Shown: one piece after another, positions 1 to 58,585 of the stretch | How the letters are laid out: every line of letters begins with the position of its first letter | Numbering within the stretch: position 1 is the stretch's first letter | Notes under the pieces: model-generated | What the model was told of the DNA's origin: nothing | Database searches by the model: none | Seen by the model: only the letters and a program-made list of their open reading frames with translations | Origin: an uncultured Clostridia bacterium | Lineage (GTDB): Bacteria > Bacillota > Clostridia > Christensenellales > UBA1242 | Assembly (NCBI GenBank): GCA_944372445.1 | Contig: CALVZE010000004.1 | Span: 1 to 58,585 of the forward strand | DNA: 58,585 bases | Reading direction: 5' to 3' | Program-made: the position numbers and the translations under genes

Positions 1-3000
1 CAAAGTTATATTCTTCAAGTCGAACATCTCTACCGTAATTTACAAAGACATCACCATAGGAATATGCGCTCAAAATACTACTTTTTTCCGTTGAAGTTTT
101 CGAAACACCAATGACGCCACCAACTGTAAGGTTATACCCTTCGCTAGCATCAAACACAACCTTTCCGCCAAAACCAGAAGTTCTAACTTTGTATGAAGTT
201 GTTTTCGCATCGGCAATGACACCACCAACCACAACATTTTCGCATTTTCTAAATTCGTATGAGCTTTTGTTTATATAGTTTGCAATTGCTAATTTGTTAA
301 CAGTTTCACTGCTTACACAACCAATGACACCACCGACATATATATCTCCAATTGTATTTCCAATAGTTACAGAATCATTTGAAGTCATTGGTTTCACATC
401 TTGACCCGTGCCAAGCTCAACAGATGAGGCTCCGCTCGTTGCACCAACAAGTCCGTAATAAATGTTTGTTTCAAATTGCGACCTCTCATTGGCAACCATA
501 TACAAAGTATTATTTGTTTCAAAAGATTCGGCGCTTAATGATCCATTTAAATTACCTATAAGCGAACCAATATATGCTTTGTCCCATGCAAATGTCCCAA
601 TATAATCTGGACCCGGCACGCGCACATTGGTTTTTACCGTGTTATCAATGGAAATTAAGTTCATTTCCGCCTGTCCAATAAGGCCTCCAATATAAGCCGT
701 CGTTGCACTGCCATTTTTTAATATAGTCCTTGGAGCCTCATGTGTTATTTTTCCTGCTACATTGAAGAAAACCTCACGCTCAACATTAGTGCTTATTGAC
801 ATAGTTCCACTGCCTGTCACTTTACCAAAACCTAAGCCTACATATTCCGTTCCTACACTTAGTCCTTGATTTATGGTTATGCCATTAATAGGATAGTTAT
901 CATCACTTAAAACACCTTCAATAACAGTGAAATTTGCTCGTCCAAAGTAAGCGCCAACATATAATTCTTTAAGAGCGTCGGCAACTATTGGGTCATTAAG
1001 CGAAATTGCAATATTATAGTCATTTTCAAGATACCTATTTAAAGATGTCATTCTAAATGTAGAAATATTGGCGCTGTCATCAATGGAGCTGTCGCCTGCA
1101 AGCAGTCCAAAGAATAATGAGTATGATTTATCCGAAGTTCTGTCAAAATCGACCTTAATTGTGGCTTTATTTATTAGACTTCCCGAGCTACCTTGCGTCT
1201 TTTCTTCTACTGCAAAGTTGATGTTAGAAATCGTCATGCCCTTATATGGCGAATTTTGAACCATTCTGCCCGCAAGAATTCCAAAATACTGACTTTCACC
1301 ATCCAAAAGGTCTGATGCTGAATCGTTGAAAAGAATATCACTTGCGTTAGTGTCAGCGTCTTTATCTCTTCTAAAGATGATGTTTATATTTAGGAAATCA
1401 GAAGATACCGCTTCTGCTGTAAGTAGTCCCGCCATGCCAGAGGTGTCAGCTTGCAAGGTGAGAGAGCTATTAAGGTGAATATCAAGATTGGTAAATGTTG
1501 CATTTGTCGCTGTTCTAGCCACCAAAAGCGAAGTGTAGCCTGACTTGGTTGTTTCTATCTCTTCATTGACATAGTAGATATTTAGACCATTCAACTCAAA
1601 GCCATAGTCGACGCTTTTGAAGATAGGTTGGTCTAGGATTAGTCCAACATTTTCGCCTGCCGTGCCACCGAGAACATACCCACCTTCACCTTTTACCACA
1701 ACATCTTGCGATGAGATAACGCCCTCACTTCGTGTCTTCATATATTCTTCATAGGAAATGAATTTTCCAGAGAAATTCGTTGCCCTGTCCATTGCGTCAA
1801 TAATCGGCTCGCCGTTTTCATAAGAACCGGTGAGATTGACATCTGTGTAGCCACCGCTTGGATTATCCGGTTCAATCATACCACGAACGACAACTGTCAG
1901 CGAAGAATTGCTGTGGATAGCCTCCATAACACTGCGTATGCTCTCTTCATAAGCATCCAAAAAGACAACATTTGTGCGAGGTGTCAAAACAATTCTTGGA
2001 TAAAGAGTGTTAACTTCATGCTCCCAATAGTTAGGGTCCCAATCATTTCTTAGGAAATATTGGTTCATCTTGGTATACCCTAGCTCCATTGTCGGCAAAT
2101 CTTTCATCCATTCAACTTGCATAATTCTGTCATTGGTAATTTGCGAAGTTACTGTTTCATCAAGGCTAGAATTTACCACTTTTATCAAGGAGTCAGTGTA
2201 ACCAAATATATAGTTATATCTAGTTGCTAGATTAACGGTCACATCGTTTTGAGCGAGATACAAAGCAGAAACGGCAATGCTGGTTGTTGGAGATTCTCCA
2301 CCTGCCAAACTGCCACCCGAAACAACATCATAGTGACCATTCAAATTATCTAAAAGATAGATATGAGATGGCGTTTTAAAAGATATGTTTCCGCCGTCCA
2401 TAACATCGGTTTCAAAACCACCAATAAGTCCAAAAAGTTTACTCATATTGTCAGTGTTGTTTTCATAATACGGCATGGTGTTGACATTTTTAAGCCCAAC
2501 AATGCTATCGCTTGTAATCAAGCCTATCGCTCCACCGCCCTGCATGTTTGTTGTTGTGTTTAAAACACCACTGAAATATGTTTCGTTCATGAAGTAAGAA
2601 ATTTGACTGCGAGATAGCATGGTTTCTGAGGTGTAATAATAATCAGCATTGACAGCACCCACAAGTCCGCCAAAATAACCTTCATAGTCATCATGATTTG
2701 ACATATTTGAAACGACATTCAATCTGTTGTATGAGGTTGTGATGTAACCACCACCAGCATAGCCTACAAGTCCGCCAACAAAGTAAGGATTATTGTCTTT
2801 GTTTACTTTGTCATTTTCTTCCGCTGTATAAGAGAAGATACTTGTTTGTCCACGCTCTACGGTTGTTCCGCCATTATAGTAAGAATACATATTTTCTTCA
2901 ATTGTGTCTTGCAGTTCTCTTGAATACTCTGCATAGCTAGCAAACAGTCCGCCATAACTTTCACCAACGATACCGCCAGCATATAGATTTTTAGCGGTGA

Positions 3001-6000
3001 TATAGGAAGGATTTGTCAAACCCATGTCAGCATCAAGCTCTAAGCCCATATCATAACCGATTGTGGTTGCACTTAGATAGCCGACAAATCCGCCAGCAAC
3101 CTCGCCGTAAATATTGATTGAATTATAAATTCTAATCGTTGAAAGGTCATAGCTACTATAATCCACAGAGCCCGTATATGTCACATTTTCTTCATCTTCA
3201 TACTGATAGATGTCAACATACCCCGCAAGTCCTCCTGCGTATGACAAAGAACTTATATTTCCTTTTAGTGAGCCACCAGCCTCTATTATCATCTTTAATG
3301 TTTCGCCGACCAAATTGTCGTTTGGAATAACTATACCATTGCCATTAGGTTCATACCTAACCTCTTTATTTTCATCGTAATAGTTTGCTGCGACATCGAT
3401 ATCTTCTATTATAATATCAGACAACTTTGAATTTCCAAACACAGCACCAACAACACCGCCAACGATATTATGTCCGTGGATAGAGATAGCCACAAGCATG
3501 TCTTCTTCATCTCTTGCGTCCACAGGATTTAAGGTTAAGCCCACAAGGCGAGAGTCTATGGCAGTGCCGGCAAGTGTTCCTACTATGCTTGCATTACCAT
3601 TATGAACAGAGGCAACTTCAAGCCCTAAATTCATAATGCTACCGTCTTTAATGCGTGCAAATAGTCCGTAGTTTTCTACAACACTTGAACTTTCCAAACT
3701 CATATTGTGAATGGTAAAGCCATTGCCGTCAAGAATACCCGTAAAGTCTTTTGTTGTGGTGGTAAGTCTTATCGCGTTATTATCATCAAGATTTTGGTCA
3801 ATCGTGCCAAAATCAATATCGCTCACAAAACGATAGTGACCAAACACCTCATAGTCATTATAATATTGCTTATAAGAAGATATTTCAACATCAGTCGCCT
3901 TGCCTGTTGCCTTTGCAAAGTCTTCCGAATTTCTTATTATGATAGGATTGTTGAGAGAGCCATATGAAAGGTCAACATACGCTCTTGTAGAGTAATCTCT
4001 AAGCGTGCTGTAAAAGAGTGAATATTCTTCTTCATTTTCTTCGTTATAGACAATATATCTATTTGAAAAAGCTATATGGTCAGCACTAGCAAGAGTTATA
4101 CCGTCATCGCCTCCCTGCATTGTCCAAATGCCGTCAAGCGCGCCTTCCGTTGATGTAAAGCTGAAACGATAATATATGCTTTCATCATTAACTCTTGAAA
4201 TTGCATATGCGCCTATATCATAATTCGATTGTATATCAATATTGCGCTCGTCACTGTAATAATAGCAGTAAGAAATCCCAACATCATTTTTATTTAAGCT
4301 GTTGCCTTTTTCATCAACGCCAGAGAAACCCATATTGTTGATGTATGAACTGTCTTCTTCTGACATCTTGACCTGCGCAAAGCACAGTGAAACGATGCCT
4401 TCTGTGTCGTTTTCATATATAAAGCCAGCCGACAGATAACTTCTTGCTTCGTCTATTTCTATGGCAAAATTAACATAAGAATTTTTGATTGTGCCGTTGT
4501 TGTAATAACTAAATCCGCCAACTTTACCGGTAGCTGAAATGGTCGAACCGTCATAGAAATATTCGTCGGAGCTATCAGACTGATAAGCGCCTTTAACATA
4601 AGATGTGTTGATATTGCCGTTGTTGTGTCTGACAAATCCAGCAGTTTCAGAGAGTGTTGTTCTCATGCTGTTAATTATCTCAACATTGCTTGCGAAGGAA
4701 GCGGAAATTGTGCCTGTGTTTTCACCTACAAAGCCTGAAACATAACCTTGACCTTGAACTGTAAAGAGAGAAAGCGACATTTCATCATAATATCTCTCGT
4801 CAAATTCTTCACGGATATATTTATATGTTTCACCGCCAACACGCGAATTTGTCACAACATTGTTATTAGTTAAAACAAAGCCTGCAATATTCACATTTTC
4901 AGGACTAATATCACCCGTGGTTAAATCGGTTGCTTGACCGCCATTACCTTTAACAAAATTTACTACAATACCGGTGTCACCCGACAATCTGCGAAGAGAA
5001 TTGTTTACATCATAGAAGGAAACAACATCTGAGTTATAGATTATACCATTGTTTACAAGAGCAAATCCGGCAATATTAATATTTGTGTAAGTGTTGACAT
5101 TGACAGTAAGTTGACCGCCGTTATAAACATTCACCCTAACATTTTTGATAGTTGTGTTTTCAGTAACCTCGCTGAATAGTGCAAGATTTAACTCGGTGGA
5201 AGAAGTATTGTAATTAAAGGAATTTAAGAAGATTGTATAGCCGTTACCGTCCAAGCTGTTTACATACTCAGTAGTTAAAGGAGTGTAATTTGTAAGCACG
5301 ATATCATTCATCAAAATATAATCGCCTGTTTCTAAATTGCCTTCACTATCTTCATTTCCGTTCATATATCGCAAGAATTCCTCTGCTGTATAGATAGGAA
5401 TAGGCACTTCTTCATCCGTCCAAATCTCCACTCTCACAACAAAATCATAATCGTATTCAAAGGTATTATTGCCAATAATTATAAAGGTTTTAAGTCTTAA
5501 AAGAACACTGCCCGATTGCTTGCCTTTAATTGTGATGCCATTACCAGATGTCCCACCGCTGAAATCAAAAGTGGAATTTTCAAGGAAGCTTCCTTGATTT
5601 ACATTATAGATAGCCGTCGCTGAGCCGTCACTGTTTACATAATAAAGCCTATCTCTTAGTGAAAGAGCCTCATATCTACCCGTCGATGTGTTGAATTTAC
5701 AGTTGATATAATAAGAATTAGCTTCATCTCTATAATAACCATCCGCTCTAAAATCACTGCGTTTTGCAAGTAATTCATTGACCGCTTTTACTTCATCGAC
5801 ATTTGCCGTGTTATAGTTATAACTCTCAGGATTGATTTGGTAGTCAAAGCTTAGAGTTGAGCTTGCATTGATATACGAATGAAAAGCATCATACTCCTGT
5901 CCGCCATAAATTATTGTGGAAGCGGAAGAAGCGACACCAACCTCTTCGGGATCTATTGTGAAATCTACAAGATAGATTGTGGCATAGCTATATTTATATG

Positions 6001-9000
6001 TCGCTCTGCCATTCACATAGCCAACAACTGAGGCTTCGACTGTAAACGAACCTGTGCTAGCACCATTTGCAAGTTTGGAAAGAACACTCGTGTTTATGTG
6101 TGCCGTGTAGGTAGTGTAAGTGCCATGGTCAACCGCTTCAATATTTGTCATTGTGATATAATCGCCATGACCGCTAAGGTATATGCTGTCTAAGGTTTGG
6201 TCGTTGTCTACTTCCACTGTGACGGTCGCCGAACTACTCTTAGCTAAAATAACCGAAGTTTCGCCGTTGACACGCACAACCGCCTCTTGTATGTAATCTA
6301 TCGAATATGAACTTGTCGAAGTTGTAAGCACCTCATCTCCGTCATAGAAGGTGAAAGTGATATTTATCACAGAGTTTGCTGTGAAGCTTGAAGAAACATA
6401 AAGACGGAAATAGTAAGTGCCGTTTGTTAAATCATCATCGGTTGGCGTCACCATAAGTCCGCGTTCTGTGGAGTTCAGCGAATTAAGCGACTCTGTTGTT
6501 GATGTGTTTATATAGTAACCATAGTATTCCTTATACATAAGTCTAGACAGGCTCACCGTTCCTGCTGAGGCGTTAGATAAAGTATATGTCACCTTAAAGT
6601 TAGACATATGAGCAAAATTAGGATTTACTTCAAGCGCTAGTATTGTTTCTGTTCCCGGAGTGATAGTTGAAGTAATTTGGTCGGTTCTAACATAATACCA
6701 TGTATTATTTCTAAGTTGTTTACCGCTAACCATGTAGTTTACAACATTGACATTCTCAATTGTTTGCTTTTGAACAAGCAGACTTATCGTTCTAAGATAT
6801 TTGTCGCTGTTTTTCTGACTTTCTGGACGAACAAAAATCTTTAAGTTATAATCTTTATCGACTTTATGCCTATAATTTCTGTTGACACCTATAAGCACGC
6901 TGTAACTTAAACTGCTTTCTGCCTTGGTGATAGAAATATCAAGCACTAAATTATCGTTTATCGTGATCGTTCCGTTATTCTTATCATTATATATAATATT
7001 ATATATATCATCTTCATAACCTATTTGAATGTTGATTTTGTCGTTCATATTATCTGACACTAAATCTGCCTTAAACATCTGCGTTTCATGAGGCTTTAAC
7101 CGTAGCGCTGTGCTATCAACCACAAGTGAATTAGCTCCATCGTAAGAGGAAAGAGAAATCGTCCTTTGATTGTTCTCTTTTATCGCCTCGGCGTAAGAAG
7201 AGTGTTTATCTTCAAGATTTTTTAATCCGAGTGAGATTTTCGCTGACACATAGCCGTTTTCACGGGCATTTTCTGCCTCATAGACAATCGTTCCACCTAC
7301 AACCTGAGAGGAGAAGTAAGTTAATGTTTCAGTCTCCTTTTCAAACACATTAGATTCATCAAATTCGTTATAATATTCATAATCGTCTAAGATAAGAGTG
7401 TATCTTTCGCCATAGAGATACAAGCTGTCATCTACAACAATGTTAATGCTTTGTGTATTATCAATGCCTGTTTGAATATTGACAATCTGATTGTCGCGAA
7501 TTTCGGCGCCGTTTATTGTTGTAACAAAGGTCGGAATAGCGTCTAAAATCATAATTTCAAAAGTTTTCGTTTCACTAAAATCAGTTCTACTTACGAGAGT
7601 TAAAACCACCGTTCTATCAACTAAATTATCTGTTGTTTTCTGAGTTATAATGGCAGAATTTGAGAAGGAAGCATATTCTTGATTGTTTACAGAAACAAGC
7701 AAGCTTTCCGCTTCTCTTTCGGTGACACCAAACAGCTCGCTAACTGAAATTGTGTAATAGCTTTTTAGCTCGCCATTTGCAATATCTCCCGTAATCGGCT
7801 CTTTGACATTATAGTTATATAAAATGCCATTTACACCATTATCAACCGCCAAACTTTTGCCGTCAACTGTATGAATGGTTTGAGCAACCGAAACTTTTGG
7901 TGTCTGCGTAACATTCTTCAAATAAGGATAGCCAAAGTTAATTTCAGTTGAAATATTTTCAATCTCCCAGATTGAACTGTCAAGCGACCAAACGGTATTT
8001 CCTAAACTTTCGTATGTCGCAGAATAAACATTACCATCACCAGCATAATAGGTAAATTTAGGATAATACAACCCCTCTTGCAAGTAGTAATTAGAAATAT
8101 AGGAATTTTTAATGGTAACGTTTGAATTTTGTGGCGCCAAAAGCGCATAATCGCCCATAAACGCAAAGGAAGTTTCAATCGCATTTGAACCTGTTGCATT
8201 GATTGTTCCTGCGATAGCGTTGAAAGCAATATTTGCAGAAATATTATTTGTATAACTACCAATCTTGCTACTACCAATGCCGTTATTGAGATTGAAAGCA
8301 TAGACATAGGAATCTCTTATAGTAGAATTCTTGCCATCAGCACCAAAGTAGCCAACAAGTCCGCCAACCGTGCCACCTAAAAATTTATTAGGCTTGTCAC
8401 CTGCAAAATTATAGAATTCCACGCCAGAGCCAGAAATCAAACCAAAGCTGTAACCTGCAACACCACCGACATAACTTGCTTCTGCCGTGTTCATGTTGAC
8501 GCCGTAGACTTTGCAATCTATGATATTTCCAGCGTTTACGCCTGCGATTGCACCCGCATAAGTGCCTTCCCCAAAATTATAACTTCCGCTGACACTGCTT
8601 GAAACATAATTTTTGCTTTCGTCATCATAAATGACATCAACATTGACATTTTCAACTGTCGGCTTTAAATATGTATTGTTAGAGATATTTATTGTTTCTC
8701 CTTTAATCTCTCTTGCAACAAATGCGCCTCCTGTGACTGAACCTTGAATATTTAAGTCTTTAATAACGCCTGAAAGTGAGTTAACCAAACTTTCACCGTT
8801 TATCGTAAGCATAACATTGTCGTTATCACCAAAAATCATACCTGAAAAATCAAAGCTTTTCCAATTATTTAAAGTGATATCATTCATCACGCGATAATAT
8901 AGTGTTGGATTTAGTTTTATCGCATTAAAATCTTCCTCGTTATAAACGCGAATGGCTGTTTCTTCACTTTTCCCGTCTGCAACCGTCACTCTTATTTGCA

Positions 9001-12000
9001 CGATAATGTCTTTATAATACACCTTTTCGTTGTCATTATTTAAGAAGTAGTTTAAAGCGCCGTTTTCACCATTTACCACTTCACTATACCAATTATGAAT
9101 TTCATCAAGTGGACGATAATAAGGTTCATATTCACCATCTACAAGTTTGTAAGTCAAAGCATTTTGCGTTCCTCTTTCAATCTTTATCATATCGGCAGGA
9201 AGTAGGTATAGATAACCCCAACCGCCTTGGCTTGTATCTCTAATAGACAAGGTAAAAGACTGACCTAGCGAAGAAGTTGTAATCTGTAAGATGTTTTGAT
9301 TGTTGTCCATAGGCTGATAATAGTATGTAAGCTCTTTATTATAAGCCTCATTTGGAGCAACCGACATATTGATTGTATATGATTTGTCAGTGCTATCGTC
9401 AGAGGCGAGATTGAGATAGACTTGAGAAGTTATGCCTCCATTCAACCACTCTATCTTTTCCACCCTATCGACTTGACGAATAGTCACATCTATTATTTCT
9501 GGGAAAATGGAATTTTTGAAAGCATATTGGATTTTAATCGCCTCGCCAACAACATTTTGGAATTTTGTCGATTGTGCGCTTATGTTAAATCTAAGTTCAT
9601 TGCCAACAATTCTAAAATTGGTCAAAAGTAGATAATCGTTGTAAATATATGATATCTCACTAAGCGAGAGCATTTTTTCAAAATTGTTTTCCTGTCCTAT
9701 TAAAGAAGCGTTTATTTCCTTATCATTATTTGTAACATAACTCGTGCTGGTGCCTAGAATAACCTTAAAATAAGACAAATCAGAGTATGTCGCCAGATTG
9801 TCGTCACCTCTTAAAGTCAAACTAACATCCACCGAACTTAAAGCCTCATCATTGACCGACAAGCTCTCTTTTGAAAGAAGAGTTGTTTCAGCTATATCGC
9901 TTCTAAGAGAGGTAACAGGATAAAAACTTTCTAATCTAAAAAATCTGACAAAAGTAACTGAATTATGTTCTTCGTCATAACCGAAGAAGCGAACCATAAT
10001 ATAGATAACAAACTGAGAATTGCTAACTCTAAGCTCGCCATTAGTAAAAGTAAAATAATTATAATCGTTGTTAGCGCCTGTATTAAAATTGTTGTATAAT
10101 CCACGATCTATTATGCCTTGAATGGTAAGCAACTCAAACTCTTCATCGCTAATCTGAGCAGCTGTGCTATCAAGGTAGAAGAACTGATATCCTGCTAAAA
10201 CATTAGAGGTATCTAATGTTGCATTTTGATAATCAAGTAAGAGCGAAACATTTGAGCCTGCTGAAACAAGTAAACTTGACAAACTCATATCTTCGTTGCC
10301 TTCGACTATCTCTCCGCCAGAGAGAACATAGCTTTGATTTTCGCTTTTTTCATCGTAAATGTTATTAGCGCCTTTGCTATTGTTATAAATTGACACTGTC
10401 GCAAGAGGATTGAACGCCTCAATTGTCACACTGTTGGAATTTAGACCTGATTTATGATTGAAGTTAAAGGAGGTAAAATCTCTAAACTCAACACCGTTTA
10501 AACTTACGGTTACCTTTACAATCATATACTGCTCTTCAACCTGCCCTGAACGCCTGTATTCTTCCATAGAAATATTGAAATTTTTATTATTGCTTTTTTC
10601 TAACGAAAGTCCTTCAATGGATGAAATACCACTGATTTTAAAATAGTATTCCTTCGCATCAGCAACACCAAGCGCATTTCTAGCTGAGGAAATATATTTA
10701 GTTGCCGAATAATCATCTGTGGAGCCAGTCTCTTCTCCTTGATCGTCAAAGAATACCTCTTCAACTTCCATAGTAGAACCCATGGTTATATGATAGAGAT
10801 TTGCTGTGATAGTTTCTGTGGCAATAGCAGGATTTCCAGTTGCTATAAAGTTTATTTCAAAGCCGTTAATCGAATTTTTTCCGCTCAAATCACCACTTCT
10901 AAAATATAGCGCTGTGCCGTTTGGAATTTCTTTTGTTATATAAGTAGACGCCGAACCGTCTACGCGTGACCACTCAATTTCTACGCCTGTGTTTCTATTG
11001 TAGATATGAAGAACATCATCCACACTATCAATATTAGTCAATCCACCGATATTCACTCTCACCTGATAGGTGCTGTTAGTTAAAGGAATGTCATCAGGAT
11101 AAACATTGCAAGAAAGAAGATAGCCTTGAGAGTTATAATACTCCGAATATAGGTCGATGACTTGTCCACCAACATCATTACCAGCACTATCTCTAATTAC
11201 AACGCTTTCAGGAACAAAAGAAAGATTTAAAATTGCTTCTTTTTCTAGTTCATCTCTTGTGTTAATTGAATAGATATATTTGCTGTAACCTAACTCTAAT
11301 CCAAAATATAACTCGCCAAAACGCTTTTCCATAGTGAAGTCATCATAAAGAGCATTGATAGTAAAATCAATAGTCAATGCAGAATTTACACCATCATAGC
11401 TTCTTTCAGTAATTGTAAACTTGAAATATTCTCTCGTGTCCACCTCTCTGCCACTGTCTTTAAGATATGCTTTTGGAGTAATTGTCATCTTTTCATCAAA
11501 AGTATTTATAACAACTTGACCTGTAATCTCAGAAGGAGCATCATCGGTTGTTGAGCTATTGTTTCTAACAAGGTCAATTTCGACATTTTTTCCTTCGCCA
11601 AGCAAAGAGTTTCCATTAATTGAAAAAGCCCCAATTGTAGAATTTTCGATAACTTGAAAGTCTATCTCTTGCGACAACTCTTCATTGCTTTGCACAATGG
11701 CGTGAACGGTAATTTTAGGGTTAGTATAGCCATTATATACATAAAGTTTATTGTCTTCTATCTTCGCAGTTGTCACAACCTCTGTTCCATTACTTTGAGC
11801 AAACTCTGTCACATATTCACCCGTGTTCACATCTTTTAACATCCAAACAACATCTTTGACATTTGCATCAGCTGGTGCAAAAGATATGTATTTATCAACA
11901 TCAAGAAATGTTCCACTACCTTCCTTAACAACAAAGAGTGAAGTGCGTCCGTCAGCGTCATTTTGGTCGATTATGCTTGTGGAGGTAGGAATTGTCAACA

Positions 12001-12358
12001 CGCTGACATCAAGATAATCATAAACGCTTTGGTTTGCCATAGCATAAATTTTAACCTTTGCATTGCCAGACTTAATTGCTTTAAGAGTGACAGCATAAGA
12101 AGAAGCGTTCTTTTTAGATGTGGAATATGTAACAACATCACTGCCAGACTCTACCTGAACACCGATGCCGTCACTTGAACCATTTAGCGTCACTTCAACC
12201 ACATCCTCTTGATAGTTATCTTTATCAGTGTCGTTAGTGTAAATTTCCATGTAGTTAGTAGATAACGAAAGAGAAGGATTTTCTTTTGAGCAACTCGCTA
12301 AAAGCATCCCTCCAAAAAGCATGAACACGCTAAGAATTCCTAGTGCAATTTTTCTCAT
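1..12358 (-). CDS. Giant surface lipoprotein (>4,119 aa, 3' end beyond window) with N-terminal beta-rich/Ig-like region and repeated GLUG-like beta-helical modules
   Basis: ATG at 12358 after RBS TAAGGAGG. N-terminus MRKIALGILSVFMLFGGMLLASC (lipobox LAS-C). I translated the frame and spot-checked it at 2-80, 2402-2500 and 9122-9240 with no stop. The ORF track shows no long complete ORF here, consistent with one ORF running off the edge. Repeated motifs: YVGGVAGYSFG, VGGLVGYFG, VSGFVGENTG, IVGGVVGAVFG, FVGGLVGYAGG, SLDGNGYTI, ILDGNGFTI. Confidence 0.9.
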   Translation of the reverse strand, partial: MRKIALGILSVFMLFGGMLLASCSKENPSLSLSTNYMEIYTNDTDKDNYQEDVVEVTLNGSSDGIGVQVESGSDVVTYSTSKKNASSYAVTLKAIKSGNAKVKIYAMANQSVYDYLDVSVLTIPTSTSIIDQNDADGRTSLFVVKEGSGTFLDVDKYISFAPADANVKDVVWMLKDVNTGEYVTEFAQSNGTEVVTTAKIEDNKLYVYNGYTNPKITVHAIVQSNEELSQEIDFQVIENSTIGAFSINGNSLLGEGKNVEIDLVRNNSSTTDDAPSEITGQVVINTFDEKMTITPKAYLKDSGREVDTREYFKFTITERSYDGVNSALTIDFTINALYDDFTMEKRFGELYFGLELGYSKYIYSINTRDELEKEAILNLSFVPESVVIRDSAGNDVGGQVIDLYSEYYNSQGYLLSCNVYPDDIPLTNSTYQVRVNIGGLTNIDSVDDVLHIYNRNTGVEIEWSRVDGSASTYITKEIPNGTALYFRSGDLSGKNSINGFEINFIATGNPAIATETITANLYHITMGSTMEVEEVFFDDQGEETGSTDDYSATKYISSARNALGVADAKEYYFKISGISSIEGLSLEKSNNKNFNISMEEYRRSGQVEEQYMIVKVTVSLNGVEFRDFTSFNFNHKSGLNSNSVTIEAFNPLATVSIYNNSKGANNIYDEKSENQSYVLSGGEIVEGNEDMSLSSLLVSAGSNVSLLLDYQNATLDTSNVLAGYQFFYLDSTAAQISDEEFELLTIQGIIDRGLYNNFNTGANNDYNYFTFTNGELRVSNSQFVIYIMVRFFGYDEEHNSVTFVRFFRLESFYPVTSLRSDIAETTLLSKESLSVNDEALSSVDVSLTLRGDDNLATYSDLSYFKVILGTSTSYVTNNDKEINASLIGQENNFEKMLSLSEISYIYNDYLLLTNFRIVGNELRFNISAQSTKFQNVVGEAIKIQYAFKNSIFPEIIDVTIRQVDRVEKIEWLNGGITSQVYLNLASDDSTDKSYTINMSVAPNEAYNKELTYYYQPMDNNQNILQITTSSLGQSFTLSIRDTSQGGWGYLYLLPADMIKIERGTQNALTYKLVDGEYEPYYRPLDEIHNWYSEVVNGENGALNYFLNNDNEKVYYKDIIVQIRVTVADGKSEETAIRVYNEEDFNAIKLNPTLYYRVMNDITLNNWKSFDFSGMIFGDNDNVMLTINGESLVNSLSGVIKDLNIQGSVTGGAFVAREIKGETINISNNTYLKPTVENVNVDVIYDDESKNYVSSSVSGSYNFGEGTYAGAIAGVNAGNIIDCKVYGVNMNTAEASYVGGVAGYSFGLISGSGVEFYNFAGDKPNKFLGGTVGGLVGYFGADGKNSTIRDSYVYAFNLNNGIGSSKIGSYTNNISANIAFNAIAGTINATGSNAIETSFAFMGDYALLAPQNSNVTIKNSYISNYYLQEGLYYPKFTYYAGDGNVYSATYESLGNTVWSLDSSIWEIENISTEINFGYPYLKNVTQTPKVSVAQTIHTVDGKSLAVDNGVNGILYNYNVKEPITGDIANGELKSYYTISVSELFGVTEREAESLLVSVNNQEYASFSNSAIITQKTTDNLVDRTVVLTLVSRTDFSETKTFEIMILDAIPTFVTTINGAEIRDNQIVNIQTGIDNTQSINIVVDDSLYLYGERYTLILDDYEYYNEFDESNVFEKETETLTYFSSQVVGGTIVYEAENARENGYVSAKISLGLKNLEDKHSSYAEAIKENNQRTISLSSYDGANSLVVDSTALRLKPHETQMFKADLVSDNMNDKINIQIGYEDDIYNIIYNDKNNGTITINDNLVLDISITKAESSLSYSVLIGVNRNYRHKVDKDYNLKIFVRPESQKNSDKYLRTISLLVQKQTIENVNVVNYMVSGKQLRNNTWYYVRTDQITSTITPGTETILALEVNPNFAHMSNFKVTYTLSNASAGTVSLSRLMYKEYYGYYINTSTTESLNSLNSTERGLMVTPTDDDLTNGTYYFRLYVSSSFTANSVINITFTFYDGDEVLTTSTSSYSIDYIQEAVVRVNGETSVILAKSSSATVTVEVDNDQTLDSIYLSGHGDYITMTNIEAVDHGTYTTYTAHINTSVLSKLANGASTGSFTVEASVVGYVNGRATYKYSYATIYLVDFTIDPEEVGVASSASTIIYGGQEYDAFHSYINASSTLSFDYQINPESYNYNTANVDEVKAVNELLAKRSDFRADGYYRDEANSYYINCKFNTSTGRYEALSLRDRLYYVNSDGSATAIYNVNQGSFLENSTFDFSGGTSGNGITIKGKQSGSVLLRLKTFIIIGNNTFEYDYDFVVRVEIWTDEEVPIPIYTAEEFLRYMNGNEDSEGNLETGDYILMNDIVLTNYTPLTTEYVNSLDGNGYTIFLNSFNYNTSSTELNLALFSEVTENTTIKNVRVNVYNGGQLTVNVNTYTNINIAGFALVNNGIIYNSDVVSFYDVNNSLRRLSGDTGIVVNFVKGNGGQATDLTTGDISPENVNIAGFVLTNNNVVTNSRVGGETYKYIREEFDERYYDEMSLSLFTVQGQGYVSGFVGENTGTISASFASNVEIINSMRTTLSETAGFVRHNNGNINTSYVKGAYQSDSSDEYFYDGSTISATGKVGGFSYYNNGTIKNSYVNFAIEIDEARSYLSAGFIYENDTEGIVSLCFAQVKMSEEDSSYINNMGFSGVDEKGNSLNKNDVGISYCYYYSDERNIDIQSNYDIGAYAISRVNDESIYYRFSFTSTEGALDGIWTMQGGDDGITLASADHIAFSNRYIVYNEENEEEYSLFYSTLRDYSTRAYVDLSYGSLNNPIIIRNSEDFAKATGKATDVEISSYKQYYNDYEVFGHYRFVSDIDFGTIDQNLDDNNAIRLTTTTKDFTGILDGNGFTIHNMSLESSSVVENYGLFARIKDGSIMNLGLEVASVHNGNASIVGTLAGTAIDSRLVGLTLNPVDARDEEDMLVAISIHGHNIVGGVVGAVFGNSKLSDIIIEDIDVAANYYDENKEVRYEPNGNGIVIPNDNLVGETLKMIIEAGGSLKGNISSLSYAGGLAGYVDIYQYEDEENVTYTGSVDYSSYDLSTIRIYNSINIYGEVAGGFVGYLSATTIGYDMGLELDADMGLTNPSYITAKNLYAGGIVGESYGGLFASYAEYSRELQDTIEENMYSYYNGGTTVERGQTSIFSYTAEENDKVNKDNNPYFVGGLVGYAGGGYITTSYNRLNVVSNMSNHDDYEGYFGGLVGAVNADYYYTSETMLSRSQISYFMNETYFSGVLNTTTNMQGGGAIGLITSDSIVGLKNVNTMPYYENNTDNMSKLFGLIGGFETDVMDGGNISFKTPSHIYLLDNLNGHYDVVSGGSLAGGESPTTSIAVSALYLAQNDVTVNLATRYNYIFGYTDSLIKVVNSSLDETVTSQITNDRIMQVEWMKDLPTMELGYTKMNQYFLRNDWDPNYWEHEVNTLYPRIVLTPRTNVVFLDAYEESIRSVMEAIHSNSSLTVVVRGMIEPDNPSGGYTDVNLTGSYENGEPIIDAMDRATNFSGKFISYEEYMKTRSEGVISSQDVVVKGEGGYVLGGTAGENVGLILDQPIFKSVDYGFELNGLNIYYVNEEIETTKSGYTSLLVARTATNATFTNLDIHLNSSLTLQADTSGMAGLLTAEAVSSDFLNINIIFRRDKDADTNASDILFNDSASDLLDGESQYFGILAGRMVQNSPYKGMTISNINFAVEEKTQGSSGSLINKATIKVDFDRTSDKSYSLFFGLLAGDSSIDDSANISTFRMTSLNRYLENDYNIAISLNDPIVADALKELYVGAYFGRANFTVIEGVLSDDNYPINGITINQGLSVGTEYVGLGFGKVTGSGTMSISTNVEREVFFNVAGKITHEAPRTILKNGSATTAYIGGLIGQAEMNLISIDNTVKTNVRVPGPDYIGTFAWDKAYIGSLIGNLNGSLSAESFETNNTLYMVANERSQFETNIYYGLVGATSGASSVELGTGQDVKPMTSNDSVTIGNTIGDIYVGGVIGCVSSETVNKLAIANYINKSSYEFRKCENVVVGGVIADAKTTSYKVRTSGFGGKVVFDASEGYNLTVGGVIGVSKTSTEKSSILSAYSYGDVFVNYGRDVRLEEYNF

Positions 12359-12429
12359 GACTCCTCCTTAGATAATATTTGCATTAAGCAAATAAAATAT
12401 TTAGATAAATTCGGCATAATATATAATAT

Positions 12430-12457
12430 ATTATAAACTAATAATTTTTTAAATCAA
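12430..12457 (-). promoter_or_regulatory. Putative sigma-A promoter of the giant lipoprotein gene
   Basis: TTGATT-16 nt-TATAAT on the minus strand about 70 nt upstream of the start codon. The region is AT-rich, so a chance match is possible. Confidence 0.45.
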
Positions 12458-12702
12458 AATATTTTAACAAAAATAATTCAAAGTTACGAAATTTATTTTT
12501 TTATTTTAATTTAATAAACATATAAAATTATTTCCTTTTGTCGACCGAATGCAAAAACATGCACATTAAAAAATACAAGAAAAAATAAATAAAATAGCAA
12601 AAATTTATTAAAAAACAATAAAAAATAGCCTTTTTTTAATTAAAAAATGATTTTTTGGGCTATTTTTTATAATTTTTATTTTTTAAAATAATATCACAAA
12701 AA

Positions 12703-12969
12703 TTAAGCATCATTTATAAGTCTTTTCTCTTCAAACTTTTTTCGTGTTGACTCGCCACCTCGAATATGCTTCTCTTCAAAATGTTTATCAAGTATTTTCT
12801 TAATTTTTTCATATAAAACATAATCCACTTTTCTCAATCTGATTGAAAGGTCATAATGAACGGTGCTTTTAGAGAGGTGGAACTTTTTTGCACTTTCTCT
12901 TATCGTGTCATGCGTCTTTAAAACATACTCCCCTAGTTCTCGCGTTCGGCTAACTATATAAGGCTTCAT
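12703..12969 (-). CDS. spoIIID: Sporulation transcription factor SpoIIID
   Basis: MKPYIVSRTRELGEYVLKTHDTIRESAKKFHLSKSTVHYDLSIRL...HIRGGESTRKK matches the SpoIIID HTH (SKSTVH-D, HIRGG). Start moved to 12969 on the basis of RBS GGGAGG. Confidence 0.93.
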   Translation of the reverse strand: MKPYIVSRTRELGEYVLKTHDTIRESAKKFHLSKSTVHYDLSIRLRKVDYVLYEKIKKILDKHFEEKHIRGGESTRKKFEEKRLINDA

Positions 12970-12989
12970 AAAAAAATCCTCCCACATAC

Positions 12990-13018
12990 AAAATATGAGA
13001 GAATTTGTCGAAATATGA
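12990..13018 (-). promoter_or_regulatory. Sigma-E type promoter of spoIIID
   Basis: Minus strand reads TCATATT-14 nt-CATATTTT, matching the sigma-E consensus and spacing. spoIIID is a known sigma-E target. Confidence 0.65.
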
Positions 13019-13028
13019 TAAAGTTTGT

Positions 13029-13259
13029 CTATTTTTTACACTTTTCGATAAGCTCAGCAACCTCTTTGACAGTCTTGACCTGATTAATTTGGTCATCAGG
13101 AATAGTTACGCCATACTCATCTTCAAGCGTCATCAACATCTCTATGATATCAAGTGAATCAGCGCCCAAATCTTCTAAGATGTTTGCATTATCGCCGATT
13201 GTTTTTGTGTCAATTCCAAGTTGTTCTGCAAGTAATTCTTTTACTTTTTCTATAATCAT
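13029..13259 (-). CDS. acpP: Acyl carrier protein
   Basis: 76 aa, acidic, with LGADSLD phosphopantetheine attachment motif. Confidence 0.95.
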   Translation of the reverse strand: MIIEKVKELLAEQLGIDTKTIGDNANILEDLGADSLDIIEMLMTLEDEYGVTIPDDQINQVKTVKEVAELIEKCKK

Positions 13260-13416
13260 TATATTGCCCTCCGATAGGATTATAATATCATAATACCTTA
13301 TTAAAAATCAACTTATTTTACGATAATTTCAACATTTAATTAAATATTTTTAATATTTATCAAAATATATAGATTATTGTAAAATATTTCATTGTTTTTA
13401 AATTAAGCTTTTAATA

Positions 13417-13447
13417 AAAGACCTGCAAGCTATTTGCAAGTCTTTTT
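13417..13447 (-). terminator. Probable intrinsic terminator after the M23 gene
   Basis: Imperfect inverted repeat AAAAGAC(C)TGCAA / TTGCAAGTCTTTT flanked by A/T tracts. Confidence 0.5.
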
Positions 13448-13466
13448 AGTTTTTAAATCGTTAAAA

Positions 13467-14027
13467 TTACTTGTTGCCTAAATCTAAATAATTGTTTGGG
13501 TCAACTTCTACGCCGTCTTTAAAAAGAACAAAGTGAAGAGCTGTTTCGTCATCAAATTCTCTGCCTGCCGAATTTGAAGCATCGCCTATTTTGTCGCCTT
13601 TTTTAACCTCATCGCCCTCGCTTACAAGCACATTGTCGTTCAATGAAGAATAGACGCTGACAAAACCATTATCATGAGTAATTTCCACGATATTACCTTC
13701 CAAGCTGTTGCTAGAAACACTTGTTACCGTTCCATCAAGCACAGACATGACACTTGTGTCAGTTGAAGATGTAAAATCTATGCCGAGGTGAATTTCCCAT
13801 CTATTTAAAATGTCGTTGTATTGCAATTTTGTGTCTGAATAATCCTTAATTATTTCCGCATTATTCATAGGCGTCTGAAAGGTTAAGTCAGTGGTCGAAA
13901 CCTCACTCGCCTTACCTCCAACCGTCAACGCAACAGTCAAGGCTATTGCCACCGTAAACACCCCTGCAAGAGCAAGCGCGCCGTATCTTTTGAAAAAGTT
14001 TTTAAATTTATTTGTTTTTATTTCCAT
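13467..14027 (-). CDS. SpoIIQ-like M23/LytM family membrane protein
   Basis: N-terminal TM helix, HLGID (HxxxD) motif, GNIVEITHDNGFVSVYSSL, and ALHF in place of HxH. It lies between ywmB and spoIIID, as spoIIQ does in Firmicutes. Start moved to 14027 on the basis of RBS GGAGG. Confidence 0.8.
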   Translation of the reverse strand: MEIKTNKFKNFFKRYGALALAGVFTVAIALTVALTVGGKASEVSTTDLTFQTPMNNAEIIKDYSDTKLQYNDILNRWEIHLGIDFTSSTDTSVMSVLDGTVTSVSSNSLEGNIVEITHDNGFVSVYSSLNDNVLVSEGDEVKKGDKIGDASNSAGREFDDETALHFVLFKDGVEVDPNNYLDLGNK

Positions 14028-14093
14028 GTTTTCCTCCATGCCTATGTTATTGTCACAAAATTTAAAGTTTAAACATGAATTTTTCAAATTTTT

Positions 14094-14546
14094 TTAATAA
14101 CCCGTGAGTATCAATGGAAATCCAGCTATAACTTCGTTCCCCTTAAGGGCAAGTTGCAAGTTGACCTTTTTGCCGTCAACTATGACGGCGTCTTGATAGA
14201 AAGGTGAGTATGCATAGATTAATCTAATCTCCTGCACTTCGCTTTCTTCTATAATTGTAGCTTTCAAAATTTTCAAAATTTCATCAGCACTTACATTCTT
14301 TAAATAAAACTCTAAGCCCGTAACCGGCACTTTTTTCACCATGTTCAGCCCCTCCTCTTTTGTGCAATAAACAAAATCAACATCTCCGCAAGAGATTATT
14401 TCTCCCTCGTTTAAGCTATCGTCCTTCACAATTAAACATACCCTATATGTTTCAGCAAGCGTAAATAAAGGATTATAGGTATCCTTAGCAAAATAAGATG
14501 CACCTATCATCAAGGCAATAAAAATAAATACTAAAATTTTTTTCAT
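14094..14546 (-). CDS. YwmB-like (TATA-box-binding fold) protein
   Basis: N-terminal hydrophobic anchor and C-terminus GKKVNLQLALKGNEVIAGFPLILTGY resembling YwmB. Synteny with spoIIQ/spoIIID supports this. Confidence 0.65.
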   Translation of the reverse strand: MKKILVFIFIALMIGASYFAKDTYNPLFTLAETYRVCLIVKDDSLNEGEIISCGDVDFVYCTKEEGLNMVKKVPVTGLEFYLKNVSADEILKILKATIIEESEVQEIRLIYAYSPFYQDAVIVDGKKVNLQLALKGNEVIAGFPLILTGY

Positions 14547-14670
14547 AAACTGATTTTTGCCAAAAAATAAAAATCCAACAGAAAATCTGCCGAATTTTTA
14601 AACAAGTTTTATCAAAAACACAATTACTATTAAACAAACATCATTTTAATATCACTTAAATAATTTAACT

Positions 14671-14988
14671 TTACAACACTATCAAAAGAACAAGAAAGGT
14701 CAAAAATAAACATCCACCGCCTATTATACCGGTTAGCGACAAGAGTTTTACCTTATCAACTTCTTTTTTTGGTTTTTTTTCTTTCTTTTCGTTGGCGACA
14801 ATTTTTATATTCTCTTTTTCTTCTACGCTTTCCTTTACAACATCAGGTTTCGGTGGTAAATTTTGCGATAAAGGCTGAGGTGCTTTAACCTCTTCACTGA
14901 TGCTTTTTTCGCTCCCCACCTTAGATAAGTTAGGTGGCGGAGGTGGAAACTTTTTTGGTGGCACAGGAACCTTGATTTTTTCTTCCAT
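14671..14988 (-). CDS. Hypothetical proline-rich protein with C-terminal membrane anchor
   Basis: RBS AGAGG. N-terminal PVPPKKFPPPPPN, charged linker, C-terminal hydrophobic helix. Confidence 0.6.
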   Translation of the reverse strand: MEEKIKVPVPPKKFPPPPPNLSKVGSEKSISEEVKAPQPLSQNLPPKPDVVKESVEEKENIKIVANEKKEKKPKKEVDKVKLLSLTGIIGGGCLFLTFLVLLIVL

Positions 14989-15040
14989 TTTTACCTCTTT
15001 ATTTCATTTTAATAAAATAAATGATAAAAGTCTAGCAATT

Positions 15041-15574
15041 TTACGCAATTTCAAAGTCACCCCAAATATTTTCTAAACTCGCGTCAATATTTTCAACAAC
15101 AATTGTCAAAATATATTTCTCTTTGCTATTTAACTTTGCTTCCGCAGGAATGACAATGTAGTCGCAGAATGTAACTTTGTTCCCGACTGCTAAATTGCCA
15201 TTGAGATAAAAGTAACCGTCAGTTGCTTTTAAAAAATTTTGATTTGCCACAAAGTCAATAGGAGTGAGATTATCTCGTGCAAAAATCTCAGCCTTAACTC
15301 TCACTCTCATCTCCTTATCAACATCAGACGCCCTTATTTGAACCACCTGCGGAATTTTCTCATTCGGAAGATATGAGCCGTCAAGCGTAAACGAAAGCAC
15401 GCTGGTTTCATTTGGAGAAATTTCCACCTCCACCGTTTCGCCCAAGCTTAAATCTGAGGAAATGTTGTTCATTGCCACAGAAAAAAGATAGCCTGAAAAA
15501 CCTAGGTATAGCGAAATTCCAAGCAAAACAACTAAAATAACGATTGTAAAAATATAAGGATATGACTTTTTCAT
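15041..15574 (-). CDS. Membrane-anchored/secreted beta-sandwich protein, TasA/SipW-substrate-like
   Basis: N-terminal TM helix, then MRVRVKAEI...DGYFYLNGNLAVGNKVTF...LTIVVENID, which resembles the C-terminal domain of SipW-dependent matrix/pilin-like proteins. Confidence 0.45.
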   Translation of the reverse strand: MKKSYPYIFTIVILVVLLGISLYLGFSGYLFSVAMNNISSDLSLGETVEVEISPNETSVLSFTLDGSYLPNEKIPQVVQIRASDVDKEMRVRVKAEIFARDNLTPIDFVANQNFLKATDGYFYLNGNLAVGNKVTFCDYIVIPAEAKLNSKEKYILTIVVENIDASLENIWGDFEIA

Positions 15575-15599
15575 ATCCTTAGTTTAACTTTAAAGATGA

Positions 15600-16988
15600 T
15601 TAATTATTCAATAATTTAGCACTTTTTTCACGCTTGCGACGCTTGTTTCTCTCTGCTCGGAAAAGTTCTATTTGCTTAGCCTTAAAAACTTGACTTTCCT
15701 GTTGAAGAGCAGCGCGCTTTTTTGTCCACTTCCACTTTCTGTTGCCGTATAGTGTGTCATAAGCTATTACAAGCAAGCCTTGAAGTAGGTGGAAATAATA
15801 TGTCGCAAATCGCCAAAGTAGTAACGCCCAAAAGGTCTCTCCGCCTAACCCTCCGATGTTGCTAAAAATAATTGTGAAGGTGATTTCATTCATGCCCGAG
15901 CCTCCCGGGAGAGGAATAAAACTTGAAGACAACTCAATCAACGCCGCCGCCATAAAGAAGGTCGAATAAAGTTCGCCTGCCCCTGTCGCTGGAAATCCCT
16001 TAAAAATGCAATAAATAAAGAAAGGAATCGACTTTGTAACCACATTTGCACAAGTAACAAGTAGCATTTGATAAACGATGTCCCAACCAGACTTGCTATA
16101 TTCTTTCATAATAGCCTGATAGTCATCTACAACTTTCATTGTGCTTTGATATTTTTTTTCATAATTTTTGATTAAATGAAGTTTATTGCCTAATTTTAAC
16201 AGCCAGGAAACAAGTTTTTTGCCAAACTTTGTCAGCGACACCAATAAGATAGCGGTCACCATACCCAAAGAGAGGATTAAACCTATGATACTTGTGACAG
16301 AAATAAAAGTAAAGCCCGATAACGCAGTGTTGAAACTTGCGCTAATTAAGCACGCCAAGCACACAGTTGCCCAGACAATATCTGAAAAGATAAGCTTCGC
16401 CATAGGAATACTTAGCGCAGTAGACGCTGGAACATCATGATTTATTAAATATGAAGTCATGAAAGCCTGCCCGCCTGCCGCAAGTGGAGTTACATCATCA
16501 TAATATTTGCAAATAGCTTGCGCTTTATATGTTAAGAGCCACCTTGATTTATAAGTTTTTCTGTAAATCATCCTGTGAACACCAAAAACATTAAATGAAA
16601 AAGCTAAAAAGACAAAAACAAGATAAACAAGCACAAACTCCCAATGGATTTCAAGTTGGCTTAATGGCGTAAAGCCTTCATCCGAGCCCAACAAATTCCA
16701 AAGCAAAATTGCAACAACAAGAACTATATTAAAGATAAGAAAACAGATATTGATAATCTTTTGCTTTTTTGTGTTGATTTTTTTTACTTCTTTGTTGACC
16801 TCTTCCAGCTTTTCCTCAACAACCTCTTTATTTTTAACATCTTCTTTCTTAAATTCTTCTAGTTTTTCTTCTACTTTCTTGTCATGTTTTTCTTTAAGGC
16901 GTGAAAAAAACTTGCCCTTCTTATTTACCTCAGGTTCTTCTACTTTATTGTTCTCAACGATTTCTTCCACAGCCTTTTTGTCGTCCAT
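15600..16988 (-). CDS. Lysylphosphatidylglycerol synthase TM-region (flippase-like, YbhN/UPF0104) membrane protein
   Basis: Motifs YYDDVTPLAAGGQ and FIPLPGGSGMNE, LLWRFATYY, multiple TM helices, and a long charged N-terminal extension. Confidence 0.8.
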   Translation of the reverse strand: MDDKKAVEEIVENNKVEEPEVNKKGKFFSRLKEKHDKKVEEKLEEFKKEDVKNKEVVEEKLEEVNKEVKKINTKKQKIINICFLIFNIVLVVAILLWNLLGSDEGFTPLSQLEIHWEFVLVYLVFVFLAFSFNVFGVHRMIYRKTYKSRWLLTYKAQAICKYYDDVTPLAAGGQAFMTSYLINHDVPASTALSIPMAKLIFSDIVWATVCLACLISASFNTALSGFTFISVTSIIGLILSLGMVTAILLVSLTKFGKKLVSWLLKLGNKLHLIKNYEKKYQSTMKVVDDYQAIMKEYSKSGWDIVYQMLLVTCANVVTKSIPFFIYCIFKGFPATGAGELYSTFFMAAALIELSSSFIPLPGGSGMNEITFTIIFSNIGGLGGETFWALLLWRFATYYFHLLQGLLVIAYDTLYGNRKWKWTKKRAALQQESQVFKAKQIELFRAERNKRRKREKSAKLLNN

Positions 16989-17093
16989 ATAGTATTATTT
17001 TAACAAAAAAAAGAAACATTTGTCAATAATTAACAAAAGTTTCTTCTTTGTAATAGATTTTTAATTGAAAATCAAAAGTTTTTGACCGCTTTA

Positions 17094-19061
17094 TTAATAT
17101 AAGTCCTTATACTTATCAACATGCTTAACGATTCCGTCATCGTTTCCTAACGTAAGAGAATTTTTAAGTCTATTGATACTGTTTTCCTCATACTCACCAT
17201 ACGCTGAATCAACATATAGACTTTCATAAATTTGGTCAAAGATAGTTTTGTCTGTGAATACATTAAAAGTTGTGTTGGCAAGTTTTAAAACATCCTTTTG
17301 CGTCAATGAGAAGTCCTCAGTTATTCCTGAAAATAAGTTGTTCACCTCGCCTGCATAGAAAAGAATATAAACTCCGTCACTGCCTCTAACCACATTTGAA
17401 ATGTCGCCTACTTTTGCATTGCCGTCATTGTAGAGAGCCTTTATTGCCTCTTGAAATTCGTTATACATCTCATAGTCTTTCATGCTTTCATCGCTGACAT
17501 TTGCACTTGAATATGTTTCATTATATAGCACTTCACCAGAATTTGAAATTCCAAACACTGAAAGTTTATCTTGATTTAAATAGGTTGTGTCATCATTATA
17601 ATAGTAATAGTAATTTAAGAAAGCTTCTGCTTTTTCATGAGCTATTTCTGTGTTGTATCTTTCAACATAGTTCCTAACTGTTTCTTCTTTTATTTCTTCT
17701 GAGGCACTTTGTGAAACACCACTCATGTCTAAAATTTCGTTTACTTTTTCTGTATCATTTATAACCGTGTCATAATCAAGATAGTCACGCGTTTTTAATA
17801 AAGCATCTTCAATTTGAGATAAAAGATTTTCGGCTCCTATCGTCTTTCCTGTCGCCTCGCCGGTGGAAGCGTCTTTTATTTCAACATTTGCTGATGTATA
17901 TAATTTCAATAATTCGCTGTAATATTCATTTATATCCATGCCGTTCGTTAATTTTGTGTCAAGAGCTTCTTTCTTTCCCTCTTCAAAGGCGATTTTGATA
18001 ACTGCAACATTGAAATATTTTGCTTCGCTTGAATTAATATAATTTGGAGAAGTTGATGATGACAAGATATCTGTTTCAAAAGTTTCTGCATCACTCTTAT
18101 ACTTTTCATAATCTGCAACCACATTGTTTTCATAGTATTTAACAACATCAGCAACTTTCACATTGGTGACCGTCGAGCCAGAGCTTGCAAGTCTATTGTA
18201 AATCTGTTCGTATTTTTCCACCATGTAATTGTCTTTTAAAATGTCATAAATCCTGTCAAGTTCAAATATAAAACATGTTTTTTCATCATCAAGGTCAAGA
18301 TAAGAATAATTTTCTCTTACCACGCTCATATATTCATTTAGCGCCGACCTAAAATTGGTGCTTCCTGTGTTACCTTTTTTTGTGTATGCTAAGATATTAT
18401 CATAAATTAAATCTTTAAAGATGTAGTTTCCTTCATCATCTTGATATTCAACATCATAAACAACACCGCCTTCATTTTTTAAAACATGCTTGCTGTCGCG
18501 AATATTTGTGACAATGTCCACCTTTTTAATGCCGAGAGAGCCATCTTGCTTAGTGTAGAGAGTGGCTTGTTTATCATACGCCTCATAAATAGTGCCAGAA
18601 GTTTCTTCGTCACCGCTTGCCGTATCGTCCTCTATGCCTAAAATTTCGTTGTAATAAGTCCTAAAATTGTCATAGATAGCTTCATAGGTTTCTTCCCATA
18701 GGTAAGTTTTTTCGGCGTCATTTAAAAGTTCTTCGCCAGCCTCTTTATAATAGCGTTCAACTTCTGTTATCATCAAGCTTCTGTTAATAAGACTATCAAG
18801 CGTCATTTCAACTGCGTCTTCTTGTGAATATCCGTTTTGAGTGTAGCTATAGCCATAACTGTTATACGCATTTATTAAATCGCGTTTAGTTATGTCCTCA
18901 ACGTAAGAAAAATTTTCTGCACCAATCGAATACTCATAATTAATTTGTGCAACCACAGTGTTATAATATGTTTCAAGGTCACGACCGAACAAATTGCATC
19001 CGGCAAGCACCGAAGCACACATAACTAAACATAGCACAAGTGAAAATACTTTTTTCTTCAT
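17094..19061 (-). CDS. Large lipoprotein, divergent PrsA/SurA-like foldase
   Basis: Lipobox LAGC. SurA-like N-terminal segment (ITKRDLINAY...LDSLINRSLMI). Parvulin-like remnant KVGDISNVVRGSDGVYILF. Located directly after mfd, where prsA lies in Clostridia. Confidence 0.55.
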   Translation of the reverse strand: MKKKVFSLVLCLVMCASVLAGCNLFGRDLETYYNTVVAQINYEYSIGAENFSYVEDITKRDLINAYNSYGYSYTQNGYSQEDAVEMTLDSLINRSLMITEVERYYKEAGEELLNDAEKTYLWEETYEAIYDNFRTYYNEILGIEDDTASGDEETSGTIYEAYDKQATLYTKQDGSLGIKKVDIVTNIRDSKHVLKNEGGVVYDVEYQDDEGNYIFKDLIYDNILAYTKKGNTGSTNFRSALNEYMSVVRENYSYLDLDDEKTCFIFELDRIYDILKDNYMVEKYEQIYNRLASSGSTVTNVKVADVVKYYENNVVADYEKYKSDAETFETDILSSSTSPNYINSSEAKYFNVAVIKIAFEEGKKEALDTKLTNGMDINEYYSELLKLYTSANVEIKDASTGEATGKTIGAENLLSQIEDALLKTRDYLDYDTVINDTEKVNEILDMSGVSQSASEEIKEETVRNYVERYNTEIAHEKAEAFLNYYYYYNDDTTYLNQDKLSVFGISNSGEVLYNETYSSANVSDESMKDYEMYNEFQEAIKALYNDGNAKVGDISNVVRGSDGVYILFYAGEVNNLFSGITEDFSLTQKDVLKLANTTFNVFTDKTIFDQIYESLYVDSAYGEYEENSINRLKNSLTLGNDDGIVKHVDKYKDLY

Positions 19062-19150
19062 AAAATCTCCGTAAGTTAGTTTAACTCAATTATTATAGCT
19101 TAAATATCAACAAATTTCAAGTAAAACAAGCTAATTTTTACATCTTTTTT

Positions 19151-22100
19151 CTAGCCTAACGCCTTAGAAAACATTTCAATGAGAGTTTTCATCTTATTTT
19201 CCACACTTTCATTGCTATTCAGTTTTAGAATAGGTAACTCTTCAAATTTTAAACTAAAACTATAATATTCTCCCATTTTCGACAATCTTTTGTCAATTAT
19301 TTCCTTGGATTTATAGAAATACACCAAGCATTCTTTTTGATTTATTCTTATCAACTTAACATTAAAATTCTGTGCAAGGTTTTTAAGTAGGGCTATTTCA
19401 CAAAGATTTTCTGTTTCCTTAGGCACATCGCCGTTTGAAAGTGAAAGCTCCTTTAAAACCTCTTCCTTTTCTCTCTCAGAGGAAATATGGCTTATCTTAT
19501 CATAAAAGACAATTCTCTCTTCCTGAGAAATAACATAATCTTCGTTTATATATGCATCAATCGGCATTTCAATTTTAATCTCTTTCGCCTCAACCTCTTT
19601 GCCACCCTTCAAAGAGCGTGTAACTTCGTCTAAGAGTCTAAGATACATATCGTAACCAATTTTTTGCATATGTCCGTGTTGTTCTTTGCCTAAAATATTG
19701 CCCGCGCCTCGAATTTCAAGGTCACGCATAGCAATCTTAAATCCGCTTCCAAGTTCTCTAAACTCTGTGATTGCTTCCAGCCTTTTGTAAGCATCCTCTG
19801 TCAAAATCTTTCCTCTGTCAAAGGTGAGATACGCATACGCCAACTTATCTCCGCGTCCAATTCGACCTCTTATTTGGTAAAGCTGGCTCAGTCCAAGTTT
19901 GTCGCTGTCAAGCACAAAAAGCGTGTTTAATGACGGCAAATCTACGCCATTTTCTATTAGTGTTGTGCTTATAAAGATGTTGTATTTATTGTTATATAAG
20001 TCGTCAATAACTCGCGCAAGTTCTTTTTCCATCATCTGACCATGCGCCACGCCAATCTTTCCCTCTGGAAGCAAATGCTTTACATGAGAGGCGAAGTTAT
20101 AAATCTCTAAAACTCTATTGAAAAGAATAAGCACCTTGCCACCACGCGAAAGTTCTCTACGCGCCGTGTCTACAAGGAGTTGGTCGCTGTAATCTGTGAC
20201 ATAGGTCTGAATAGGCAGTCTGTCTTTCGGAGGCGTGGCAATCACACTGATGTCACGAATGGAACTAAGCGACATATGAAGCGTGCGTGGAATAGGAGTT
20301 GCAGAAAGCGTTAACACATCAATATTTTGTTTTAACTTCTTAATTTTTTCCTTATCTTTAACCCCAAAGCGTTGTTCTTCGTCTAAGACAAGTAGTCCAA
20401 TATCTTTGAACTCCACTTCCTTGCCTAAAATCTTGTGCGTGCCTATTAAAATGTCGATTTCGCCATTTTTTAGTTTTTGTAATATCTCTTTTGTTTCTTT
20501 TTGCGATTTAAATCTATTTAATACCTCCACTCTGACACCAAAAGGTTTAAATCGAGCGGTTGCCGAACGAAAATGCTGTTCTGAAAGTATCGTTGTTGGA
20601 CACAAAAACGCCACTTGCTTAGAGTTATAGACAGCCTTAAAGCACGCTCTAAATGCCACCTCTGTCTTGCCAAAGCCAACATCTCCGCATATCAACCTGT
20701 CCATAATTTTATCGCTTTCCATATCTTTATCAACATCGGCTATTGCTTCTTGCTGGTCAGAGGTGAGCTCATAAGGAAAAAACTCATCAAACTCATGTTC
20801 AAGTTCTTCATCGCGAACGAATTTAAAGCCTTTTATGGTGGCACGCTCTTTATAAATCTTCGCAAGTTCAATCGCAACTTCCTTTAAGTTTTCTTTAACT
20901 TTGTTTTTTAAATGCACCCATTCTTGCGAACCTAACGCGTTTAGTTTTGGATTTTCGCCTCCAATATAAGCCGAAAGCACATTTGCTTGCTCGGTTGGAA
21001 GATATAGAAGTGCGCCATTTTTATATTCAAGCACAAAGTAGTCTTTTTCAAAGTTGGTAAGCTTCAATCTTACTATGTCTTTACATATACCAATCCCATA
21101 AAAAGAATGGACAACATAATCGCCAACCTTTGGCAAAAATGAAAGTTTCTCCTTCCCCTTTTTAAACTCAACCCTCTTTGCTTTATATAAGTCATCTGTG
21201 CCGATGGCTATAACCTTTTCTTGTAAAAAACTGAATGAAAAAGGAAAATATTTATCTACAATATATAGCTTCCCTTTTTCAAGCTCACCATCAAAAATTT
21301 TAAAAGCGATTTTGTTTCCAAGCAAAAACTCTTCCATAAGTTCGTGAAAGCGACCGGCAAATAGAAGAATGGCATTGCCGTCAAACTTATACATTTCAAT
21401 ATCTTTTTTGAGCGCATTGAAATCGGTCAAATAACTTTTTTGTCCTATCGTCTTATTGTCATAGCCATTCTCTCCAAAATTAGAAAATGTATAATGTTTT
21501 TTCTCTAAAAGTGTCGAAAATTCTGCAAATAGTTCCTCCTTTGTCCACGACAAATTCTTGCGACTTTCCTTTAAAATAGCGCACTCATTTTCAATCTTTG
21601 AAGGTTCATCGATGACGATGTTTTCGCTTAAATCGGTCACCACATTTTTGCCAAATTTTAAAATTAATGGTGAAATTTTAACGCTATCTAATTCCCTTAT
21701 AGTTTTCATGGAAGACGCTTCAAAATGTATAATTCTCTCCACTTCTTCGTCAAAAAACTCAATACGCGTAGGACTTTCTTCGCCAAACAAAAAGATATCT
21801 AAAATATCTCCACGAAGAGCAAACTGCCCCTCAATATTGACATACTCCGTTCGCTCATAGCCATAAGATATAAGCAAAGAAGATAAATTTTCAAAAGAAT
21901 ATTCTTCTCCTTTATTAACAAAAAAACTTTCCTTTAAAAACGCCATGTCAAATTTAGTTGTCATGGATGACGGCAAAAAGATAAGATAATCAAGTTCGCC
22001 TTGTAAAAACTTTGACACGGCACTAGAAAACGGAAAAAGATTGGCATCTCTTTCATCCTCTACCTCTCTTCCACATGCAATAATCTCCGCCTTTTTATCC

Positions 22101-22252
22101 AGCGATGATAAAGCATATTTAAGCTTACTAGCCGTCACAAAATCGCCACATAGATATAAAGCCCGCTTTAACGAATACACTAAAACGGACTTTTCGCCAA
22201 TCGTAACCCCGCCGATGTCTTTATGGTTTAATATTTCAGTCACAAAATTCAT
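19151..22252 (-). CDS. mfd: Transcription-repair coupling factor
   Basis: RLICGDVGFGKTEVA, LDEEQRFGV, SATPIPRT, QIRGRIGR and RDLEIRGAGNILG motifs, plus CarD-like RID and TRCF C-terminus. Confidence 0.96.
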   Translation of the reverse strand: MNFVTEILNHKDIGGVTIGEKSVLVYSLKRALYLCGDFVTASKLKYALSSLDKKAEIIACGREVEDERDANLFPFSSAVSKFLQGELDYLIFLPSSMTTKFDMAFLKESFFVNKGEEYSFENLSSLLISYGYERTEYVNIEGQFALRGDILDIFLFGEESPTRIEFFDEEVERIIHFEASSMKTIRELDSVKISPLILKFGKNVVTDLSENIVIDEPSKIENECAILKESRKNLSWTKEELFAEFSTLLEKKHYTFSNFGENGYDNKTIGQKSYLTDFNALKKDIEMYKFDGNAILLFAGRFHELMEEFLLGNKIAFKIFDGELEKGKLYIVDKYFPFSFSFLQEKVIAIGTDDLYKAKRVEFKKGKEKLSFLPKVGDYVVHSFYGIGICKDIVRLKLTNFEKDYFVLEYKNGALLYLPTEQANVLSAYIGGENPKLNALGSQEWVHLKNKVKENLKEVAIELAKIYKERATIKGFKFVRDEELEHEFDEFFPYELTSDQQEAIADVDKDMESDKIMDRLICGDVGFGKTEVAFRACFKAVYNSKQVAFLCPTTILSEQHFRSATARFKPFGVRVEVLNRFKSQKETKEILQKLKNGEIDILIGTHKILGKEVEFKDIGLLVLDEEQRFGVKDKEKIKKLKQNIDVLTLSATPIPRTLHMSLSSIRDISVIATPPKDRLPIQTYVTDYSDQLLVDTARRELSRGGKVLILFNRVLEIYNFASHVKHLLPEGKIGVAHGQMMEKELARVIDDLYNNKYNIFISTTLIENGVDLPSLNTLFVLDSDKLGLSQLYQIRGRIGRGDKLAYAYLTFDRGKILTEDAYKRLEAITEFRELGSGFKIAMRDLEIRGAGNILGKEQHGHMQKIGYDMYLRLLDEVTRSLKGGKEVEAKEIKIEMPIDAYINEDYVISQEERIVFYDKISHISSEREKEEVLKELSLSNGDVPKETENLCEIALLKNLAQNFNVKLIRINQKECLVYFYKSKEIIDKRLSKMGEYYSFSLKFEELPILKLNSNESVENKMKTLIEMFSKALG

Positions 22253-22752
22253 TTAAGTCTTTCTAATACCTCGTCAGCCACCTTTTCTATTATAGGAGCA
22301 AAGTATTCTCTATCATATTTTGATAAGACGTAGTCAGCTAGACTCATAAATATATCTCGTCCTATACCCACTCTTATTCTTTCAAAATCTTCGCCGATTT
22401 GTTCAACAATATTTCTTAGTCCGTTGTGCGTGCCACCGCTTCCATGTTCCTTATACCTAAAATTACCTTTTGGAAGGTCAATGTCATCGGCGATAACCAA
22501 AATGCGCGCGTCTTTATACTTCTGTTTTAGTTCTTTAACACAATAACCGCTTAGGTTGACAAAGGTTTGAGGCTTGACAAGAAGTATCTTTTCTCTTCCA
22601 AGCCTGCCCTCAGCAATCAAGCCCTTGCACATCTTTTTATCGAAAGAGATATTCAACCTTTTGGCGATTTCATCTAAGATATCAAAACCTATATTGTGAT
22701 AGGTATGGTCATATTTTGGTTCATAATTTCCTAACCCTACAACAATCTTCAT
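22249..22752 (-). CDS. pth: Peptidyl-tRNA hydrolase
   Basis: MKIVVGLGN...HNIGF, KPQTFVNLSG, GTHNGLRNI, RIRVGIGR. Confidence 0.96.
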   Translation of the reverse strand: MKIVVGLGNYEPKYDHTYHNIGFDILDEIAKRLNISFDKKMCKGLIAEGRLGREKILLVKPQTFVNLSGYCVKELKQKYKDARILVIADDIDLPKGNFRYKEHGSGGTHNGLRNIVEQIGEDFERIRVGIGRDIFMSLADYVLSKYDREYFAPIIEKVADEVLERLK

Positions 22753-22760
22753 ACATCCTC

Positions 22761-23585
22761 CTAAATGGTTTCATTTATTAAATTTGCGCCATAAAGCACC
22801 TTTCCTTCTGGCACTTTGCTGTTTTTAATATAGCTATGTCCAACTTCCGCATCGTCACAAATAATTGAACTATCAATAGTATTACCACTTTGAAGAACCA
22901 CGCCCCTGCAAATCACGCTTTCGCCTTTAATGACATTGTTTGGATGAATGACAACTCCACTTTCTATCTGCACATCGGCGTCAATAAAAATCGTATTTTC
23001 TCCAAAAAGCACAACTCCTTGCGATTTTTGAAAATCAATTATTCTTTTACTTAAAACTTTGAAAGCATACGACATAGAAATGGCGTCATCGACAACATAA
23101 AAATCGTCTCGTCCGAAATGGTCAAGCGGTGTCGATAAAAGCGAAGCAAAGTTTTCAATATAGTCACTTTTTATCACAAAGCCACGCTTTAATGGCAAGA
23201 AATTCATCTTTTTTGAAGCGAAATATTGCATGATTTCAAAAAAGGTCGCTTTTTGAAGTAATGGGGTATCACTGTAAAAAACAGCAATCTGGTTATATGA
23301 AGGCGCATATTTTAAAAGCATTTCAAAAATTTTATCTTCGCCCTCGACAAATTTTTGCGTGCAGACAGAGGTAGCAATCCCGACATAGTCTGCCATTTTT
23401 TTGCCTAACAAAAGAACATCGGAAAACTCGCTTTTGGTTTTTACTATCAAAACAAGCGTTTCCTCTTTAATCCATTCAAGCGACGAGGAAGACACAAGTG
23501 GCTCAGCATTCATCTTTTCCACCAACTCCTTCAATTCGTCATTTTGAATTTCTATTTCTTCTTTTTCTTCAATTTCAATATCCAT
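22761..23585 (-). CDS. Degenerate, truncated GlmU-like protein (nucleotidyltransferase remnant plus a few hexapeptide repeats)
   Basis: GKKMADYV and VFYSDTPLL echo the GlmU N-domain. QGVVLFGENTIFIDADVQIESGVVIHPNNVIKGESVI echoes the start of the left-handed beta-helix. No LAAGxGxRM motif, only 274 aa, and it sits upstream of pth at the glmU position. Confidence 0.7.
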   Translation of the reverse strand: MDIEIEEKEEIEIQNDELKELVEKMNAEPLVSSSSLEWIKEETLVLIVKTKSEFSDVLLLGKKMADYVGIATSVCTQKFVEGEDKIFEMLLKYAPSYNQIAVFYSDTPLLQKATFFEIMQYFASKKMNFLPLKRGFVIKSDYIENFASLLSTPLDHFGRDDFYVVDDAISMSYAFKVLSKRIIDFQKSQGVVLFGENTIFIDADVQIESGVVIHPNNVIKGESVICRGVVLQSGNTIDSSIICDDAEVGHSYIKNSKVPEGKVLYGANLINETI

Positions 23586-23678
23586 ATAATTATTATAAAT
23601 TTAAAAAAAATAATTGTCAAATAAAAAAATATGCAAAATTCATTTTTAAATTTATTAATTATGTGATAAAATAAACTT

Positions 23679-24779
23679 ATGACAAGAAAAGGAATTTATA
23701 GTTTAATTTTTGCAAGCTTAATGCTAATACTTAGCATCTTTGCCTTTATGCCTATACTTAGTACTAAGGCGCAAAACGATAATAGTCTATCGCGTTCGGA
23801 CAGCAACTTCTCTGTCACTTACACAGGTTACCACTCTTCATCAAGCGCACTCCGCCCAACCTATAAAGACCCTGTAACTATTATTGATGACGAACATGGC
23901 AGAACGGTGAATTATGCCTACTACAATTGGTCGGAAATAAAATTTATCAACATAAACATTGAAAATTACATCTCTGGAAGTAGCGATACTTTCGTAGACT
24001 TTAAGCTTATCTTGTCATATAAACAAACGGAAAATTGGAATGAAAACACCACAGAAACACGAATATTATATGAAGAAACAATTAACAACAATGTGCTTGA
24101 AAACAAAATTTTAACCTTTCATATAGATGAGCCAGAAGAAATTATTGAAAACGTTCTTTATGGCGACGGCTTCGGAATTTACAAATTTGATTTTGTTTAT
24201 AGTTATCTAGATAGTGACAGCCCTCAAATTTTGACAAAAACCCTAGGCAATATGTATTTTGCCATTGTTCCAGATGACATAGACACAAAAAGCAAACAAA
24301 TAAGCTTTGATATTGAAACTTATAGCTCCGATAAATTTTTAAATACATATTATATCACCATAAAAGAAGATGATTATAAATATGTCAATCCAAGCCACAT
24401 AGTATGGTCGGTGACGGGCATAGGCAAAGATAACACAAGATATGTGATGCGGGAAGCAGATAAGGCCGGCGAAGATGACTATCGAAACGCACTTTGGCCA
24501 AGTTATGGCGATAACAATGAAAAAGACACTGAACGAGATATGTATGGAAACGACTTTTTGTTTGATAGTAATGATGTGGAAGGAAGATTTGATATAACCT
24601 GCACTATCTATAACACAAGTGGCGATATCATCACTTCATATGTCACCACAGTAAACACTATCAAAGATGAAACTTATTCTTACTTGTGGCTCATTATCGT
24701 TCTAGTTATTTTGGTTCTTATAGTTATTGCAGGCATCATTTTAATTGTCGTATTACGAAAAAAAGAGAAAATGTGGTAA
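23679..24779 (+). CDS. Hypothetical exported protein with C-terminal TM anchor
   Basis: Signal-peptide-like N-terminus, Tyr/Asp/Asn-rich beta-type ectodomain, C-terminal hydrophobic helix plus RKKEKMW tail. Confidence 0.8.
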   Translation: MTRKGIYSLIFASLMLILSIFAFMPILSTKAQNDNSLSRSDSNFSVTYTGYHSSSSALRPTYKDPVTIIDDEHGRTVNYAYYNWSEIKFININIENYISGSSDTFVDFKLILSYKQTENWNENTTETRILYEETINNNVLENKILTFHIDEPEEIIENVLYGDGFGIYKFDFVYSYLDSDSPQILTKTLGNMYFAIVPDDIDTKSKQISFDIETYSSDKFLNTYYITIKEDDYKYVNPSHIVWSVTGIGKDNTRYVMREADKAGEDDYRNALWPSYGDNNEKDTERDMYGNDFLFDSNDVEGRFDITCTIYNTSGDIITSYVTTVNTIKDETYSYLWLIIVLVILVLIVIAGIILIVVLRKKEKMW

Positions 24780-24816
24780 AACCTTTTTACCACACCTTTG
24801 ACATGAAAGTTTATTC

Positions 24817-25175
24817 TGTCATGTTGAGCCATGTTGTTAAATTATGTCGAATTCAAAAATTTGTCATTCATAGCCACGCCACAAACAGCACACCATTTCC
24901 TAATTTGCTTTTCATTATTTATCTTTCGTTTGTTTGCTCAAAAGTGCAGTTTTCATGCATTTCTGAGAAAGAGCATGAAATGTCCGCCGTCGAAGAAACT
25001 TAGAAAATCGGCGTATCTTTTTAGGTCCTTCGACTTCGCTCAGGATGACATAAATATGCTTATTATGTCATGCTATCGCAAGTAGCAGAACGCTACGCTG
25101 TCGAAACATATCAGAAATCAAAACTATATTGTCATTCTAAGCAAGGATATGGAATGTCCGCCGTCGAAGAATCTC
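24817..25175. repeat. Cluster A of TGTC-tagged REP-like palindromic repeats (about 5 units)
   Basis: Units at 24817-24854, 24958-25000, 25011-25050 (reverse), 25066-25112 and 25130-25175 share TGTCAT.CT.AGC...GTCGAAG. The 25011-25050 unit is 39/40 identical (inverted) to 45669-45708. Confidence 0.8.
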
Positions 25176-25233
25176 AGAAAAAGAGGATTGAAAGAAATTT
25201 CCTTCCTTTTTTTAACGCAAAAAATTTTAATTT

Positions 25234-25638
25234 TTATAAAATATTATGAAAACTTGCGCCCATAAAGTGGTGATATTGTTCTTCATAGAGTTTTATAAGT
25301 TCAAGCGATGCCATGAACTCCTTGCGGTCGCCCTCCTCCATATATGTTTTTATCTTTGAAATTTCCACCCCTATTTCTTGTATTGATTTGTGATTGACCA
25401 TATAGCACAATTTCCATTCGTGTTTAAACCACTTATCCTCCATATTGTCGACAAGCATGGCAACATCATTATTTAAAATACCGTCATGCGTATCTACCGC
25501 TTTTTCTATTTGATAACAATAGTTTAGCACATCTGAAAGGGCATTTGTAACAAGCCTGTCCTCGATTACGCAAACGGAAATTAAGATTGCTAAAATAGTT
25601 AAAATTGAAATTAATTGAAACCACATAAACTTTGTCAT
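25234..25638 (-). CDS. DUF4363-like protein
   Basis: N-terminal TM helix and W...E...YMVNHKSIQEI pattern. Overlaps the DUF421 stop, as in the common clostridial pair. Confidence 0.65.
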   Translation of the reverse strand: MTKFMWFQLISILTILAILISVCVIEDRLVTNALSDVLNYCYQIEKAVDTHDGILNNDVAMLVDNMEDKWFKHEWKLCYMVNHKSIQEIGVEISKIKTYMEEGDRKEFMASLELIKLYEEQYHHFMGASFHNIL

Positions 25639-26354
25639 TCTCTCACCTGCCCAAGCGGATGACTGTTAAATGTCACATACTTTTTATTATACTCCTGTGC
25701 AAACACCGCTCCCGCCTTGTCGATAGACAGCACAAGACAATCCTTAACTCTTTTTATTCCCGCTTTCTTTAGAAGTTCTGTAACCGCCTCACTATCTAAT
25801 TTGGCAATGTTTAGGTTTTCCTTCATAATCTTTCCTTCGCTTACCAAATTGATAGGCAAGGCACTTTTGTCAACCTGTATATTCATATCGCCAACCGTCA
25901 AAGGAGAACATTCGCTCTTTGGAAAGACACTCAGTTTGCCATTCGTTTCCATGATGGCATATTGCACTTCCTGCAATTTAAAATAGCCCGCTCCACGCAT
26001 CGCTTCCATTATGTCGTCAATGGAAAGATTAAGATTTTTAAGCGCTTTATAATCTATTCCGTCAGGATTTATGACAATCACGGGTTTACCGCTTATAAAT
26101 CGCGAAAATTTAGAAGATAATTTACATAGAAGAGTTAAGGCAAAATGAAGTAAAACAAGTGTCAAAAGTGGCACAATGCCATGCAAAACAGGCACAGAAA
26201 TTTCTGCCATAGGAATGGTGGCTAAATCTGCAATGATTAAAGTTAGGACAAGCTCAAAAGGTTGCATTTGTCCAAGCTGTCTTTTTCCCATTAAACGATA
26301 GAGAAAGAGAACGACAAGATATATCAAAATTGCTCTTAATACTATGGTTAACAT
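25635..26354 (-). CDS. DUF421 (YetF-like) membrane protein
   Basis: RLMGKRQLGQMQPFELV, GKPVIVI, AIMETNGKLSV. Start moved to MLTIV at 26354. Confidence 0.9.
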   Translation of the reverse strand: MLTIVLRAILIYLVVLFLYRLMGKRQLGQMQPFELVLTLIIADLATIPMAEISVPVLHGIVPLLTLVLLHFALTLLCKLSSKFSRFISGKPVIVINPDGIDYKALKNLNLSIDDIMEAMRGAGYFKLQEVQYAIMETNGKLSVFPKSECSPLTVGDMNIQVDKSALPINLVSEGKIMKENLNIAKLDSEAVTELLKKAGIKRVKDCLVLSIDKAGAVFAQEYNKKYVTFNSHPLGQVRE

Positions 26355-26490
26355 ATTCCTAGTATAAAGAGAAAAAATATTTTTAAACAAAATATTTATA
26401 TTTTTTTAATAAAATTAATAAATTTAAAAAACAAACAAAATTAAAAAATTAATAAAAATAAGTAAAAAATGCAAAAAAAATGCAAAAAAT

Positions 26491-28020
26491 TTACTTTTTT
26501 ACTCTTTTTAAACCTTTTATTTTAACTTTTTCCTTAAATTTAACAATATATGACTGAATATTTACAAGATTAAAGGTTAAGCATAACGATATATAAATCG
26601 TAACTCCCAACCCTCCGCTTATTATTAGATTAAAAATTAAAGGAAGGAAATTTGAGAGAAGATTGCTGACAAACGAAGTGATAGCAAGGGTAGGAAGTGA
26701 CAAAAGCGCAAAAAGAGTTAATTCTTTTAATATTTTTACTTTTATTCCTAGCTTTCTTTTAAGCATAATTATATTTAAAATCATAGTGACAGTTGTGCTG
26801 ACACCCATGCCAAAAGGAAGCGACAAAACTCCCATAAACTTTGTCAACCACATCACAGAAATAAATGTAAAAATTCCGCCTATGATATAGTTGATAAACG
26901 ATTTAACTTCCAGCCCAACCGAATTTAAAATGGCAGATGTTATGTTTGTCACGCCCATAGGTATCATAATCCAACTTGAAAATTGAAGAAGCGTTCCACT
27001 CAGTGCTTCGCCATACAAAAACACACCTATCTTATCTCCTATTGCCACAAATATCGGCACAACAAGAAAGGAAATGAAGAGGGTAAAATTAATCGACGCC
27101 GTCACCCTTTTTTGGATGTGCGAACTATCATTCTGAGCCATAGCCATAGATATATCTGGCACAAGCGCAGTAGAAAGAGAACCTGTCAGTGTGGTCGGCA
27201 AAAAAAGCAGTGGAAAGGTCATGCCGAGCGCAATGCCGTATATGCTCATGGCCTGTGACGCCGTATACCCCGCCAGCATGAGCCTTGCTGGGAGAATTAA
27301 GGCAATGAGCGGTTGCACCAAACTTCCAGCAATTCGCACGCCCGTAATCGGTGCCGAACGCGATAATATTGTCCTATAAATCCTTGTGGGTTTGCCCAGC
27401 TTGCCACCATAAAAAAAGTATAAAATGACAACAAGAACAGCAGAAAAAACACATGAAAGAGTAAATGCCCAAGCAACAGTGGTTGCACTTTGAAGCACAC
27501 TCATACTCGCATTTAAAAGCAAAACACTAAAAGCAATCTTTATCACCATTTCAAAGAGTTCTGTCACGCATAGCGCAAAATAGTTATCATACCCCCACAT
27601 GGCGCCACGAAAGACAGAATAAATAGCTGAAAAAATTAGCGACGGCAGAAGTATAATTAATATATTTACACAATTTTCATCAGTAAACAAATGAGCAAAC
27701 AGATTTTTAAATATTAAAATTATCGCACACAGTATAACGCTGACAACAAGCGCTAAGAGTAGTCCAGATGTTATTAAACTCGCTGTCGCTTTTTTATCTT
27801 GCGAAACGCGATACGAAGCGGTCATTCTAGAAATGATGAGTGTTAAGCCACTTGAAACAACCGTCAGTAGCACCATAAACACAGAAAGCGCCACTTGATA
27901 AAGCCCTATCGCTTCCGCGCCTATCGTTCTAGACAGAAAAATCCTAAGCAAAAAGCCGAGCAGTCTTGTCAAAACTGAAAACATCGATATAAGCGCTACA
28001 CTTTTTAAAATTGATTTCAT
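26491..28020 (-). CDS. spoVB: SpoVB-like MOP-superfamily flippase (polysaccharide biosynthesis protein)
   Basis: TRLLGFLLRIFLSRTIGAEAIGLYQ, YGIALGMTFPLL.LP, SLSTALVPDIS, about 14 TM helices. Confidence 0.8.
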   Translation of the reverse strand: MKSILKSVALISMFSVLTRLLGFLLRIFLSRTIGAEAIGLYQVALSVFMVLLTVVSSGLTLIISRMTASYRVSQDKKATASLITSGLLLALVVSVILCAIILIFKNLFAHLFTDENCVNILIILLPSLIFSAIYSVFRGAMWGYDNYFALCVTELFEMVIKIAFSVLLLNASMSVLQSATTVAWAFTLSCVFSAVLVVILYFFYGGKLGKPTRIYRTILSRSAPITGVRIAGSLVQPLIALILPARLMLAGYTASQAMSIYGIALGMTFPLLFLPTTLTGSLSTALVPDISMAMAQNDSSHIQKRVTASINFTLFISFLVVPIFVAIGDKIGVFLYGEALSGTLLQFSSWIMIPMGVTNITSAILNSVGLEVKSFINYIIGGIFTFISVMWLTKFMGVLSLPFGMGVSTTVTMILNIIMLKRKLGIKVKILKELTLFALLSLPTLAITSFVSNLLSNFLPLIFNLIISGGLGVTIYISLCLTFNLVNIQSYIVKFKEKVKIKGLKRVKK

Positions 28021-28085
28021 ACATAATAATTTATTGTAATTTTTAAAAAGTTATGACAGTAAAATATAGTATTGTGGAGGAAGTC

Positions 28086-28250
28086 ATGAGCATAACAAAA
28101 ATTCCTTTCCCTTATTATAGAGTTAAAAAAGGCGAAAATTTAAAAATCATAAGTGAAAAATTCCAAATTGACAGCACAAAAATTTTACTCGACAACAACC
28201 TGTCACCAAAACAAATTAAAGAAGGTGTTTTTATAAAAATTAAAAAATAA
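28086..28250 (+). CDS. Small LysM-domain protein
   Basis: YRVKKGENLKIISEKF...ILLDNNL...IKEGVFIKI fits a single LysM. RBS GGAGG precedes ATG 28086. Confidence 0.7.
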   Translation: MSITKIPFPYYRVKKGENLKIISEKFQIDSTKILLDNNLSPKQIKEGVFIKIKK

Positions 28251-28263
28251 CAGTAAAACACAA

Positions 28264-28299
28264 AAAAATCAATAAAAATCGCGTTTTTTATTGATTTTT
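28264..28299. terminator. Bidirectional terminator between convergent LysM and VTT genes
   Basis: Perfect 15-bp inverted repeat AAAAATCAATAAAAA / TTTTTATTGATTTTT with a 6-nt loop. Confidence 0.7.
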
Positions 28300-28302
28300 C
28301 AA

Positions 28303-29193
28303 TTATTTTTCATCTTTTTTAATTTTTTCGTTGTTTATCTTAGTTTTAAACTCGTTTATTTCTTTTTTCTCACTCGTTTCTTTTATTCTATCTCGCGGAC
28401 TCACTCTGTCTTTTATTTCATTATTTTTTAATATTTCTTCTCTGTCAATTACATACTCTTTCTTTTTGTTTTTGAACAGATTTAAAAGAAAGTTTTCAAT
28501 TTGTTTTTGATACTTATATGACAAAATTAAAACTGCAATAATAAGCACAATTAATATCGCCCAAACAATAAGCCCCCAGCCATGATACGGAATTAAATGT
28601 CCACTGCCAAAATAACTTACTGTGAAAATACCAATAGGTCTAGCGATTAAGTTGGTGACCGTAAAGAACGTCCAACTCATATTTGTTAGTCCTGCAACAA
28701 GACATAAAACATCATCTGGAAAGATAGGCAATAACATCATAATGAAAAATGAGTATTTAGCATTACTTAAAAAATCTGCCCATTTTTTACAAGTCTTTTC
28801 GCCAACCATGAACACAACCAGCTTTTTGCCAAACACTTTACCGAGAAGAAATGCCAACATACTGCCAAGAAGTATTCCAGCAAGTGACAAAAGTGATGCT
28901 TGAAGAGGTCCATAAACTAATGTTCCCGCAATGATTGTAACGGTCGATGGAAGAGGTATGAAAGTAACTTGGAGTAATTGGAGTAATACAAAACCAAATC
29001 TACCCCAAAATCCCCAGGACAAGATGATGTTTTGGAGTTTCTCAACCGAATTTATCTGTTCCCAAACTCCTGTCCAATTTAATATATAATATCCTAAGAC
29101 AACAATTCCAGCAATAATCACACAAACTAAAACAGTTCGCAAGATTTTTGCTTTTAGAGATAATTCCTTTTTCTCTTTAACTTTTTTCTCCAT
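28303..29193 (-). CDS. TVP38/TMEM64 (VTT/SNARE-associated, DedA superfamily) membrane protein
   Basis: LQVTFIPLPSTV, GILLGSMLAFLLGKVFG, MLLPIFPDDVLCLVAGLT. Confidence 0.88.
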   Translation of the reverse strand: MEKKVKEKKELSLKAKILRTVLVCVIIAGIVVLGYYILNWTGVWEQINSVEKLQNIILSWGFWGRFGFVLLQLLQVTFIPLPSTVTIIAGTLVYGPLQASLLSLAGILLGSMLAFLLGKVFGKKLVVFMVGEKTCKKWADFLSNAKYSFFIMMLLPIFPDDVLCLVAGLTNMSWTFFTVTNLIARPIGIFTVSYFGSGHLIPYHGWGLIVWAILIVLIIAVLILSYKYQKQIENFLLNLFKNKKKEYVIDREEILKNNEIKDRVSPRDRIKETSEKKEINEFKTKINNEKIKKDEK

Positions 29194-29318
29194 ATTTATA
29201 TATTATACTATTTTTTTATAAATTTGCAAACTTATAAAATAATTTTCCTGAAATTTGATGCTCAATATGACACGAGCGAAAATCATCCACAATTTTTCTT
29301 TTTTCTTTTTTATTTCTG

Positions 29319-30881
29319 CTAGGCTTTGGTCAACCTTTCTCTCGCGCTTTCCTCAGCCTTTTTCGTCACTTTCTGCGGACTACAAATCGAAACATCACTT
29401 GCAGGAAGCGTCATTCCAACGCCTAAATCCTCCACACCTTCCATAACGATACCATCCTGAGGCTGATAATAATCGTGCCTGATTTCTTTCTCTTCCACAA
29501 ATTCCCCGTCCTTATAGTATCTCAAATAACCCTTGCTTTCATAACCTTCTTTCGGCCATTTCACACGATAAAACTCGCCTTTATATAAAATCTTGTTTGC
29601 ATATTCTCCCTTTGTGTCTGGAAGTATTTTGTCTCCATTATGTGGTAAAACTTTCACAAGCTCGGCGCGCCTAACAATAGACACTCCTTCCATATTCTCG
29701 CCGTAAATTTCTACTGTAACCCTCTCTTCATCAGCAAGCGTTCTAATGTAAATTGGTTTATCTAAATTGTTTGTGAACACTAAATCACAGGCATTTCCCG
29801 ACACCATTGCATCAAAAGACAGTGGCACATAGGAAGCAGGAAGTGAATGATGATAAACTTCATCTATTTGAATTCCTGCAAGTAGTAAGGCATTATATAG
29901 TGTTGTGGAGGCTTGACACACCCCTCCGCCTACGCCGTCAACATAGACACCGCCGTAGATAATGTGTGCATTTTTATACCCATTTTCCTCAGTCCTTGCG
30001 CCCGTCACCTCATTAAAAGACACCGTTTGTCCACTTTCTACGACTAGCCCATTGAAACTTTCAAGTGCCTTCTTGACATTGTTTTTTCTATCTTTTGAAC
30101 TGGTCGCATAACTTGTAGAAAATTCACTTCTTTTAACTACGGAATTTAATAACTCCTCTTCGCTAAACTCTGGACTTATCTCAATGATAGGTATTTCAAC
30201 ATTTGCCACCTTGCCACCCTGCAAGCCTTCATCTATCCTTTTATATAGCTCATCGCGAAGCACGGTTACACTACTCTTACCTTCATCTACATGGAATATT
30301 TTTTCCTCATTTGGCGAAAAGACAAGCTTAGCAACCTCTTGTGACCTTTCAACCTCACCAATTATTTCCTCTATTTTTTCATCCACATCGGCAAGCACAC
30401 ATTTATATGAAATTTGAAAATCTTTTCCATTTTTCTTAATTTCTTTCGCCTTGCTTAAATTTTGAAAATAATTCCCTGTTTTGCCATATGATGCCACTTT
30501 TTTTATGTAAGGCTCAATCTTGTTTGTCACTTCAAAATCCGTGCCTTTAAGCTTCCACTCCTTGTCACCATACGATAGATTAATTTCAATGTCTGGTCGG
30601 CTTGTCAACATGTCAGTAAGCACCACATTTTCCGCCTCTGCCATTGTCATATTGCTGACATCAATGCCGTTGATTTTTGTGTTGTCATAAAACCTTGAAT
30701 TTGTTGTTAACGAATTTACAAAGAAGAATTGACAGACAAACAAACAACAAACCGCCACAGCTGATACAGAAAGAAACCAAAGAAAACCGCTCTTTTTTTC
30801 ACTTTTTACTTCTTTTTTTGCAATTTTTTTGCTATTTTTCTCTTTTTTTCTTAAATTTTTCTTATTTTCGTCTTTTTTCAT
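29319..30881 (-). CDS. VanW family protein (N-terminal TM, PG-binding-like region, VanW, G5-like C-terminus)
   Basis: FSTSY...RKNNVKKA, SFNEVTGART, GGGVCQASTTLYNA, HSLPASYVPLSFDAMV. Confidence 0.92.
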   Translation of the reverse strand: MKKDENKKNLRKKEKNSKKIAKKEVKSEKKSGFLWFLSVSAVAVCCLFVCQFFFVNSLTTNSRFYDNTKINGIDVSNMTMAEAENVVLTDMLTSRPDIEINLSYGDKEWKLKGTDFEVTNKIEPYIKKVASYGKTGNYFQNLSKAKEIKKNGKDFQISYKCVLADVDEKIEEIIGEVERSQEVAKLVFSPNEEKIFHVDEGKSSVTVLRDELYKRIDEGLQGGKVANVEIPIIEISPEFSEEELLNSVVKRSEFSTSYATSSKDRKNNVKKALESFNGLVVESGQTVSFNEVTGARTEENGYKNAHIIYGGVYVDGVGGGVCQASTTLYNALLLAGIQIDEVYHHSLPASYVPLSFDAMVSGNACDLVFTNNLDKPIYIRTLADEERVTVEIYGENMEGVSIVRRAELVKVLPHNGDKILPDTKGEYANKILYKGEFYRVKWPKEGYESKGYLRYYKDGEFVEEKEIRHDYYQPQDGIVMEGVEDLGVGMTLPASDVSICSPQKVTKKAEESARERLTKA

Positions 30882-30886
30882 AAACC

Positions 30887-30916
30887 TAGTATGTTCAAAA
30901 AAATTTTCTTTATAAC
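30887..30916 (-). promoter_or_regulatory. Possible sporulation sigma (sigma-G/E-like) promoter of the VanW gene
   Basis: Minus strand GTTATA-17 nt-CATACTA immediately upstream of the start codon. Confidence 0.4.
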
Positions 30917-30980
30917 ATTAAAATATTTTGTCGCTAGGCATAGAAAAAAACTTTAAATTGATGCAAAAAAAATATCAAAA

Positions 30981-31000
30981 AAGCATGCTTTTGCATGCTT
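30981..31000 (-). terminator. Hairpin at the end of cca
   Basis: AAGCATGC-TTTT-GCATGCTT with an adjacent A tract. Confidence 0.55.
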
Positions 31001-32225
31001 AAAAATTCCATTTATCAACTTCTTGAAGAAGAGCCTCTCGCTCGTTAGGTAACTTCCCGTCAAATACTTTGCTAAGTAAATCCTCTAAAATTTTATCATA
31101 ATTTCTGTTGTCTATTTTAGGAAAACTTTTTGAAATGTCTTCCTTATTTATCTTCAAATCATTAACACGAATGGTAAGTCCATAACGAATAATGTATTTA
31201 TAGAAAAACATATATTTGTTCATTAAACGCTTGCTCTTTTTTGCTAAAAGTGGAAATATCACATGGACATCGTCAAAATATTTAAAGAAATATTCCTTAT
31301 TTTTCATCTTGTTTATGGCGTTATAATACCCTGAAATATATACAAACACCTTCTGCTCTTGCTTATTAGTAAAGCCAAATTGTTTTTTTAAAAACTCTTC
31401 CAAAAAGGTTTCTAAACATTCTGGTTTTAAAGTGTCTATGATGTCGATTATAAGTCCTAGCAACCTGTCTTCTGCCTTCTTCACCATTTTGTATTTAATT
31501 TTTTTACATGGCAAGCCAAAATATTGCCAAACATTTAATCTATTTAAAAGACTTAGCGCTTGCATATAATCGCTTTTAATTTCTGGATAACGCTTGTCGC
31601 AATATATGATTTTTTCAAGCTCTGCAAACTTTCTGTTTGGTGACAAATCTCCGATGTTTTTTGTCATTAAAAAAGCTTGTTTAAGCGTTTTCTTGTCAAT
31701 TTTAAGTCCGAGTTCGCCGACAATTCTGACCATTCTCAAAATTCTTTCACCGTCATAATTCAACACTTCTTCTGCCGAGCCGATACAGCGAAGAACCTTT
31801 TGCTTTGCGTCAATCACGCCATGATAGTAATCGACAATCTCATCTTTATTTATATTGTAATAAATGGCATTAATAGTAAAATCTCTACGCTTGGCATCTT
31901 CTTTTATGTCCGAGGTTCTTTCCACTTTTATCGGACAATGTTTGCCATTATCTGGATAAAAATCCTTTCTAAAAGAGGTGAATTCATAACTTTCCGCATC
32001 CTTAGATATACTTATCGAATTGTACATGGAATTTTTGACTTTAACCTTGTAGCCATTAGCTTTCAAAATTTCACTAATCTCCTCAATGTCTACATCGCTT
32101 GCAAGATCCACATCTCCACCCTTTATACCCATTAGGCAGTTGCGAACATAGCCACCCACGACATATAAATCCTTAGGAAAGATTTTTGAAAGTTTGATTA
32201 AATTTGCAGATACAGGAATAAACAT
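30999..32225 (-). CDS. cca: CCA tRNA nucleotidyltransferase (class II, poly(A) polymerase family)
   Basis: LYVVGGYVRN, GDVDLA, EFTSFR, DAKRRDFTINA, DGERILRMVR. Start moved to 32225 on the basis of RBS AGGAGG. Confidence 0.9.
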   Translation of the reverse strand: MFIPVSANLIKLSKIFPKDLYVVGGYVRNCLMGIKGGDVDLASDVDIEEISEILKANGYKVKVKNSMYNSISISKDAESYEFTSFRKDFYPDNGKHCPIKVERTSDIKEDAKRRDFTINAIYYNINKDEIVDYYHGVIDAKQKVLRCIGSAEEVLNYDGERILRMVRIVGELGLKIDKKTLKQAFLMTKNIGDLSPNRKFAELEKIIYCDKRYPEIKSDYMQALSLLNRLNVWQYFGLPCKKIKYKMVKKAEDRLLGLIIDIIDTLKPECLETFLEEFLKKQFGFTNKQEQKVFVYISGYYNAINKMKNKEYFFKYFDDVHVIFPLLAKKSKRLMNKYMFFYKYIIRYGLTIRVNDLKINKEDISKSFPKIDNRNYDKILEDLLSKVFDGKLPNEREALLQEVDKWNF

Positions 32226-32417
32226 GTTTCCTCCTAACATAAGAAGTTTTTATAAGTAAAATAATTTTCAAAACAACGCAATCAAAAAAATTTATCTAAC
32301 TTTATTCTTAAACAAATCGCTTCTTGTATTTATCTTACAATTAAAAACAAAGAAAAGTCAAGAAAATAGCTTTAATATTTGACAAATCAGGCAAAAATAA
32401 CTATATTAATATATATA

Positions 32418-35060
32418 ATGAGAAATAAAAAATTTAAAAGCAAAAAGAATAAACAAAATGCGATATCTATTCCTGTCGTTCGATATCAAACTGATGTTGA
32501 ACATGGTCTTTCTGAGGAACAAATTGCCGAGAGAAAGGAACATAAACTTATAAATGACACAAAGATTAAGACTTCAAATTCATACCTTTCCATAATTTGC
32601 AAAAACATTTTCACTTTTTTTAACTGCATTTGGCTCATCATTGCCATCGCTCTTATCTGTGTCAGGGCGTGGGGAGATTTGCTATTTTTGTTTGTCGTCA
32701 TTGCAAACACGGCTATTTCTATAATTCAAGAAATTAAGGCTAAAAAGATAGTCGAAAAACTGTCGCTTGTCACCGCTCCAAAAGTTAAAGTGATAAGAAC
32801 AGGACTGCTTCAAGAGGTCAAAGGTGATGACTTATTACTTGACGATATAATAATACTTGAAAACGGAAATCAAATCCCTGCCGACTCAATAATCGTCAGC
32901 GGAAATGTGGAAGCGAATGAAAGTTTGTTGACCGGTGAAAGTAATTCCATAAAGAAAAATATCGGCGATGTGCTTTTGGCTGGTTCCTTCCTTGTGTCTG
33001 GGCAATGCTACGCCCGCGTTGACAAGGTCGGCAAAGACAACTATATTCAGACAGTCGCAGAGCGCACTAAGGACTTTAAACCACAGACTTCCAACCTTTT
33101 TAAGGACTTAAACAACTTGATTAAGGTTATCATCTTGATTTTGATACCTGTTGGAATATTGACCTTCTTTAAAGAAAGCGTCCTTTTAGGCACTTCAATC
33201 ACAGACTCCGTAACAAGCACAAGCGGTGCGCTCACAGGTATGATACCGGCAGGCATGTATCTGTTAATTACAGTTGGATTGTCGGTAGGAGTTATTAAAC
33301 TTGGCAAAAAGAAGACGCTTGTTAAAAATCTATATTCCATCGAAATGCTTGCTCGTGCCAATGTTCTATGCTTAGATAAGACAGGAACGATAACTGACGG
33401 CACTATGAATGTTGTCGATGTCATTCCTTTTGATACTAAAAAATCAAAAGTGGAAAGCGTAATGAAGGTTGTCTTGCAACACCAAAAGACAATGAACGCT
33501 ACAAGCGTTGCCCTTTTAAGTTATTTTGGAAAAGATACTGAAAGCATAGTGAAAGAGGTTGTTGAGTTTTCTTCTCAGAGAAAGTATAGCGCAACCACTT
33601 TAAAAAATGGAAAAACCTATTTTCTCGGCGCTCCGTCATTTTTGAAATGTCCAATTTCCTCTGAACAAAAGAAGATTATGATTGCAAACATGGAAAAGGG
33701 CTTTCGTGTCATCGGACTCTGCGAAAGTGACGGTGCATACGATGAAAAGGTTGCAGGAAAAAACGGAAAACTTGTCGCCTTTTTCGTCTTAGAAGACCAC
33801 ATCCGCAAAGACGCCGTGGAAACTATTGATTGGTTCAAGAAAAACAATGTGAAAATCAAAATTATCTCTGGCGATGACGCAATAACAGTTTCTAAAATTG
33901 CTATGCGCGTTGGCATTGAAGGCTATGATAGATATGTGTCGCTTGAAAATGTCAGCCTTCAAGAAGTAGCTCAACTTGCAAACAAATTTACCGTTTTTGG
34001 CAGAGTGACGCCAGAACAAAAACATATTTTGATTAAAACCTTGAAAACGCAAGGAAACACCGTGGCTATGACCGGCGACGGCGTCAACGATACTCTCGCT
34101 TTAAAAGAAGCAGATTGCTCCATTGCTATGGCAGACGGAAGTGAGGTGGCAAGAAACATCTCACACCTCGTCCTTCTTGAAAGCAACTTTTCCGCTCTTC
34201 CAAACATAGTCAAAGAGGGTAGGCAGATTGTCAATAATGTGCAGAAATCCTCTGTGCTTTACCTTATGAAAACGCTTTTTACTATTATGCTTTGCGTGAC
34301 AACCTTGGTGCTTAGAATTTCCTATCCTTTCACACCTAGACAGCTTTTGCTTCTTGAAATGTTTGTGATAGGACTTCCGTCCTTCATCTTAACCTTCCAA
34401 CCTAACAACGATATAATACGGGGAAATTTTATTCCGCAAGTTTTGAAAAAATCCATTCCGTGCGCGCTTATTTTGTTTATAAATGTGCTTATAGTTGTGC
34501 TACTAAACGCCAACACCGACACGCTGTCGGCTGACGAATTTTCCTCTCTTTCCACCCTTCTAGTTGTGCTTACAGGCTATATCAACCTTGTTTGGACTTG
34601 TTGGCCACTCAACAAACTTAGAACAACTTGCATTGTGTTATCCGGCGTTCTAATTCTTGCTTGCCTATTAGGTATGAGTCAGTTTTTCTCTATCACCACA
34701 TATTCCGTTCCTGTCATCATCACACTTATTACAATGCTGTTATGCACTGCCTTAATAATAGTCCTTGGCTTCTATATCAAAGAGTGGTATATGCGTAAAA
34801 AATATGGCTTAACACCTAATGAAAAAGGTATCATAGAAGTGCCAGCAGATGAACTTACGGGAGAAACAGAATTCGATAAAAAATTTAACAAACTCCTGAG
34901 CAGTTTCAACAGAAAAAAGAAAAAAGACAACCTTTCGCAAATGAATGAGGAACAGGTCGAAGAACTTTTAGAAAATCTTAAAGCAAGCGGAAAAGCGCAT
35001 CTTGACGAGGATGAAAATAACGAATTTATAAACAGATTAAAAAAGAAGTATTATAAATAA
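32418..35060 (+). CDS. Cation-transporting P-type ATPase (CtpE-like)
   Basis: LTGES, DKTGT phosphorylation site, ISGD, MTGDGVND. The M4 motif reads IPAGM. Start probably the ATG at 32418. Confidence 0.93.
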   Translation: MRNKKFKSKKNKQNAISIPVVRYQTDVEHGLSEEQIAERKEHKLINDTKIKTSNSYLSIICKNIFTFFNCIWLIIAIALICVRAWGDLLFLFVVIANTAISIIQEIKAKKIVEKLSLVTAPKVKVIRTGLLQEVKGDDLLLDDIIILENGNQIPADSIIVSGNVEANESLLTGESNSIKKNIGDVLLAGSFLVSGQCYARVDKVGKDNYIQTVAERTKDFKPQTSNLFKDLNNLIKVIILILIPVGILTFFKESVLLGTSITDSVTSTSGALTGMIPAGMYLLITVGLSVGVIKLGKKKTLVKNLYSIEMLARANVLCLDKTGTITDGTMNVVDVIPFDTKKSKVESVMKVVLQHQKTMNATSVALLSYFGKDTESIVKEVVEFSSQRKYSATTLKNGKTYFLGAPSFLKCPISSEQKKIMIANMEKGFRVIGLCESDGAYDEKVAGKNGKLVAFFVLEDHIRKDAVETIDWFKKNNVKIKIISGDDAITVSKIAMRVGIEGYDRYVSLENVSLQEVAQLANKFTVFGRVTPEQKHILIKTLKTQGNTVAMTGDGVNDTLALKEADCSIAMADGSEVARNISHLVLLESNFSALPNIVKEGRQIVNNVQKSSVLYLMKTLFTIMLCVTTLVLRISYPFTPRQLLLLEMFVIGLPSFILTFQPNNDIIRGNFIPQVLKKSIPCALILFINVLIVVLLNANTDTLSADEFSSLSTLLVVLTGYINLVWTCWPLNKLRTTCIVLSGVLILACLLGMSQFFSITTYSVPVIITLITMLLCTALIIVLGFYIKEWYMRKKYGLTPNEKGIIEVPADELTGETEFDKKFNKLLSSFNRKKKKDNLSQMNEEQVEELLENLKASGKAHLDEDENNEFINRLKKKYYK

Positions 35061-35083
35061 TAAATTTATCCCTTGAAAAGTAA

Positions 35084-35112
35084 AAAAGACATATCAAAGT
35101 GATATGTCTTTT
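35084..35112. terminator. Terminator between convergent ATPase and cysS
   Basis: AAAAGACATATCA-AAG-TGATATGTCTTTT perfect inverted repeat. Confidence 0.75.
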
Positions 35113-35200
35113 ATCTTAAAACCGTTTAATTATGACAAATTACTATTATTAATTTTATAACATCAATGAAAATGTTAAAGAAGTTTTTAAGTTTAAATAA

Positions 35201-36604
35201 CTAAATTTTGCTTAAATCATAACCGTCGCGAGTATCTTTCACTAAATAGCCTAACTTTTGAATTTCCTCTCGGAGGCTGTCAGCCAATTTAAAATCTCTG
35301 TCTTTCTTAGCTTGCCAACGCTTCTCGGCTAAATCTTTTACTTCTTTTGGCACGTCTATCTTTGTTTTTTCCTCCACTTTTTCTAAGAATTTTTCAGGGT
35401 TTTCTTTAAATAAGCCGAGTAGAGAATAAGTTGTTATCACGCTGTTAAGTAGTGCCATAACACTTCTATCGTTGTTTTGCAACTTTTCTCTTGCCTCTTT
35501 AAAGATATTAAATAGATAGGATATTGCCTTTGATGTGTTTAAATCATCGCGCATAGCGTCATCAAAATTGTTTTCAACTTTTTCATCCTTGCCCTCAAAC
35601 GCGCCAAATTTTTTTTGTGCATCGTTTAAAACGGTATAGAAATTATATAGATGTTTTTCAGAGTCTTCAAAAAGTTTGTCGGTTATATTTATATCTGTGT
35701 GATATGAATTTTGAAGTAAGGCAAATTTTATCACCTCAATATGGTATTTTTCCCTCAAATCTTCCATAAGAAGAGAGTTGCCGAGGCTTTTGCTCATCTT
35801 TTGACCGTTGACGCGAATTAGCCCATTGTGAATCCAATACTTTGCAAAAGGTTTGCCTGTAAAACTTTCTGTTTGAGCAATTTCGTTTTCGTGGTGAGGG
35901 AAAAGTAAATCTCTACCACCGCCATGTATGTCTATCTGCTCACCAAAGGTCACATAGTTCATGACAGAACACTCAATATGCCAACCCGGGCGCCCTTTCC
36001 CCCATGGAGAAGTCCAATAAGGTTCACCCTCTTTTGCCGACTTCCAAAGTGCAAAGTCAAGCGGAGACTTTTTAAATTCATCGTTTTCAATTCTAACGCC
36101 GTCAAGCGCCTCTTCCGTGCGCCTACCAGACAATTTTCCATATTCCTTAAATTTATCTACGCTGAAATATACATCACCATTTGGCGTTACATACGCCTTG
36201 CCTTTTTCTATCAGCTTAGAGATAAACTCAATCATATCTCCTATTGTCTTCGTGGCATATAGCCAAATATCAGGCTCGCCTATTTGAAACGCCTGCATTT
36301 CTTTATCTATCTTTTCTATCATTTTTTCGGCGTATTCCTTTGCCTCGACATGAAGTTCGTTTGATTTAGCTATGATTTTATCATCGACATCGGTATAATT
36401 TCTGGCGTAGATAACATTATATCCCTCTTTCACGAGAAATTTTCGCATAATATCATAGATGAGTGCTTGATATAGGTGTCCGATATGCGCTTCTGCCGAG
36501 GGAGTGATGCCACAGGCATACATCTTGACAGCCTTAGCATCTATCGGCACAAAAGCTTCCTTTTGCCTAGTTAGAGAATTATAAAATTTTATATTTTTGT
36601 TCAT
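35201..36604 (-). CDS. cysS: Cysteine--tRNA ligase
   Basis: AHIGH (HIGH-like), DFALWK, GRPGWHIECS, DIHGGGRDLLFPHHENE, KMSKS. Confidence 0.96.
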   Translation of the reverse strand: MNKNIKFYNSLTRQKEAFVPIDAKAVKMYACGITPSAEAHIGHLYQALIYDIMRKFLVKEGYNVIYARNYTDVDDKIIAKSNELHVEAKEYAEKMIEKIDKEMQAFQIGEPDIWLYATKTIGDMIEFISKLIEKGKAYVTPNGDVYFSVDKFKEYGKLSGRRTEEALDGVRIENDEFKKSPLDFALWKSAKEGEPYWTSPWGKGRPGWHIECSVMNYVTFGEQIDIHGGGRDLLFPHHENEIAQTESFTGKPFAKYWIHNGLIRVNGQKMSKSLGNSLLMEDLREKYHIEVIKFALLQNSYHTDINITDKLFEDSEKHLYNFYTVLNDAQKKFGAFEGKDEKVENNFDDAMRDDLNTSKAISYLFNIFKEAREKLQNNDRSVMALLNSVITTYSLLGLFKENPEKFLEKVEEKTKIDVPKEVKDLAEKRWQAKKDRDFKLADSLREEIQKLGYLVKDTRDGYDLSKI

Positions 36605-36642
36605 ATTAAATCCTTTAAATGATAATAAAAAAGCAATACATC

Positions 36643-37032
36643 TTAGATTTTTTTATTCAAATAGTAATTTAATTGTTCGATTGCTTTGTCAACTTCATGG
36701 TCTTCTTCGCCAAAAAACTTTTTCATCTCGTTTAGATAAGTATCAAGTTCTTTTCGACCTTTTTCGGTTAAATATAACATTCTGTTGCGCCTATCAAACT
36801 CACCATGTTTAACACTTACTACGCCCTCTTCTTCTAATTTCTTACTCAATAACGCAAAATTAGATTTTTTAACTCCGAGCTTACTGATAATCATGCCGAC
36901 AGACAAATTTTGATATACACTGACAAAATATAAAAACTTCACCCTCAAAAGGTTGTTCTTAGCAAAATGTTTTGTGATATTTTCAAGCAAAGCTTCTATT
37001 TCAATCAATTTGTCAAAATTTTTCATATACAT
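36643..37032 (-). CDS. MarR family transcriptional regulator
   Basis: wHTH pattern with DRRNRMLYLTEKG. Confidence 0.8.
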   Translation of the reverse strand: MYMKNFDKLIEIEALLENITKHFAKNNLLRVKFLYFVSVYQNLSVGMIISKLGVKKSNFALLSKKLEEEGVVSVKHGEFDRRNRMLYLTEKGRKELDTYLNEMKKFFGEEDHEVDKAIEQLNYYLNKKI

Positions 37033-37107
37033 TAATTATATCTAACCGTCTTTAATTTTGCAACTATTTTGCTTGCTTTTTAACTAAAAAGTTATTAAAA
37101 TAGTGAT

Positions 37108-39345
37108 ATGGCATTAGTAGGAACGATTGAAGATATTGTTTTTCGCAATGATGAAAATGGCTACACTGTGGCAAAACTAGAAAAAGATGGTTCGCTTGTC
37201 ACAGTTGTAGGTAAATTTATAGATGTGAAAGTGGGTGCTATGGTAACTTTGGAGGGCAAATTTGAGCGCTCCAAGTTTGGCGTGCAATATGCTTTTACCT
37301 CATATGAACTTACTCAGCCGAAAACTATTGCAGGCTTGGAAAAATACTTAGGCAGTGGACTTATTCGCGGAGTTGGACCGATAACTGCAAAGCGCATAGT
37401 AGAAACTTTCGGCACCGACACCTTAGAAATTTTAGAATATACACCAGAAAAACTTTCGGCTATAAAAGGAATAAGCGAAAAGAAAGCGCTTGAAATAGGC
37501 ATGAGTTATCGCGAACATAAAGAGGTGCAAAACACAATCATGTTTTTGCAATCTTACAACATTTCCACAAATATGTCGCTGAAAATATATAATGTATACC
37601 ACGAAAAGACAGCGGACATAGTTAAAAACAATCCATATAAGCTAATTGAAGATATTGACGGCATAGGCTTCACAACCGCCGACAGAATAGCAAAAAGTAT
37701 CGGCATACCGCAAGATAGCGCTTTCCGCGTAAGGGCTGGGCTTATTCATGTCTTAAAGATGAGTTGCGAAAAGAACGGCAACACTTATCTTCCTAAAAAT
37801 ATGCTTTTTGGCGAAACGGAAAAGGCTCTTGATTTAAACTATGAAGAGCATACCGAACTATTTAACAACACCTTTGACACTCTCTGCCTCGACAAAACTT
37901 GCGTCACCCTCTGGAACGACAATGTTGAAATCGTCATGCTTTCAAAGTATTATTATTACGAAAATTCCATCGCTCAAAAGCTTACATGGTTGAAAAATGT
38001 CAGCAAACAAAACGAGAATGATGTGGATGAAGATATCAAAAACTTTCAAGAGCGCAATAAGATTGAACTTCATGAAGAACAGATTAAAGCCGTTAAAGGT
38101 GCGGTGAATAATGGCGTATATGTGATTACCGGCGGACCTGGAACAGGCAAGACCACAATCATCAAATGTATCTTGGAAATTTTTGAAAACATGAAGCTTA
38201 GAGTTGCACTTGTTGCTCCAACGGGGCGTGCCTCAAAGCGTATGAGCGACAGCACCGGCAGAGAAGCTAAGACTATTCACAGACTGCTTGAAGTTAATGT
38301 CATTAAGACAAACGAAAGTTATTTTATGCACAATGAAAGCAACCCGCTTAAAGTGGATGCCGTGATTTGCGATGAGGTGTCCATGGTGGACTGCGCGCTC
38401 ATGTGCAACCTTTTAAAGGCATTACCGCGTGACTGCAAGCTCATTCTAGTCGGAGATAAAGACCAACTTCCAAGCGTTGGCGCAGGCAATGTGCTTGCTG
38501 ATATTTTGGCAAGTGGCACAATACCTTTCTGCATGCTGACAAAAATATTTAGACAGGGCGAAAAAAGTTTGATTATCACAAACGCTCACCTTATAAACGA
38601 CGGAAAGATGCCGTTAATTGACAACACAAGTCAAGATTTCTTTTTTGAAAGCAAAGGCGACCCTGAAAGCATTAAAAACACGATAGTAAACCTTGTCACC
38701 ACCCGCCTGCCAAAGTTCCTTAAAACCGACCCGCGTGAAATACAGGTGCTTGCGCCAATGAAAGCGGGAGTCTGTGGAATTGAAAGTTTAAACAAAACCT
38801 TGCAAGAAGTGATAAATCCACCAAGCGACACAAAGCCACAAGTGGAAGTAGGTCAAACGATTTTTAGGCTCGGCGACAAGGTCATGCAAATCACAAATAA
38901 CTATGACCTTGAATGGAAAAAACATGGCAAATATGCCGATGAAACAGGGCAAGGAGTTTTTAATGGTGACATCGGCTTTATCACTCTCATAGACCCGAAT
39001 AGTGGCGAGGTTAACGTGGAATTTGAAGACGGCAGAAACTGTCTTTACACTCGCCCAGACCTACTAGATCTTTCATTATCTTACGCAATTACCATTCATA
39101 AAAGCCAAGGCTCAGAGTTTGACACTGTCATCATTCCTGCAATTGCAGGCCCAAGCATAATACTAACAAGAAACTTAATCTACACCGCCGTCACCCGTGC
39201 GAAGAAAATGGTGGTCATTGTCGGCGAAAAACAATATTTAAAGCGAATGGTATCTAATAAATACACAGCAACCCGCTTTACTCTACTCAAAAAGTTACTT
39301 TTGAATGCAGAAGAAAAAATGGCAAAATTGTTTGATGAGAACTAA
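37108..39345 (+). CDS. recD2: ATP-dependent RecD2-like DNA helicase
   Basis: N-terminal OB/HhH region (GVGPITAKRIV), Walker A GGPGTGKT, DEVSMVD, VGDKDQLPSVG, YAITIHKSQGSE. Confidence 0.95.
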   Translation: MALVGTIEDIVFRNDENGYTVAKLEKDGSLVTVVGKFIDVKVGAMVTLEGKFERSKFGVQYAFTSYELTQPKTIAGLEKYLGSGLIRGVGPITAKRIVETFGTDTLEILEYTPEKLSAIKGISEKKALEIGMSYREHKEVQNTIMFLQSYNISTNMSLKIYNVYHEKTADIVKNNPYKLIEDIDGIGFTTADRIAKSIGIPQDSAFRVRAGLIHVLKMSCEKNGNTYLPKNMLFGETEKALDLNYEEHTELFNNTFDTLCLDKTCVTLWNDNVEIVMLSKYYYYENSIAQKLTWLKNVSKQNENDVDEDIKNFQERNKIELHEEQIKAVKGAVNNGVYVITGGPGTGKTTIIKCILEIFENMKLRVALVAPTGRASKRMSDSTGREAKTIHRLLEVNVIKTNESYFMHNESNPLKVDAVICDEVSMVDCALMCNLLKALPRDCKLILVGDKDQLPSVGAGNVLADILASGTIPFCMLTKIFRQGEKSLIITNAHLINDGKMPLIDNTSQDFFFESKGDPESIKNTIVNLVTTRLPKFLKTDPREIQVLAPMKAGVCGIESLNKTLQEVINPPSDTKPQVEVGQTIFRLGDKVMQITNNYDLEWKKHGKYADETGQGVFNGDIGFITLIDPNSGEVNVEFEDGRNCLYTRPDLLDLSLSYAITIHKSQGSEFDTVIIPAIAGPSIILTRNLIYTAVTRAKKMVVIVGEKQYLKRMVSNKYTATRFTLLKKLLLNAEEKMAKLFDEN

Positions 39346-40096
39346 AAGAAAAAACAAAACTAATAATACAAATTGGTTAGAAAACTTTTTAAGATTGATA
39401 TTTCCGCCAGATATCAAATGTATCTTTTGTGGCAAGGATATCAATCATTTTTACGAGCGCCCATTTTGTGATAGTTGTGGTAAGACATTAAGTTTCAATG
39501 TCGGCAATCGTTGCAGAATTTGTGATGAACCTATTGAAAATGAGGCACTAGTGTGCGACAACTGTCAAAAACGCAAGCATTATTTCAAGCATGCCTATTG
39601 TCCGTTTGTGTATGTCGATAAGGTTAGACAAAATCTACTTTCCTATAAGTCAGACAACAGACGTTATCTTGCTCTAGGTTATGCACTTTTAATTGTTAAG
39701 TATATAGGAGAGGACATCAAAAATTTTGACCTAATAACCTATGTGCCGATGACTAAAACACGAGAGAAGGAGCGCTCTTTTAATCAATCAAAATTGCTAG
39801 CCGAAGAAATAAGCAAATTGACCGACCTGCCTGTTGTTGAAAGTTTAAAGAAAAATTATGACACAAAAGCACAAAAAGAATTGAATTATAATGAACGATT
39901 AAAAAATATTCAAAACATCTTTTCTGTCATAAATAAAAAGGAAATTAAAGATAAAAACATCCTACTGATAGATGACATAATCACCACTTGCGCCACAGTA
40001 AACGCCTGTGCAAAAGAACTGTCAAAATACGCTAATAGTATCTCTGCCTGCGCCATGGCAAGAAACAAATTACATAAAAAAGCCGAAAATAAATAA
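39335..40096 (+). CDS. comF: ComF family protein (double zinc ribbon plus phosphoribosyltransferase)
   Basis: CIFC/CDSC/CRIC/CDNC zinc motifs, RSFNQS, LLIDDIITTCAT. Start probably 39335 (ORF track gives 39305). Confidence 0.88.
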   Translation: MRTKRKNKTNNTNWLENFLRLIFPPDIKCIFCGKDINHFYERPFCDSCGKTLSFNVGNRCRICDEPIENEALVCDNCQKRKHYFKHAYCPFVYVDKVRQNLLSYKSDNRRYLALGYALLIVKYIGEDIKNFDLITYVPMTKTREKERSFNQSKLLAEEISKLTDLPVVESLKKNYDTKAQKELNYNERLKNIQNIFSVINKKEIKDKNILLIDDIITTCATVNACAKELSKYANSISACAMARNKLHKKAENK

Positions 40097-40331
40097 AGGC
40101 TAAATTTAACTATTAACATAAAATCAACAACAAAACAAAATAAAGAAAAATCGCTAATTTAAATTAAAAATAATTTAAAAATAGTAAAAATACAATTTTT
40201 TGCTATTTTTTTTGATAAAAAATTGATTTTTTTGTCGTTTTTTTTGATTTTATTGCTTTTTTCTTTTTTTATTTATCTTATAATTAACTATTTTTAAATT
40301 TTGTTTTATAAACTTTATGAATTTAATTTTT

Positions 40332-41807
40332 TTATTTTTTATTTTCTAGCAAAAACTTTTCTTCTATCTTGTCATCCTTTTTCTCCAATTCCTTAATCTG
40401 CACTTTAAGTATATCAGCGCGCTTGATGTTGTATCTAGAAAAGATAAGAATAGCAATAGATATAGCAATGCTACTACCAAAAAAGACAATCTTTCCTAGG
40501 CCCGCCTGAACGGACAAGGCTTGCAGTGGCATGGTAGAATCAAATTTAATTAAGTCGAGAAGCACGCCGATAATTAAAAGCGTTATCGAGTTTGTGAAGT
40601 TGTAGGTAAAAGTATAATAACCTGTAAAACGCCCTGCGTTATTTTTCTTTGTCTTATACTGCTCCATTGTGACAACGTCGGCATACATCGAGTGAGGAAG
40701 CGAGTATAGCGCGCCTGAGCCTAACCCACATATAAATATGCACGGAAGCACGAACCAAAAGATAAAATCACTTGTGCAGTAAGTGCGAAAAAGAAAAGTC
40801 ACGCTTGTAAGCCCTATTCCGACCAAAAGCAAGCAAAGCGCAAAGATGAGCGTTTGTTTTTTATCGTATTTTTTTACCAAATTAACCCAAATGAGTTGTG
40901 AAAGTATCGCGCCACCGAAAAGACATATCATAATCACCGATATTTGAGTGGAAGAAAAGTGGTAGCAGAATGTGAAAAGATGCATGCCGACCGAAGTTAT
41001 AAAAATGGAAGCGATGAGAGAAACGGAATAGCCAAGCATAACCGTTCTAAACTCCTTCTTTTTTAGCGTTTCAAGATAGCCACCAATTATCTTTTTGAAG
41101 CCATGTTTCTCTTTTACCACACCCTCTTCTTCAACTGCACTTTTGTCGTAATTAGGCATTGATATCACTCTTTTGCGTGTGCCAAACACTGAGATAAGTC
41201 CGCAAATTATGACGAGTGCGGAATTTACAAGTGCGATATGGATATACCCCTCTTTATTAAACTGTGTTTGAACGCCAATGCTTGCTGACGGCATAAAAAT
41301 ATACATAAGAATGCTTGGCATAATCATACCCAAAATGTAAAATACCGACTTAAAACTTTGCATCTTCGTTTGGTCATTATAGTCTGGCGCAATATCTATG
41401 CAGAGCGCAGAATATGGCGTAGCAAAAAAGGTGTTAAAGGTTTCCTGCAAGAGTAAAAATCCCATGAGCCAAAGAATGGCAAGGTTTGAACCTTTTTCAA
41501 CAGGGCATGACCAAAGCAAAATGTTGCATAGCGCAAGCACAAAAGATGCTATTAACATATGGAGAAGTCGCCTGCCAAAAAATTTATTTTTCGTTCTATC
41601 TGACAAATAGCCGATGATTGGGTCAGACACACCGTCCCAAAGCGATGTCAGCGCAATTGTTGCGCCAACAAGCACACCAGACAGCCCCATAACGCTCGTG
41701 GCAAAGAACATGATAAAAGAACTGACGGTTTGTCCCATACTGCCATACCCTAGATTGCCAAATCCATAACTCAATTTTGTCCAAAAGGAGAGCTTTTTCT
41801 TTTCCAC
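40332..41807 (-). CDS. MFS transporter, MelB/GPH-like
   Basis: KLSYGFGNLG, WDGVSDPIIGYLSDRT, PYSALCIDI, about 12 TM helices. Confidence 0.88.
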   Translation of the reverse strand: MEKKKLSFWTKLSYGFGNLGYGSMGQTVSSFIMFFATSVMGLSGVLVGATIALTSLWDGVSDPIIGYLSDRTKNKFFGRRLLHMLIASFVLALCNILLWSCPVEKGSNLAILWLMGFLLLQETFNTFFATPYSALCIDIAPDYNDQTKMQSFKSVFYILGMIMPSILMYIFMPSASIGVQTQFNKEGYIHIALVNSALVIICGLISVFGTRKRVISMPNYDKSAVEEEGVVKEKHGFKKIIGGYLETLKKKEFRTVMLGYSVSLIASIFITSVGMHLFTFCYHFSSTQISVIMICLFGGAILSQLIWVNLVKKYDKKQTLIFALCLLLVGIGLTSVTFLFRTYCTSDFIFWFVLPCIFICGLGSGALYSLPHSMYADVVTMEQYKTKKNNAGRFTGYYTFTYNFTNSITLLIIGVLLDLIKFDSTMPLQALSVQAGLGKIVFFGSSIAISIAILIFSRYNIKRADILKVQIKELEKKDDKIEEKFLLENKK

Positions 41808-41932
41808 ATATTAATATATGAAAACAAACCTAGCGTTTAGAATTTTATTTAATGACAAAATTAAAGGCTTATTTTATCGTGCTGTCGGGAGAAATTTTTG
41901 TTTATTCGCCGAAAACATATAAAAAAGAGGAA

Positions 41933-42715
41933 TTAAAATTCCTCTTCGTGCTTGTTTTTTTCTTTTCTCTTTTTCTTTTCTTCCAACTTGCGTTTCTTTT
42001 CTTCTGCTTTATCAACCATTTGTGCGTTTATCATGGTTTCAGCAATCTCAAATCTATTTTTAATAACAGGCACAAGTTCCTTGCAATAACGCGATATAAC
42101 CGCTTCAACATGTTCTCTTTCTCTTTCATAATCAGGGTCATCTTCCATCTCCAAGGAGAAGATACGCTTTTCACCCTTTCTTCCCGTTCGCATATCGCGA
42201 ATGGCTAAATTTTCAAAAGTTGCCACCACTTCATAACCTGTTCCACTGACAATTTTATACTTATTTCCACTAATTCCTATTTTAATATATGGAGTGGAGT
42301 GTTTAACCACATCCACCAAATTTATAGTAAACACATTGTTGAAAATATTATTGACAGCATCAGCAATCTGCACAGGAAAATCGCTTGGACTATCTTCACG
42401 CTCGCACTCTCCAAGAAAGGATTTTTTTTCATGCAACTGATAACTATCAGTCAGGTTGTTTATTCTAACAAGAGAAAAATACGCACGCGCAGGAGTCAAC
42501 TTTTTTCTAAGCACCAAGCCAACGCCTGTCAACAATTTCTTGTCAGTGTCATAAACAACTTCTTCCTCTTTAATTACGCCATCGCTCACAATACTATAAA
42601 AGCCGAGATTGTTTCTAAGCTTTCTTGTGGTCATGCGCTCATCATCAATAATAATATAGTAGTTTTTTCTTATGGTGCTATACTTTGTTGGCTTTCCTTT
42701 ATCTGGCAGAAGCAT
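41933..42715 (-). CDS. Hypothetical protein, divergent CYTH-like fold
   Basis: VYDTDKKLLTGVGLVLRKK resembles the CYTH YYDT...L...G..LR segment. No N-terminal ExExK. Start 42715 on the basis of RBS AGGAGG. Confidence 0.5.
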   Translation of the reverse strand: MLLPDKGKPTKYSTIRKNYYIIIDDERMTTRKLRNNLGFYSIVSDGVIKEEEVVYDTDKKLLTGVGLVLRKKLTPARAYFSLVRINNLTDSYQLHEKKSFLGECEREDSPSDFPVQIADAVNNIFNNVFTINLVDVVKHSTPYIKIGISGNKYKIVSGTGYEVVATFENLAIRDMRTGRKGEKRIFSLEMEDDPDYEREREHVEAVISRYCKELVPVIKNRFEIAETMINAQMVDKAEEKKRKLEEKKKRKEKNKHEEEF

Positions 42716-42842
42716 ATCTTTCCTCCTTTGACATAACAAAATTTACATCATGCTTATATAGATATATTGTAAACAAAAAAAAATAAAAAAGCAAATGAAT
42801 AATAAAATTTAATCTGTCAATATTTCATGAGAGGAGATTAAT

Positions 42843-43439
42843 ATGGATTTTAATGAAAGCGTAACAAAAATAAACCTTGCAAGGAGCTTTTCCGCAGAAT
42901 GCCAAGCAGGAGCGCGCTATCAATTTATGAGCAAAATGGCGTTAAAAGACAACCAAAAGTTTATCTCAGACACCATGAAAACGCTTGCTAAAAACGAAAT
43001 GGCGCACGCAAAAGTCTTCTATGACTACATCATAGAAAAGGGTAGTTCAAAAAATATCGCCATTGAGGCAGGTTATCCGTTTGAAACGCCAGAGCTTAAA
43101 TCCTCGCTTTTAGGAGAAGCTTTGATAGAACTATCGGAAGCAAAAAACATCTATCCTTCTTTTGCAAAAATAGCGCAGGATGAGGGCTTTACCGATATTG
43201 CGAAGTCTTTTGAAATGGTGGCACGCGTAGAGGAAACACATCATAAGATGTTAAACTATCTCGGCTCGCTATACAAAAATCATACCATGTATAAGAGAAA
43301 CAAAGACACAAAGTGGAAATGCTCTAACTGCGGACTTGTAGAGATAGCAAAAGAAAGCTATAAAACATGTCCTCTTTGCCATTTAGAGCAGGGTTGTGTT
43401 ATTATAGACTTAGAGCACGAAATAAACGATGAATGCTGA
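42843..43439 (+). CDS. rbr: Rubrerythrin
   Basis: FSAECQAGARY, NEMAHA, EETH and C-terminal rubredoxin-like CSNC...CPLC. Confidence 0.92.
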   Translation: MDFNESVTKINLARSFSAECQAGARYQFMSKMALKDNQKFISDTMKTLAKNEMAHAKVFYDYIIEKGSSKNIAIEAGYPFETPELKSSLLGEALIELSEAKNIYPSFAKIAQDEGFTDIAKSFEMVARVEETHHKMLNYLGSLYKNHTMYKRNKDTKWKCSNCGLVEIAKESYKTCPLCHLEQGCVIIDLEHEINDEC

Positions 43440-43590
43440 ACCTTCGGCATTTTTTACATATAATTTATACGATTTACACAAAAACTATGCCTTTTAGTAA
43501 AAGTTTTTTATAAGAATAAGTATAACACTTAAATTTAGTCTTAATTATGAGTCTTATTTAAGACAAATTAGCTTGTTAAACTATCGAAAA

Positions 43591-43618
43591 TAAAAAGAGC
43601 ATGGAATTTCCATGCTCT
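43591..43618 (-). terminator. Intrinsic terminator of hup
   Basis: AGAGCATGGA / TCCATGCTCT stem with a U tract on the minus strand. Confidence 0.7.
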
Positions 43619-43625
43619 AATTTAT

Positions 43626-43901
43626 TTAATCATTAAAAATTGCTTTAAAGCTCTTACCAAACTTAAATTTTGGTTGTTTGCAAGCTGGCACCTTAACCTT
43701 TTGCTTTGTCATTGGGTTAACCTTTGTTGTTGCCGCCTTTTTAACAATTTCAAAAGAACCAAAACCAGGTATAACAATTTTGTCATCACCTTTAAGAACT
43801 GTTACGATGGTATCAACCATAGCGTCAAACACAATTCCTGCGTCCTTTTGTGTGCAATTTGCTTTTTCTGCAACTGCTTTAATGAATTCACCTTTATTCA
43901 T
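43626..43901 (-). CDS. hup: DNA-binding protein HU
   Basis: MNKGEFIKAVAEK...IPGFGSF...NPMT...PKFKFGK. Start 43901. Confidence 0.95.
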   Translation of the reverse strand: MNKGEFIKAVAEKANCTQKDAGIVFDAMVDTIVTVLKGDDKIVIPGFGSFEIVKKAATTKVNPMTKQKVKVPACKQPKFKFGKSFKAIFND

Positions 43902-43983
43902 AAATATTCTCCTTTTTGTGATATTTAGCAATTACTGCTATCTCTATAATAGCACAAAAATTAGATATTTCCAAACAATTTCG

Positions 43984-44817
43984 CTATCTTGCAAAAAAAT
44001 CTTCAACCTGAGAATAATAAAATTTAATCACTTCAAGCACTCGATTGCCAAAAGAGTAGTCATAGACAAAAAGTTCCACATAGCCAACTATATTATCATA
44101 TGACATAAAACCATATCGTCTTGAATCCGCGCTGACGGCACGATTATCGCCCAAACAGAGGGTGTAACCTTCTGGCACACACACATATTTTAACCCATCA
44201 TCTGAAATATAATAATCAAAATTTGAGTTTGTCATGTTAAGCAGAAATTTCTCATAAAACTTGTATTCATAAATTTTATCGCCGTCATACTGAATAGAAG
44301 TTTCATCCCAAACAACATCATAGCCACTTGAATTTTTGTTTTCTACAACCATGGCGTCGCTATCGGAAATCAAGCTCTCCTTTTCCCCCTCTAAATTTAA
44401 TGCCATCATGCTGGCAGGAATTCTATAAAGATAAAAATCCTCGCCACTTTTAGCAATCGTCACATAGTCACCGCTCTCTGCCACAACCCTTTTAATGATA
44501 GACGAAGATGAAATATTATTGATAACAACAATATCGCCCACCTCAATCTTCCCATAAAGATTAACATAAACAGCATCCATAGCACTATTTTCGTCATGGT
44601 CTGATATCTGCGCGTTTAGTGTAGGCTTCATGGAAGGACCATATACAATATAGTAACGATGAGTGACAATGAAATAGGTATACCACGCAAAAAACACAAG
44701 AAAAAAGAGTAATATAACATATAAAGTTATATGCGTTGTCAAATACCACGCAATAGATTTCGTTTCTTCCTTTTTCTTTTTGTTATAACTCACAAAATTA
44801 TCGTCACTATATTTCAA
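43984..44817 (-). CDS. lepB: Signal peptidase I
   Basis: TM anchor, GPSMKPTL (catalytic Ser), IIKRVVA (Lys), LGDNRAVSADSRRYG. Confidence 0.92.
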   Translation of the reverse strand: MKYSDDNFVSYNKKKKEETKSIAWYLTTHITLYVILLFFLVFFAWYTYFIVTHRYYIVYGPSMKPTLNAQISDHDENSAMDAVYVNLYGKIEVGDIVVINNISSSSIIKRVVAESGDYVTIAKSGEDFYLYRIPASMMALNLEGEKESLISDSDAMVVENKNSSGYDVVWDETSIQYDGDKIYEYKFYEKFLLNMTNSNFDYYISDDGLKYVCVPEGYTLCLGDNRAVSADSRRYGFMSYDNIVGYVELFVYDYSFGNRVLEVIKFYYSQVEDFFAR

Positions 44818-44935
44818 TTCAACCCTCTTAAAATTTTATGTTTTGATAAAATTATAAAAATTTTGCCTAATTTTTGCTTAAAAACGCGAAAAAATCATAT
44901 TTTTTTGATGTTTTTTGCGATATTTTTAAGCAATT

Positions 44936-45478
44936 TTAGTTTTCTTTTCTTAAAGAAAATCTGCAACCGCAATAATTTTGCCTGTATAAAGAAAGCTCTT
45001 TTGACAAATTTATACTTCTTAAATAGCCGTCTTTTTTCTTGAAAGATTCTTCTAAAAATTCCACCTGCCACTTTTCTGAAAGCTCCTTCCCTACGCGGTT
45101 GATAATAGGAGTGCTTTTGTGAGGACTGACCGTCAGCGTCGTTCCGAAGATATCAAAACCACCCTCCTTCGCCTTCTTCGCCGTTTCTTCTAAGCGGTAA
45201 TAAAAGCACTTTTCGCATCTCGCCCCACCTTCTCGCTCGCCCTCTAAACCTTTAATATATTGAAGCCAACTTCCTTCGTCATAATCACCGTCAATAAAAG
45301 GAACATTAAAGTGAGAACATACTATCTTTTCATTCTCCTTTCGCTTTTCATATTCTTCGCGTGGATATATATTAGGATTATAATAAAAGATAGTGACACC
45401 ATAGTCATCCATAAGCCTTTCAATGCATACAGTTGAACATGGACCGCAACAAGAATGAAGCAGTATCTTCTTTTTCAT
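44936..45478 (-). CDS. queH: Epoxyqueuosine reductase QueH (DUF208)
   Basis: LLHSCCGPCS, YNPNIYP, RCEKC, TTLTVSPHK, YRQNYCGC. Start 45478. Confidence 0.92.
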   Translation of the reverse strand: MKKKILLHSCCGPCSTVCIERLMDDYGVTIFYYNPNIYPREEYEKRKENEKIVCSHFNVPFIDGDYDEGSWLQYIKGLEGEREGGARCEKCFYYRLEETAKKAKEGGFDIFGTTLTVSPHKSTPIINRVGKELSEKWQVEFLEESFKKKDGYLRSINLSKELSLYRQNYCGCRFSLRKEN

Positions 45479-45559
45479 AACGGAGTAATTATAGCACACA
45501 AATTGTTAAAAAGTAAAGCAAAAACATAATTGGTTTAATTATAAAACATAATTATAAAC

Positions 45560-45995
45560 TCATCCACAACTTTTCACTTTTCGTTCTTCACTTTTTTGTC
45601 ATCCACAATTTTTATTTTTTATTTCTTATTTACACTAAGTCCTGTCATCCTAACAAGAGGCTTATATTTGTCATCCTGAGCGAAGTCGAAGGATCTAAAA
45701 AGATACGCTGTATATAAAATCATCCACAACTTTTATTTTTTCTTTTTTATTTCTTATTTCCGCTAGGTTTTGTCATCCCGATCCGCGTCGCAAACTGCAC
45801 TTCATTTCGCGTTTCGGCATGAATGCCAAACCGCTTACCATTCGTTTGTTTGCTCCTCTTCCCCAAAAGTGAAAGTCACTTTCGGGGACCCCACATAGGA
45901 TATAAGAAAATACAGCTTGGTTTTGGAGATTCTTCGACGGCAGTCGCTTCGCTTTACTCCGAGTAGCGATTAGGAAAATTTATTTTTCATGCCCG
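45560..45995. repeat. Cluster B: composite of REP-like units, short direct repeats and a GC-rich hairpin repeat
   Basis: TCATCCACAA x3 (45560, 45599, 45720). REP unit 45669-45708. CCCCAAAAGTGA/TCACTTTCGGGG hairpin 45861-45887. GAGATTCTTCGACGGC (45926-45941) is the exact reverse complement of 25160-25175. TTCGTTTGTTTGCTC is shared with 24925-24939. Confidence 0.78.
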
Positions 45996-46023
45996 CGTTA
46001 AGCGTAGTTAGTGTCTGTCCCAG

Positions 46024-46356
46024 CTATATTACATTCACCGCATACATCATCATCTCTTGCACGCTTTCCGCTTTTAATCTATATATAAGCACCTTGCCCT
46101 CACGCTTAAAATCAACGATATTTTGGTCTTTTAGCGTCTTTAACTGATGAGAAATGGTTGTTTGATTGATGCCTAACAAACACGATAAATCATTGACACA
46201 CATATCCATAATAGATAAACAAGACAAGATTTTAATTCTCGTGTTATCGGAAAAGTTTTGAAAGTAAAGAGCAAGCTTATTAATTACTTCCTCATCTGGC
46301 AAGACATTTAAAAGTTCATATTTATTTCTTTCATTTAACCTTAATAATTTCTCCAT
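46024..46356 (-). CDS. ArsR/SmtB family transcriptional regulator
   Basis: DNTRIKILSCL, MCVNDLS, TISHQLKTLK, KREGKVLIYRL. Start 46356 on the basis of RBS AGGAGG. Confidence 0.92.
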   Translation of the reverse strand: MEKLLRLNERNKYELLNVLPDEEVINKLALYFQNFSDNTRIKILSCLSIMDMCVNDLSCLLGINQTTISHQLKTLKDQNIVDFKREGKVLIYRLKAESVQEMMMYAVNVI

Positions 46357-46515
46357 TACACCTCCTTGTAACAATCTAAATTTTTTAAACATATAAATTA
46401 GCATACCACCTTTAATTATTTTGCCTTACATATGAAGAGGAAGTCAAATGAACAAAACTTTAAATTTTGCAATATTTGACTTATTAGAGAAAGTTTTGTT
46501 GAAAAGGAGGAAAAT

Positions 46516-46701
46516 ATGTCACAAGAATTTTTATGGGTGTTTTTGCTGTCGGTTTTGGCATCAAATAATGACACCAACCTTGCCACTAACACAAATATCT
46601 TACTTTTGCTCTTACTTGGACTAAGCGGAAACAATTGGAACAACGGCTGGAACAACAACTTAGGCGGATGCTGTTGTGGCAACACTAGACAATTTATTTA
46701 A
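46516..46701 (+). CDS. Small Asn/Gly/Cys-rich hydrophobic protein (possible spore-associated peptide)
   Basis: Strong RBS AAGGAGG, 61 aa, followed by a terminator. Sequence contains ILLLLLLGLSGNNWNNGWNNNLGGCCCG. Confidence 0.65.
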   Translation: MSQEFLWVFLLSVLASNNDTNLATNTNILLLLLLGLSGNNWNNGWNNNLGGCCCGNTRQFI

Positions 46702-46711
46702 CCCTCCTTTT

Positions 46712-46736
46712 AAAATAGGCGTTTGCCTATTTTTTA
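46712..46736 (+). terminator. Intrinsic terminator after the small protein
   Basis: AAAATAGGC-GTTT-GCCTATTTTTT. Confidence 0.7.
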
Positions 46737-46738
46737 TT

Positions 46739-46853
46739 TGTCATCCTGAGCCACGAACGAAGTGAGTGTGTCGAAGGATCTAAGAGAGTGCAGTTTGAGT
46801 TACAAACATCAGACATCCAAGCATTGCTTGGTCGAAGGTTCTAAAAAATATGC
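46739..46853. repeat. Cluster C of REP-like repeats (2 units)
   Basis: TGTCATCCTGAGC-CACGAACGAAGTGAGTGT-GTCGAAGGATCT (46739-46781) and degenerate GACATCCAAGCATTGCTTGGTCGAAGGTTCTAAAAAATATGC (46812-46853). Confidence 0.75.
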
Positions 46854-46946
46854 GAATAAATTTAACCAAAAAACCTTTTTAATATATTCATTAAAAATTA
46901 GATAAAAAATAATTTAAAAAAAATTTAAAAAAATTATTAAAATCGT

Positions 46947-46975
46947 TTGCCAAATATTTTTTTATGTGTTATTAT
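46947..46975 (+). promoter_or_regulatory. Putative sigma-A promoter of the pilin-like gene
   Basis: TTGCCA-17 nt-TATTAT with an extended -10 (TGnTATTAT). Confidence 0.5.
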
Positions 46976-47047
46976 ATGCATGTAATCAAATTAAAGAATA
47001 AAAATTCTTGTTTTGATAATGATAATAATTAATGGGAGGAAAAAATT

Positions 47048-47443
47048 ATGACATGGTCTGAAATTGCAGCTAAATTACAAGGTGGCGGAAAATGGCTACC
47101 TAAATTATTAACTTCGATTGAATGGATTTTGTGGGTAGCACTCATCTTGGTTGGTGCTTGTGGTGCGATTTACGCTATTTATGTTGGCGTTAAGATGGCA
47201 AGAGCAGACAGCTCTGAACAAAGAGAGGAAGCAAAGAAAAGATTGATTAATATCATTGTGTCAATCGTTGTAACTATCGCCTTAATTCTATTCTTTAACC
47301 TTATTCTTCCATTGATTTTAAATAGTTTAGGCGTATTTGAAAGCTATCAAGGTGGTGGCGAAATCCCTGACGGAGACGGTGGAACTGGCGGTTCATCACT
47401 AAACGCAATCATTAACACAGCAAGAGTTTTAATTGGTAGATAA
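47048..47443 (+). CDS. TrbC/VirB2-like (Mbov_0395-type) pilin
   Basis: Two long hydrophobic helices linked by KMARADSSEQREEAKKRL, a typical T4SS-pilin architecture. RBS GGGAGG. Gly/Asp-rich C-terminal linker. Confidence 0.7.
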   Translation: MTWSEIAAKLQGGGKWLPKLLTSIEWILWVALILVGACGAIYAIYVGVKMARADSSEQREEAKKRLINIIVSIVVTIALILFFNLILPLILNSLGVFESYQGGGEIPDGDGGTGGSSLNAIINTARVLIGR

Positions 47444-47456
47444 TTTTAACAAAATA

Positions 47457-47487
47457 AAAAAACGAGTTGAAATTCAACTCGTTTTTT
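47457..47487 (+). terminator. Intrinsic terminator of the pilin-like gene
   Basis: AAAAAACGAGTTGA-AAT-TCAACTCGTTTTTT perfect 14-bp stem. Confidence 0.8.
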
Positions 47488-47492
47488 TGTGT

Positions 47493-47888
47493 AAGTAAGA
47501 GTGAAGGGGAGCCATCGGCTCCCAGTGAAGGAAAACCTACAGTTTTCAGTGAAGAACGGTGGAAAGATTTTAAGAGATTAAAAAATTGTATGATTAAAAA
47601 CTCACACATACATATATGATTATTTGTTTGTATTAAAAAAAGTTTAAGGGCGGACACAGGAAATAAATTTTGGAACAAAATTTATTTGTTGGACTTGCTC
47701 TTTTTTCTTTTTGTCTCAGTGTGTTGTTTTGCAAGTCCAACAGCGCGTTTATAACGCGCCCTGCGTCCGCTCCTTTTCTAACGAATTTCTATAAAATATT
47801 AAAGTGTTTTAGTGTTGAATTAAAACTATTCTAAAACTTTCCACAACTCTTCACTGAAAACCGCAGGCTTCACTCTTCACTCTTACTT
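47493..47888. other. About 400-nt multi-stem structured element (candidate ncRNA or foldback MITE)
   Basis: Nested inverted repeats read directly from the sequence: 47493-47506/47875-47888, 47524-47530/47868-47874, 47536-47555/47848-47867 and 47648-47660/47760-47772. The last encloses three hairpins, and there is a side hairpin at 47507-47523. Confidence 0.75.
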
Positions 47889-47910
47889 CTTTTCGCTTTT
47901 CACTCTTCCT

Positions 47911-48993
47911 TTAAAGGTTTTCTAACATCTCCTCTCTTTCTTTTAAAATCATTGCTTCGATAAATTCATCAATATTTCCATTCAAAACGCCTTGCAAGTC
48001 ATAAGAAGAAAGGTTTGTCCTATGGTCGGTCACTCTGCCTTGCGGATAGTTATAGGTTCTAATTCTTTCGTTTCGATTTCCACGCCCTACCTGACTTTTC
48101 CTGTTTTCGTCATATTCACTATCACGCTGTTCACGATAGAAGTCATAGAGTTTGCTTCTTAAAATGTTCATTGCCTTTTCTTTGTTTTTAAGTTGGCTAC
48201 GCTCATCTTGGCAAGTCACCACAATGCCCGTTGGAAGATGTGTAATTCTAATTGCTGACTCTGTTTTGTTGACATGTTGACCGCCAGCACCACCACTGCG
48301 GTATGTATCGATTTTAAGGTCGCTGTCGAGAATTTCAAAGTCAATATCTTCAATCTCAGGAAGTACAGCAACGGTGGCAGTTGAAGTGTGAATGCGTCCC
48401 TGACTTTCGGTGTCTGGCACGCGCTGAACACGATGCACACCACTTTCGTATTTAAGTTTCGAATATGCGCCCCTGCCTTTGAAAAGCACTGTGCACTCCT
48501 TAATTCCACCAAGTTCCGTTTCGTTTATATCTAAAATCTCCGTTTTCCAACGATTTTTATCGGCATAGTGAGTATACATTCTAAGAAGCTCCAAACCAAA
48601 CAACGCACTTTCTTCGCCACCCGCCGCGGAGCGAATTTCGAGAATAGCGTTACTCTCATCGTTTTCATCCTTTGGAAGAAGTAAGATTTTCATCTCTTCC
48701 ACTTTCTTTTCAATCTGCTCTTTTAGTGAATATATTTCGCTCTCATATAACTTTTTCATCTCCGCATCACTTTCGGTCTTAACATCCTCTTCGCATTTGT
48801 CTAAGTTATTTGAGAGCGATAAAAGTTCTTGGTAGGCATTTGCAATATCCTCCAAAGAATTTCTCTCTTTAACCAACTTTTTCCACGCCCTGTTGTCCGC
48901 AATAACCTCTGGCTTCATAACCTCTTCGGTCAGTTCGTCATAGCGTTCTTTTGACTTTTTCGTTTTTTCAAGTATTTCTTTATAGTTTTCCAT
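47911..48993 (-). CDS. prfA: Peptide chain release factor 1
   Basis: GGQ motif (SGGAGGQHVNKT), PxT recognition loop (RVPDTE), RIRTYNYPQGRVTDHR. Start 48993 overlaps the prmC stop. Confidence 0.96.
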   Translation of the reverse strand: MENYKEILEKTKKSKERYDELTEEVMKPEVIADNRAWKKLVKERNSLEDIANAYQELLSLSNNLDKCEEDVKTESDAEMKKLYESEIYSLKEQIEKKVEEMKILLLPKDENDESNAILEIRSAAGGEESALFGLELLRMYTHYADKNRWKTEILDINETELGGIKECTVLFKGRGAYSKLKYESGVHRVQRVPDTESQGRIHTSTATVAVLPEIEDIDFEILDSDLKIDTYRSGGAGGQHVNKTESAIRITHLPTGIVVTCQDERSQLKNKEKAMNILRSKLYDFYREQRDSEYDENRKSQVGRGNRNERIRTYNYPQGRVTDHRTNLSSYDLQGVLNGNIDEFIEAMILKEREEMLENL

Positions 48994-50662
48994 AAACCAC
49001 CCTGTCAATTTTATTATAGTCTTTCACGACTTTAATCTCTTTAAAACCACATTCCTTCATAATCTTCTTAACTGCACTTGCCTGACCTTTGCCAATCTCA
49101 TAAAAAAGCATGCCATTCTTTTTAAGATGCTTGACGCTTCCGACGGTTATTTCGCGATAAAAATTTAGCCCGTCCTCTCCACCGTCAAGCGCAAGTTTTG
49201 GGTCGCAAGTTTTGACATTAATATCAAGCTTATTTAGGTCCTTTGTTGGAATATATGGCGGATTTGACACTATTATATCAAATTTTTTTCTTTTTTTCAA
49301 GTTTTCAAAGAGGTTGCTTTCAATAAATTCCACTTTGACATTGTGCTTTTTCGCGTTTTCCATGGCAACTTGAAGCGCCTGTTTTGAAATATCAAGCGCC
49401 GTAACACTTGCATCACCAAACTTTGCAAGCGTTACCGCTATCGTCCCACTGCCCGTTCCAACATCAAGTATCTTGTTTTTTCTTTTGAGGTTTTTAAGCA
49501 CCTCGCCCACCAAAATTTCCGTTTCCATGCGTGGCGTCAACACCTTTTTGTTGACATCAAAGCGAAGTCCGTAAAACTCAGTGTAACCAAAGATATTATC
49601 CACACTTTCGCCGTTTGCACGCCTTTGGACAGCCCGCATGATGTCGCGATATTCCTTGTCGGTCACACTTTCAACCAATTTTACCTCTGCTCTGTTTTTG
49701 CCTAAAACAGTGGCGATTATCCACTCAATGTCACTCGTGTCCACCGACTGCAACTTGTTTCGCACCTCTGCATACACCACCGAAAAAGGTCTTTTCTCAT
49801 CGTTTTCCATAATTTTTCTATCCTTTTGTGAAGTTAAAAAACTTATCTCTGTTTGTGCGGTAAGCACGGTTTCCACATGCGTAAGCGAAGGTCTCATTGT
49901 CACAAAAAAGGAAGTGACGAAACACAACGATTTTAAATAGTTCCACCCGCTTAAATCAATTAGATAAAGAATTTCATAGCAAAGCATAATAGAAAGAAGC
50001 AGAACCGCTAAATTAATTAAAAAATTAAAGAAAAAGTTATAACTTGCACCTATCAATGTTACCACAAAAATATCTAAAAAGAAAACAAAAACAAGGTAGT
50101 TTAAAAAATTTAATGGTTCGCAAAGCCCTGATTTATACTTCCCTCTCGCTCCCTCGCCGTAAATAGACACAAGGTCGCATGCCCTGTTAAAGCGAAAAAA
50201 CTCTCGAACCACCGAAAAACTTTTAAGCATGGTTAAGATAATTGCAAGAAGTATCAATCGGAAAAAGGCGATGATAAAGTTCCTCAAAAGTGTGCTTCCG
50301 CCTGCTCCAACAATAAAGTAACCAAATTTACCCGGAAGATAGCCAATAACAACCCCCGCAAAGACAATGCCGATAAGTCCGCTTAGTATAGACAAGATGA
50401 CAAGGTAATCTTTTTTCTTTTTTTTCACACTCACTCTTTCCGACCAAAAGAGCGAATGAAAAAGCAAAAGCAATCCAAAGATAAAAAACTGTAAGCCTCG
50501 CGCAAAAGGAAAGTGCCAATAAATTAGCTTGTTTTTGTTTCTATTGCTCCAAAGTTTGCGTGTGCCTCCTGTGTCTATACTTGACAACGCTTCATAACCA
50601 TTTTTCGCACAAACAGCACCATTTGAAGTCGGAAAAAACATCATTTTTTCTTTCTTTTTCAT
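48980..50662 (-). CDS. prmC: Release factor glutamine methyltransferase PrmC fused to an N-terminal DUF1385-like membrane domain
   Basis: C-terminal half: VLTPRMETEIL, DVGTGSG, VSNPPY, ALDGGEDGL, YEIG. The N-terminal ~280 aa has several TM helices and FPFARGL. Confidence 0.9.
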   Translation of the reverse strand: MKKKEKMMFFPTSNGAVCAKNGYEALSSIDTGGTRKLWSNRNKNKLIYWHFPFARGLQFFIFGLLLLFHSLFWSERVSVKKKKKDYLVILSILSGLIGIVFAGVVIGYLPGKFGYFIVGAGGSTLLRNFIIAFFRLILLAIILTMLKSFSVVREFFRFNRACDLVSIYGEGARGKYKSGLCEPLNFLNYLVFVFFLDIFVVTLIGASYNFFFNFLINLAVLLLSIMLCYEILYLIDLSGWNYLKSLCFVTSFFVTMRPSLTHVETVLTAQTEISFLTSQKDRKIMENDEKRPFSVVYAEVRNKLQSVDTSDIEWIIATVLGKNRAEVKLVESVTDKEYRDIMRAVQRRANGESVDNIFGYTEFYGLRFDVNKKVLTPRMETEILVGEVLKNLKRKNKILDVGTGSGTIAVTLAKFGDASVTALDISKQALQVAMENAKKHNVKVEFIESNLFENLKKRKKFDIIVSNPPYIPTKDLNKLDINVKTCDPKLALDGGEDGLNFYREITVGSVKHLKKNGMLFYEIGKGQASAVKKIMKECGFKEIKVVKDYNKIDRVVYGKL

Positions 50663-50757
50663 ACTTTAATTATTCACTTAAATTTATTTATTAAAAGAAA
50701 AAATATGTTATTTTGCATAAAAATCATATTTTTTATTAAAAAATTAACATTTTTAAG

Positions 50758-51327
50758 CTATTTTTTCGGATTTTTCTCAATAAATGTAAAATGTATGTTT
50801 TTTATCTTCGCTTTATAAATCTTGTTTTCTTCAATGTCGCCACGGTAAAAGATTTTTGCTGTTCGCTCCTCTCCTGTTTCCTTGTCTAGATAAGTTATAT
50901 CATAAAAATTGTAACCTAAAATATTTAAAAGCGGATTAATATAATAAAGCGAGTTGTTTATATAGACAATGCCGATAAAGATAAGTATTACAAAGATGAC
51001 ACAAAAGACACTGACCTTTTCAAATTCTAACGGTATGGCAAAAAAGACAAAAAGAGAAAAATAACCTAAAAAATGCTCGTCGGTTATATTTTCTTTCTTC
51101 AACACCACAATCTCTTTTGTCTCCTCATGGTTGAGCCAAACATTAAAGATAAGTCCAAAGACACCACTTGATATTAAAAGAATTAATAAAATGAAGTTTA
51201 TGGTGTTGAGAGCATTAAAAGTGAGATTGCCATTCATAATCTCGACAATAAGTTTCAAAAGCACCAGAAAATACATCGGCACAAAAGCACTAATATATAA
51301 AAGCAAGTTTTTTAAAAATTTCACCAT
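50758..51327 (-). CDS. KwaA-like (Kiwa anti-phage sensor-like) four-TM membrane protein
   Basis: LLLYIS...ENITDEHFLGYFSLFV...IGIVYINNSLYYINPLLNILGYNFYDI resembles the KwaA pattern (EN...E.L.....Y and Y.NP.L...G..Y). 189 aa. Confidence 0.6.
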   Translation of the reverse strand: MVKFLKNLLLYISAFVPMYFLVLLKLIVEIMNGNLTFNALNTINFILLILLISSGVFGLIFNVWLNHEETKEIVVLKKENITDEHFLGYFSLFVFFAIPLEFEKVSVFCVIFVILIFIGIVYINNSLYYINPLLNILGYNFYDITYLDKETGEERTAKIFYRGDIEENKIYKAKIKNIHFTFIEKNPKK

Positions 51328-51629
51328 GCTTTTATTATGCCAAAAATTAAAAATTTAATTAAATTTTAATTAAATTATTAAAAATCAATAAAAATTACAC
51401 TATTTTTAATAAAAAATTAATTAAAAAATGGTTTTAAACTAATTTTTTGCATTACAAAATGGTATTTTTGGATTTTTTCGATATTTTATTATTAAAAAAT
51501 AGTTTATGATGAATTTTTATTTTTTCTTTATATGTATTAAATATTAATATATATTTATAATAAATTTAATCTATTTATTTTGAAATATTTTTAGAGTGTG
51601 CTAAAATTATCTTAATAAGAGAGGTGTTT

Positions 51630-54600
51630 ATGAAAACTTTAAAATCTTTTATGCTCACACTTGCTTCCGCTTTCATGCTTGTTTGTGGACTTGTTCTTTT
51701 TTTGCCACAAAAAGAAACAGTAACTGCTGAAACCAACCTTGTGGAAAGTGTTGAGAATAATGTGCAAGACTATGTCGGTATTGAAGCTAGTGGCGACGCT
51801 GTTTCACAAGAGTTAATTAAAGACGACATCTTTCTTTACAATGGAGATAACACTCTAAGCGTCTATCTTAAAACTAATGGCGACACGGTTAACCCTAACG
51901 GTGGACAAATCTATGACTATGTTTATTATCCTGACGAAGATAATCTCTCTATGTTTTACTTTTATCGAATAAATGGTGTCAATCTAAGCATCAACGGAGT
52001 GGAACAAAGTTTAGAGCAAGAAGAGACTTATAAATTCAACCCTCCTTCAAATCTCACTTTTGAAAATTTGCCTGATGTTATTCCAGAAAACTTTAATATA
52101 AATTTCGGAAACACCTCTGACACCAACACCTTTAAGATTACAGATGATAGTGGTAACTTAATTGAAGGCTTATACACCTTGCAAGTGGAAATAGATTTAT
52201 GGCAGGCACTTGACGGTAGAAGTGACCAACAAGAGTCTGTCTTTGACAACAAAACTGACGAAACCTTGACTTATTCTTTCTTTGTCTTAAAAGAAAATTC
52301 CTATATTGTAAACCAAAGACCTGTATTTACACAAAACAACTTTGACAGCACAACCACCATCTCTACAACAGTAAATCCAAACTATGGCAATTATCTTTAC
52401 AGTAACTATTCATACGCTGGAAATAAAATTGCAAGCCTTACATATGACCAAACAAAATATGATGTTGCAATCACAAAAGAACTAAACTCTACATATCAAT
52501 TTGCCACCCTTTCATATATCGCTGAAAATGACAATGGCGAAACAAGTGGCTATACCTTAGATGGCGACAATATCGTTCGCTATCAAAAAAATGGCTCGCG
52601 CACCACAATTTACTTTTATGATATCGGAAATTACTCAGTTTCCTTTGAAGCCGTTGCCACCTTCTCTACCGCTTCAAATGTCTATAACAAATATTCGCTT
52701 TCCGCTCTCGCCGATATAACCAAAGATATTATGGTGTATGTTTATGGCTATCAAGCAACTCACATCGACTATGACAACAATCGCAACTTTGTGGAATTTA
52801 AAACTTTCGAAAATTCTAGCGGTGCTTTTGACGGTTCTTATTATCATAGCGCAGACATCACGGCAGACTTCCTCGCCTCAGAACCTAGTTTTGGTCAAAA
52901 CACTTCAGGTTCTGACACAATAGGAAGTGAAACTTTTGTTTATACAAATGTTTTAAATTATCTCAACCAGCAAGATGAAGAAAACAATTATCTAATAACG
53001 CCTGAAACCACAAATCAAGCCCTTGTCCGCTTCAACTTAAATGCTACCGCCTTACTTAGTGGCAATGTTAGGTCCTATGTCTATTCCACCTCTGCGCTTC
53101 CTGGTTACCAATCTTTAGCAGGCTCAAAACTTCAAGGTCAAGAGCTATATTATACAACCTATAACGGTGGTTCCATAAGCGACGCCGGCACATATATCTT
53201 CATCCTCGCCTACACCTTTGACCAATTCTACACCACCAACGCACAGCGTGACGCCAACACAATTTTCTATCAAGTGTTCTTCTTTAAGATTGACACCAAT
53301 CCTCCTTCTGTTAATATTAAAAATGAAAGTGGAAAGACAATATATTCCGACACCTACACAAACGAAAGTGTGACTATTTCTAATCCTAATGCAAACAATG
53401 TCCATGACAAAGATGTCACCGTTCAAGTTTATGCTTATGACTATGTAAACAATCAATATTTATCTAAATATGGCGGAAGATATGGTGTTGACATGCGCTC
53501 TTTGAACAATAATTCTGACACCTTGACTCTTACGGAAAATGCTCACTACACCATTAGACTTTACTACACCAACGAAATAAACGACACTGACATTGATATC
53601 GTAAACAACAGAATAATCAAGCAGTTTTATTTCACTATCGATAAGATAGATATAGAAAATGTTTCGGCTAGAAATGTTTCGCTGATTTCTGGTTCTTCAA
53701 GATACAACATTCTTCGCGGTGTGGAAGGAATTTCCACTAACCAAGACATCATCGTGTCATGGTTAGACAAGGCAAGCTCGGCAGAAACCTTTGCTTATTA
53801 CAGATATTTTCCTATCGTTTCCGAAAACTTCTATCAAGAAGGACTGAACACTTCAAGAATCTTGCAAGAGTTTTTAAATGGGACTATGGGTATGTCATAT
53901 ATGCCTATCAACTACTCAATTGACCTATCAAGCGAAGGAAAGTGGACAAGATACGCAGGAAACACAAACGGACAAACCTCCACAACCACAAGCCAATATG
54001 TGCTTTCCGAAACAGGTATGTATGTCTTTGATGTCTATGATGAGGCTGGCAACCATTCCGTGCAAATCTTCATCATTGATGATACTTCACCTATGTTTGC
54101 TTTACAAACCGGAAGTGAGTTCTCTCTTATACCTTCCTATCACTACATATCTGAGGCGTCCACGCTCTATTGGGGAGATTATAAAACAATCGCTATCAAC
54201 GATGCCAATGGTGCTATTAATTTTAGAAACATTTCAGATATAAACCATGTGACAGAAGCAAATGCCAACTATGCTATATATAAAGATTACAACGGAAACA
54301 CATCTCTTGATATATATAAGGCGTTTTACAATATACTATATCGAAACAGCTACATTCAATACATCAACTGTTCTGCACTCTCCGCTCCAACAAACAGGGC
54401 ATATTTAACCTTTGAAATAGATGACCTTATCTATGAAACACCTATCGGGAGCAATAATTACCAACAGGCAACCAACAAAAATTCTATTAGCTTAAATGAC
54501 GATCGCGAATACACCTATCGCATTCTTATAAGAGATGAAAGCAACACAAGATATGATTACGCATCAAGCACTACATCACTTATACAATACACAAATTATT

Positions 54601-57600
54601 ATAGCGCAAGACAAAATATTATAGTCAGCCATGACACCTCAGAATTTAGACTGTTTTATGAAGAAACAACTAATCAAGGTGAAGAAAATGTTTATCTATC
54701 AAGCAACTTGATGATGGTAAGTGAAGATGGCGACACTCTAACAACTTACTTAAATCCTATCAATGTCAACAAACTTATATATGTTTCCTTTATTCCAACG
54801 GTCGCAGAAGAAACAACAGTGCAAATAGATAGTGTTAAAGTGGACTATTACGCCTATGTTGACAAAGAGGTTGAGGTTAATGATGTAACCTACTATTATA
54901 AAGAATTAAGTGATGAACGCACCTCAACAACCGAACTATACAACTACTCAGAAGGACAATCGACAGAAACCAACATTGAAGAGCTATTTATCAACAATAA
55001 AGGTGTTACAAATGAAGGAATGTATGTCATCACAAGAACCTACAACACCGATGTCACTCCTACATTAAACGAACAAGATTATCTCACAAGAAAGTATGTG
55101 TTATATGTTGATAGAAATGAAGTTATCTCCTCTCCTGTAACAAAGGGCGAAGGAAACTTATCACACTCTGAAAGCTTAGTCGGTGGAGAAATCTTTATCA
55201 GCATGTATGACAGCGGAGATAACACAAGCCTTGTAATAACTTTCCCAAACAGTCCTGACGGGAATTTAAACAGCACAACCCTTTATGATAGCAACGAAAA
55301 CTCCATACTTAGCACAAATAAGCTACCTTTAAGAGTGTATGTTCCAACTTACAAATACACAATGTATGCTCAAAAAGTGCCAAAGCAAGTTCCTGCGTTT
55401 GATGATGAAGGCAAGCCTATCATGGAAAACGGCGTGCAAACAACCAAACCTAGCGAAACAGAATACTATTATGAAGTGGTTTACAATTCTGACAACAAAA
55501 ATGCTTATTACAATTTAAATGCTTTGGAGAGCGACTTAGGCACAACAGATTTGATTACTGATGAAAAAGGCAATGTCTATATAGAAGAATACCTCATATT
55601 TGCCGAAATTTATAAAAATCCAACAGACGGTGTTAATATTCCGCTCTATCGCACCTCCAAAACCTTCAATGACCCAAATCCAGCAAATGCTGACAGCGAA
55701 AACGGCTTTTTAACTTTCTATGACAGTAACGGCAACCCTCTCACCGCCTTGACAGAAGAAGGAACATATCGAGTTGTTGTCTATCAAGGTTACAGAAGCG
55801 ACAGTTCGTTTAGACAACTTGCCACCTTTACCTTCAACATAGAAAACACCTCTCCAAATTTTGAAGCAAGAACGACACAAAGAGGTAGAGCGTTAAATTC
55901 TACAACTGAAAACGGAATGACCATATATCACACAAATCAAAACAACATACAACTTATTTGGAGCAAACCGCGTGACAGCTACACTGCTGAAATAGATACC
56001 GACAATTTCAAAGTGTCTGTAAATGGCGGAGCGACTGAAACAATGAATATGACAGAATTGTTCGTCAATAGTGGTCAATCACAAAATTCCTACTATGGCA
56101 ACCTGAATTTAAATAGGCTGGGAGTTTCAGAGCATGGCAATTATATTGATATAACAATGCAATACAAAAATCACAGCGATGAATATTATGATGTGATAAC
56201 CAAACGCATACTCCTAGACCGTGAAGCGCCTGACACAAACATAGACGGACTTGTGCATAAGGTTATAGACAATTTCTATATCGAAGATTTCTTGACTTAC
56301 GAAGATTTTAGAGTAAAAGAAAACATAAATGGCGACATAGTCACAAATAGCTACGAAACCTCGTATAACACTAGCAGTATTTCGGGAACATTTAGATATT
56401 ACTCATATGCAGTCGAAGGCTCATATCTTAGCACTTTAAAATCTACCTCAAAAACTGAAAGCTACAATATCTATTATAGAGAAGTAAAAGGCAAATACGG
56501 AGAAGAATATAATGAAACAACGCCTGAAACTTTCCTTGAAAGTAACTTTGATTTAATTTCAACCTTAAACTCTTTTACAAGCGACACTTACTATGAAATC
56601 GTAGAGAGCGACCTTGCTGGAAACTTAACCATCTACACCATTTTTGTCGTAGATTATAACACCGTAAGCGATGACTATGCTCTTATTGAATATAAGCAAA
56701 ACCAAACAACAGACTACACATTCAGCAAGTCAGATTATGTTTTAACCAAACAATCCTCTCATAATGCGCTTTTAAGCGTGTATGCAAAACCGGGATTAGA
56801 ATTAACTAACTTTAACTACTTTGGAAACGTTTGGATTAATTTCCGCGTTGACAAATATGTCAATGAAGTGCTTGTAACAAACTACTATCTCGCTTCTCCA
56901 TGGCTCGCAAAAGGCAAGGTATATCAAATTGTCGGAACAGCAAACAATTCACTATCGTTACAAGAAGTTGATATTGATGAATTAATTGATGGCAGTAAAG
57001 ATACAAGATTTAAAGACAGTATAACAGTCTATGACTCGACAAGAGGAACAACCGAAAGCTTCTACTTTAACACCAGAAACTCCGCCCTGTCTGCGTCTAT
57101 GTCAAACAATTCTGAAAGAGAATATATTTCCATATCGCAACCTTCTGACAGCGCTATTGAAAGCACGGTGACCGCACAGACCTATTTAACCTATATCAAA
57201 ATCTACACGCCGGCTATAACAGGCGTTGCCACCGAAGAAGTTTATTACGAAGCTTCCAACCAACTAGGTTATGCAAACGGATTTTTGAGTAATGAATTTG
57301 TCACGGTGACAACGAGTGGAAGTGCAATAACTTTTGAACTTATCGTGCGTAACCTCACTCGCGACACAAGGATTATCTATGAATTTACTGACAACTATGG
57401 AAATACTTACAGTGAAATACACCTTTATCAAGAAACTACCGGTTATCAAGAGGTAGATAGCAATAACATTCTCTACGCCTTCTACGATAAGAGAGATAAC
57501 AACTTGACATATCTAACAGAAGACGGCTTTGCTTATACCTACAATGAAAGAAAGTATAAAATTGAAATATATGAGGCAGCAAATAATGACGAACTTAATA

Positions 57601-58585: not shown

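Follow-up and report, generated by a model that had tools for sequence, protein, structure and literature searches.

A giant lipoprotein of divergent beta-helix modules with a variable glycine-rich tip, probably an adhesive fibre, in reduced-genome gut Clostridia

The question raised by this locus is what kind of protein is encoded by a gene that runs off the edge of its contig without meeting a stop codon, and what such a protein may do for a gut bacterium with a very small genome. The window, meaning the whole stretch of DNA analysed here (58,585 nucleotides), is the entire contig C4. An open-ended listing of reading frames places on its minus strand, at positions 2..12358, a single stop-free frame of 4,119 codons that begins with ATG and has its 3′ end open at the contig edge; all features of the gene described below lie on the same strand. 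The default ORF list does not contain the gene, because no stop codon is present in the window. The original prediction had singled out this unlisted frame and had assigned to its product a minimum of about 450 kDa, and both claims are borne out, the window-encoded portion having a computed mass of 454 kDa.

The full-length form of the protein, P0002, counts 6,788 aa (745 kDa), and the window portion is 99.7% identical to it. In the same genome, P0002 residues 6148-6788 (641 aa) are encoded at 100% identity at C5:3-1925. In other words, the copy is split, with its N-terminal 4,119 aa on C4 and its C-terminal 641 aa at the start of C5, while the middle (P0002 4122-6147, about 2,026 aa) is missing from the assembly of the source genome. 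Comparison of the contig ends revealed no overlap that would bridge the gap. A 5′-open ORF of 2,073 aa on C19 was considered as the missing middle and rejected, as it is not that portion. Stops or frameshifts splitting the frame had been named in advance as evidence against the prediction; the orthologous frames are uninterrupted in all 12 genomes sampled from the genus and span 6,059-7,387 aa. The gene is interrupted by the assembly alone: it is real and intact, with 6,788 codons, and the window holds its front 60%. It takes up 1.8% of the 1.12-Mb genome, is free of nucleotide-level repeats and encodes an acidic protein (pI 4.4). Assemblies break at this gene exactly where strains differ, and it is therefore systematically truncated or missed in the annotation of MAGs.

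The protein opens with a lipoprotein signal peptide (aa 1-22, MRKIALGILSVFMLFGGMLLAS; 12293..12358), recognised from sequence features and from the conservation of its lipobox. Specifically, a basic n-region (MRK) is followed by a 17-residue h-region (IALGILSVFMLFGGMLL) and by the lipobox L-A-S-C23, in agreement with the pattern [LVI][ASTVI][GAS]C expected after a basic n-region and a hydrophobic h-region. Cys23 (12290..12292), with which the mature protein would begin and which is the predicted site of lipidation, does not vary in alignment A1, and the lipobox (LLAS/C here) is conserved in nearly all of about 120 homologues; a missing lipoprotein signal would have spoken against the prediction, but the signal is conserved family-wide. 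The genome also encodes Lgt (PF01790, C3:94397-95143, 221 bits) and the signal peptidase II LspA (PF01252, C8:33797-34204, 116 bits), both scoring above cut-off. At the other end, no LPXTG motif was found in the full-length protein, whose C-terminus ends in ...GLTAQGAPNWTE, and no second hydrophobic segment was found besides the signal peptide; the combination by which sortase-anchored adhesins are recognised, namely a C-terminal LPXTG, a hydrophobic segment and a basic tail, is not seen. The earlier view of a lipid-anchored rather than sortase-anchored protein holds, with a lipobox at the N-terminus and no LPXTG, and lipid anchoring at Cys23 is predicted.

Beyond the anchor, the full-length protein is built of six related beta-helix modules (M1-M6) and of a seventh, shorter C-terminal beta-helix segment (C1), alternating with regions that match no known domain. 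The membrane-proximal region (aa 24-1130; 8969..12289) is non-repetitive and, by profile searches, free of known domains, being possibly Ig-like in part: for the beta-sandwich-like character that the original prediction gave to roughly the first 1,100 aa, the only trace is weak Ig_NUP210 (Ig-like) matches at aa 82-120 (E 0.002-0.03). Its profile found no match in the PDB and hhalign found no internal repeats in it, and the stretch at aa 1000-1200 is well conserved. Module M1 (aa 1131-1490; 7889..8968) was delimited by hhalign and carries a degenerate head motif at about aa 1136-1190 followed by GGxxG rungs. It is followed by a spacer, I1-I2 (aa 1491-2310; 5429..7888), in which neither Pfam nor hhalign detects a domain or repeat; these roughly 820 aa between M1 and M2, devoid of module similarity, had gone unmentioned in the original prediction. 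Module M2 (aa 2311-2795; 3974..5428), with the head PIPIYTAEEF...DYILMNDIVL...LDGNGYTI, is defined by AF2 and Foldseek, shows the strongest conservation of any part and is modelled mostly at pLDDT 85-98. Module M3 (aa 2796-3300; 2459..3973), supported by AF2, Foldseek and hhalign, has the head NPIIIRNSEDF...YRFVSDIDF...LDGNGFTI, and then GG[LVIF][AV]G rungs. A linker (aa 3301-3460; 1979..2458) bears a conserved W/H/P patch of invariant A1 columns (F3435, W3440, W3445, H3447, P3454) and leads to module M4 (aa 3461-4119+; 2..1978), recognised by hhalign, which has GGxIG rungs, lacks a DGNG head and is cut by the contig end; the final 100 or so residues of the window portion already diverge from P0002. 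Altogether, the window holds DGNG heads at aa 2370 and 2877 and eleven GG[LVIF][VIA]G pentapeptides.

M1-M6 and C1 are mutually homologous, with hhalign probabilities of 86-98% for the strongest pairs. In particular, M1 reaches 98.4% with M2 and 98.3% with M6, M3 reaches 98.1% with M6 and 97.5% with M4, and M4 reaches 97.1% with M6. The module HMMs barely cross-hit, and the modules are ancient and very divergent, not recent tandem repeats. The claim of several GLUG/beta-helix modules stands, while the count of about three does not, since profile-profile comparison gives four in the window (M1-M4).

The fold of M2 and M3 is well modelled. An AF2 model of aa 2301-3300, which covers M2 and M3, consists of right-handed beta-helices (pLDDT 87.5, pTM 0.87), and Foldseek relates it at probability 1.00 to 3n6z and to the IgA1-protease beta-helix (6xja, 6xjb, 7uvl). 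These matches have only modest E-values (1.6e-3 to 5e-2; TM 0.15-0.41), the query having two domains and the targets one; other matches include an L. reuteri SRRP adhesin and pectate lyases. As to the GLUG label, Pfam GLUG (PF07581) is matched in the window only in M1 (aa 1294-1313), at 15.5 bits against a cut-off of 20.5, and in M2-M3 of seven family members it was not found. Outside the window, M6 of the same protein matches GLUG at 21.9 bits, above the same cut-off, and M2 is aligned with this GLUG-bearing module at an hhalign probability of 90.2%. It is on the predicted fold, on the homology of the window modules to M6 and on the above-threshold match of M6 that the label rests, and the assignment of the window modules to GLUG / IgA1-protease-type beta-helices is in this way supported by modelling and homology. 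The whole window protein gave no Pfam match at E <= 0.01; Pfam, NCBIfam and PHROGs, applied to the protein, its segments and its alignments, returned two GLUG matches (one of them sub-threshold), the weak Ig_NUP210 and nothing else; and the PDB, searched with the protein sequence as well as with the M2-M3 and N-terminal profiles, returned nothing. About half of the protein length, tip included, is absent from every domain library searched.

The C-terminal end of the protein differs from the rest in composition and in variability. A block at about aa 5100-6140 differs between lineages and is followed by C1 (about aa 6141-6340) and by a glycine-rich tip of about 450 aa (about aa 6341-6788), which has no match to other known domains. 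In an alignment of five close relatives, the constant motifs GDGANGxNG, NGGNGGKAG, DGVGGNGGNGADG, GGGGGGAYGLD, SALGGSGGAGGLGLIYY and TAAGGGSAG are separated by indel-rich hypervariable segments, and the last 35 or so residues are constant. Identity to distant relatives amounts to 40-50% at aa 2200-3200 and to about 10% at aa 5200-6788. Strains that are 97-98% identical over aa 1-3800 are only 36-48% identical over aa 6401-end, and the tips of P0003 and P0006 share 79% identity, although elsewhere the P0006 lineage shares no more than 86% (aa 1-3800) and 62% (aa 3801-5000) with P0003. Judging from these identities, the tip is a mosaic between strains and is exchanged between lineages by recombination. 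In an exhaustive search of 1.84 billion representatives, the tip gave 40 matches, and the matches listed are giant homologues or shorter proteins aligned mostly at an end; a length-restricted search for stand-alone relatives returned five probable fragments. The tip would accordingly seem to be without relatives outside the family. AF2 modelled the 641-aa C-terminal fragment poorly beyond residue ~300 (pLDDT <50), and Foldseek with this tip model returned nothing at E < 0.15.

The gene has at least 215 homologues, the 120 listed being mostly 5.9-6.9 kaa long, and 354 loci were counted in species-representative genomes, all from uncultured gut Clostridia. It is present in each of the 12 sampled genomes of the genus, and strong matches are confined to a family of reduced genomes (about 1 Mb) within the order, probably UBA1242. 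Of the 101 genomes of the family, only 41 gave a match at E <= 1e-20, so that the gene need not be universal there, although the first-pass filter may overlook divergent copies. The source genome, 99.7% complete at 1.12 Mb, devotes about 10% of its length to ORFs of at least 2,000 aa. UBA1242-type Clostridia, uncultured and widespread in the gut, have genomes of about 1 Mb and have been described as lacking biosynthesis, as seemingly unable to make most building blocks and as probably partner-dependent (PMC12306168). In chickens, their relative abundance rises with age and is negatively associated with body weight (PMC13155120).

Taken together, we infer that the gene product is probably a long adhesive fibre that is anchored by a lipid and binds through a variable tip. 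According to this model, the protein of about 745 kDa would be exported by Sec and then processed by Lgt and LspA, the lipid on Cys23 becoming its sole hold on the outer face of the cytoplasmic membrane. From there it would project outward as a long fibre, perhaps 100-200 nm in length. A point against the model is that a fibre held in this way would have to traverse the wall, beyond which its outer part would be exposed. The order outward from the membrane would be aa 24-1130, M1-M6 together with the unrelated regions, the block at about aa 5100-6140, C1 and the glycine-rich tip. The rigid beta-helices would serve as stalk and spacers and the variable tip as the ligand-contacting end, by which these auxotrophic gut bacteria of about 1 Mb might be attached to a partner cell, to host mucus or to particles. 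The earlier suggestion of an adhesin or a surface scaffold agrees with this reading. A single conserved gene that occupies 1.8% of the genome and has a recombining tip is therefore the most obvious candidate for the contact apparatus of UBA1242-type Clostridia and, as such, a possible handle for fishing out partners, for enrichment and cultivation and for strain typing. A bolder proposal, which we regard as speculative and rather doubtful, is that UBA1242 bacteria live as epibionts or parasites and use the fibre as their organelle of attachment to a partner: a lipid-anchored stalk of about 100 nm would carry a lineage-only glycine-lattice tip, whose recombination-reshuffled hypervariable loops would set the docking target of each strain, be it a partner cell or a host surface.

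The hypervariability of the tip fits escape from phages or host IgA no less than it fits ligand specificity. The fibres might then form a protective coat or decoy, a dense layer standing in for an S-layer, with a tip that varies under targeting by phages or secretory IgA. In favour of this are the mosaic tip swapped between lineages, the acidic (pI 4.4), large protein conserved in every sampled genome of the genus and the share of the genome (about 10%) given over to ORFs of 2,000 aa or more. However, the searches brought up no SLH, CWB2 or other domain for S-layer anchoring or self-assembly, and constant motifs framing variable segments resemble receptor-binding tips, for example that of phage gp38 (PMC3157838). 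This explanation is unlikely as the principal one, and it is compatible with the adhesin reading.

Less plausible still is a surface-tethered array of carbohydrate-active enzymes, in which at least one beta-helix module would be a polysaccharide lyase or hydrolase releasing nutrients. Foldseek does match the helices to PL6 alginate lyases, a fucoidan lyase, pectate lyases, pectin methylesterases and GH55 (E 4e-3 to 0.5), but these matches have low probabilities (0.1-0.7), whereas the non-catalytic helix of the IgA1 proteases reaches 1.00. Moreover, neither Pfam nor NCBIfam revealed a CAZyme or any other domain, the invariant columns are nearly all Gly, Asn, aromatic or structural residues, and UBA1242 genomes are reported to be missing the standard sugar transporters (PMC12306168). 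The search for catalysis was extended to the full-length protein, in which neither a protease domain nor Peptidase_M26_C nor any other catalytic domain was recognised by Pfam or NCBIfam; a C-terminal catalytic domain, the finding that was to count against the prediction, did not emerge. The HExxH motif, not seen in the visible part by the original prediction, is indeed missing from the window and from all 6,788 aa.

The chromosomal setting brings in sporulation. The order spoIIID > giant gene > radC-like is fixed, and the neighbourhood comprising an M23 peptidase gene (SpoIIQ-like), acpP and spoIIID ahead of the giant gene is kept across genera. A sporulation-linked envelope protein, destined for the spore surface and produced by either the mother cell or the forespore, would fit this position directly after spoIIID and the SpoIIQ-like gene, and the UBA1242 family retains sporulation genes (PMC12306168). 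Against this stands the 344-nt AT-rich spacer between spoIIID and the giant gene, with a sigma-70-like promoter candidate (TTGATT-16-TATAAT; 12430..12457) some 70 nt ahead of the ATG, which has 10 of 12 consensus matches and is a consensus match only, of a kind frequent in this AT-rich spacer. In addition, gene order is generally frozen in such small genomes, and the Sec/lipobox signal points to the cytoplasmic membrane. A role on the spore is very improbable. The same spacer contains, as read from the sequence, a strong ribosome-binding site, the Shine-Dalgarno element AAGGAGGAG (12361..12369), 2 nt before the ATG at 12358; no riboswitch or leader RNA was matched by Rfam upstream of the gene.

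A contact-dependent polymorphic toxin, with a conserved stalk, a strain-specific C-terminal toxin and a downstream immunity gene, is hardly credible either. A conserved bulk with a divergent C-terminus does resemble CdiA and Rhs proteins, but the variable part keeps a common glycine-rich scaffold and an invariant end of about 35 residues, and there is therefore no whole-domain swap after a demarcation motif. The downstream genes, a 257-aa radC-like gene and a 130-aa ORF, are conserved between species and not variable, and neither Pfam nor NCBIfam nor PADLOC-independent scans turned up a toxin domain. Membership among CdiA / Rhs / MafB-like toxins was rejected, neither the tip nor the downstream genes having the corresponding features. 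Finally, there is virtually no chance that the protein is an M26-type IgA1 metalloprotease relative cleaving host immunoglobulin: the closest fold is the helix of the S. pneumoniae and Gemella IgA1 proteases and one orthologue carries a precomputed Peptidase_M26_N match, but the 6,788 aa contain no HExxH, no Peptidase_M26_C or any protease domain and no LPXTG, and the M26-family enzyme reading is refuted because the zinc site is missing.

Among known systems, the best fold matches of the adhesive fibre proposed here are the non-catalytic, GLUG-bearing helix at the N-terminus of Gram-positive M26 IgA1 metalloproteases (S. pneumoniae 6xja/6xjb/7uvl; G. haemolysans 7uvk) and the Bacteroides ovatus BACOVA_03286 domain (3n6z). 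As in these domains, the chain is predicted to form a right-handed parallel beta-helix whose rungs have G-G-hydrophobic-x-G turns; no match to those chains is seen at sequence level, even with a 69-sequence profile. The giant protein also differs from the M26 proteases in lacking a protease domain, HExxH and LPXTG, in its predicted anchoring by a lipid and not by sortase, and in the number of helices, six to seven per protein versus one.

A beta-solenoid fold match also extends to the binding region of L. reuteri SRRP (5nxk) and to S. pneumoniae PfbA (4mr0). Ebh and SasG-type fibres are further giant Gram-positive surface adhesins. Like giant adhesins of this kind, the protein is very long, acidic and modular, with solenoid or Ig-like modules that would hold a binding region away from the cell. 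Those adhesins rely on C-terminal sortase/LPXTG anchoring or on aSec export and on near-identical tandem repeats, whereas here the lipid anchor is N-terminal and the modules are divergent, a combination that makes for an unusual giant surface design in a monoderm.

The tip itself invites comparison with gp38, the tip adhesin of the long tail fibres of T-even-like phages, in which recombining hypervariable segments set on a Gly-rich scaffold determine specificity (PMC3157838, PMC12032242). Homology of the tip to phages was not detected by tblastn against 50,697 phage genomes nor in PHROGs. With these searches and Foldseek negative and the AF2 model poor, the assignment of the tip as a polyglycine-II / gp38-like domain was dropped and the design analogy kept. 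The likeness is of design only: the gp38-type alternation is present in the tip, conserved glycine-rich motifs displaying hypervariable segments. Unlike gp38, these 450 or so residues end a cellular protein of 6,788 aa, and if the partner-attachment reading were true, the fibre would represent the cellular counterpart of a phage receptor-binding protein.

The giant gene of the window (2..12358, minus strand) was detected by allowing open-ended frames in the ORF listing; the sole long ORF in positions 1-14000, it comprises 4,119 codons and runs from an ATG start, without a stop, off the contig end. AAGGAGGAG precedes the start codon, and a 344-nt AT-rich spacer upstream contains a sigma-70-like promoter candidate; no Rfam element was found upstream of the gene. 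The protein begins with MRKIALGILSVFMLFGGMLLAS followed by C, which is predicted to be a textbook lipoprotein signal. This lipobox is common to essentially all 120 homologues retrieved, Cys23 is an invariant alignment column, and Lgt and LspA are encoded in the same genome, in support of the lipid anchor of the original prediction. The anticipated size of about 450 kDa agrees with the 454 kDa computed for the window part, and the quoted motifs lie where they had been placed (DGNG heads at aa 2370 and 2877, and eleven GG[LVIF][VIA]G turns). The finding was real and correctly read. As had been reported, the window part contains no HExxH; the full-length protein (6,788 aa) shows no LPXTG, second hydrophobic segment or HExxH. 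An M26 protease is ruled against by the absent zinc site.

Among 5.8 billion proteins searched, at least 215 are homologues, and nearly all of the 120 listed measure 5,900-6,900 aa. The best match, P0002 (6,788 aa, 745 kDa, pI 4.4), shares 99.7% identity with the 4,119 residues of the window. Since P0002 residues 6148-6788 are encoded at 100% identity elsewhere in the genome (contig C5, bases 3-1925), the giant gene is split by the assembly (37 contigs, 1.12 Mb, rated 99.7% complete), of which the window is one entire contig, C4. About 2,026 middle codons are absent from every contig, and no overlap was found between contig ends. The window frame departs from P0002 already in its final ~100 residues. 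Specifically, positions 2-300 (minus strand) show several substitutions and two small indels against residues 4015-4121 of P0002, which is otherwise 100% identical, and these differences point to a mixture of strains where the assembly breaks. Beyond about residue 3800 the divergence between strains rises steeply, which probably explains why assemblers break there. At the far end, a second giant frame (51624-58583, plus strand; 2,320 aa, GTG start, Sec-type signal) is open at the contig end, so that both contig ends stop inside giant genes; Pfam at E <= 0.01 gave no match on this frame.

The architecture was examined by segmenting a 21-sequence full-length alignment and comparing segments profile against profile. 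Beta-helix modules were placed at aa 1131-1490 (M1), 2311-2795 (M2), 2796-3300 (M3), 4201-4620 (M5) and 4621-5110 (M6, outside the window), together with a module lacking the DGNG head at 3461-4200 (M4) and a short beta-helix module at 6141-6340 (module C1). M1-M6 and C1 are mutually homologous, the strongest pairs reaching 86-98% probability; the same comparison found no internal or mutual similarity in the N-terminal 1,100 aa, the 820-aa M1-M2 spacer, residues 5111-6140 and the C-terminal tip (6341-6788). The window therefore holds four modules, M1 to M4; multiple related modules had been foreseen correctly, their number (about three) had not. The modules are ancient copies; an HMM built from one of them hardly picks up the rest. 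The beta-sandwich proposed for the first 1,100 aa is putative, the searches there yielding no more than weak Ig_NUP210 hints.

An AlphaFold2 model of residues 2301-3300, built on an alignment of 69 sequences from public genomes, has a pLDDT of 87.5 and a pTM of 0.87 and shows the short-strand periodicity of a beta-helix. Foldseek against the PDB returned only right-handed beta-helices: at probability 1.00 a Bacteroides 'putative IgA1 protease' domain (3n6z) and the S. pneumoniae IgA1 protease helix (6xja, 6xjb, 7uvl), at 0.98 the Gemella enzyme 7uvk, with the SRRP adhesin of L. reuteri and pectate or alginate lyases next. The E-values are modest (1.6e-3 to 5e-2). Pfam matched neither the whole window protein nor M2-M3 of seven diverse members, and a PDB search with the 69-sequence profile gave no match. 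Pfam GLUG is sub-threshold in M1 and above threshold only in M6; the predicted GLUG label, without a direct match in the window, is therefore justified by the modelled fold and the homology to M6.

Conservation declines from the middle of the protein to its C-terminus. Compared with distant relatives, aa 2200-3200 are 40-50% identical and aa 5200-6788, where gaps are many, about 10%. Four proteins that are 97-98% identical over residues 1-3800 share 90-96% (3801-5000), about 79-91% (5001-6400) and 36-51% (6401-end). In the glycine-rich tip, constant motifs (GDGANGxNG, NGGNGGKAG, DGVGGNGGNGADG, GGGGGGAYGLD, SALGGSGGAGGLGLIYY, TAAGGGSAG) and a constant ending (FFSRNDMVTSGGYYGTAQGL..APNWTE) frame indel-rich hypervariable segments. 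The ending, the last ~35 residues (P0002 ~6750-6788, C5:~1810-1925), is almost invariant between strains, the preceding ~350 residues being hypervariable; it may serve as folding nucleus, recombination anchor or sorting signal. The tips of two other homologues, P0003 and P0006, are 79% identical, against only 86% (aa 1-3800) and 62% (aa 3801-5000) outside the tip; lineages thus exchange tip segments. Neither Pfam, NCBIfam and PHROGs nor tblastn against 50,697 phage genomes matched the tip. A length-restricted search retrieved only five probable fragments, and HMMER, run exhaustively over 1.84 billion representatives, only 40 matches; the listed ones are either giant homologues or shorter proteins whose match lies mostly at one end. 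The tip thus appears to be without relatives outside the family. Its AlphaFold2 model is confident for the first ~290 residues only, and Foldseek with this model found nothing.

The genome's eight ORFs of 2,000 aa or more (12,732, 4,390, 4,281, 4,122, 3,735, 3,619, 2,338 and 2,073 aa) make up 9.9% of its 1.12 Mb and include ORFs on contigs C1 (e.g. 85807-124002, minus strand), C6, C9 and C19. Lipoboxes are also found in the 3,735-aa (C6:1589-12793) and 3,619-aa (C9:4228-15084) proteins, the former being a paralogue with 25% identity over about 950 aa of M2-M3. The module type is shared by at least seven other large proteins: this paralogue and at least six more, matched by the M3 HMM, with head and GGxxG rungs (C7:5548-8025, C6:25950-30329, C2:30032-32512, C17:5183-8881, C9:24182-37024, C19:1-6219).

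Relatives are encoded at 354 loci in species-representative genomes, all of them MAGs of uncultured Clostridia recovered from the guts of chicken, rabbit, deer, mouse and human. Among them are Ca. Caccovivens and UBA11517, of family UBA1242, order Christensenellales (PMC8035907). Across 301 sampled genomes of that order, strong matches are confined to the window's own family; the other families sampled (genomes of 1.3-3.2 Mb) lack the gene. All 12 sampled genomes of the window's genus carry it in uninterrupted frames of 6,059-7,387 aa. A search of 101 genomes of the family matched 41 at E <= 1e-20. The gene has a fixed position, in the order mfd, orf655, LPG-synthase-like, orf177, DUF1779, M23 peptidase, acpP, spoIIID, giant gene, radC-like and a 130-aa ORF; two further species of the genus share this order, and its upstream part is found in another genus too. 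The M23 peptidase (206 aa, TTG start) and the DUF1779 protein (13467-14546, minus strand) lie upstream in the orientation of the giant gene. Between the peptidase gene and the giant gene, in an order conserved in relatives, are two genes which we take from their sequences to encode a SpoIIID-like regulator (12703-12969, minus strand, 88 aa) and an acyl carrier protein (13029-13259, minus strand, 76 aa), both under the 100-aa ORF cut-off used. Together, M23 peptidase, DUF1779 and spoIIID resemble a sporulation neighbourhood that this ~1-Mb genome has retained.

The simplest interpretation is a lipid-anchored surface fibre exported by Sec, in which rigid beta-helix modules and regions without known relatives would hold a variable, recombining tip out from the cell, at the fibre's outer end. 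A helix of about 3,200 aa, rising 4.8 Å with each ~22-residue coil, would span 60-75 nm, and the other ~3,500 aa could contribute about as much again. According to PMC12306168, the family lacks biosynthetic pathways and standard transporters and probably depends on partners, so that attachment to a partner cell or host surface is the most likely role. A shield or decoy, though less probable, would be compatible with such an adhesin. A spore-surface protein, to which the gene neighbourhood would point, is unlikely, and an enzyme array appears doubtful; the conserved tip scaffold and downstream genes argue against a polymorphic toxin. For the surface fibre, the tip resembles phage gp38 (PMC3157838, PMC12032242) in design only, a polyglycine-II fold being conjectural. 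The giant lipoprotein family is unpublished and would fall within the known class of giant bacterial surface fibres.

What the first reader, a model, noticed from the sequence alone, without database searches (positions are those of the whole stretch)
47493..47888. ~400-nt element folding into a long nested stem topped by a near-perfect four-way junction
It fills the whole gap between the pilin terminator and the prfA stop. The pairings are read directly from the sequence. Outer stem: 14 bp (47493-47506/47875-47888), side hairpin GGGAGCC/GGCTCCC (47507-47523), 7 bp (47524-47530/47868-47874), 20 bp with 2 mismatches (47536-47555/47848-47867) and 8 bp (47559-47566/47837-47844). After AT-rich loops, a 13-bp stem (47648-47660/47760-47772) closes three abutting hairpins: 12 bp (47661-47687), 11 bp (47688-47741) and 7 bp (47743-47759). 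Only one unpaired base lies at this junction. Most mismatches are A-C on the plus strand, i.e. G-U/G-T wobbles on the minus strand, which suggests selection on the minus-strand RNA or ssDNA. The ends carry degenerate AGTGAAG heptamers. This is much more ordered than a terminator or a simple MITE, and I do not recognise it as any known RNA family. Candidates are a new ncRNA, a structured 3' extension of the prmC-prfA transcript, or a non-autonomous foldback element.
Basis: partly seen in the sequence, partly recalled or inferred. Interest (0 to 1): 0.78.

Follow-up and report, generated by a model that had tools for sequence, protein, structure and literature searches.

The report
Mosaic of structured intergenic hairpin repeats
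The 400-base hairpin between two genes of an uncultured chicken-gut Clostridium is real, but it is a pile-up of two undescribed kinds of structured repeat (arms of 7-base repeats, and a four-armed "cloverleaf" that here often sits where relatives have a plain transcription stop), not a single new RNA gene.

Summary
Window 47493-47888 folds as described, with z about -14 on both strands and no Rfam match.

It is not one unit.
- **Arms.** The two arms are inverted copies of a genome-wide repeat: AGTGAAG heptamers, small variable hairpins and a GTTGTGGAAAGATTTTA head. About 24 copies exist, and their tails face gene 3' ends in 19 of 23 cases.
- **Core.** The 126-nt core is one of six "closing stem plus three hairpins" elements in this 1.1-Mb genome (Candidatus Caccovivens sp.). 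The other five trail clpX, trpS, yebC, a GlmU-like gene and a methyltransferase on the sense strand. After clpX and trpS, most sampled relatives have plain terminators.
- **Conservation.** The trpS copy is kept in four species with compensatory changes. The yebC copy has a clean empty site in two relatives.
- **This gap.** Near-identical strains join the same arms to other cargo, and the same core to other flanks. The closest species have no core.

The most likely role is inferred, not shown. The whole block would be the 3' extension of the prmC-prfA transcript, ending at the bidirectional terminator 47456-47488. The junction would act as a 3' structure and the paired arms as double-stranded RNA. 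Expression could not be tested.

The parts
47456..47488 (.). Bidirectional intrinsic terminator (AAAAAAACGAGTTGAA-TTT-CAACTCGTTTTTTT). It ends the pilin gene and is the only terminator-like site downstream of prfA on the minus strand.
   Evidence: the only terminator-like site in 46900-48100. Similar hairpin-plus-T-run terminators follow the pilin gene in all alleles read.
47493..47566 (+). Left arm, a gene-trailing heptamer/hairpin array in pilin-sense orientation: AAGTAAGAGTGAAG | GGGAGCC-ATC-GGCTCCC | AGTGAAG | GAAAACC-TACA-GTTTTC | AGTGAAG | AACGGTGGAAAG (head).
   Evidence: The same arm with the same GAAAACCTAC-GGTTTTC hairpin occurs in alleles L059, L060, L062, L063 and L068.
47567..47647 (.). 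AT-rich spacer between the left arm and the junction element.
   Evidence: Conserved together with the core in L062. An assembly-graph breakpoint at 47605 in X11 and X25 lies inside it.
47648..47773 (-). Four-way junction element ('stem plus three hairpins'). P1 is GGGCGGACACAGG/CCTGCGTCCGCTCC. The hairpins are at 47661-47687 (AT stem), 47688-47741 (11 bp, 32-nt loop) and 47743-47759 (GCGCGTT-tat-AACGCGC). It is one of six such elements in the genome, and its sense strand is the minus strand (prfA sense).
   Evidence: z -10.2 minus, -8.9 plus. Family members. Allele L062 has a compensatory T-A to G-C change and a perfect P1.
47774..47836 (.). AT-rich spacer between the junction and the right arm. 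It is not conserved in allele L062.
47837..47909 (-). Right arm, a gene-trailing heptamer array in prfA-sense orientation. The head is CTTTCCACAAC on the + strand, followed by CTTCACT units and half of the left arm's hairpin sequence. It runs to one base before the prfA stop codon.
   Evidence: Orthologous but diverged prfA-side arrays are in L055, L057, L059, L068, L072, L076 and G030.
47911..49008 (-). prfA (peptide chain release factor 1). It has no terminator of its own before the element.
   Evidence: (NF001859, 493 bits).
47048..47443 (+). Stand-alone T4SS-type pilin-like gene, convergent with prfA and highly variable between strains.
   Evidence: PF18895; NF045849.

Best explanation
The 396-nt foldback is a mosaic, not a single gene or single transposon. 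Two families of structure-conserving intergenic repeats of Candidatus Caccovivens have accumulated in the gap between the convergent pilin and prfA genes.

(1) Each gene is trailed, in its own sense orientation, by an array of AGTGAAG heptamers interspersed with small hairpins and ending in a GTTGTGGAAAG head. Because the genes converge, the two arrays are inverted and pair into the long outer stem. The arms also share part of one hairpin sequence, so they are probably related by inverted duplication or conversion.

(2) Between the heads lies a 126-nt 'closing stem plus three hairpins' junction element in prfA-sense orientation. Five other copies, unrelated in sequence, trail housekeeping genes directly after the stop codon or after the terminator. 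After clpX and trpS, most sampled relatives have an ordinary intrinsic terminator at that position.

How it works (inferred, not shown): prfA has no terminator of its own, so the prmC-prfA transcript should run through the right arm, junction and left arm to the bidirectional terminator at 47456-47488. The junction would fold as it is transcribed into a very stable 3' structure that acts as a barrier to exonucleases or a processing signal. The paired arms would form about 50 bp of double-stranded RNA that RNase III, which the genome encodes, could cut.

The repeats themselves turn over quickly, by insertion, loss and replacement through an unknown mechanism.
For: SHOWN.
- The fold is real.
- Arm-like pieces recur on other contigs. 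There are 24 module heads, with tails facing gene 3' ends in 19 of 23 cases, p 0.0026.
- A second inverted pair lies between convergent genes at C8:12160-12536 with only AT filler between.
- The same array architecture with other linker words (CTCTTAAT, CTTCACG) trails prfA in other species.
- Components assort independently. L062 has the left arm and core with a different right side. X11 has the core and right side at depth 33 against the left side at depth 14, with a break at 47605. L059, L060, L063, L068 and G379 have the same arms with different cargo. L067 (prfA 98%) has neither arms nor core.
- There are six junction elements of identical architecture, with z -6.9 to -10.2 on the sense strand, always more negative than on the antisense strand.
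- They begin 0-35 nt after stop codons of clpX, trpS, yebC, a GlmU-like gene and a methyltransferase.
- Relatives have hairpin plus T-run terminators there in 22 of 29 cases after clpX and 6 of 9 after trpS.
- The trpS junction is conserved in 4 species: 96.6% of cells paired, and 6 pairs with double changes against 1 of 500 shuffles.
- Loops change about 4 times faster than stems, and 9 of 9 single-sided stem changes keep G.U on the sense strand.
- No terminator lies between the prfA stop and 47488.
- An RNase III signature (QRLEFLGDS) is present in a 210-aa ORF.

INFERRED: transcription through the element, and the stabiliser or RNase III roles.
Against: - There is no usable expression data. 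The RNA-labelled runs hold this organism at 2-4x and leave 47196-48157 uncovered. The only hint is one 151-nt contig running from clpX about 43 nt into its junction.
- The junctions fold almost as well on the antisense strand. The MFE difference is 1 kcal for the prfA copy and is reversed for the clpX copy. A DNA-level palindrome with no RNA role therefore fits nearly as well.
- No U-tract follows the junctions, so they are not canonical terminators.
- The prfA copy is confined to a strain cluster and absent from the sister species, which argues against an important function at this locus.
- Gene calls used for the orientation statistics are crude ORF calls.
Confidence: 0.6

Rival explanations
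1. Purely selfish or neutral DNA palindromes. On this reading both repeat families are REP/MITE-like DNA elements, or products of template-switch palindrome formation. They lodge in the safe DNA next to terminators, fold as single-stranded DNA during replication, and do nothing useful for the flanking genes. The foldback is just two of them stacked.
For: - The junctions fold on either strand with similar energy.
- The stems are near-perfect and abut with no junction loops, which is typical of DNA palindromes.
- There is presence/absence polymorphism with a clean empty site at yebC.
- Four unrelated fillings occupy the prfA gap among relatives with 97-98% identical prfA.
- Only three of six junctions are shared with the sister species.
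- A single compensatory change in a palindrome can arise by intrastrand templated correction without selection.
Against: - The copies share architecture but almost no sequence, unlike transposed copies.
- No target-site duplication was seen.
- Orientation follows gene direction: 19 of 23 arrays, and 6 of 6 junctions by z-score.
- 9 of 9 single-sided stem changes give G.U on the sense strand.
- The trpS junction has persisted through about 22% coding divergence with covariation.
- After clpX and trpS, junctions sit where most sampled relatives have terminators.
Confidence: 0.28
2. The arms are the gene-less remnant of a heptamer-armed 'IVS-type' cassette, that is, a PF05635 four-helix-bundle gene between inverted heptamer arrays, as in 23S rRNA intervening sequences. 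The core would have replaced the lost gene.
For: - (AGTGAAG)n is a cyclic permutation of (GAAGAGT)n, the arm word noted for such cassettes in other phyla (unchecked notes).
- The Coxiella 23S IVS is a 428-nt element excised by RNase III (PMC4990558).
- In G017 a TTCACTA/AGTGAAA heptamer hairpin lies just 5' of a PF05635 gene.
Against: - PF05635 is absent from this genome and present in only 2 of 61 genus genomes.
- In G017 the heptamer hairpin flanks the gene on one side only.
- Most arrays here are single rather than paired, and their orientation follows the neighbouring gene.
- The arrays carry interspersed hairpins and a conserved TCCACAAC head that the cassette notes do not mention.
Confidence: 0.1
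3. Independent small-RNA gene(s). Either the core is a stand-alone sRNA, or the conserved TATAAAAYYW-TCCACAAC heads are outward-facing promoters that make CU-rich antisense RNAs ending at the neighbouring genes' terminators.
For: - Module heads align to T-rich/AAAA followed 3 nt later by TCCACAAC, a -10-like word at a fixed distance.
- The left arm read on the minus strand would end at the bidirectional terminator.
- A run of seven Ts follows the core 6 nt after P1 on the minus strand, in both alleles.
Against: - No -35 signal appears, and only about half the heads have the essential last T of the -10 word.
- The consensus promoter scan finds nothing inside the element.
- The DNA upstream of the core on the minus strand is not conserved between alleles.
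- No homologue of the core exists in 300 family genomes or in public collections.
- There is no Rfam match.
Confidence: 0.07
4. A site active as single-stranded DNA, such as a single-strand origin, oriT or recombination site, connected with the adjacent T4SS-type pilin gene.
For: The element is a long imperfect palindrome with branched top next to a conjugation-type pilin gene. The G.T-compatible mismatches suggest a strand-specific fold.
Against: - Among the ORFs scanned in about 18 kb around the element (40.3-58.6 kb), none matched a relaxase, VirB4, coupling protein or integrase.
- The pilin-prfA adjacency is chromosomal and conserved across the genus without the element.
- The same junction architecture trails clpX, trpS and other genes that have nothing to do with transfer.
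- There is no match in plasmid or phage collections.
Confidence: 0.03

Closest known systems
REP / BIME / REPIN extragenic palindromes of Proteobacteria (with RAYT transposases)
   Same: Both are short, GC-rich palindromic units in extragenic DNA just after genes, often beside terminators. Both occur in mosaics and inverted doublets, vary in presence between close relatives, and are transcribed with the upstream gene. From general knowledge, REPs can protect mRNA 3' ends.
   Different: REP copies in one genome share sequence and a 5' GTAG tetranucleotide, and each is a single hairpin. Here the junction copies share only architecture (a stem plus exactly three hairpins). The host is a Clostridia lineage.
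BOX (boxA-boxB-boxC), RUP and SPRITE repeats of Streptococcus pneumoniae and bcr repeats of the Bacillus cereus group (general knowledge; the review PMC3184786 was listed but not read)
   Same: These are modular, foldback-forming intergenic repeats of Firmicutes that stack into composite structures of several hundred bases. They are often co-transcribed with neighbouring genes.
   Different: Those families are defined by conserved sequence modules and, for MITE-like members, by terminal inverted repeats with target duplications. The Caccovivens arrays are heptamer linkers plus hairpins of free sequence, and the junctions have no conserved sequence.
23S rRNA intervening sequences and heptamer-stemmed hairpins (Coxiella burnetii IVS, PMC4990558)
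   Same: A long stem encloses cargo of a few hundred bases, the stem RNA is a substrate for RNase III, and the size is similar (428 nt against 396 nt).
   Different: The element here is not in rRNA, has no S23p/PF05635 ORF (the family is absent from the genome), and its arms are interrupted by hairpins.
Intergenic heptanucleotide repeat arrays (GGGNATC of Xanthomonas and Nostoc, PMC4692102; TAACTGA of Beggiatoaceae, PMC4679880)
   Same: Both are tandem 7-nt units enriched in non-coding DNA and oriented relative to genes. In Xanthomonas they lie within about 50 bp of stop codons on the sense strand and are mostly transcribed.
   Different: Those are plain tandem arrays, G-quadruplex-forming or 5'-UTR-associated. 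They lack interspersed hairpins and a conserved head motif, and are not arranged as inverted pairs.
Intrinsic (Rho-independent) terminators
   Same: After clpX and trpS the position is the same as the terminators that most sampled relatives have there. Both are very stable GC-rich closing stems directly after the stop codon.
   Different: The junction elements are branched (three hairpins inside the stem) and have no U-tract.

Membership tests
Any Rfam RNA family | Covariance-model match at or near the gathering score | tested here: not met
   (E-value mode, 46500-48900) gave only chance hits at 21.7 and 28.6 bits, against gathering scores of 50 and 54. One search (whole window, gathering) gave no hits. 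(the five other junction loci) matched only the neighbouring 5S rRNA and, below its gathering score (32.5 against 58.7 bits), an L20-leader-like stretch. One search found no tRNA or tmRNA.
MITE (miniature inverted-repeat transposable element) | Terminal inverted repeats | tested here: met
   The arms at 47493-47566 and 47837-47888 are inverted repeats.
MITE (miniature inverted-repeat transposable element) | Multiple copies of the whole element that share sequence | tested here: not met
   The whole element is single-copy in the own genome and only arm pieces recur. The core has no other copy.
MITE (miniature inverted-repeat transposable element) | Target-site duplication flanking the insertion, with a clean empty site | tested here: not met
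   Alleles of the gap differ by wholesale replacement, not by precise insertion. The one clean filled/empty pair for a junction element (the yebC site) shows no duplication.
REP / REPIN | High-copy palindromes with conserved sequence and a 5' GTAG | tested here: not met
   The six junction copies share architecture but not sequence, and their flanks have no common tetranucleotide.
REP / REPIN | Cognate RAYT (Y1 HUH transposase, PF01797) in the genome | not tested
Heptamer-armed IVS-type cassette (PF05635 / 23S rRNA IVS protein) | Inverted arrays of a 7-nt unit forming the stem | tested here: met
   AGTGAAG/CTTCACT units are present in both arms.
Heptamer-armed IVS-type cassette (PF05635 / 23S rRNA IVS protein) | PF05635 four-helix-bundle ORF as cargo | tested here: not met
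   No ORF of that kind lies in 47567-47836. PF05635 is absent from the genome and present in 2 of 61 genus genomes.
Intrinsic terminator | GC-rich hairpin followed immediately by a U-tract | tested here: not met
   This is not met for the junction elements. It is met only by the separate hairpin at 47456-47488.
'Stem plus three hairpins' junction family of this genome (defined here) | GC-rich closing stem of at least 9 bp, exactly three abutting hairpins, at most 1 unpaired junction base, 108-126 nt, downstream of a gene in sense orientation | tested here: met
   The core at 47648-47773 passes the same scan as C2:11405, C3:72921, C3:75880, C33:2798 and C7:1697. The sense strand gives the better z-score in all six. 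One difference: the prfA copy lies 137 nt from the stop codon, behind a heptamer array, instead of 0-35 nt.
Integron attC site | RYYYAAC ... GTTRRRY core sites at the ends of the palindrome; cassette array with an integrase | tested here: not met
   The elements start GGGCG and end CGCCC. They follow scattered housekeeping genes.
Single-strand origin / oriT of a conjugative element | Location on a transferable element with relaxase or replication genes | tested here: not met
   The neighbourhood holds housekeeping genes and only an orphan pilin gene. There is no plasmid or phage match.

The most novel reading that the evidence does not exclude
The 'closing stem plus exactly three hairpins' elements are a functional, structure-selected RNA class of Candidatus Caccovivens, and perhaps of other uncultured gut Clostridia where earlier unchecked notes report similar shapes. 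On this reading they have taken over the role of intrinsic terminators or 3'-end caps behind housekeeping genes, are read by a dedicated junction-binding factor, and spread or regenerate by a mechanism that preserves shape but not sequence. The heptamer/hairpin arrays would be a second, co-operating class.
Probability: 0.2. Interest if true: 0.8.

Novelty: new variant of a known kind. Interest (0 to 1): 0.52.

Why it matters
If the junction elements work in RNA, a lineage of reduced-genome gut Clostridia has replaced ordinary terminators behind genes such as clpX and trpS with branched, U-tract-less structures. That would bear on how transcripts end and how they are protected in such organisms. 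It would also matter for automatic terminator and operon prediction in metagenome-assembled genomes.

If they are only selfish DNA, they are still an unusual case of repeats that keep a strict shape while their sequence is free. That asks for a mechanism of spread or regeneration other than cut-and-paste copying.

There is also a practical lesson. A striking 400-nt "RNA-like" fold in an intergenic gap can be a stack of independent repeats, and comparing alleles among close strains is what reveals this.

Tried and rejected
- **Rfam.** Searches of the element, the whole window and the five other junction loci found nothing.
- **tRNA or tmRNA.** ARAGORN found none.
- **Phage and plasmid collections.** BLAST of the interior found no match.
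- **Public collections.** Exact-anchor scans of metagenome and genome collections for the core found no match.
- **Covariance model.** A model of the core (R1) searched over 300 family genomes matched only the own copy.
- **DNA search in relatives.** Searches of 60 relatives and 150 family genomes found only arm pieces and low-complexity chance hits.
- **Outward-promoter idea for module heads.** The position matrix shows a -10-like A-rich word but no -35, and only half the copies have the critical T. I kept it as a minor rival.
- **PF05635 partner gene.** It is absent here and rare in the genus.
- **Expression.** The runs found are either DNA-like assemblies (X11, X24, X25) or RNA-labelled runs with 2-4x coverage of this organism and none over the element.
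- **G.U asymmetry as proof of minus-strand selection.** It rests on 5 events, one of them a private polymorphism, so it is too weak alone.
- **Shared 8-mer.** GCGGACAC occurs in both the core and the type-B cargo. I judged this to be chance, with roughly one such match expected.
- **Failed script.** A first intergenic folding scan timed out and was rerun in parallel.

Full report
**1.
RNAfold gives -147.0 kcal/mol for the + strand (z -13.9) and -158.2 kcal/mol for the - strand (z -14.2). None of 100 dinucleotide shuffles folds as well. The central 126 nt alone has z -10.2 (minus strand) and -8.9 (plus strand). The heptamers continue beyond the stated end, to 47909, one base short of the prfA stop codon at 47911-47913.

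**2. It is no catalogued RNA, and the core has no homologue elsewhere.**
- Rfam gives only chance hits far below gathering scores, and ARAGORN finds nothing.
- The interior has no match in phage or plasmid collections.
- Exact-anchor scans of the metagenome and genome collections find nothing.
- A covariance model built from the two available core alleles finds only the own copy in 300 genomes of the family.
- BLAST over 210 related genomes finds only pieces of the arms.

**3. The arms are copies of a genome-wide repeat.**
The host genome is 1.12 Mb in 37 contigs, with 35.7% GC. It holds about 24 modules built the same way. Read on the strand of the gene they follow, they are (AGTGAAG)n or an AT-degenerate version, interrupted by small hairpins of free sequence. 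They end in a conserved head, GTTGTGGA(A/T)(A/G)(A/G)TTTTATA. The heptamer tail faces the 3' end of a gene in 19 of 23 modules (p 0.0026). Where a canonical terminator is present, the array lies beyond it.

In convergent gaps two arrays therefore meet head to head. This happens here and at C8:12160-12536, where only AT-rich filler lies between the heads. Other species of the genus have the same architecture behind prfA with other linker words: CTCTTAAT in G030 and L070, and CTTCACG in L072 and L076. The long outer stem is thus the consequence of two gene-trailing arrays in inverted orientation. The two arms here also share part of one hairpin sequence (GAAAAC-YGYAGG). That suggests inverted duplication or conversion between them.

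**4. The parts assort independently among close strains.**
Record titles identify the organism as Candidatus Caccovivens. This is GTDB genus UBA11517, family UBA1242, order Christensenellales (PMC8035907). I fetched alleles of the gap through pilin homologues and prfA homologues.

| Allele | prfA or pilin identity | Content of the gap |
|---|---|---|
| Window | (reference) | arms + core |
| L062 | pilin 76% | same terminator, left arm, spacer and core (about 96% identical), but a completely different right spacer and a right arm of another subtype |
| L059, L060, L063, L068; G379 (its gap is identical to L068) | L068 prfA 97% | same arms around unrelated cargo |
| L094 | prfA 98% | a fourth cargo |
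| L067 | prfA 98% | about 150 nt of plain AT-rich DNA |
| L055, L057 | pilin 77-78% | only a degenerate prfA-side array (168-181 nt) |
| G013, G018, G019, G034, L073, L074 | more distant species | two facing terminators only |

L068 is Ca. C. faecavium. In run X11 the assembly graph splits at 47605, with depth 14 to the left and 33 to the right. Another strain therefore joins the same core and right side to a different left side. Within the window's own strain cluster the element is nearly invariant across five samples. The only change is 47541 A>G, which restores a G-C pair, while the pilin gene and prfA vary much more.

**5. The core belongs to a second family, defined by shape.**
A folding scan of all intergenic DNA and a closing-stem scan found five more elements of 108-117 nt with the same design:
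- a GC-rich closing stem of 9-12 bp that usually starts GGGCG;
- exactly three abutting hairpins (two short GC hairpins and one with an AAAATTTT-type stem and a 30-40-nt loop);
- one unpaired base at the junction.

They lie at C2:11405, C3:72921, C3:75880, C33:2798 and C7:1697. They begin 0-35 nt after the stop codons of a SAM methyltransferase, clpX, yebC, a GlmU-like gene and trpS, on the sense strand. Gene names are from reading the translations. They share almost no sequence with each other or with the core. Rfam does not know them. Their sense-strand z-scores are -6.9 to -10.2, and in all six elements the sense-strand z-score is more negative than the antisense one. The sense MFE is lower in five of six. 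The core matches the family order (GC hairpin first, AT-stem hairpin last) when read on the minus strand, which is prfA sense.

**6. How the junction family evolves.**
- At the orthologous positions, relatives have ordinary hairpin plus T-run terminators: 22 of 29 after clpX and 6 of 9 after trpS.
- The sister species G379 is 90% identical in DNA around clpX. It keeps the clpX junction (about 93% identical by my count of the alignment), the GlmU-like junction (97%) and the trpS junction (82%).
- G379 lacks the yebC junction, as does G408. In both, the terminator runs straight into the conserved rny promoter block, with no target duplication. G379 also lacks the prfA core and any match to the methyltransferase junction.
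- G412 and G414 also have a trpS junction, with a different closing stem (GGGCGGGCACAAG/CTTGTGCCCGC). In the four-species alignment 96.6% of cells pair. Six pairs changed on both sides; 1 of 500 shuffles reaches this, and slid controls reach at most 1 pair.
- Over four orthologous pairs, loops changed at 31 of 125 positions against roughly 22 of 344 stem positions. All nine single-sided stem changes keep a G.U pair on the sense strand.

The shape is therefore maintained, with a mild bias toward the transcribed strand, while individual copies come and go.

**7. Transcription context.**
The only terminator-like site between prfA and the pilin gene is the bidirectional hairpin at 47456-47488. A prmC-prfA transcript should therefore include the whole element. 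The genome encodes RNase III, with the signature QRLEFLGDS in a 210-aa ORF, and a Mini-III-like protein.

Direct evidence is lacking. The RNA-labelled chicken-gut runs hold this organism at 2-4x. One 151-nt contig runs from clpX about 43 nt into its junction, and nothing follows for 400 nt. Nothing covers 47196-48157.

**8. Explanation and rivals.**
- **Best supported.** The element is a mosaic of two repeat families (about 0.8 confidence for this identity claim). It is probably transcribed as the 3' extension of prfA. The junction would act as a stable 3' structure and the arms as double-stranded RNA (about 0.35 for the mechanism). Overall confidence is 0.6.
- **Main rival (0.28).** The same elements are inert DNA palindromes.
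- **Minor rivals.** These are a gene-less IVS-type cassette (0.1), independent small RNAs or outward promoters (0.07), and a single-stranded-DNA site tied to the pilin gene (0.03).

**9. Comparison with known systems.**
The lifestyle resembles REP/BIME/REPIN and the modular BOX repeats of pneumococci. The heptamer arrays recall the stop-codon-proximal heptamer repeats of Xanthomonas (PMC4692102) and the TAACTGA repeats of Beggiatoaceae (PMC4679880). The stem-plus-cargo layout recalls the RNase III-excised 23S IVS of Coxiella (PMC4990558). Membership fails for each on a defining feature: conserved sequence, target duplication, a PF05635 gene, or a U-tract.

Earlier notes of this scan describe (GAAGAGT)n-armed cassettes and several 'stem plus three hairpins after genes' families in other gut Clostridia. 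I used them as leads only. The PF05635 link was tested and not met here. I found the junction family independently, before reading those notes.

**10. Limits.**
- Gene calls for the statistics are simple ORF calls.
- The covariation test rests on four sequences.
- RAYT-type transposases and PF13366 nucleases were not searched.
- Rho was not found by motif, which proves nothing.
- All genomes are metagenome assemblies, in which repeats break contigs.

Noticed in passing
window 45540-46020: This is a 480-nt non-coding region packed with other dispersed repeats. It holds the AT-degenerate array TATATAAAATCATCCACAACTTTTATTTTTTCTTTTTTATTTCTTATTTCCGCTAGGTT (also on C2, C3, C9, C13, C15, C25 and C29) and GTCATCCTGAGC...GTCGAAGGATC units. 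It also holds a roughly 130-nt block (GCGACAAAATCGCCAAC...GCAAACGGCACTTCATTTC) that recurs at C12:26940-27230, in G030 (L008) and in G001.
   Followed up: partly
module heads, e.g. window 47837-47847, 45563-45570, 45723-45730: The conserved head TGTGGA(T/A)(G/A)A differs from the DnaA box TGTGGATAA by 1-2 bases and is followed by an AT-rich TTTTATATA. About 19 such near-boxes lie in intergenic DNA, against roughly 3 expected. True DnaA-box clusters, presumably oriC, are at C1:78900-79100.
   Followed up: no
window 47048-47443: The stand-alone T4SS-type pilin gene is hypervariable between strains (76-97% protein identity, with indels near the C-terminus), while the intergenic DNA just downstream can be about 96% identical. 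This looks like diversifying selection or a recombination mosaic.
   Followed up: partly
window 50758-51327 and 51624-58583: A KwaA-like (Kiwa anti-phage) membrane protein scores below the NCBIfam cut-off (62.9 against 100 bits). It sits next to a giant ORF of more than 2320 codons, with no Pfam match, that runs off the window.
   Followed up: no
window 48980-50662: PrmC is fused to a long N-terminal membrane region with weak DUF1385 similarity (560 aa in total). It overlaps the start of prfA by 29 nt.
   Followed up: no
G000 C13:62-220 (L154): The 3' part of 5S rRNA pairs with an inverted copy about 100 nt downstream. The pairing encloses the 5S terminator hairpin and two further perfect hairpins, giving a junction-like structure of -80 kcal/mol.
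   Followed up: no
L147 (G017:C5) 1860-1950: In one of only two genus genomes with a PF05635 (23S rRNA IVS protein) gene, a hairpin whose arms are TTCACTA/AGTGAAA heptamers lies immediately 5' of that gene.
   Followed up: partly
L223, L224 (G412, G414), yebC-rny gap: At the site where the window's genome has a junction element and G379 and G408 are empty, G412 and G414 carry a different 135-nt AT-rich filler with weak folding (-19 to -26 kcal/mol).
   Followed up: no
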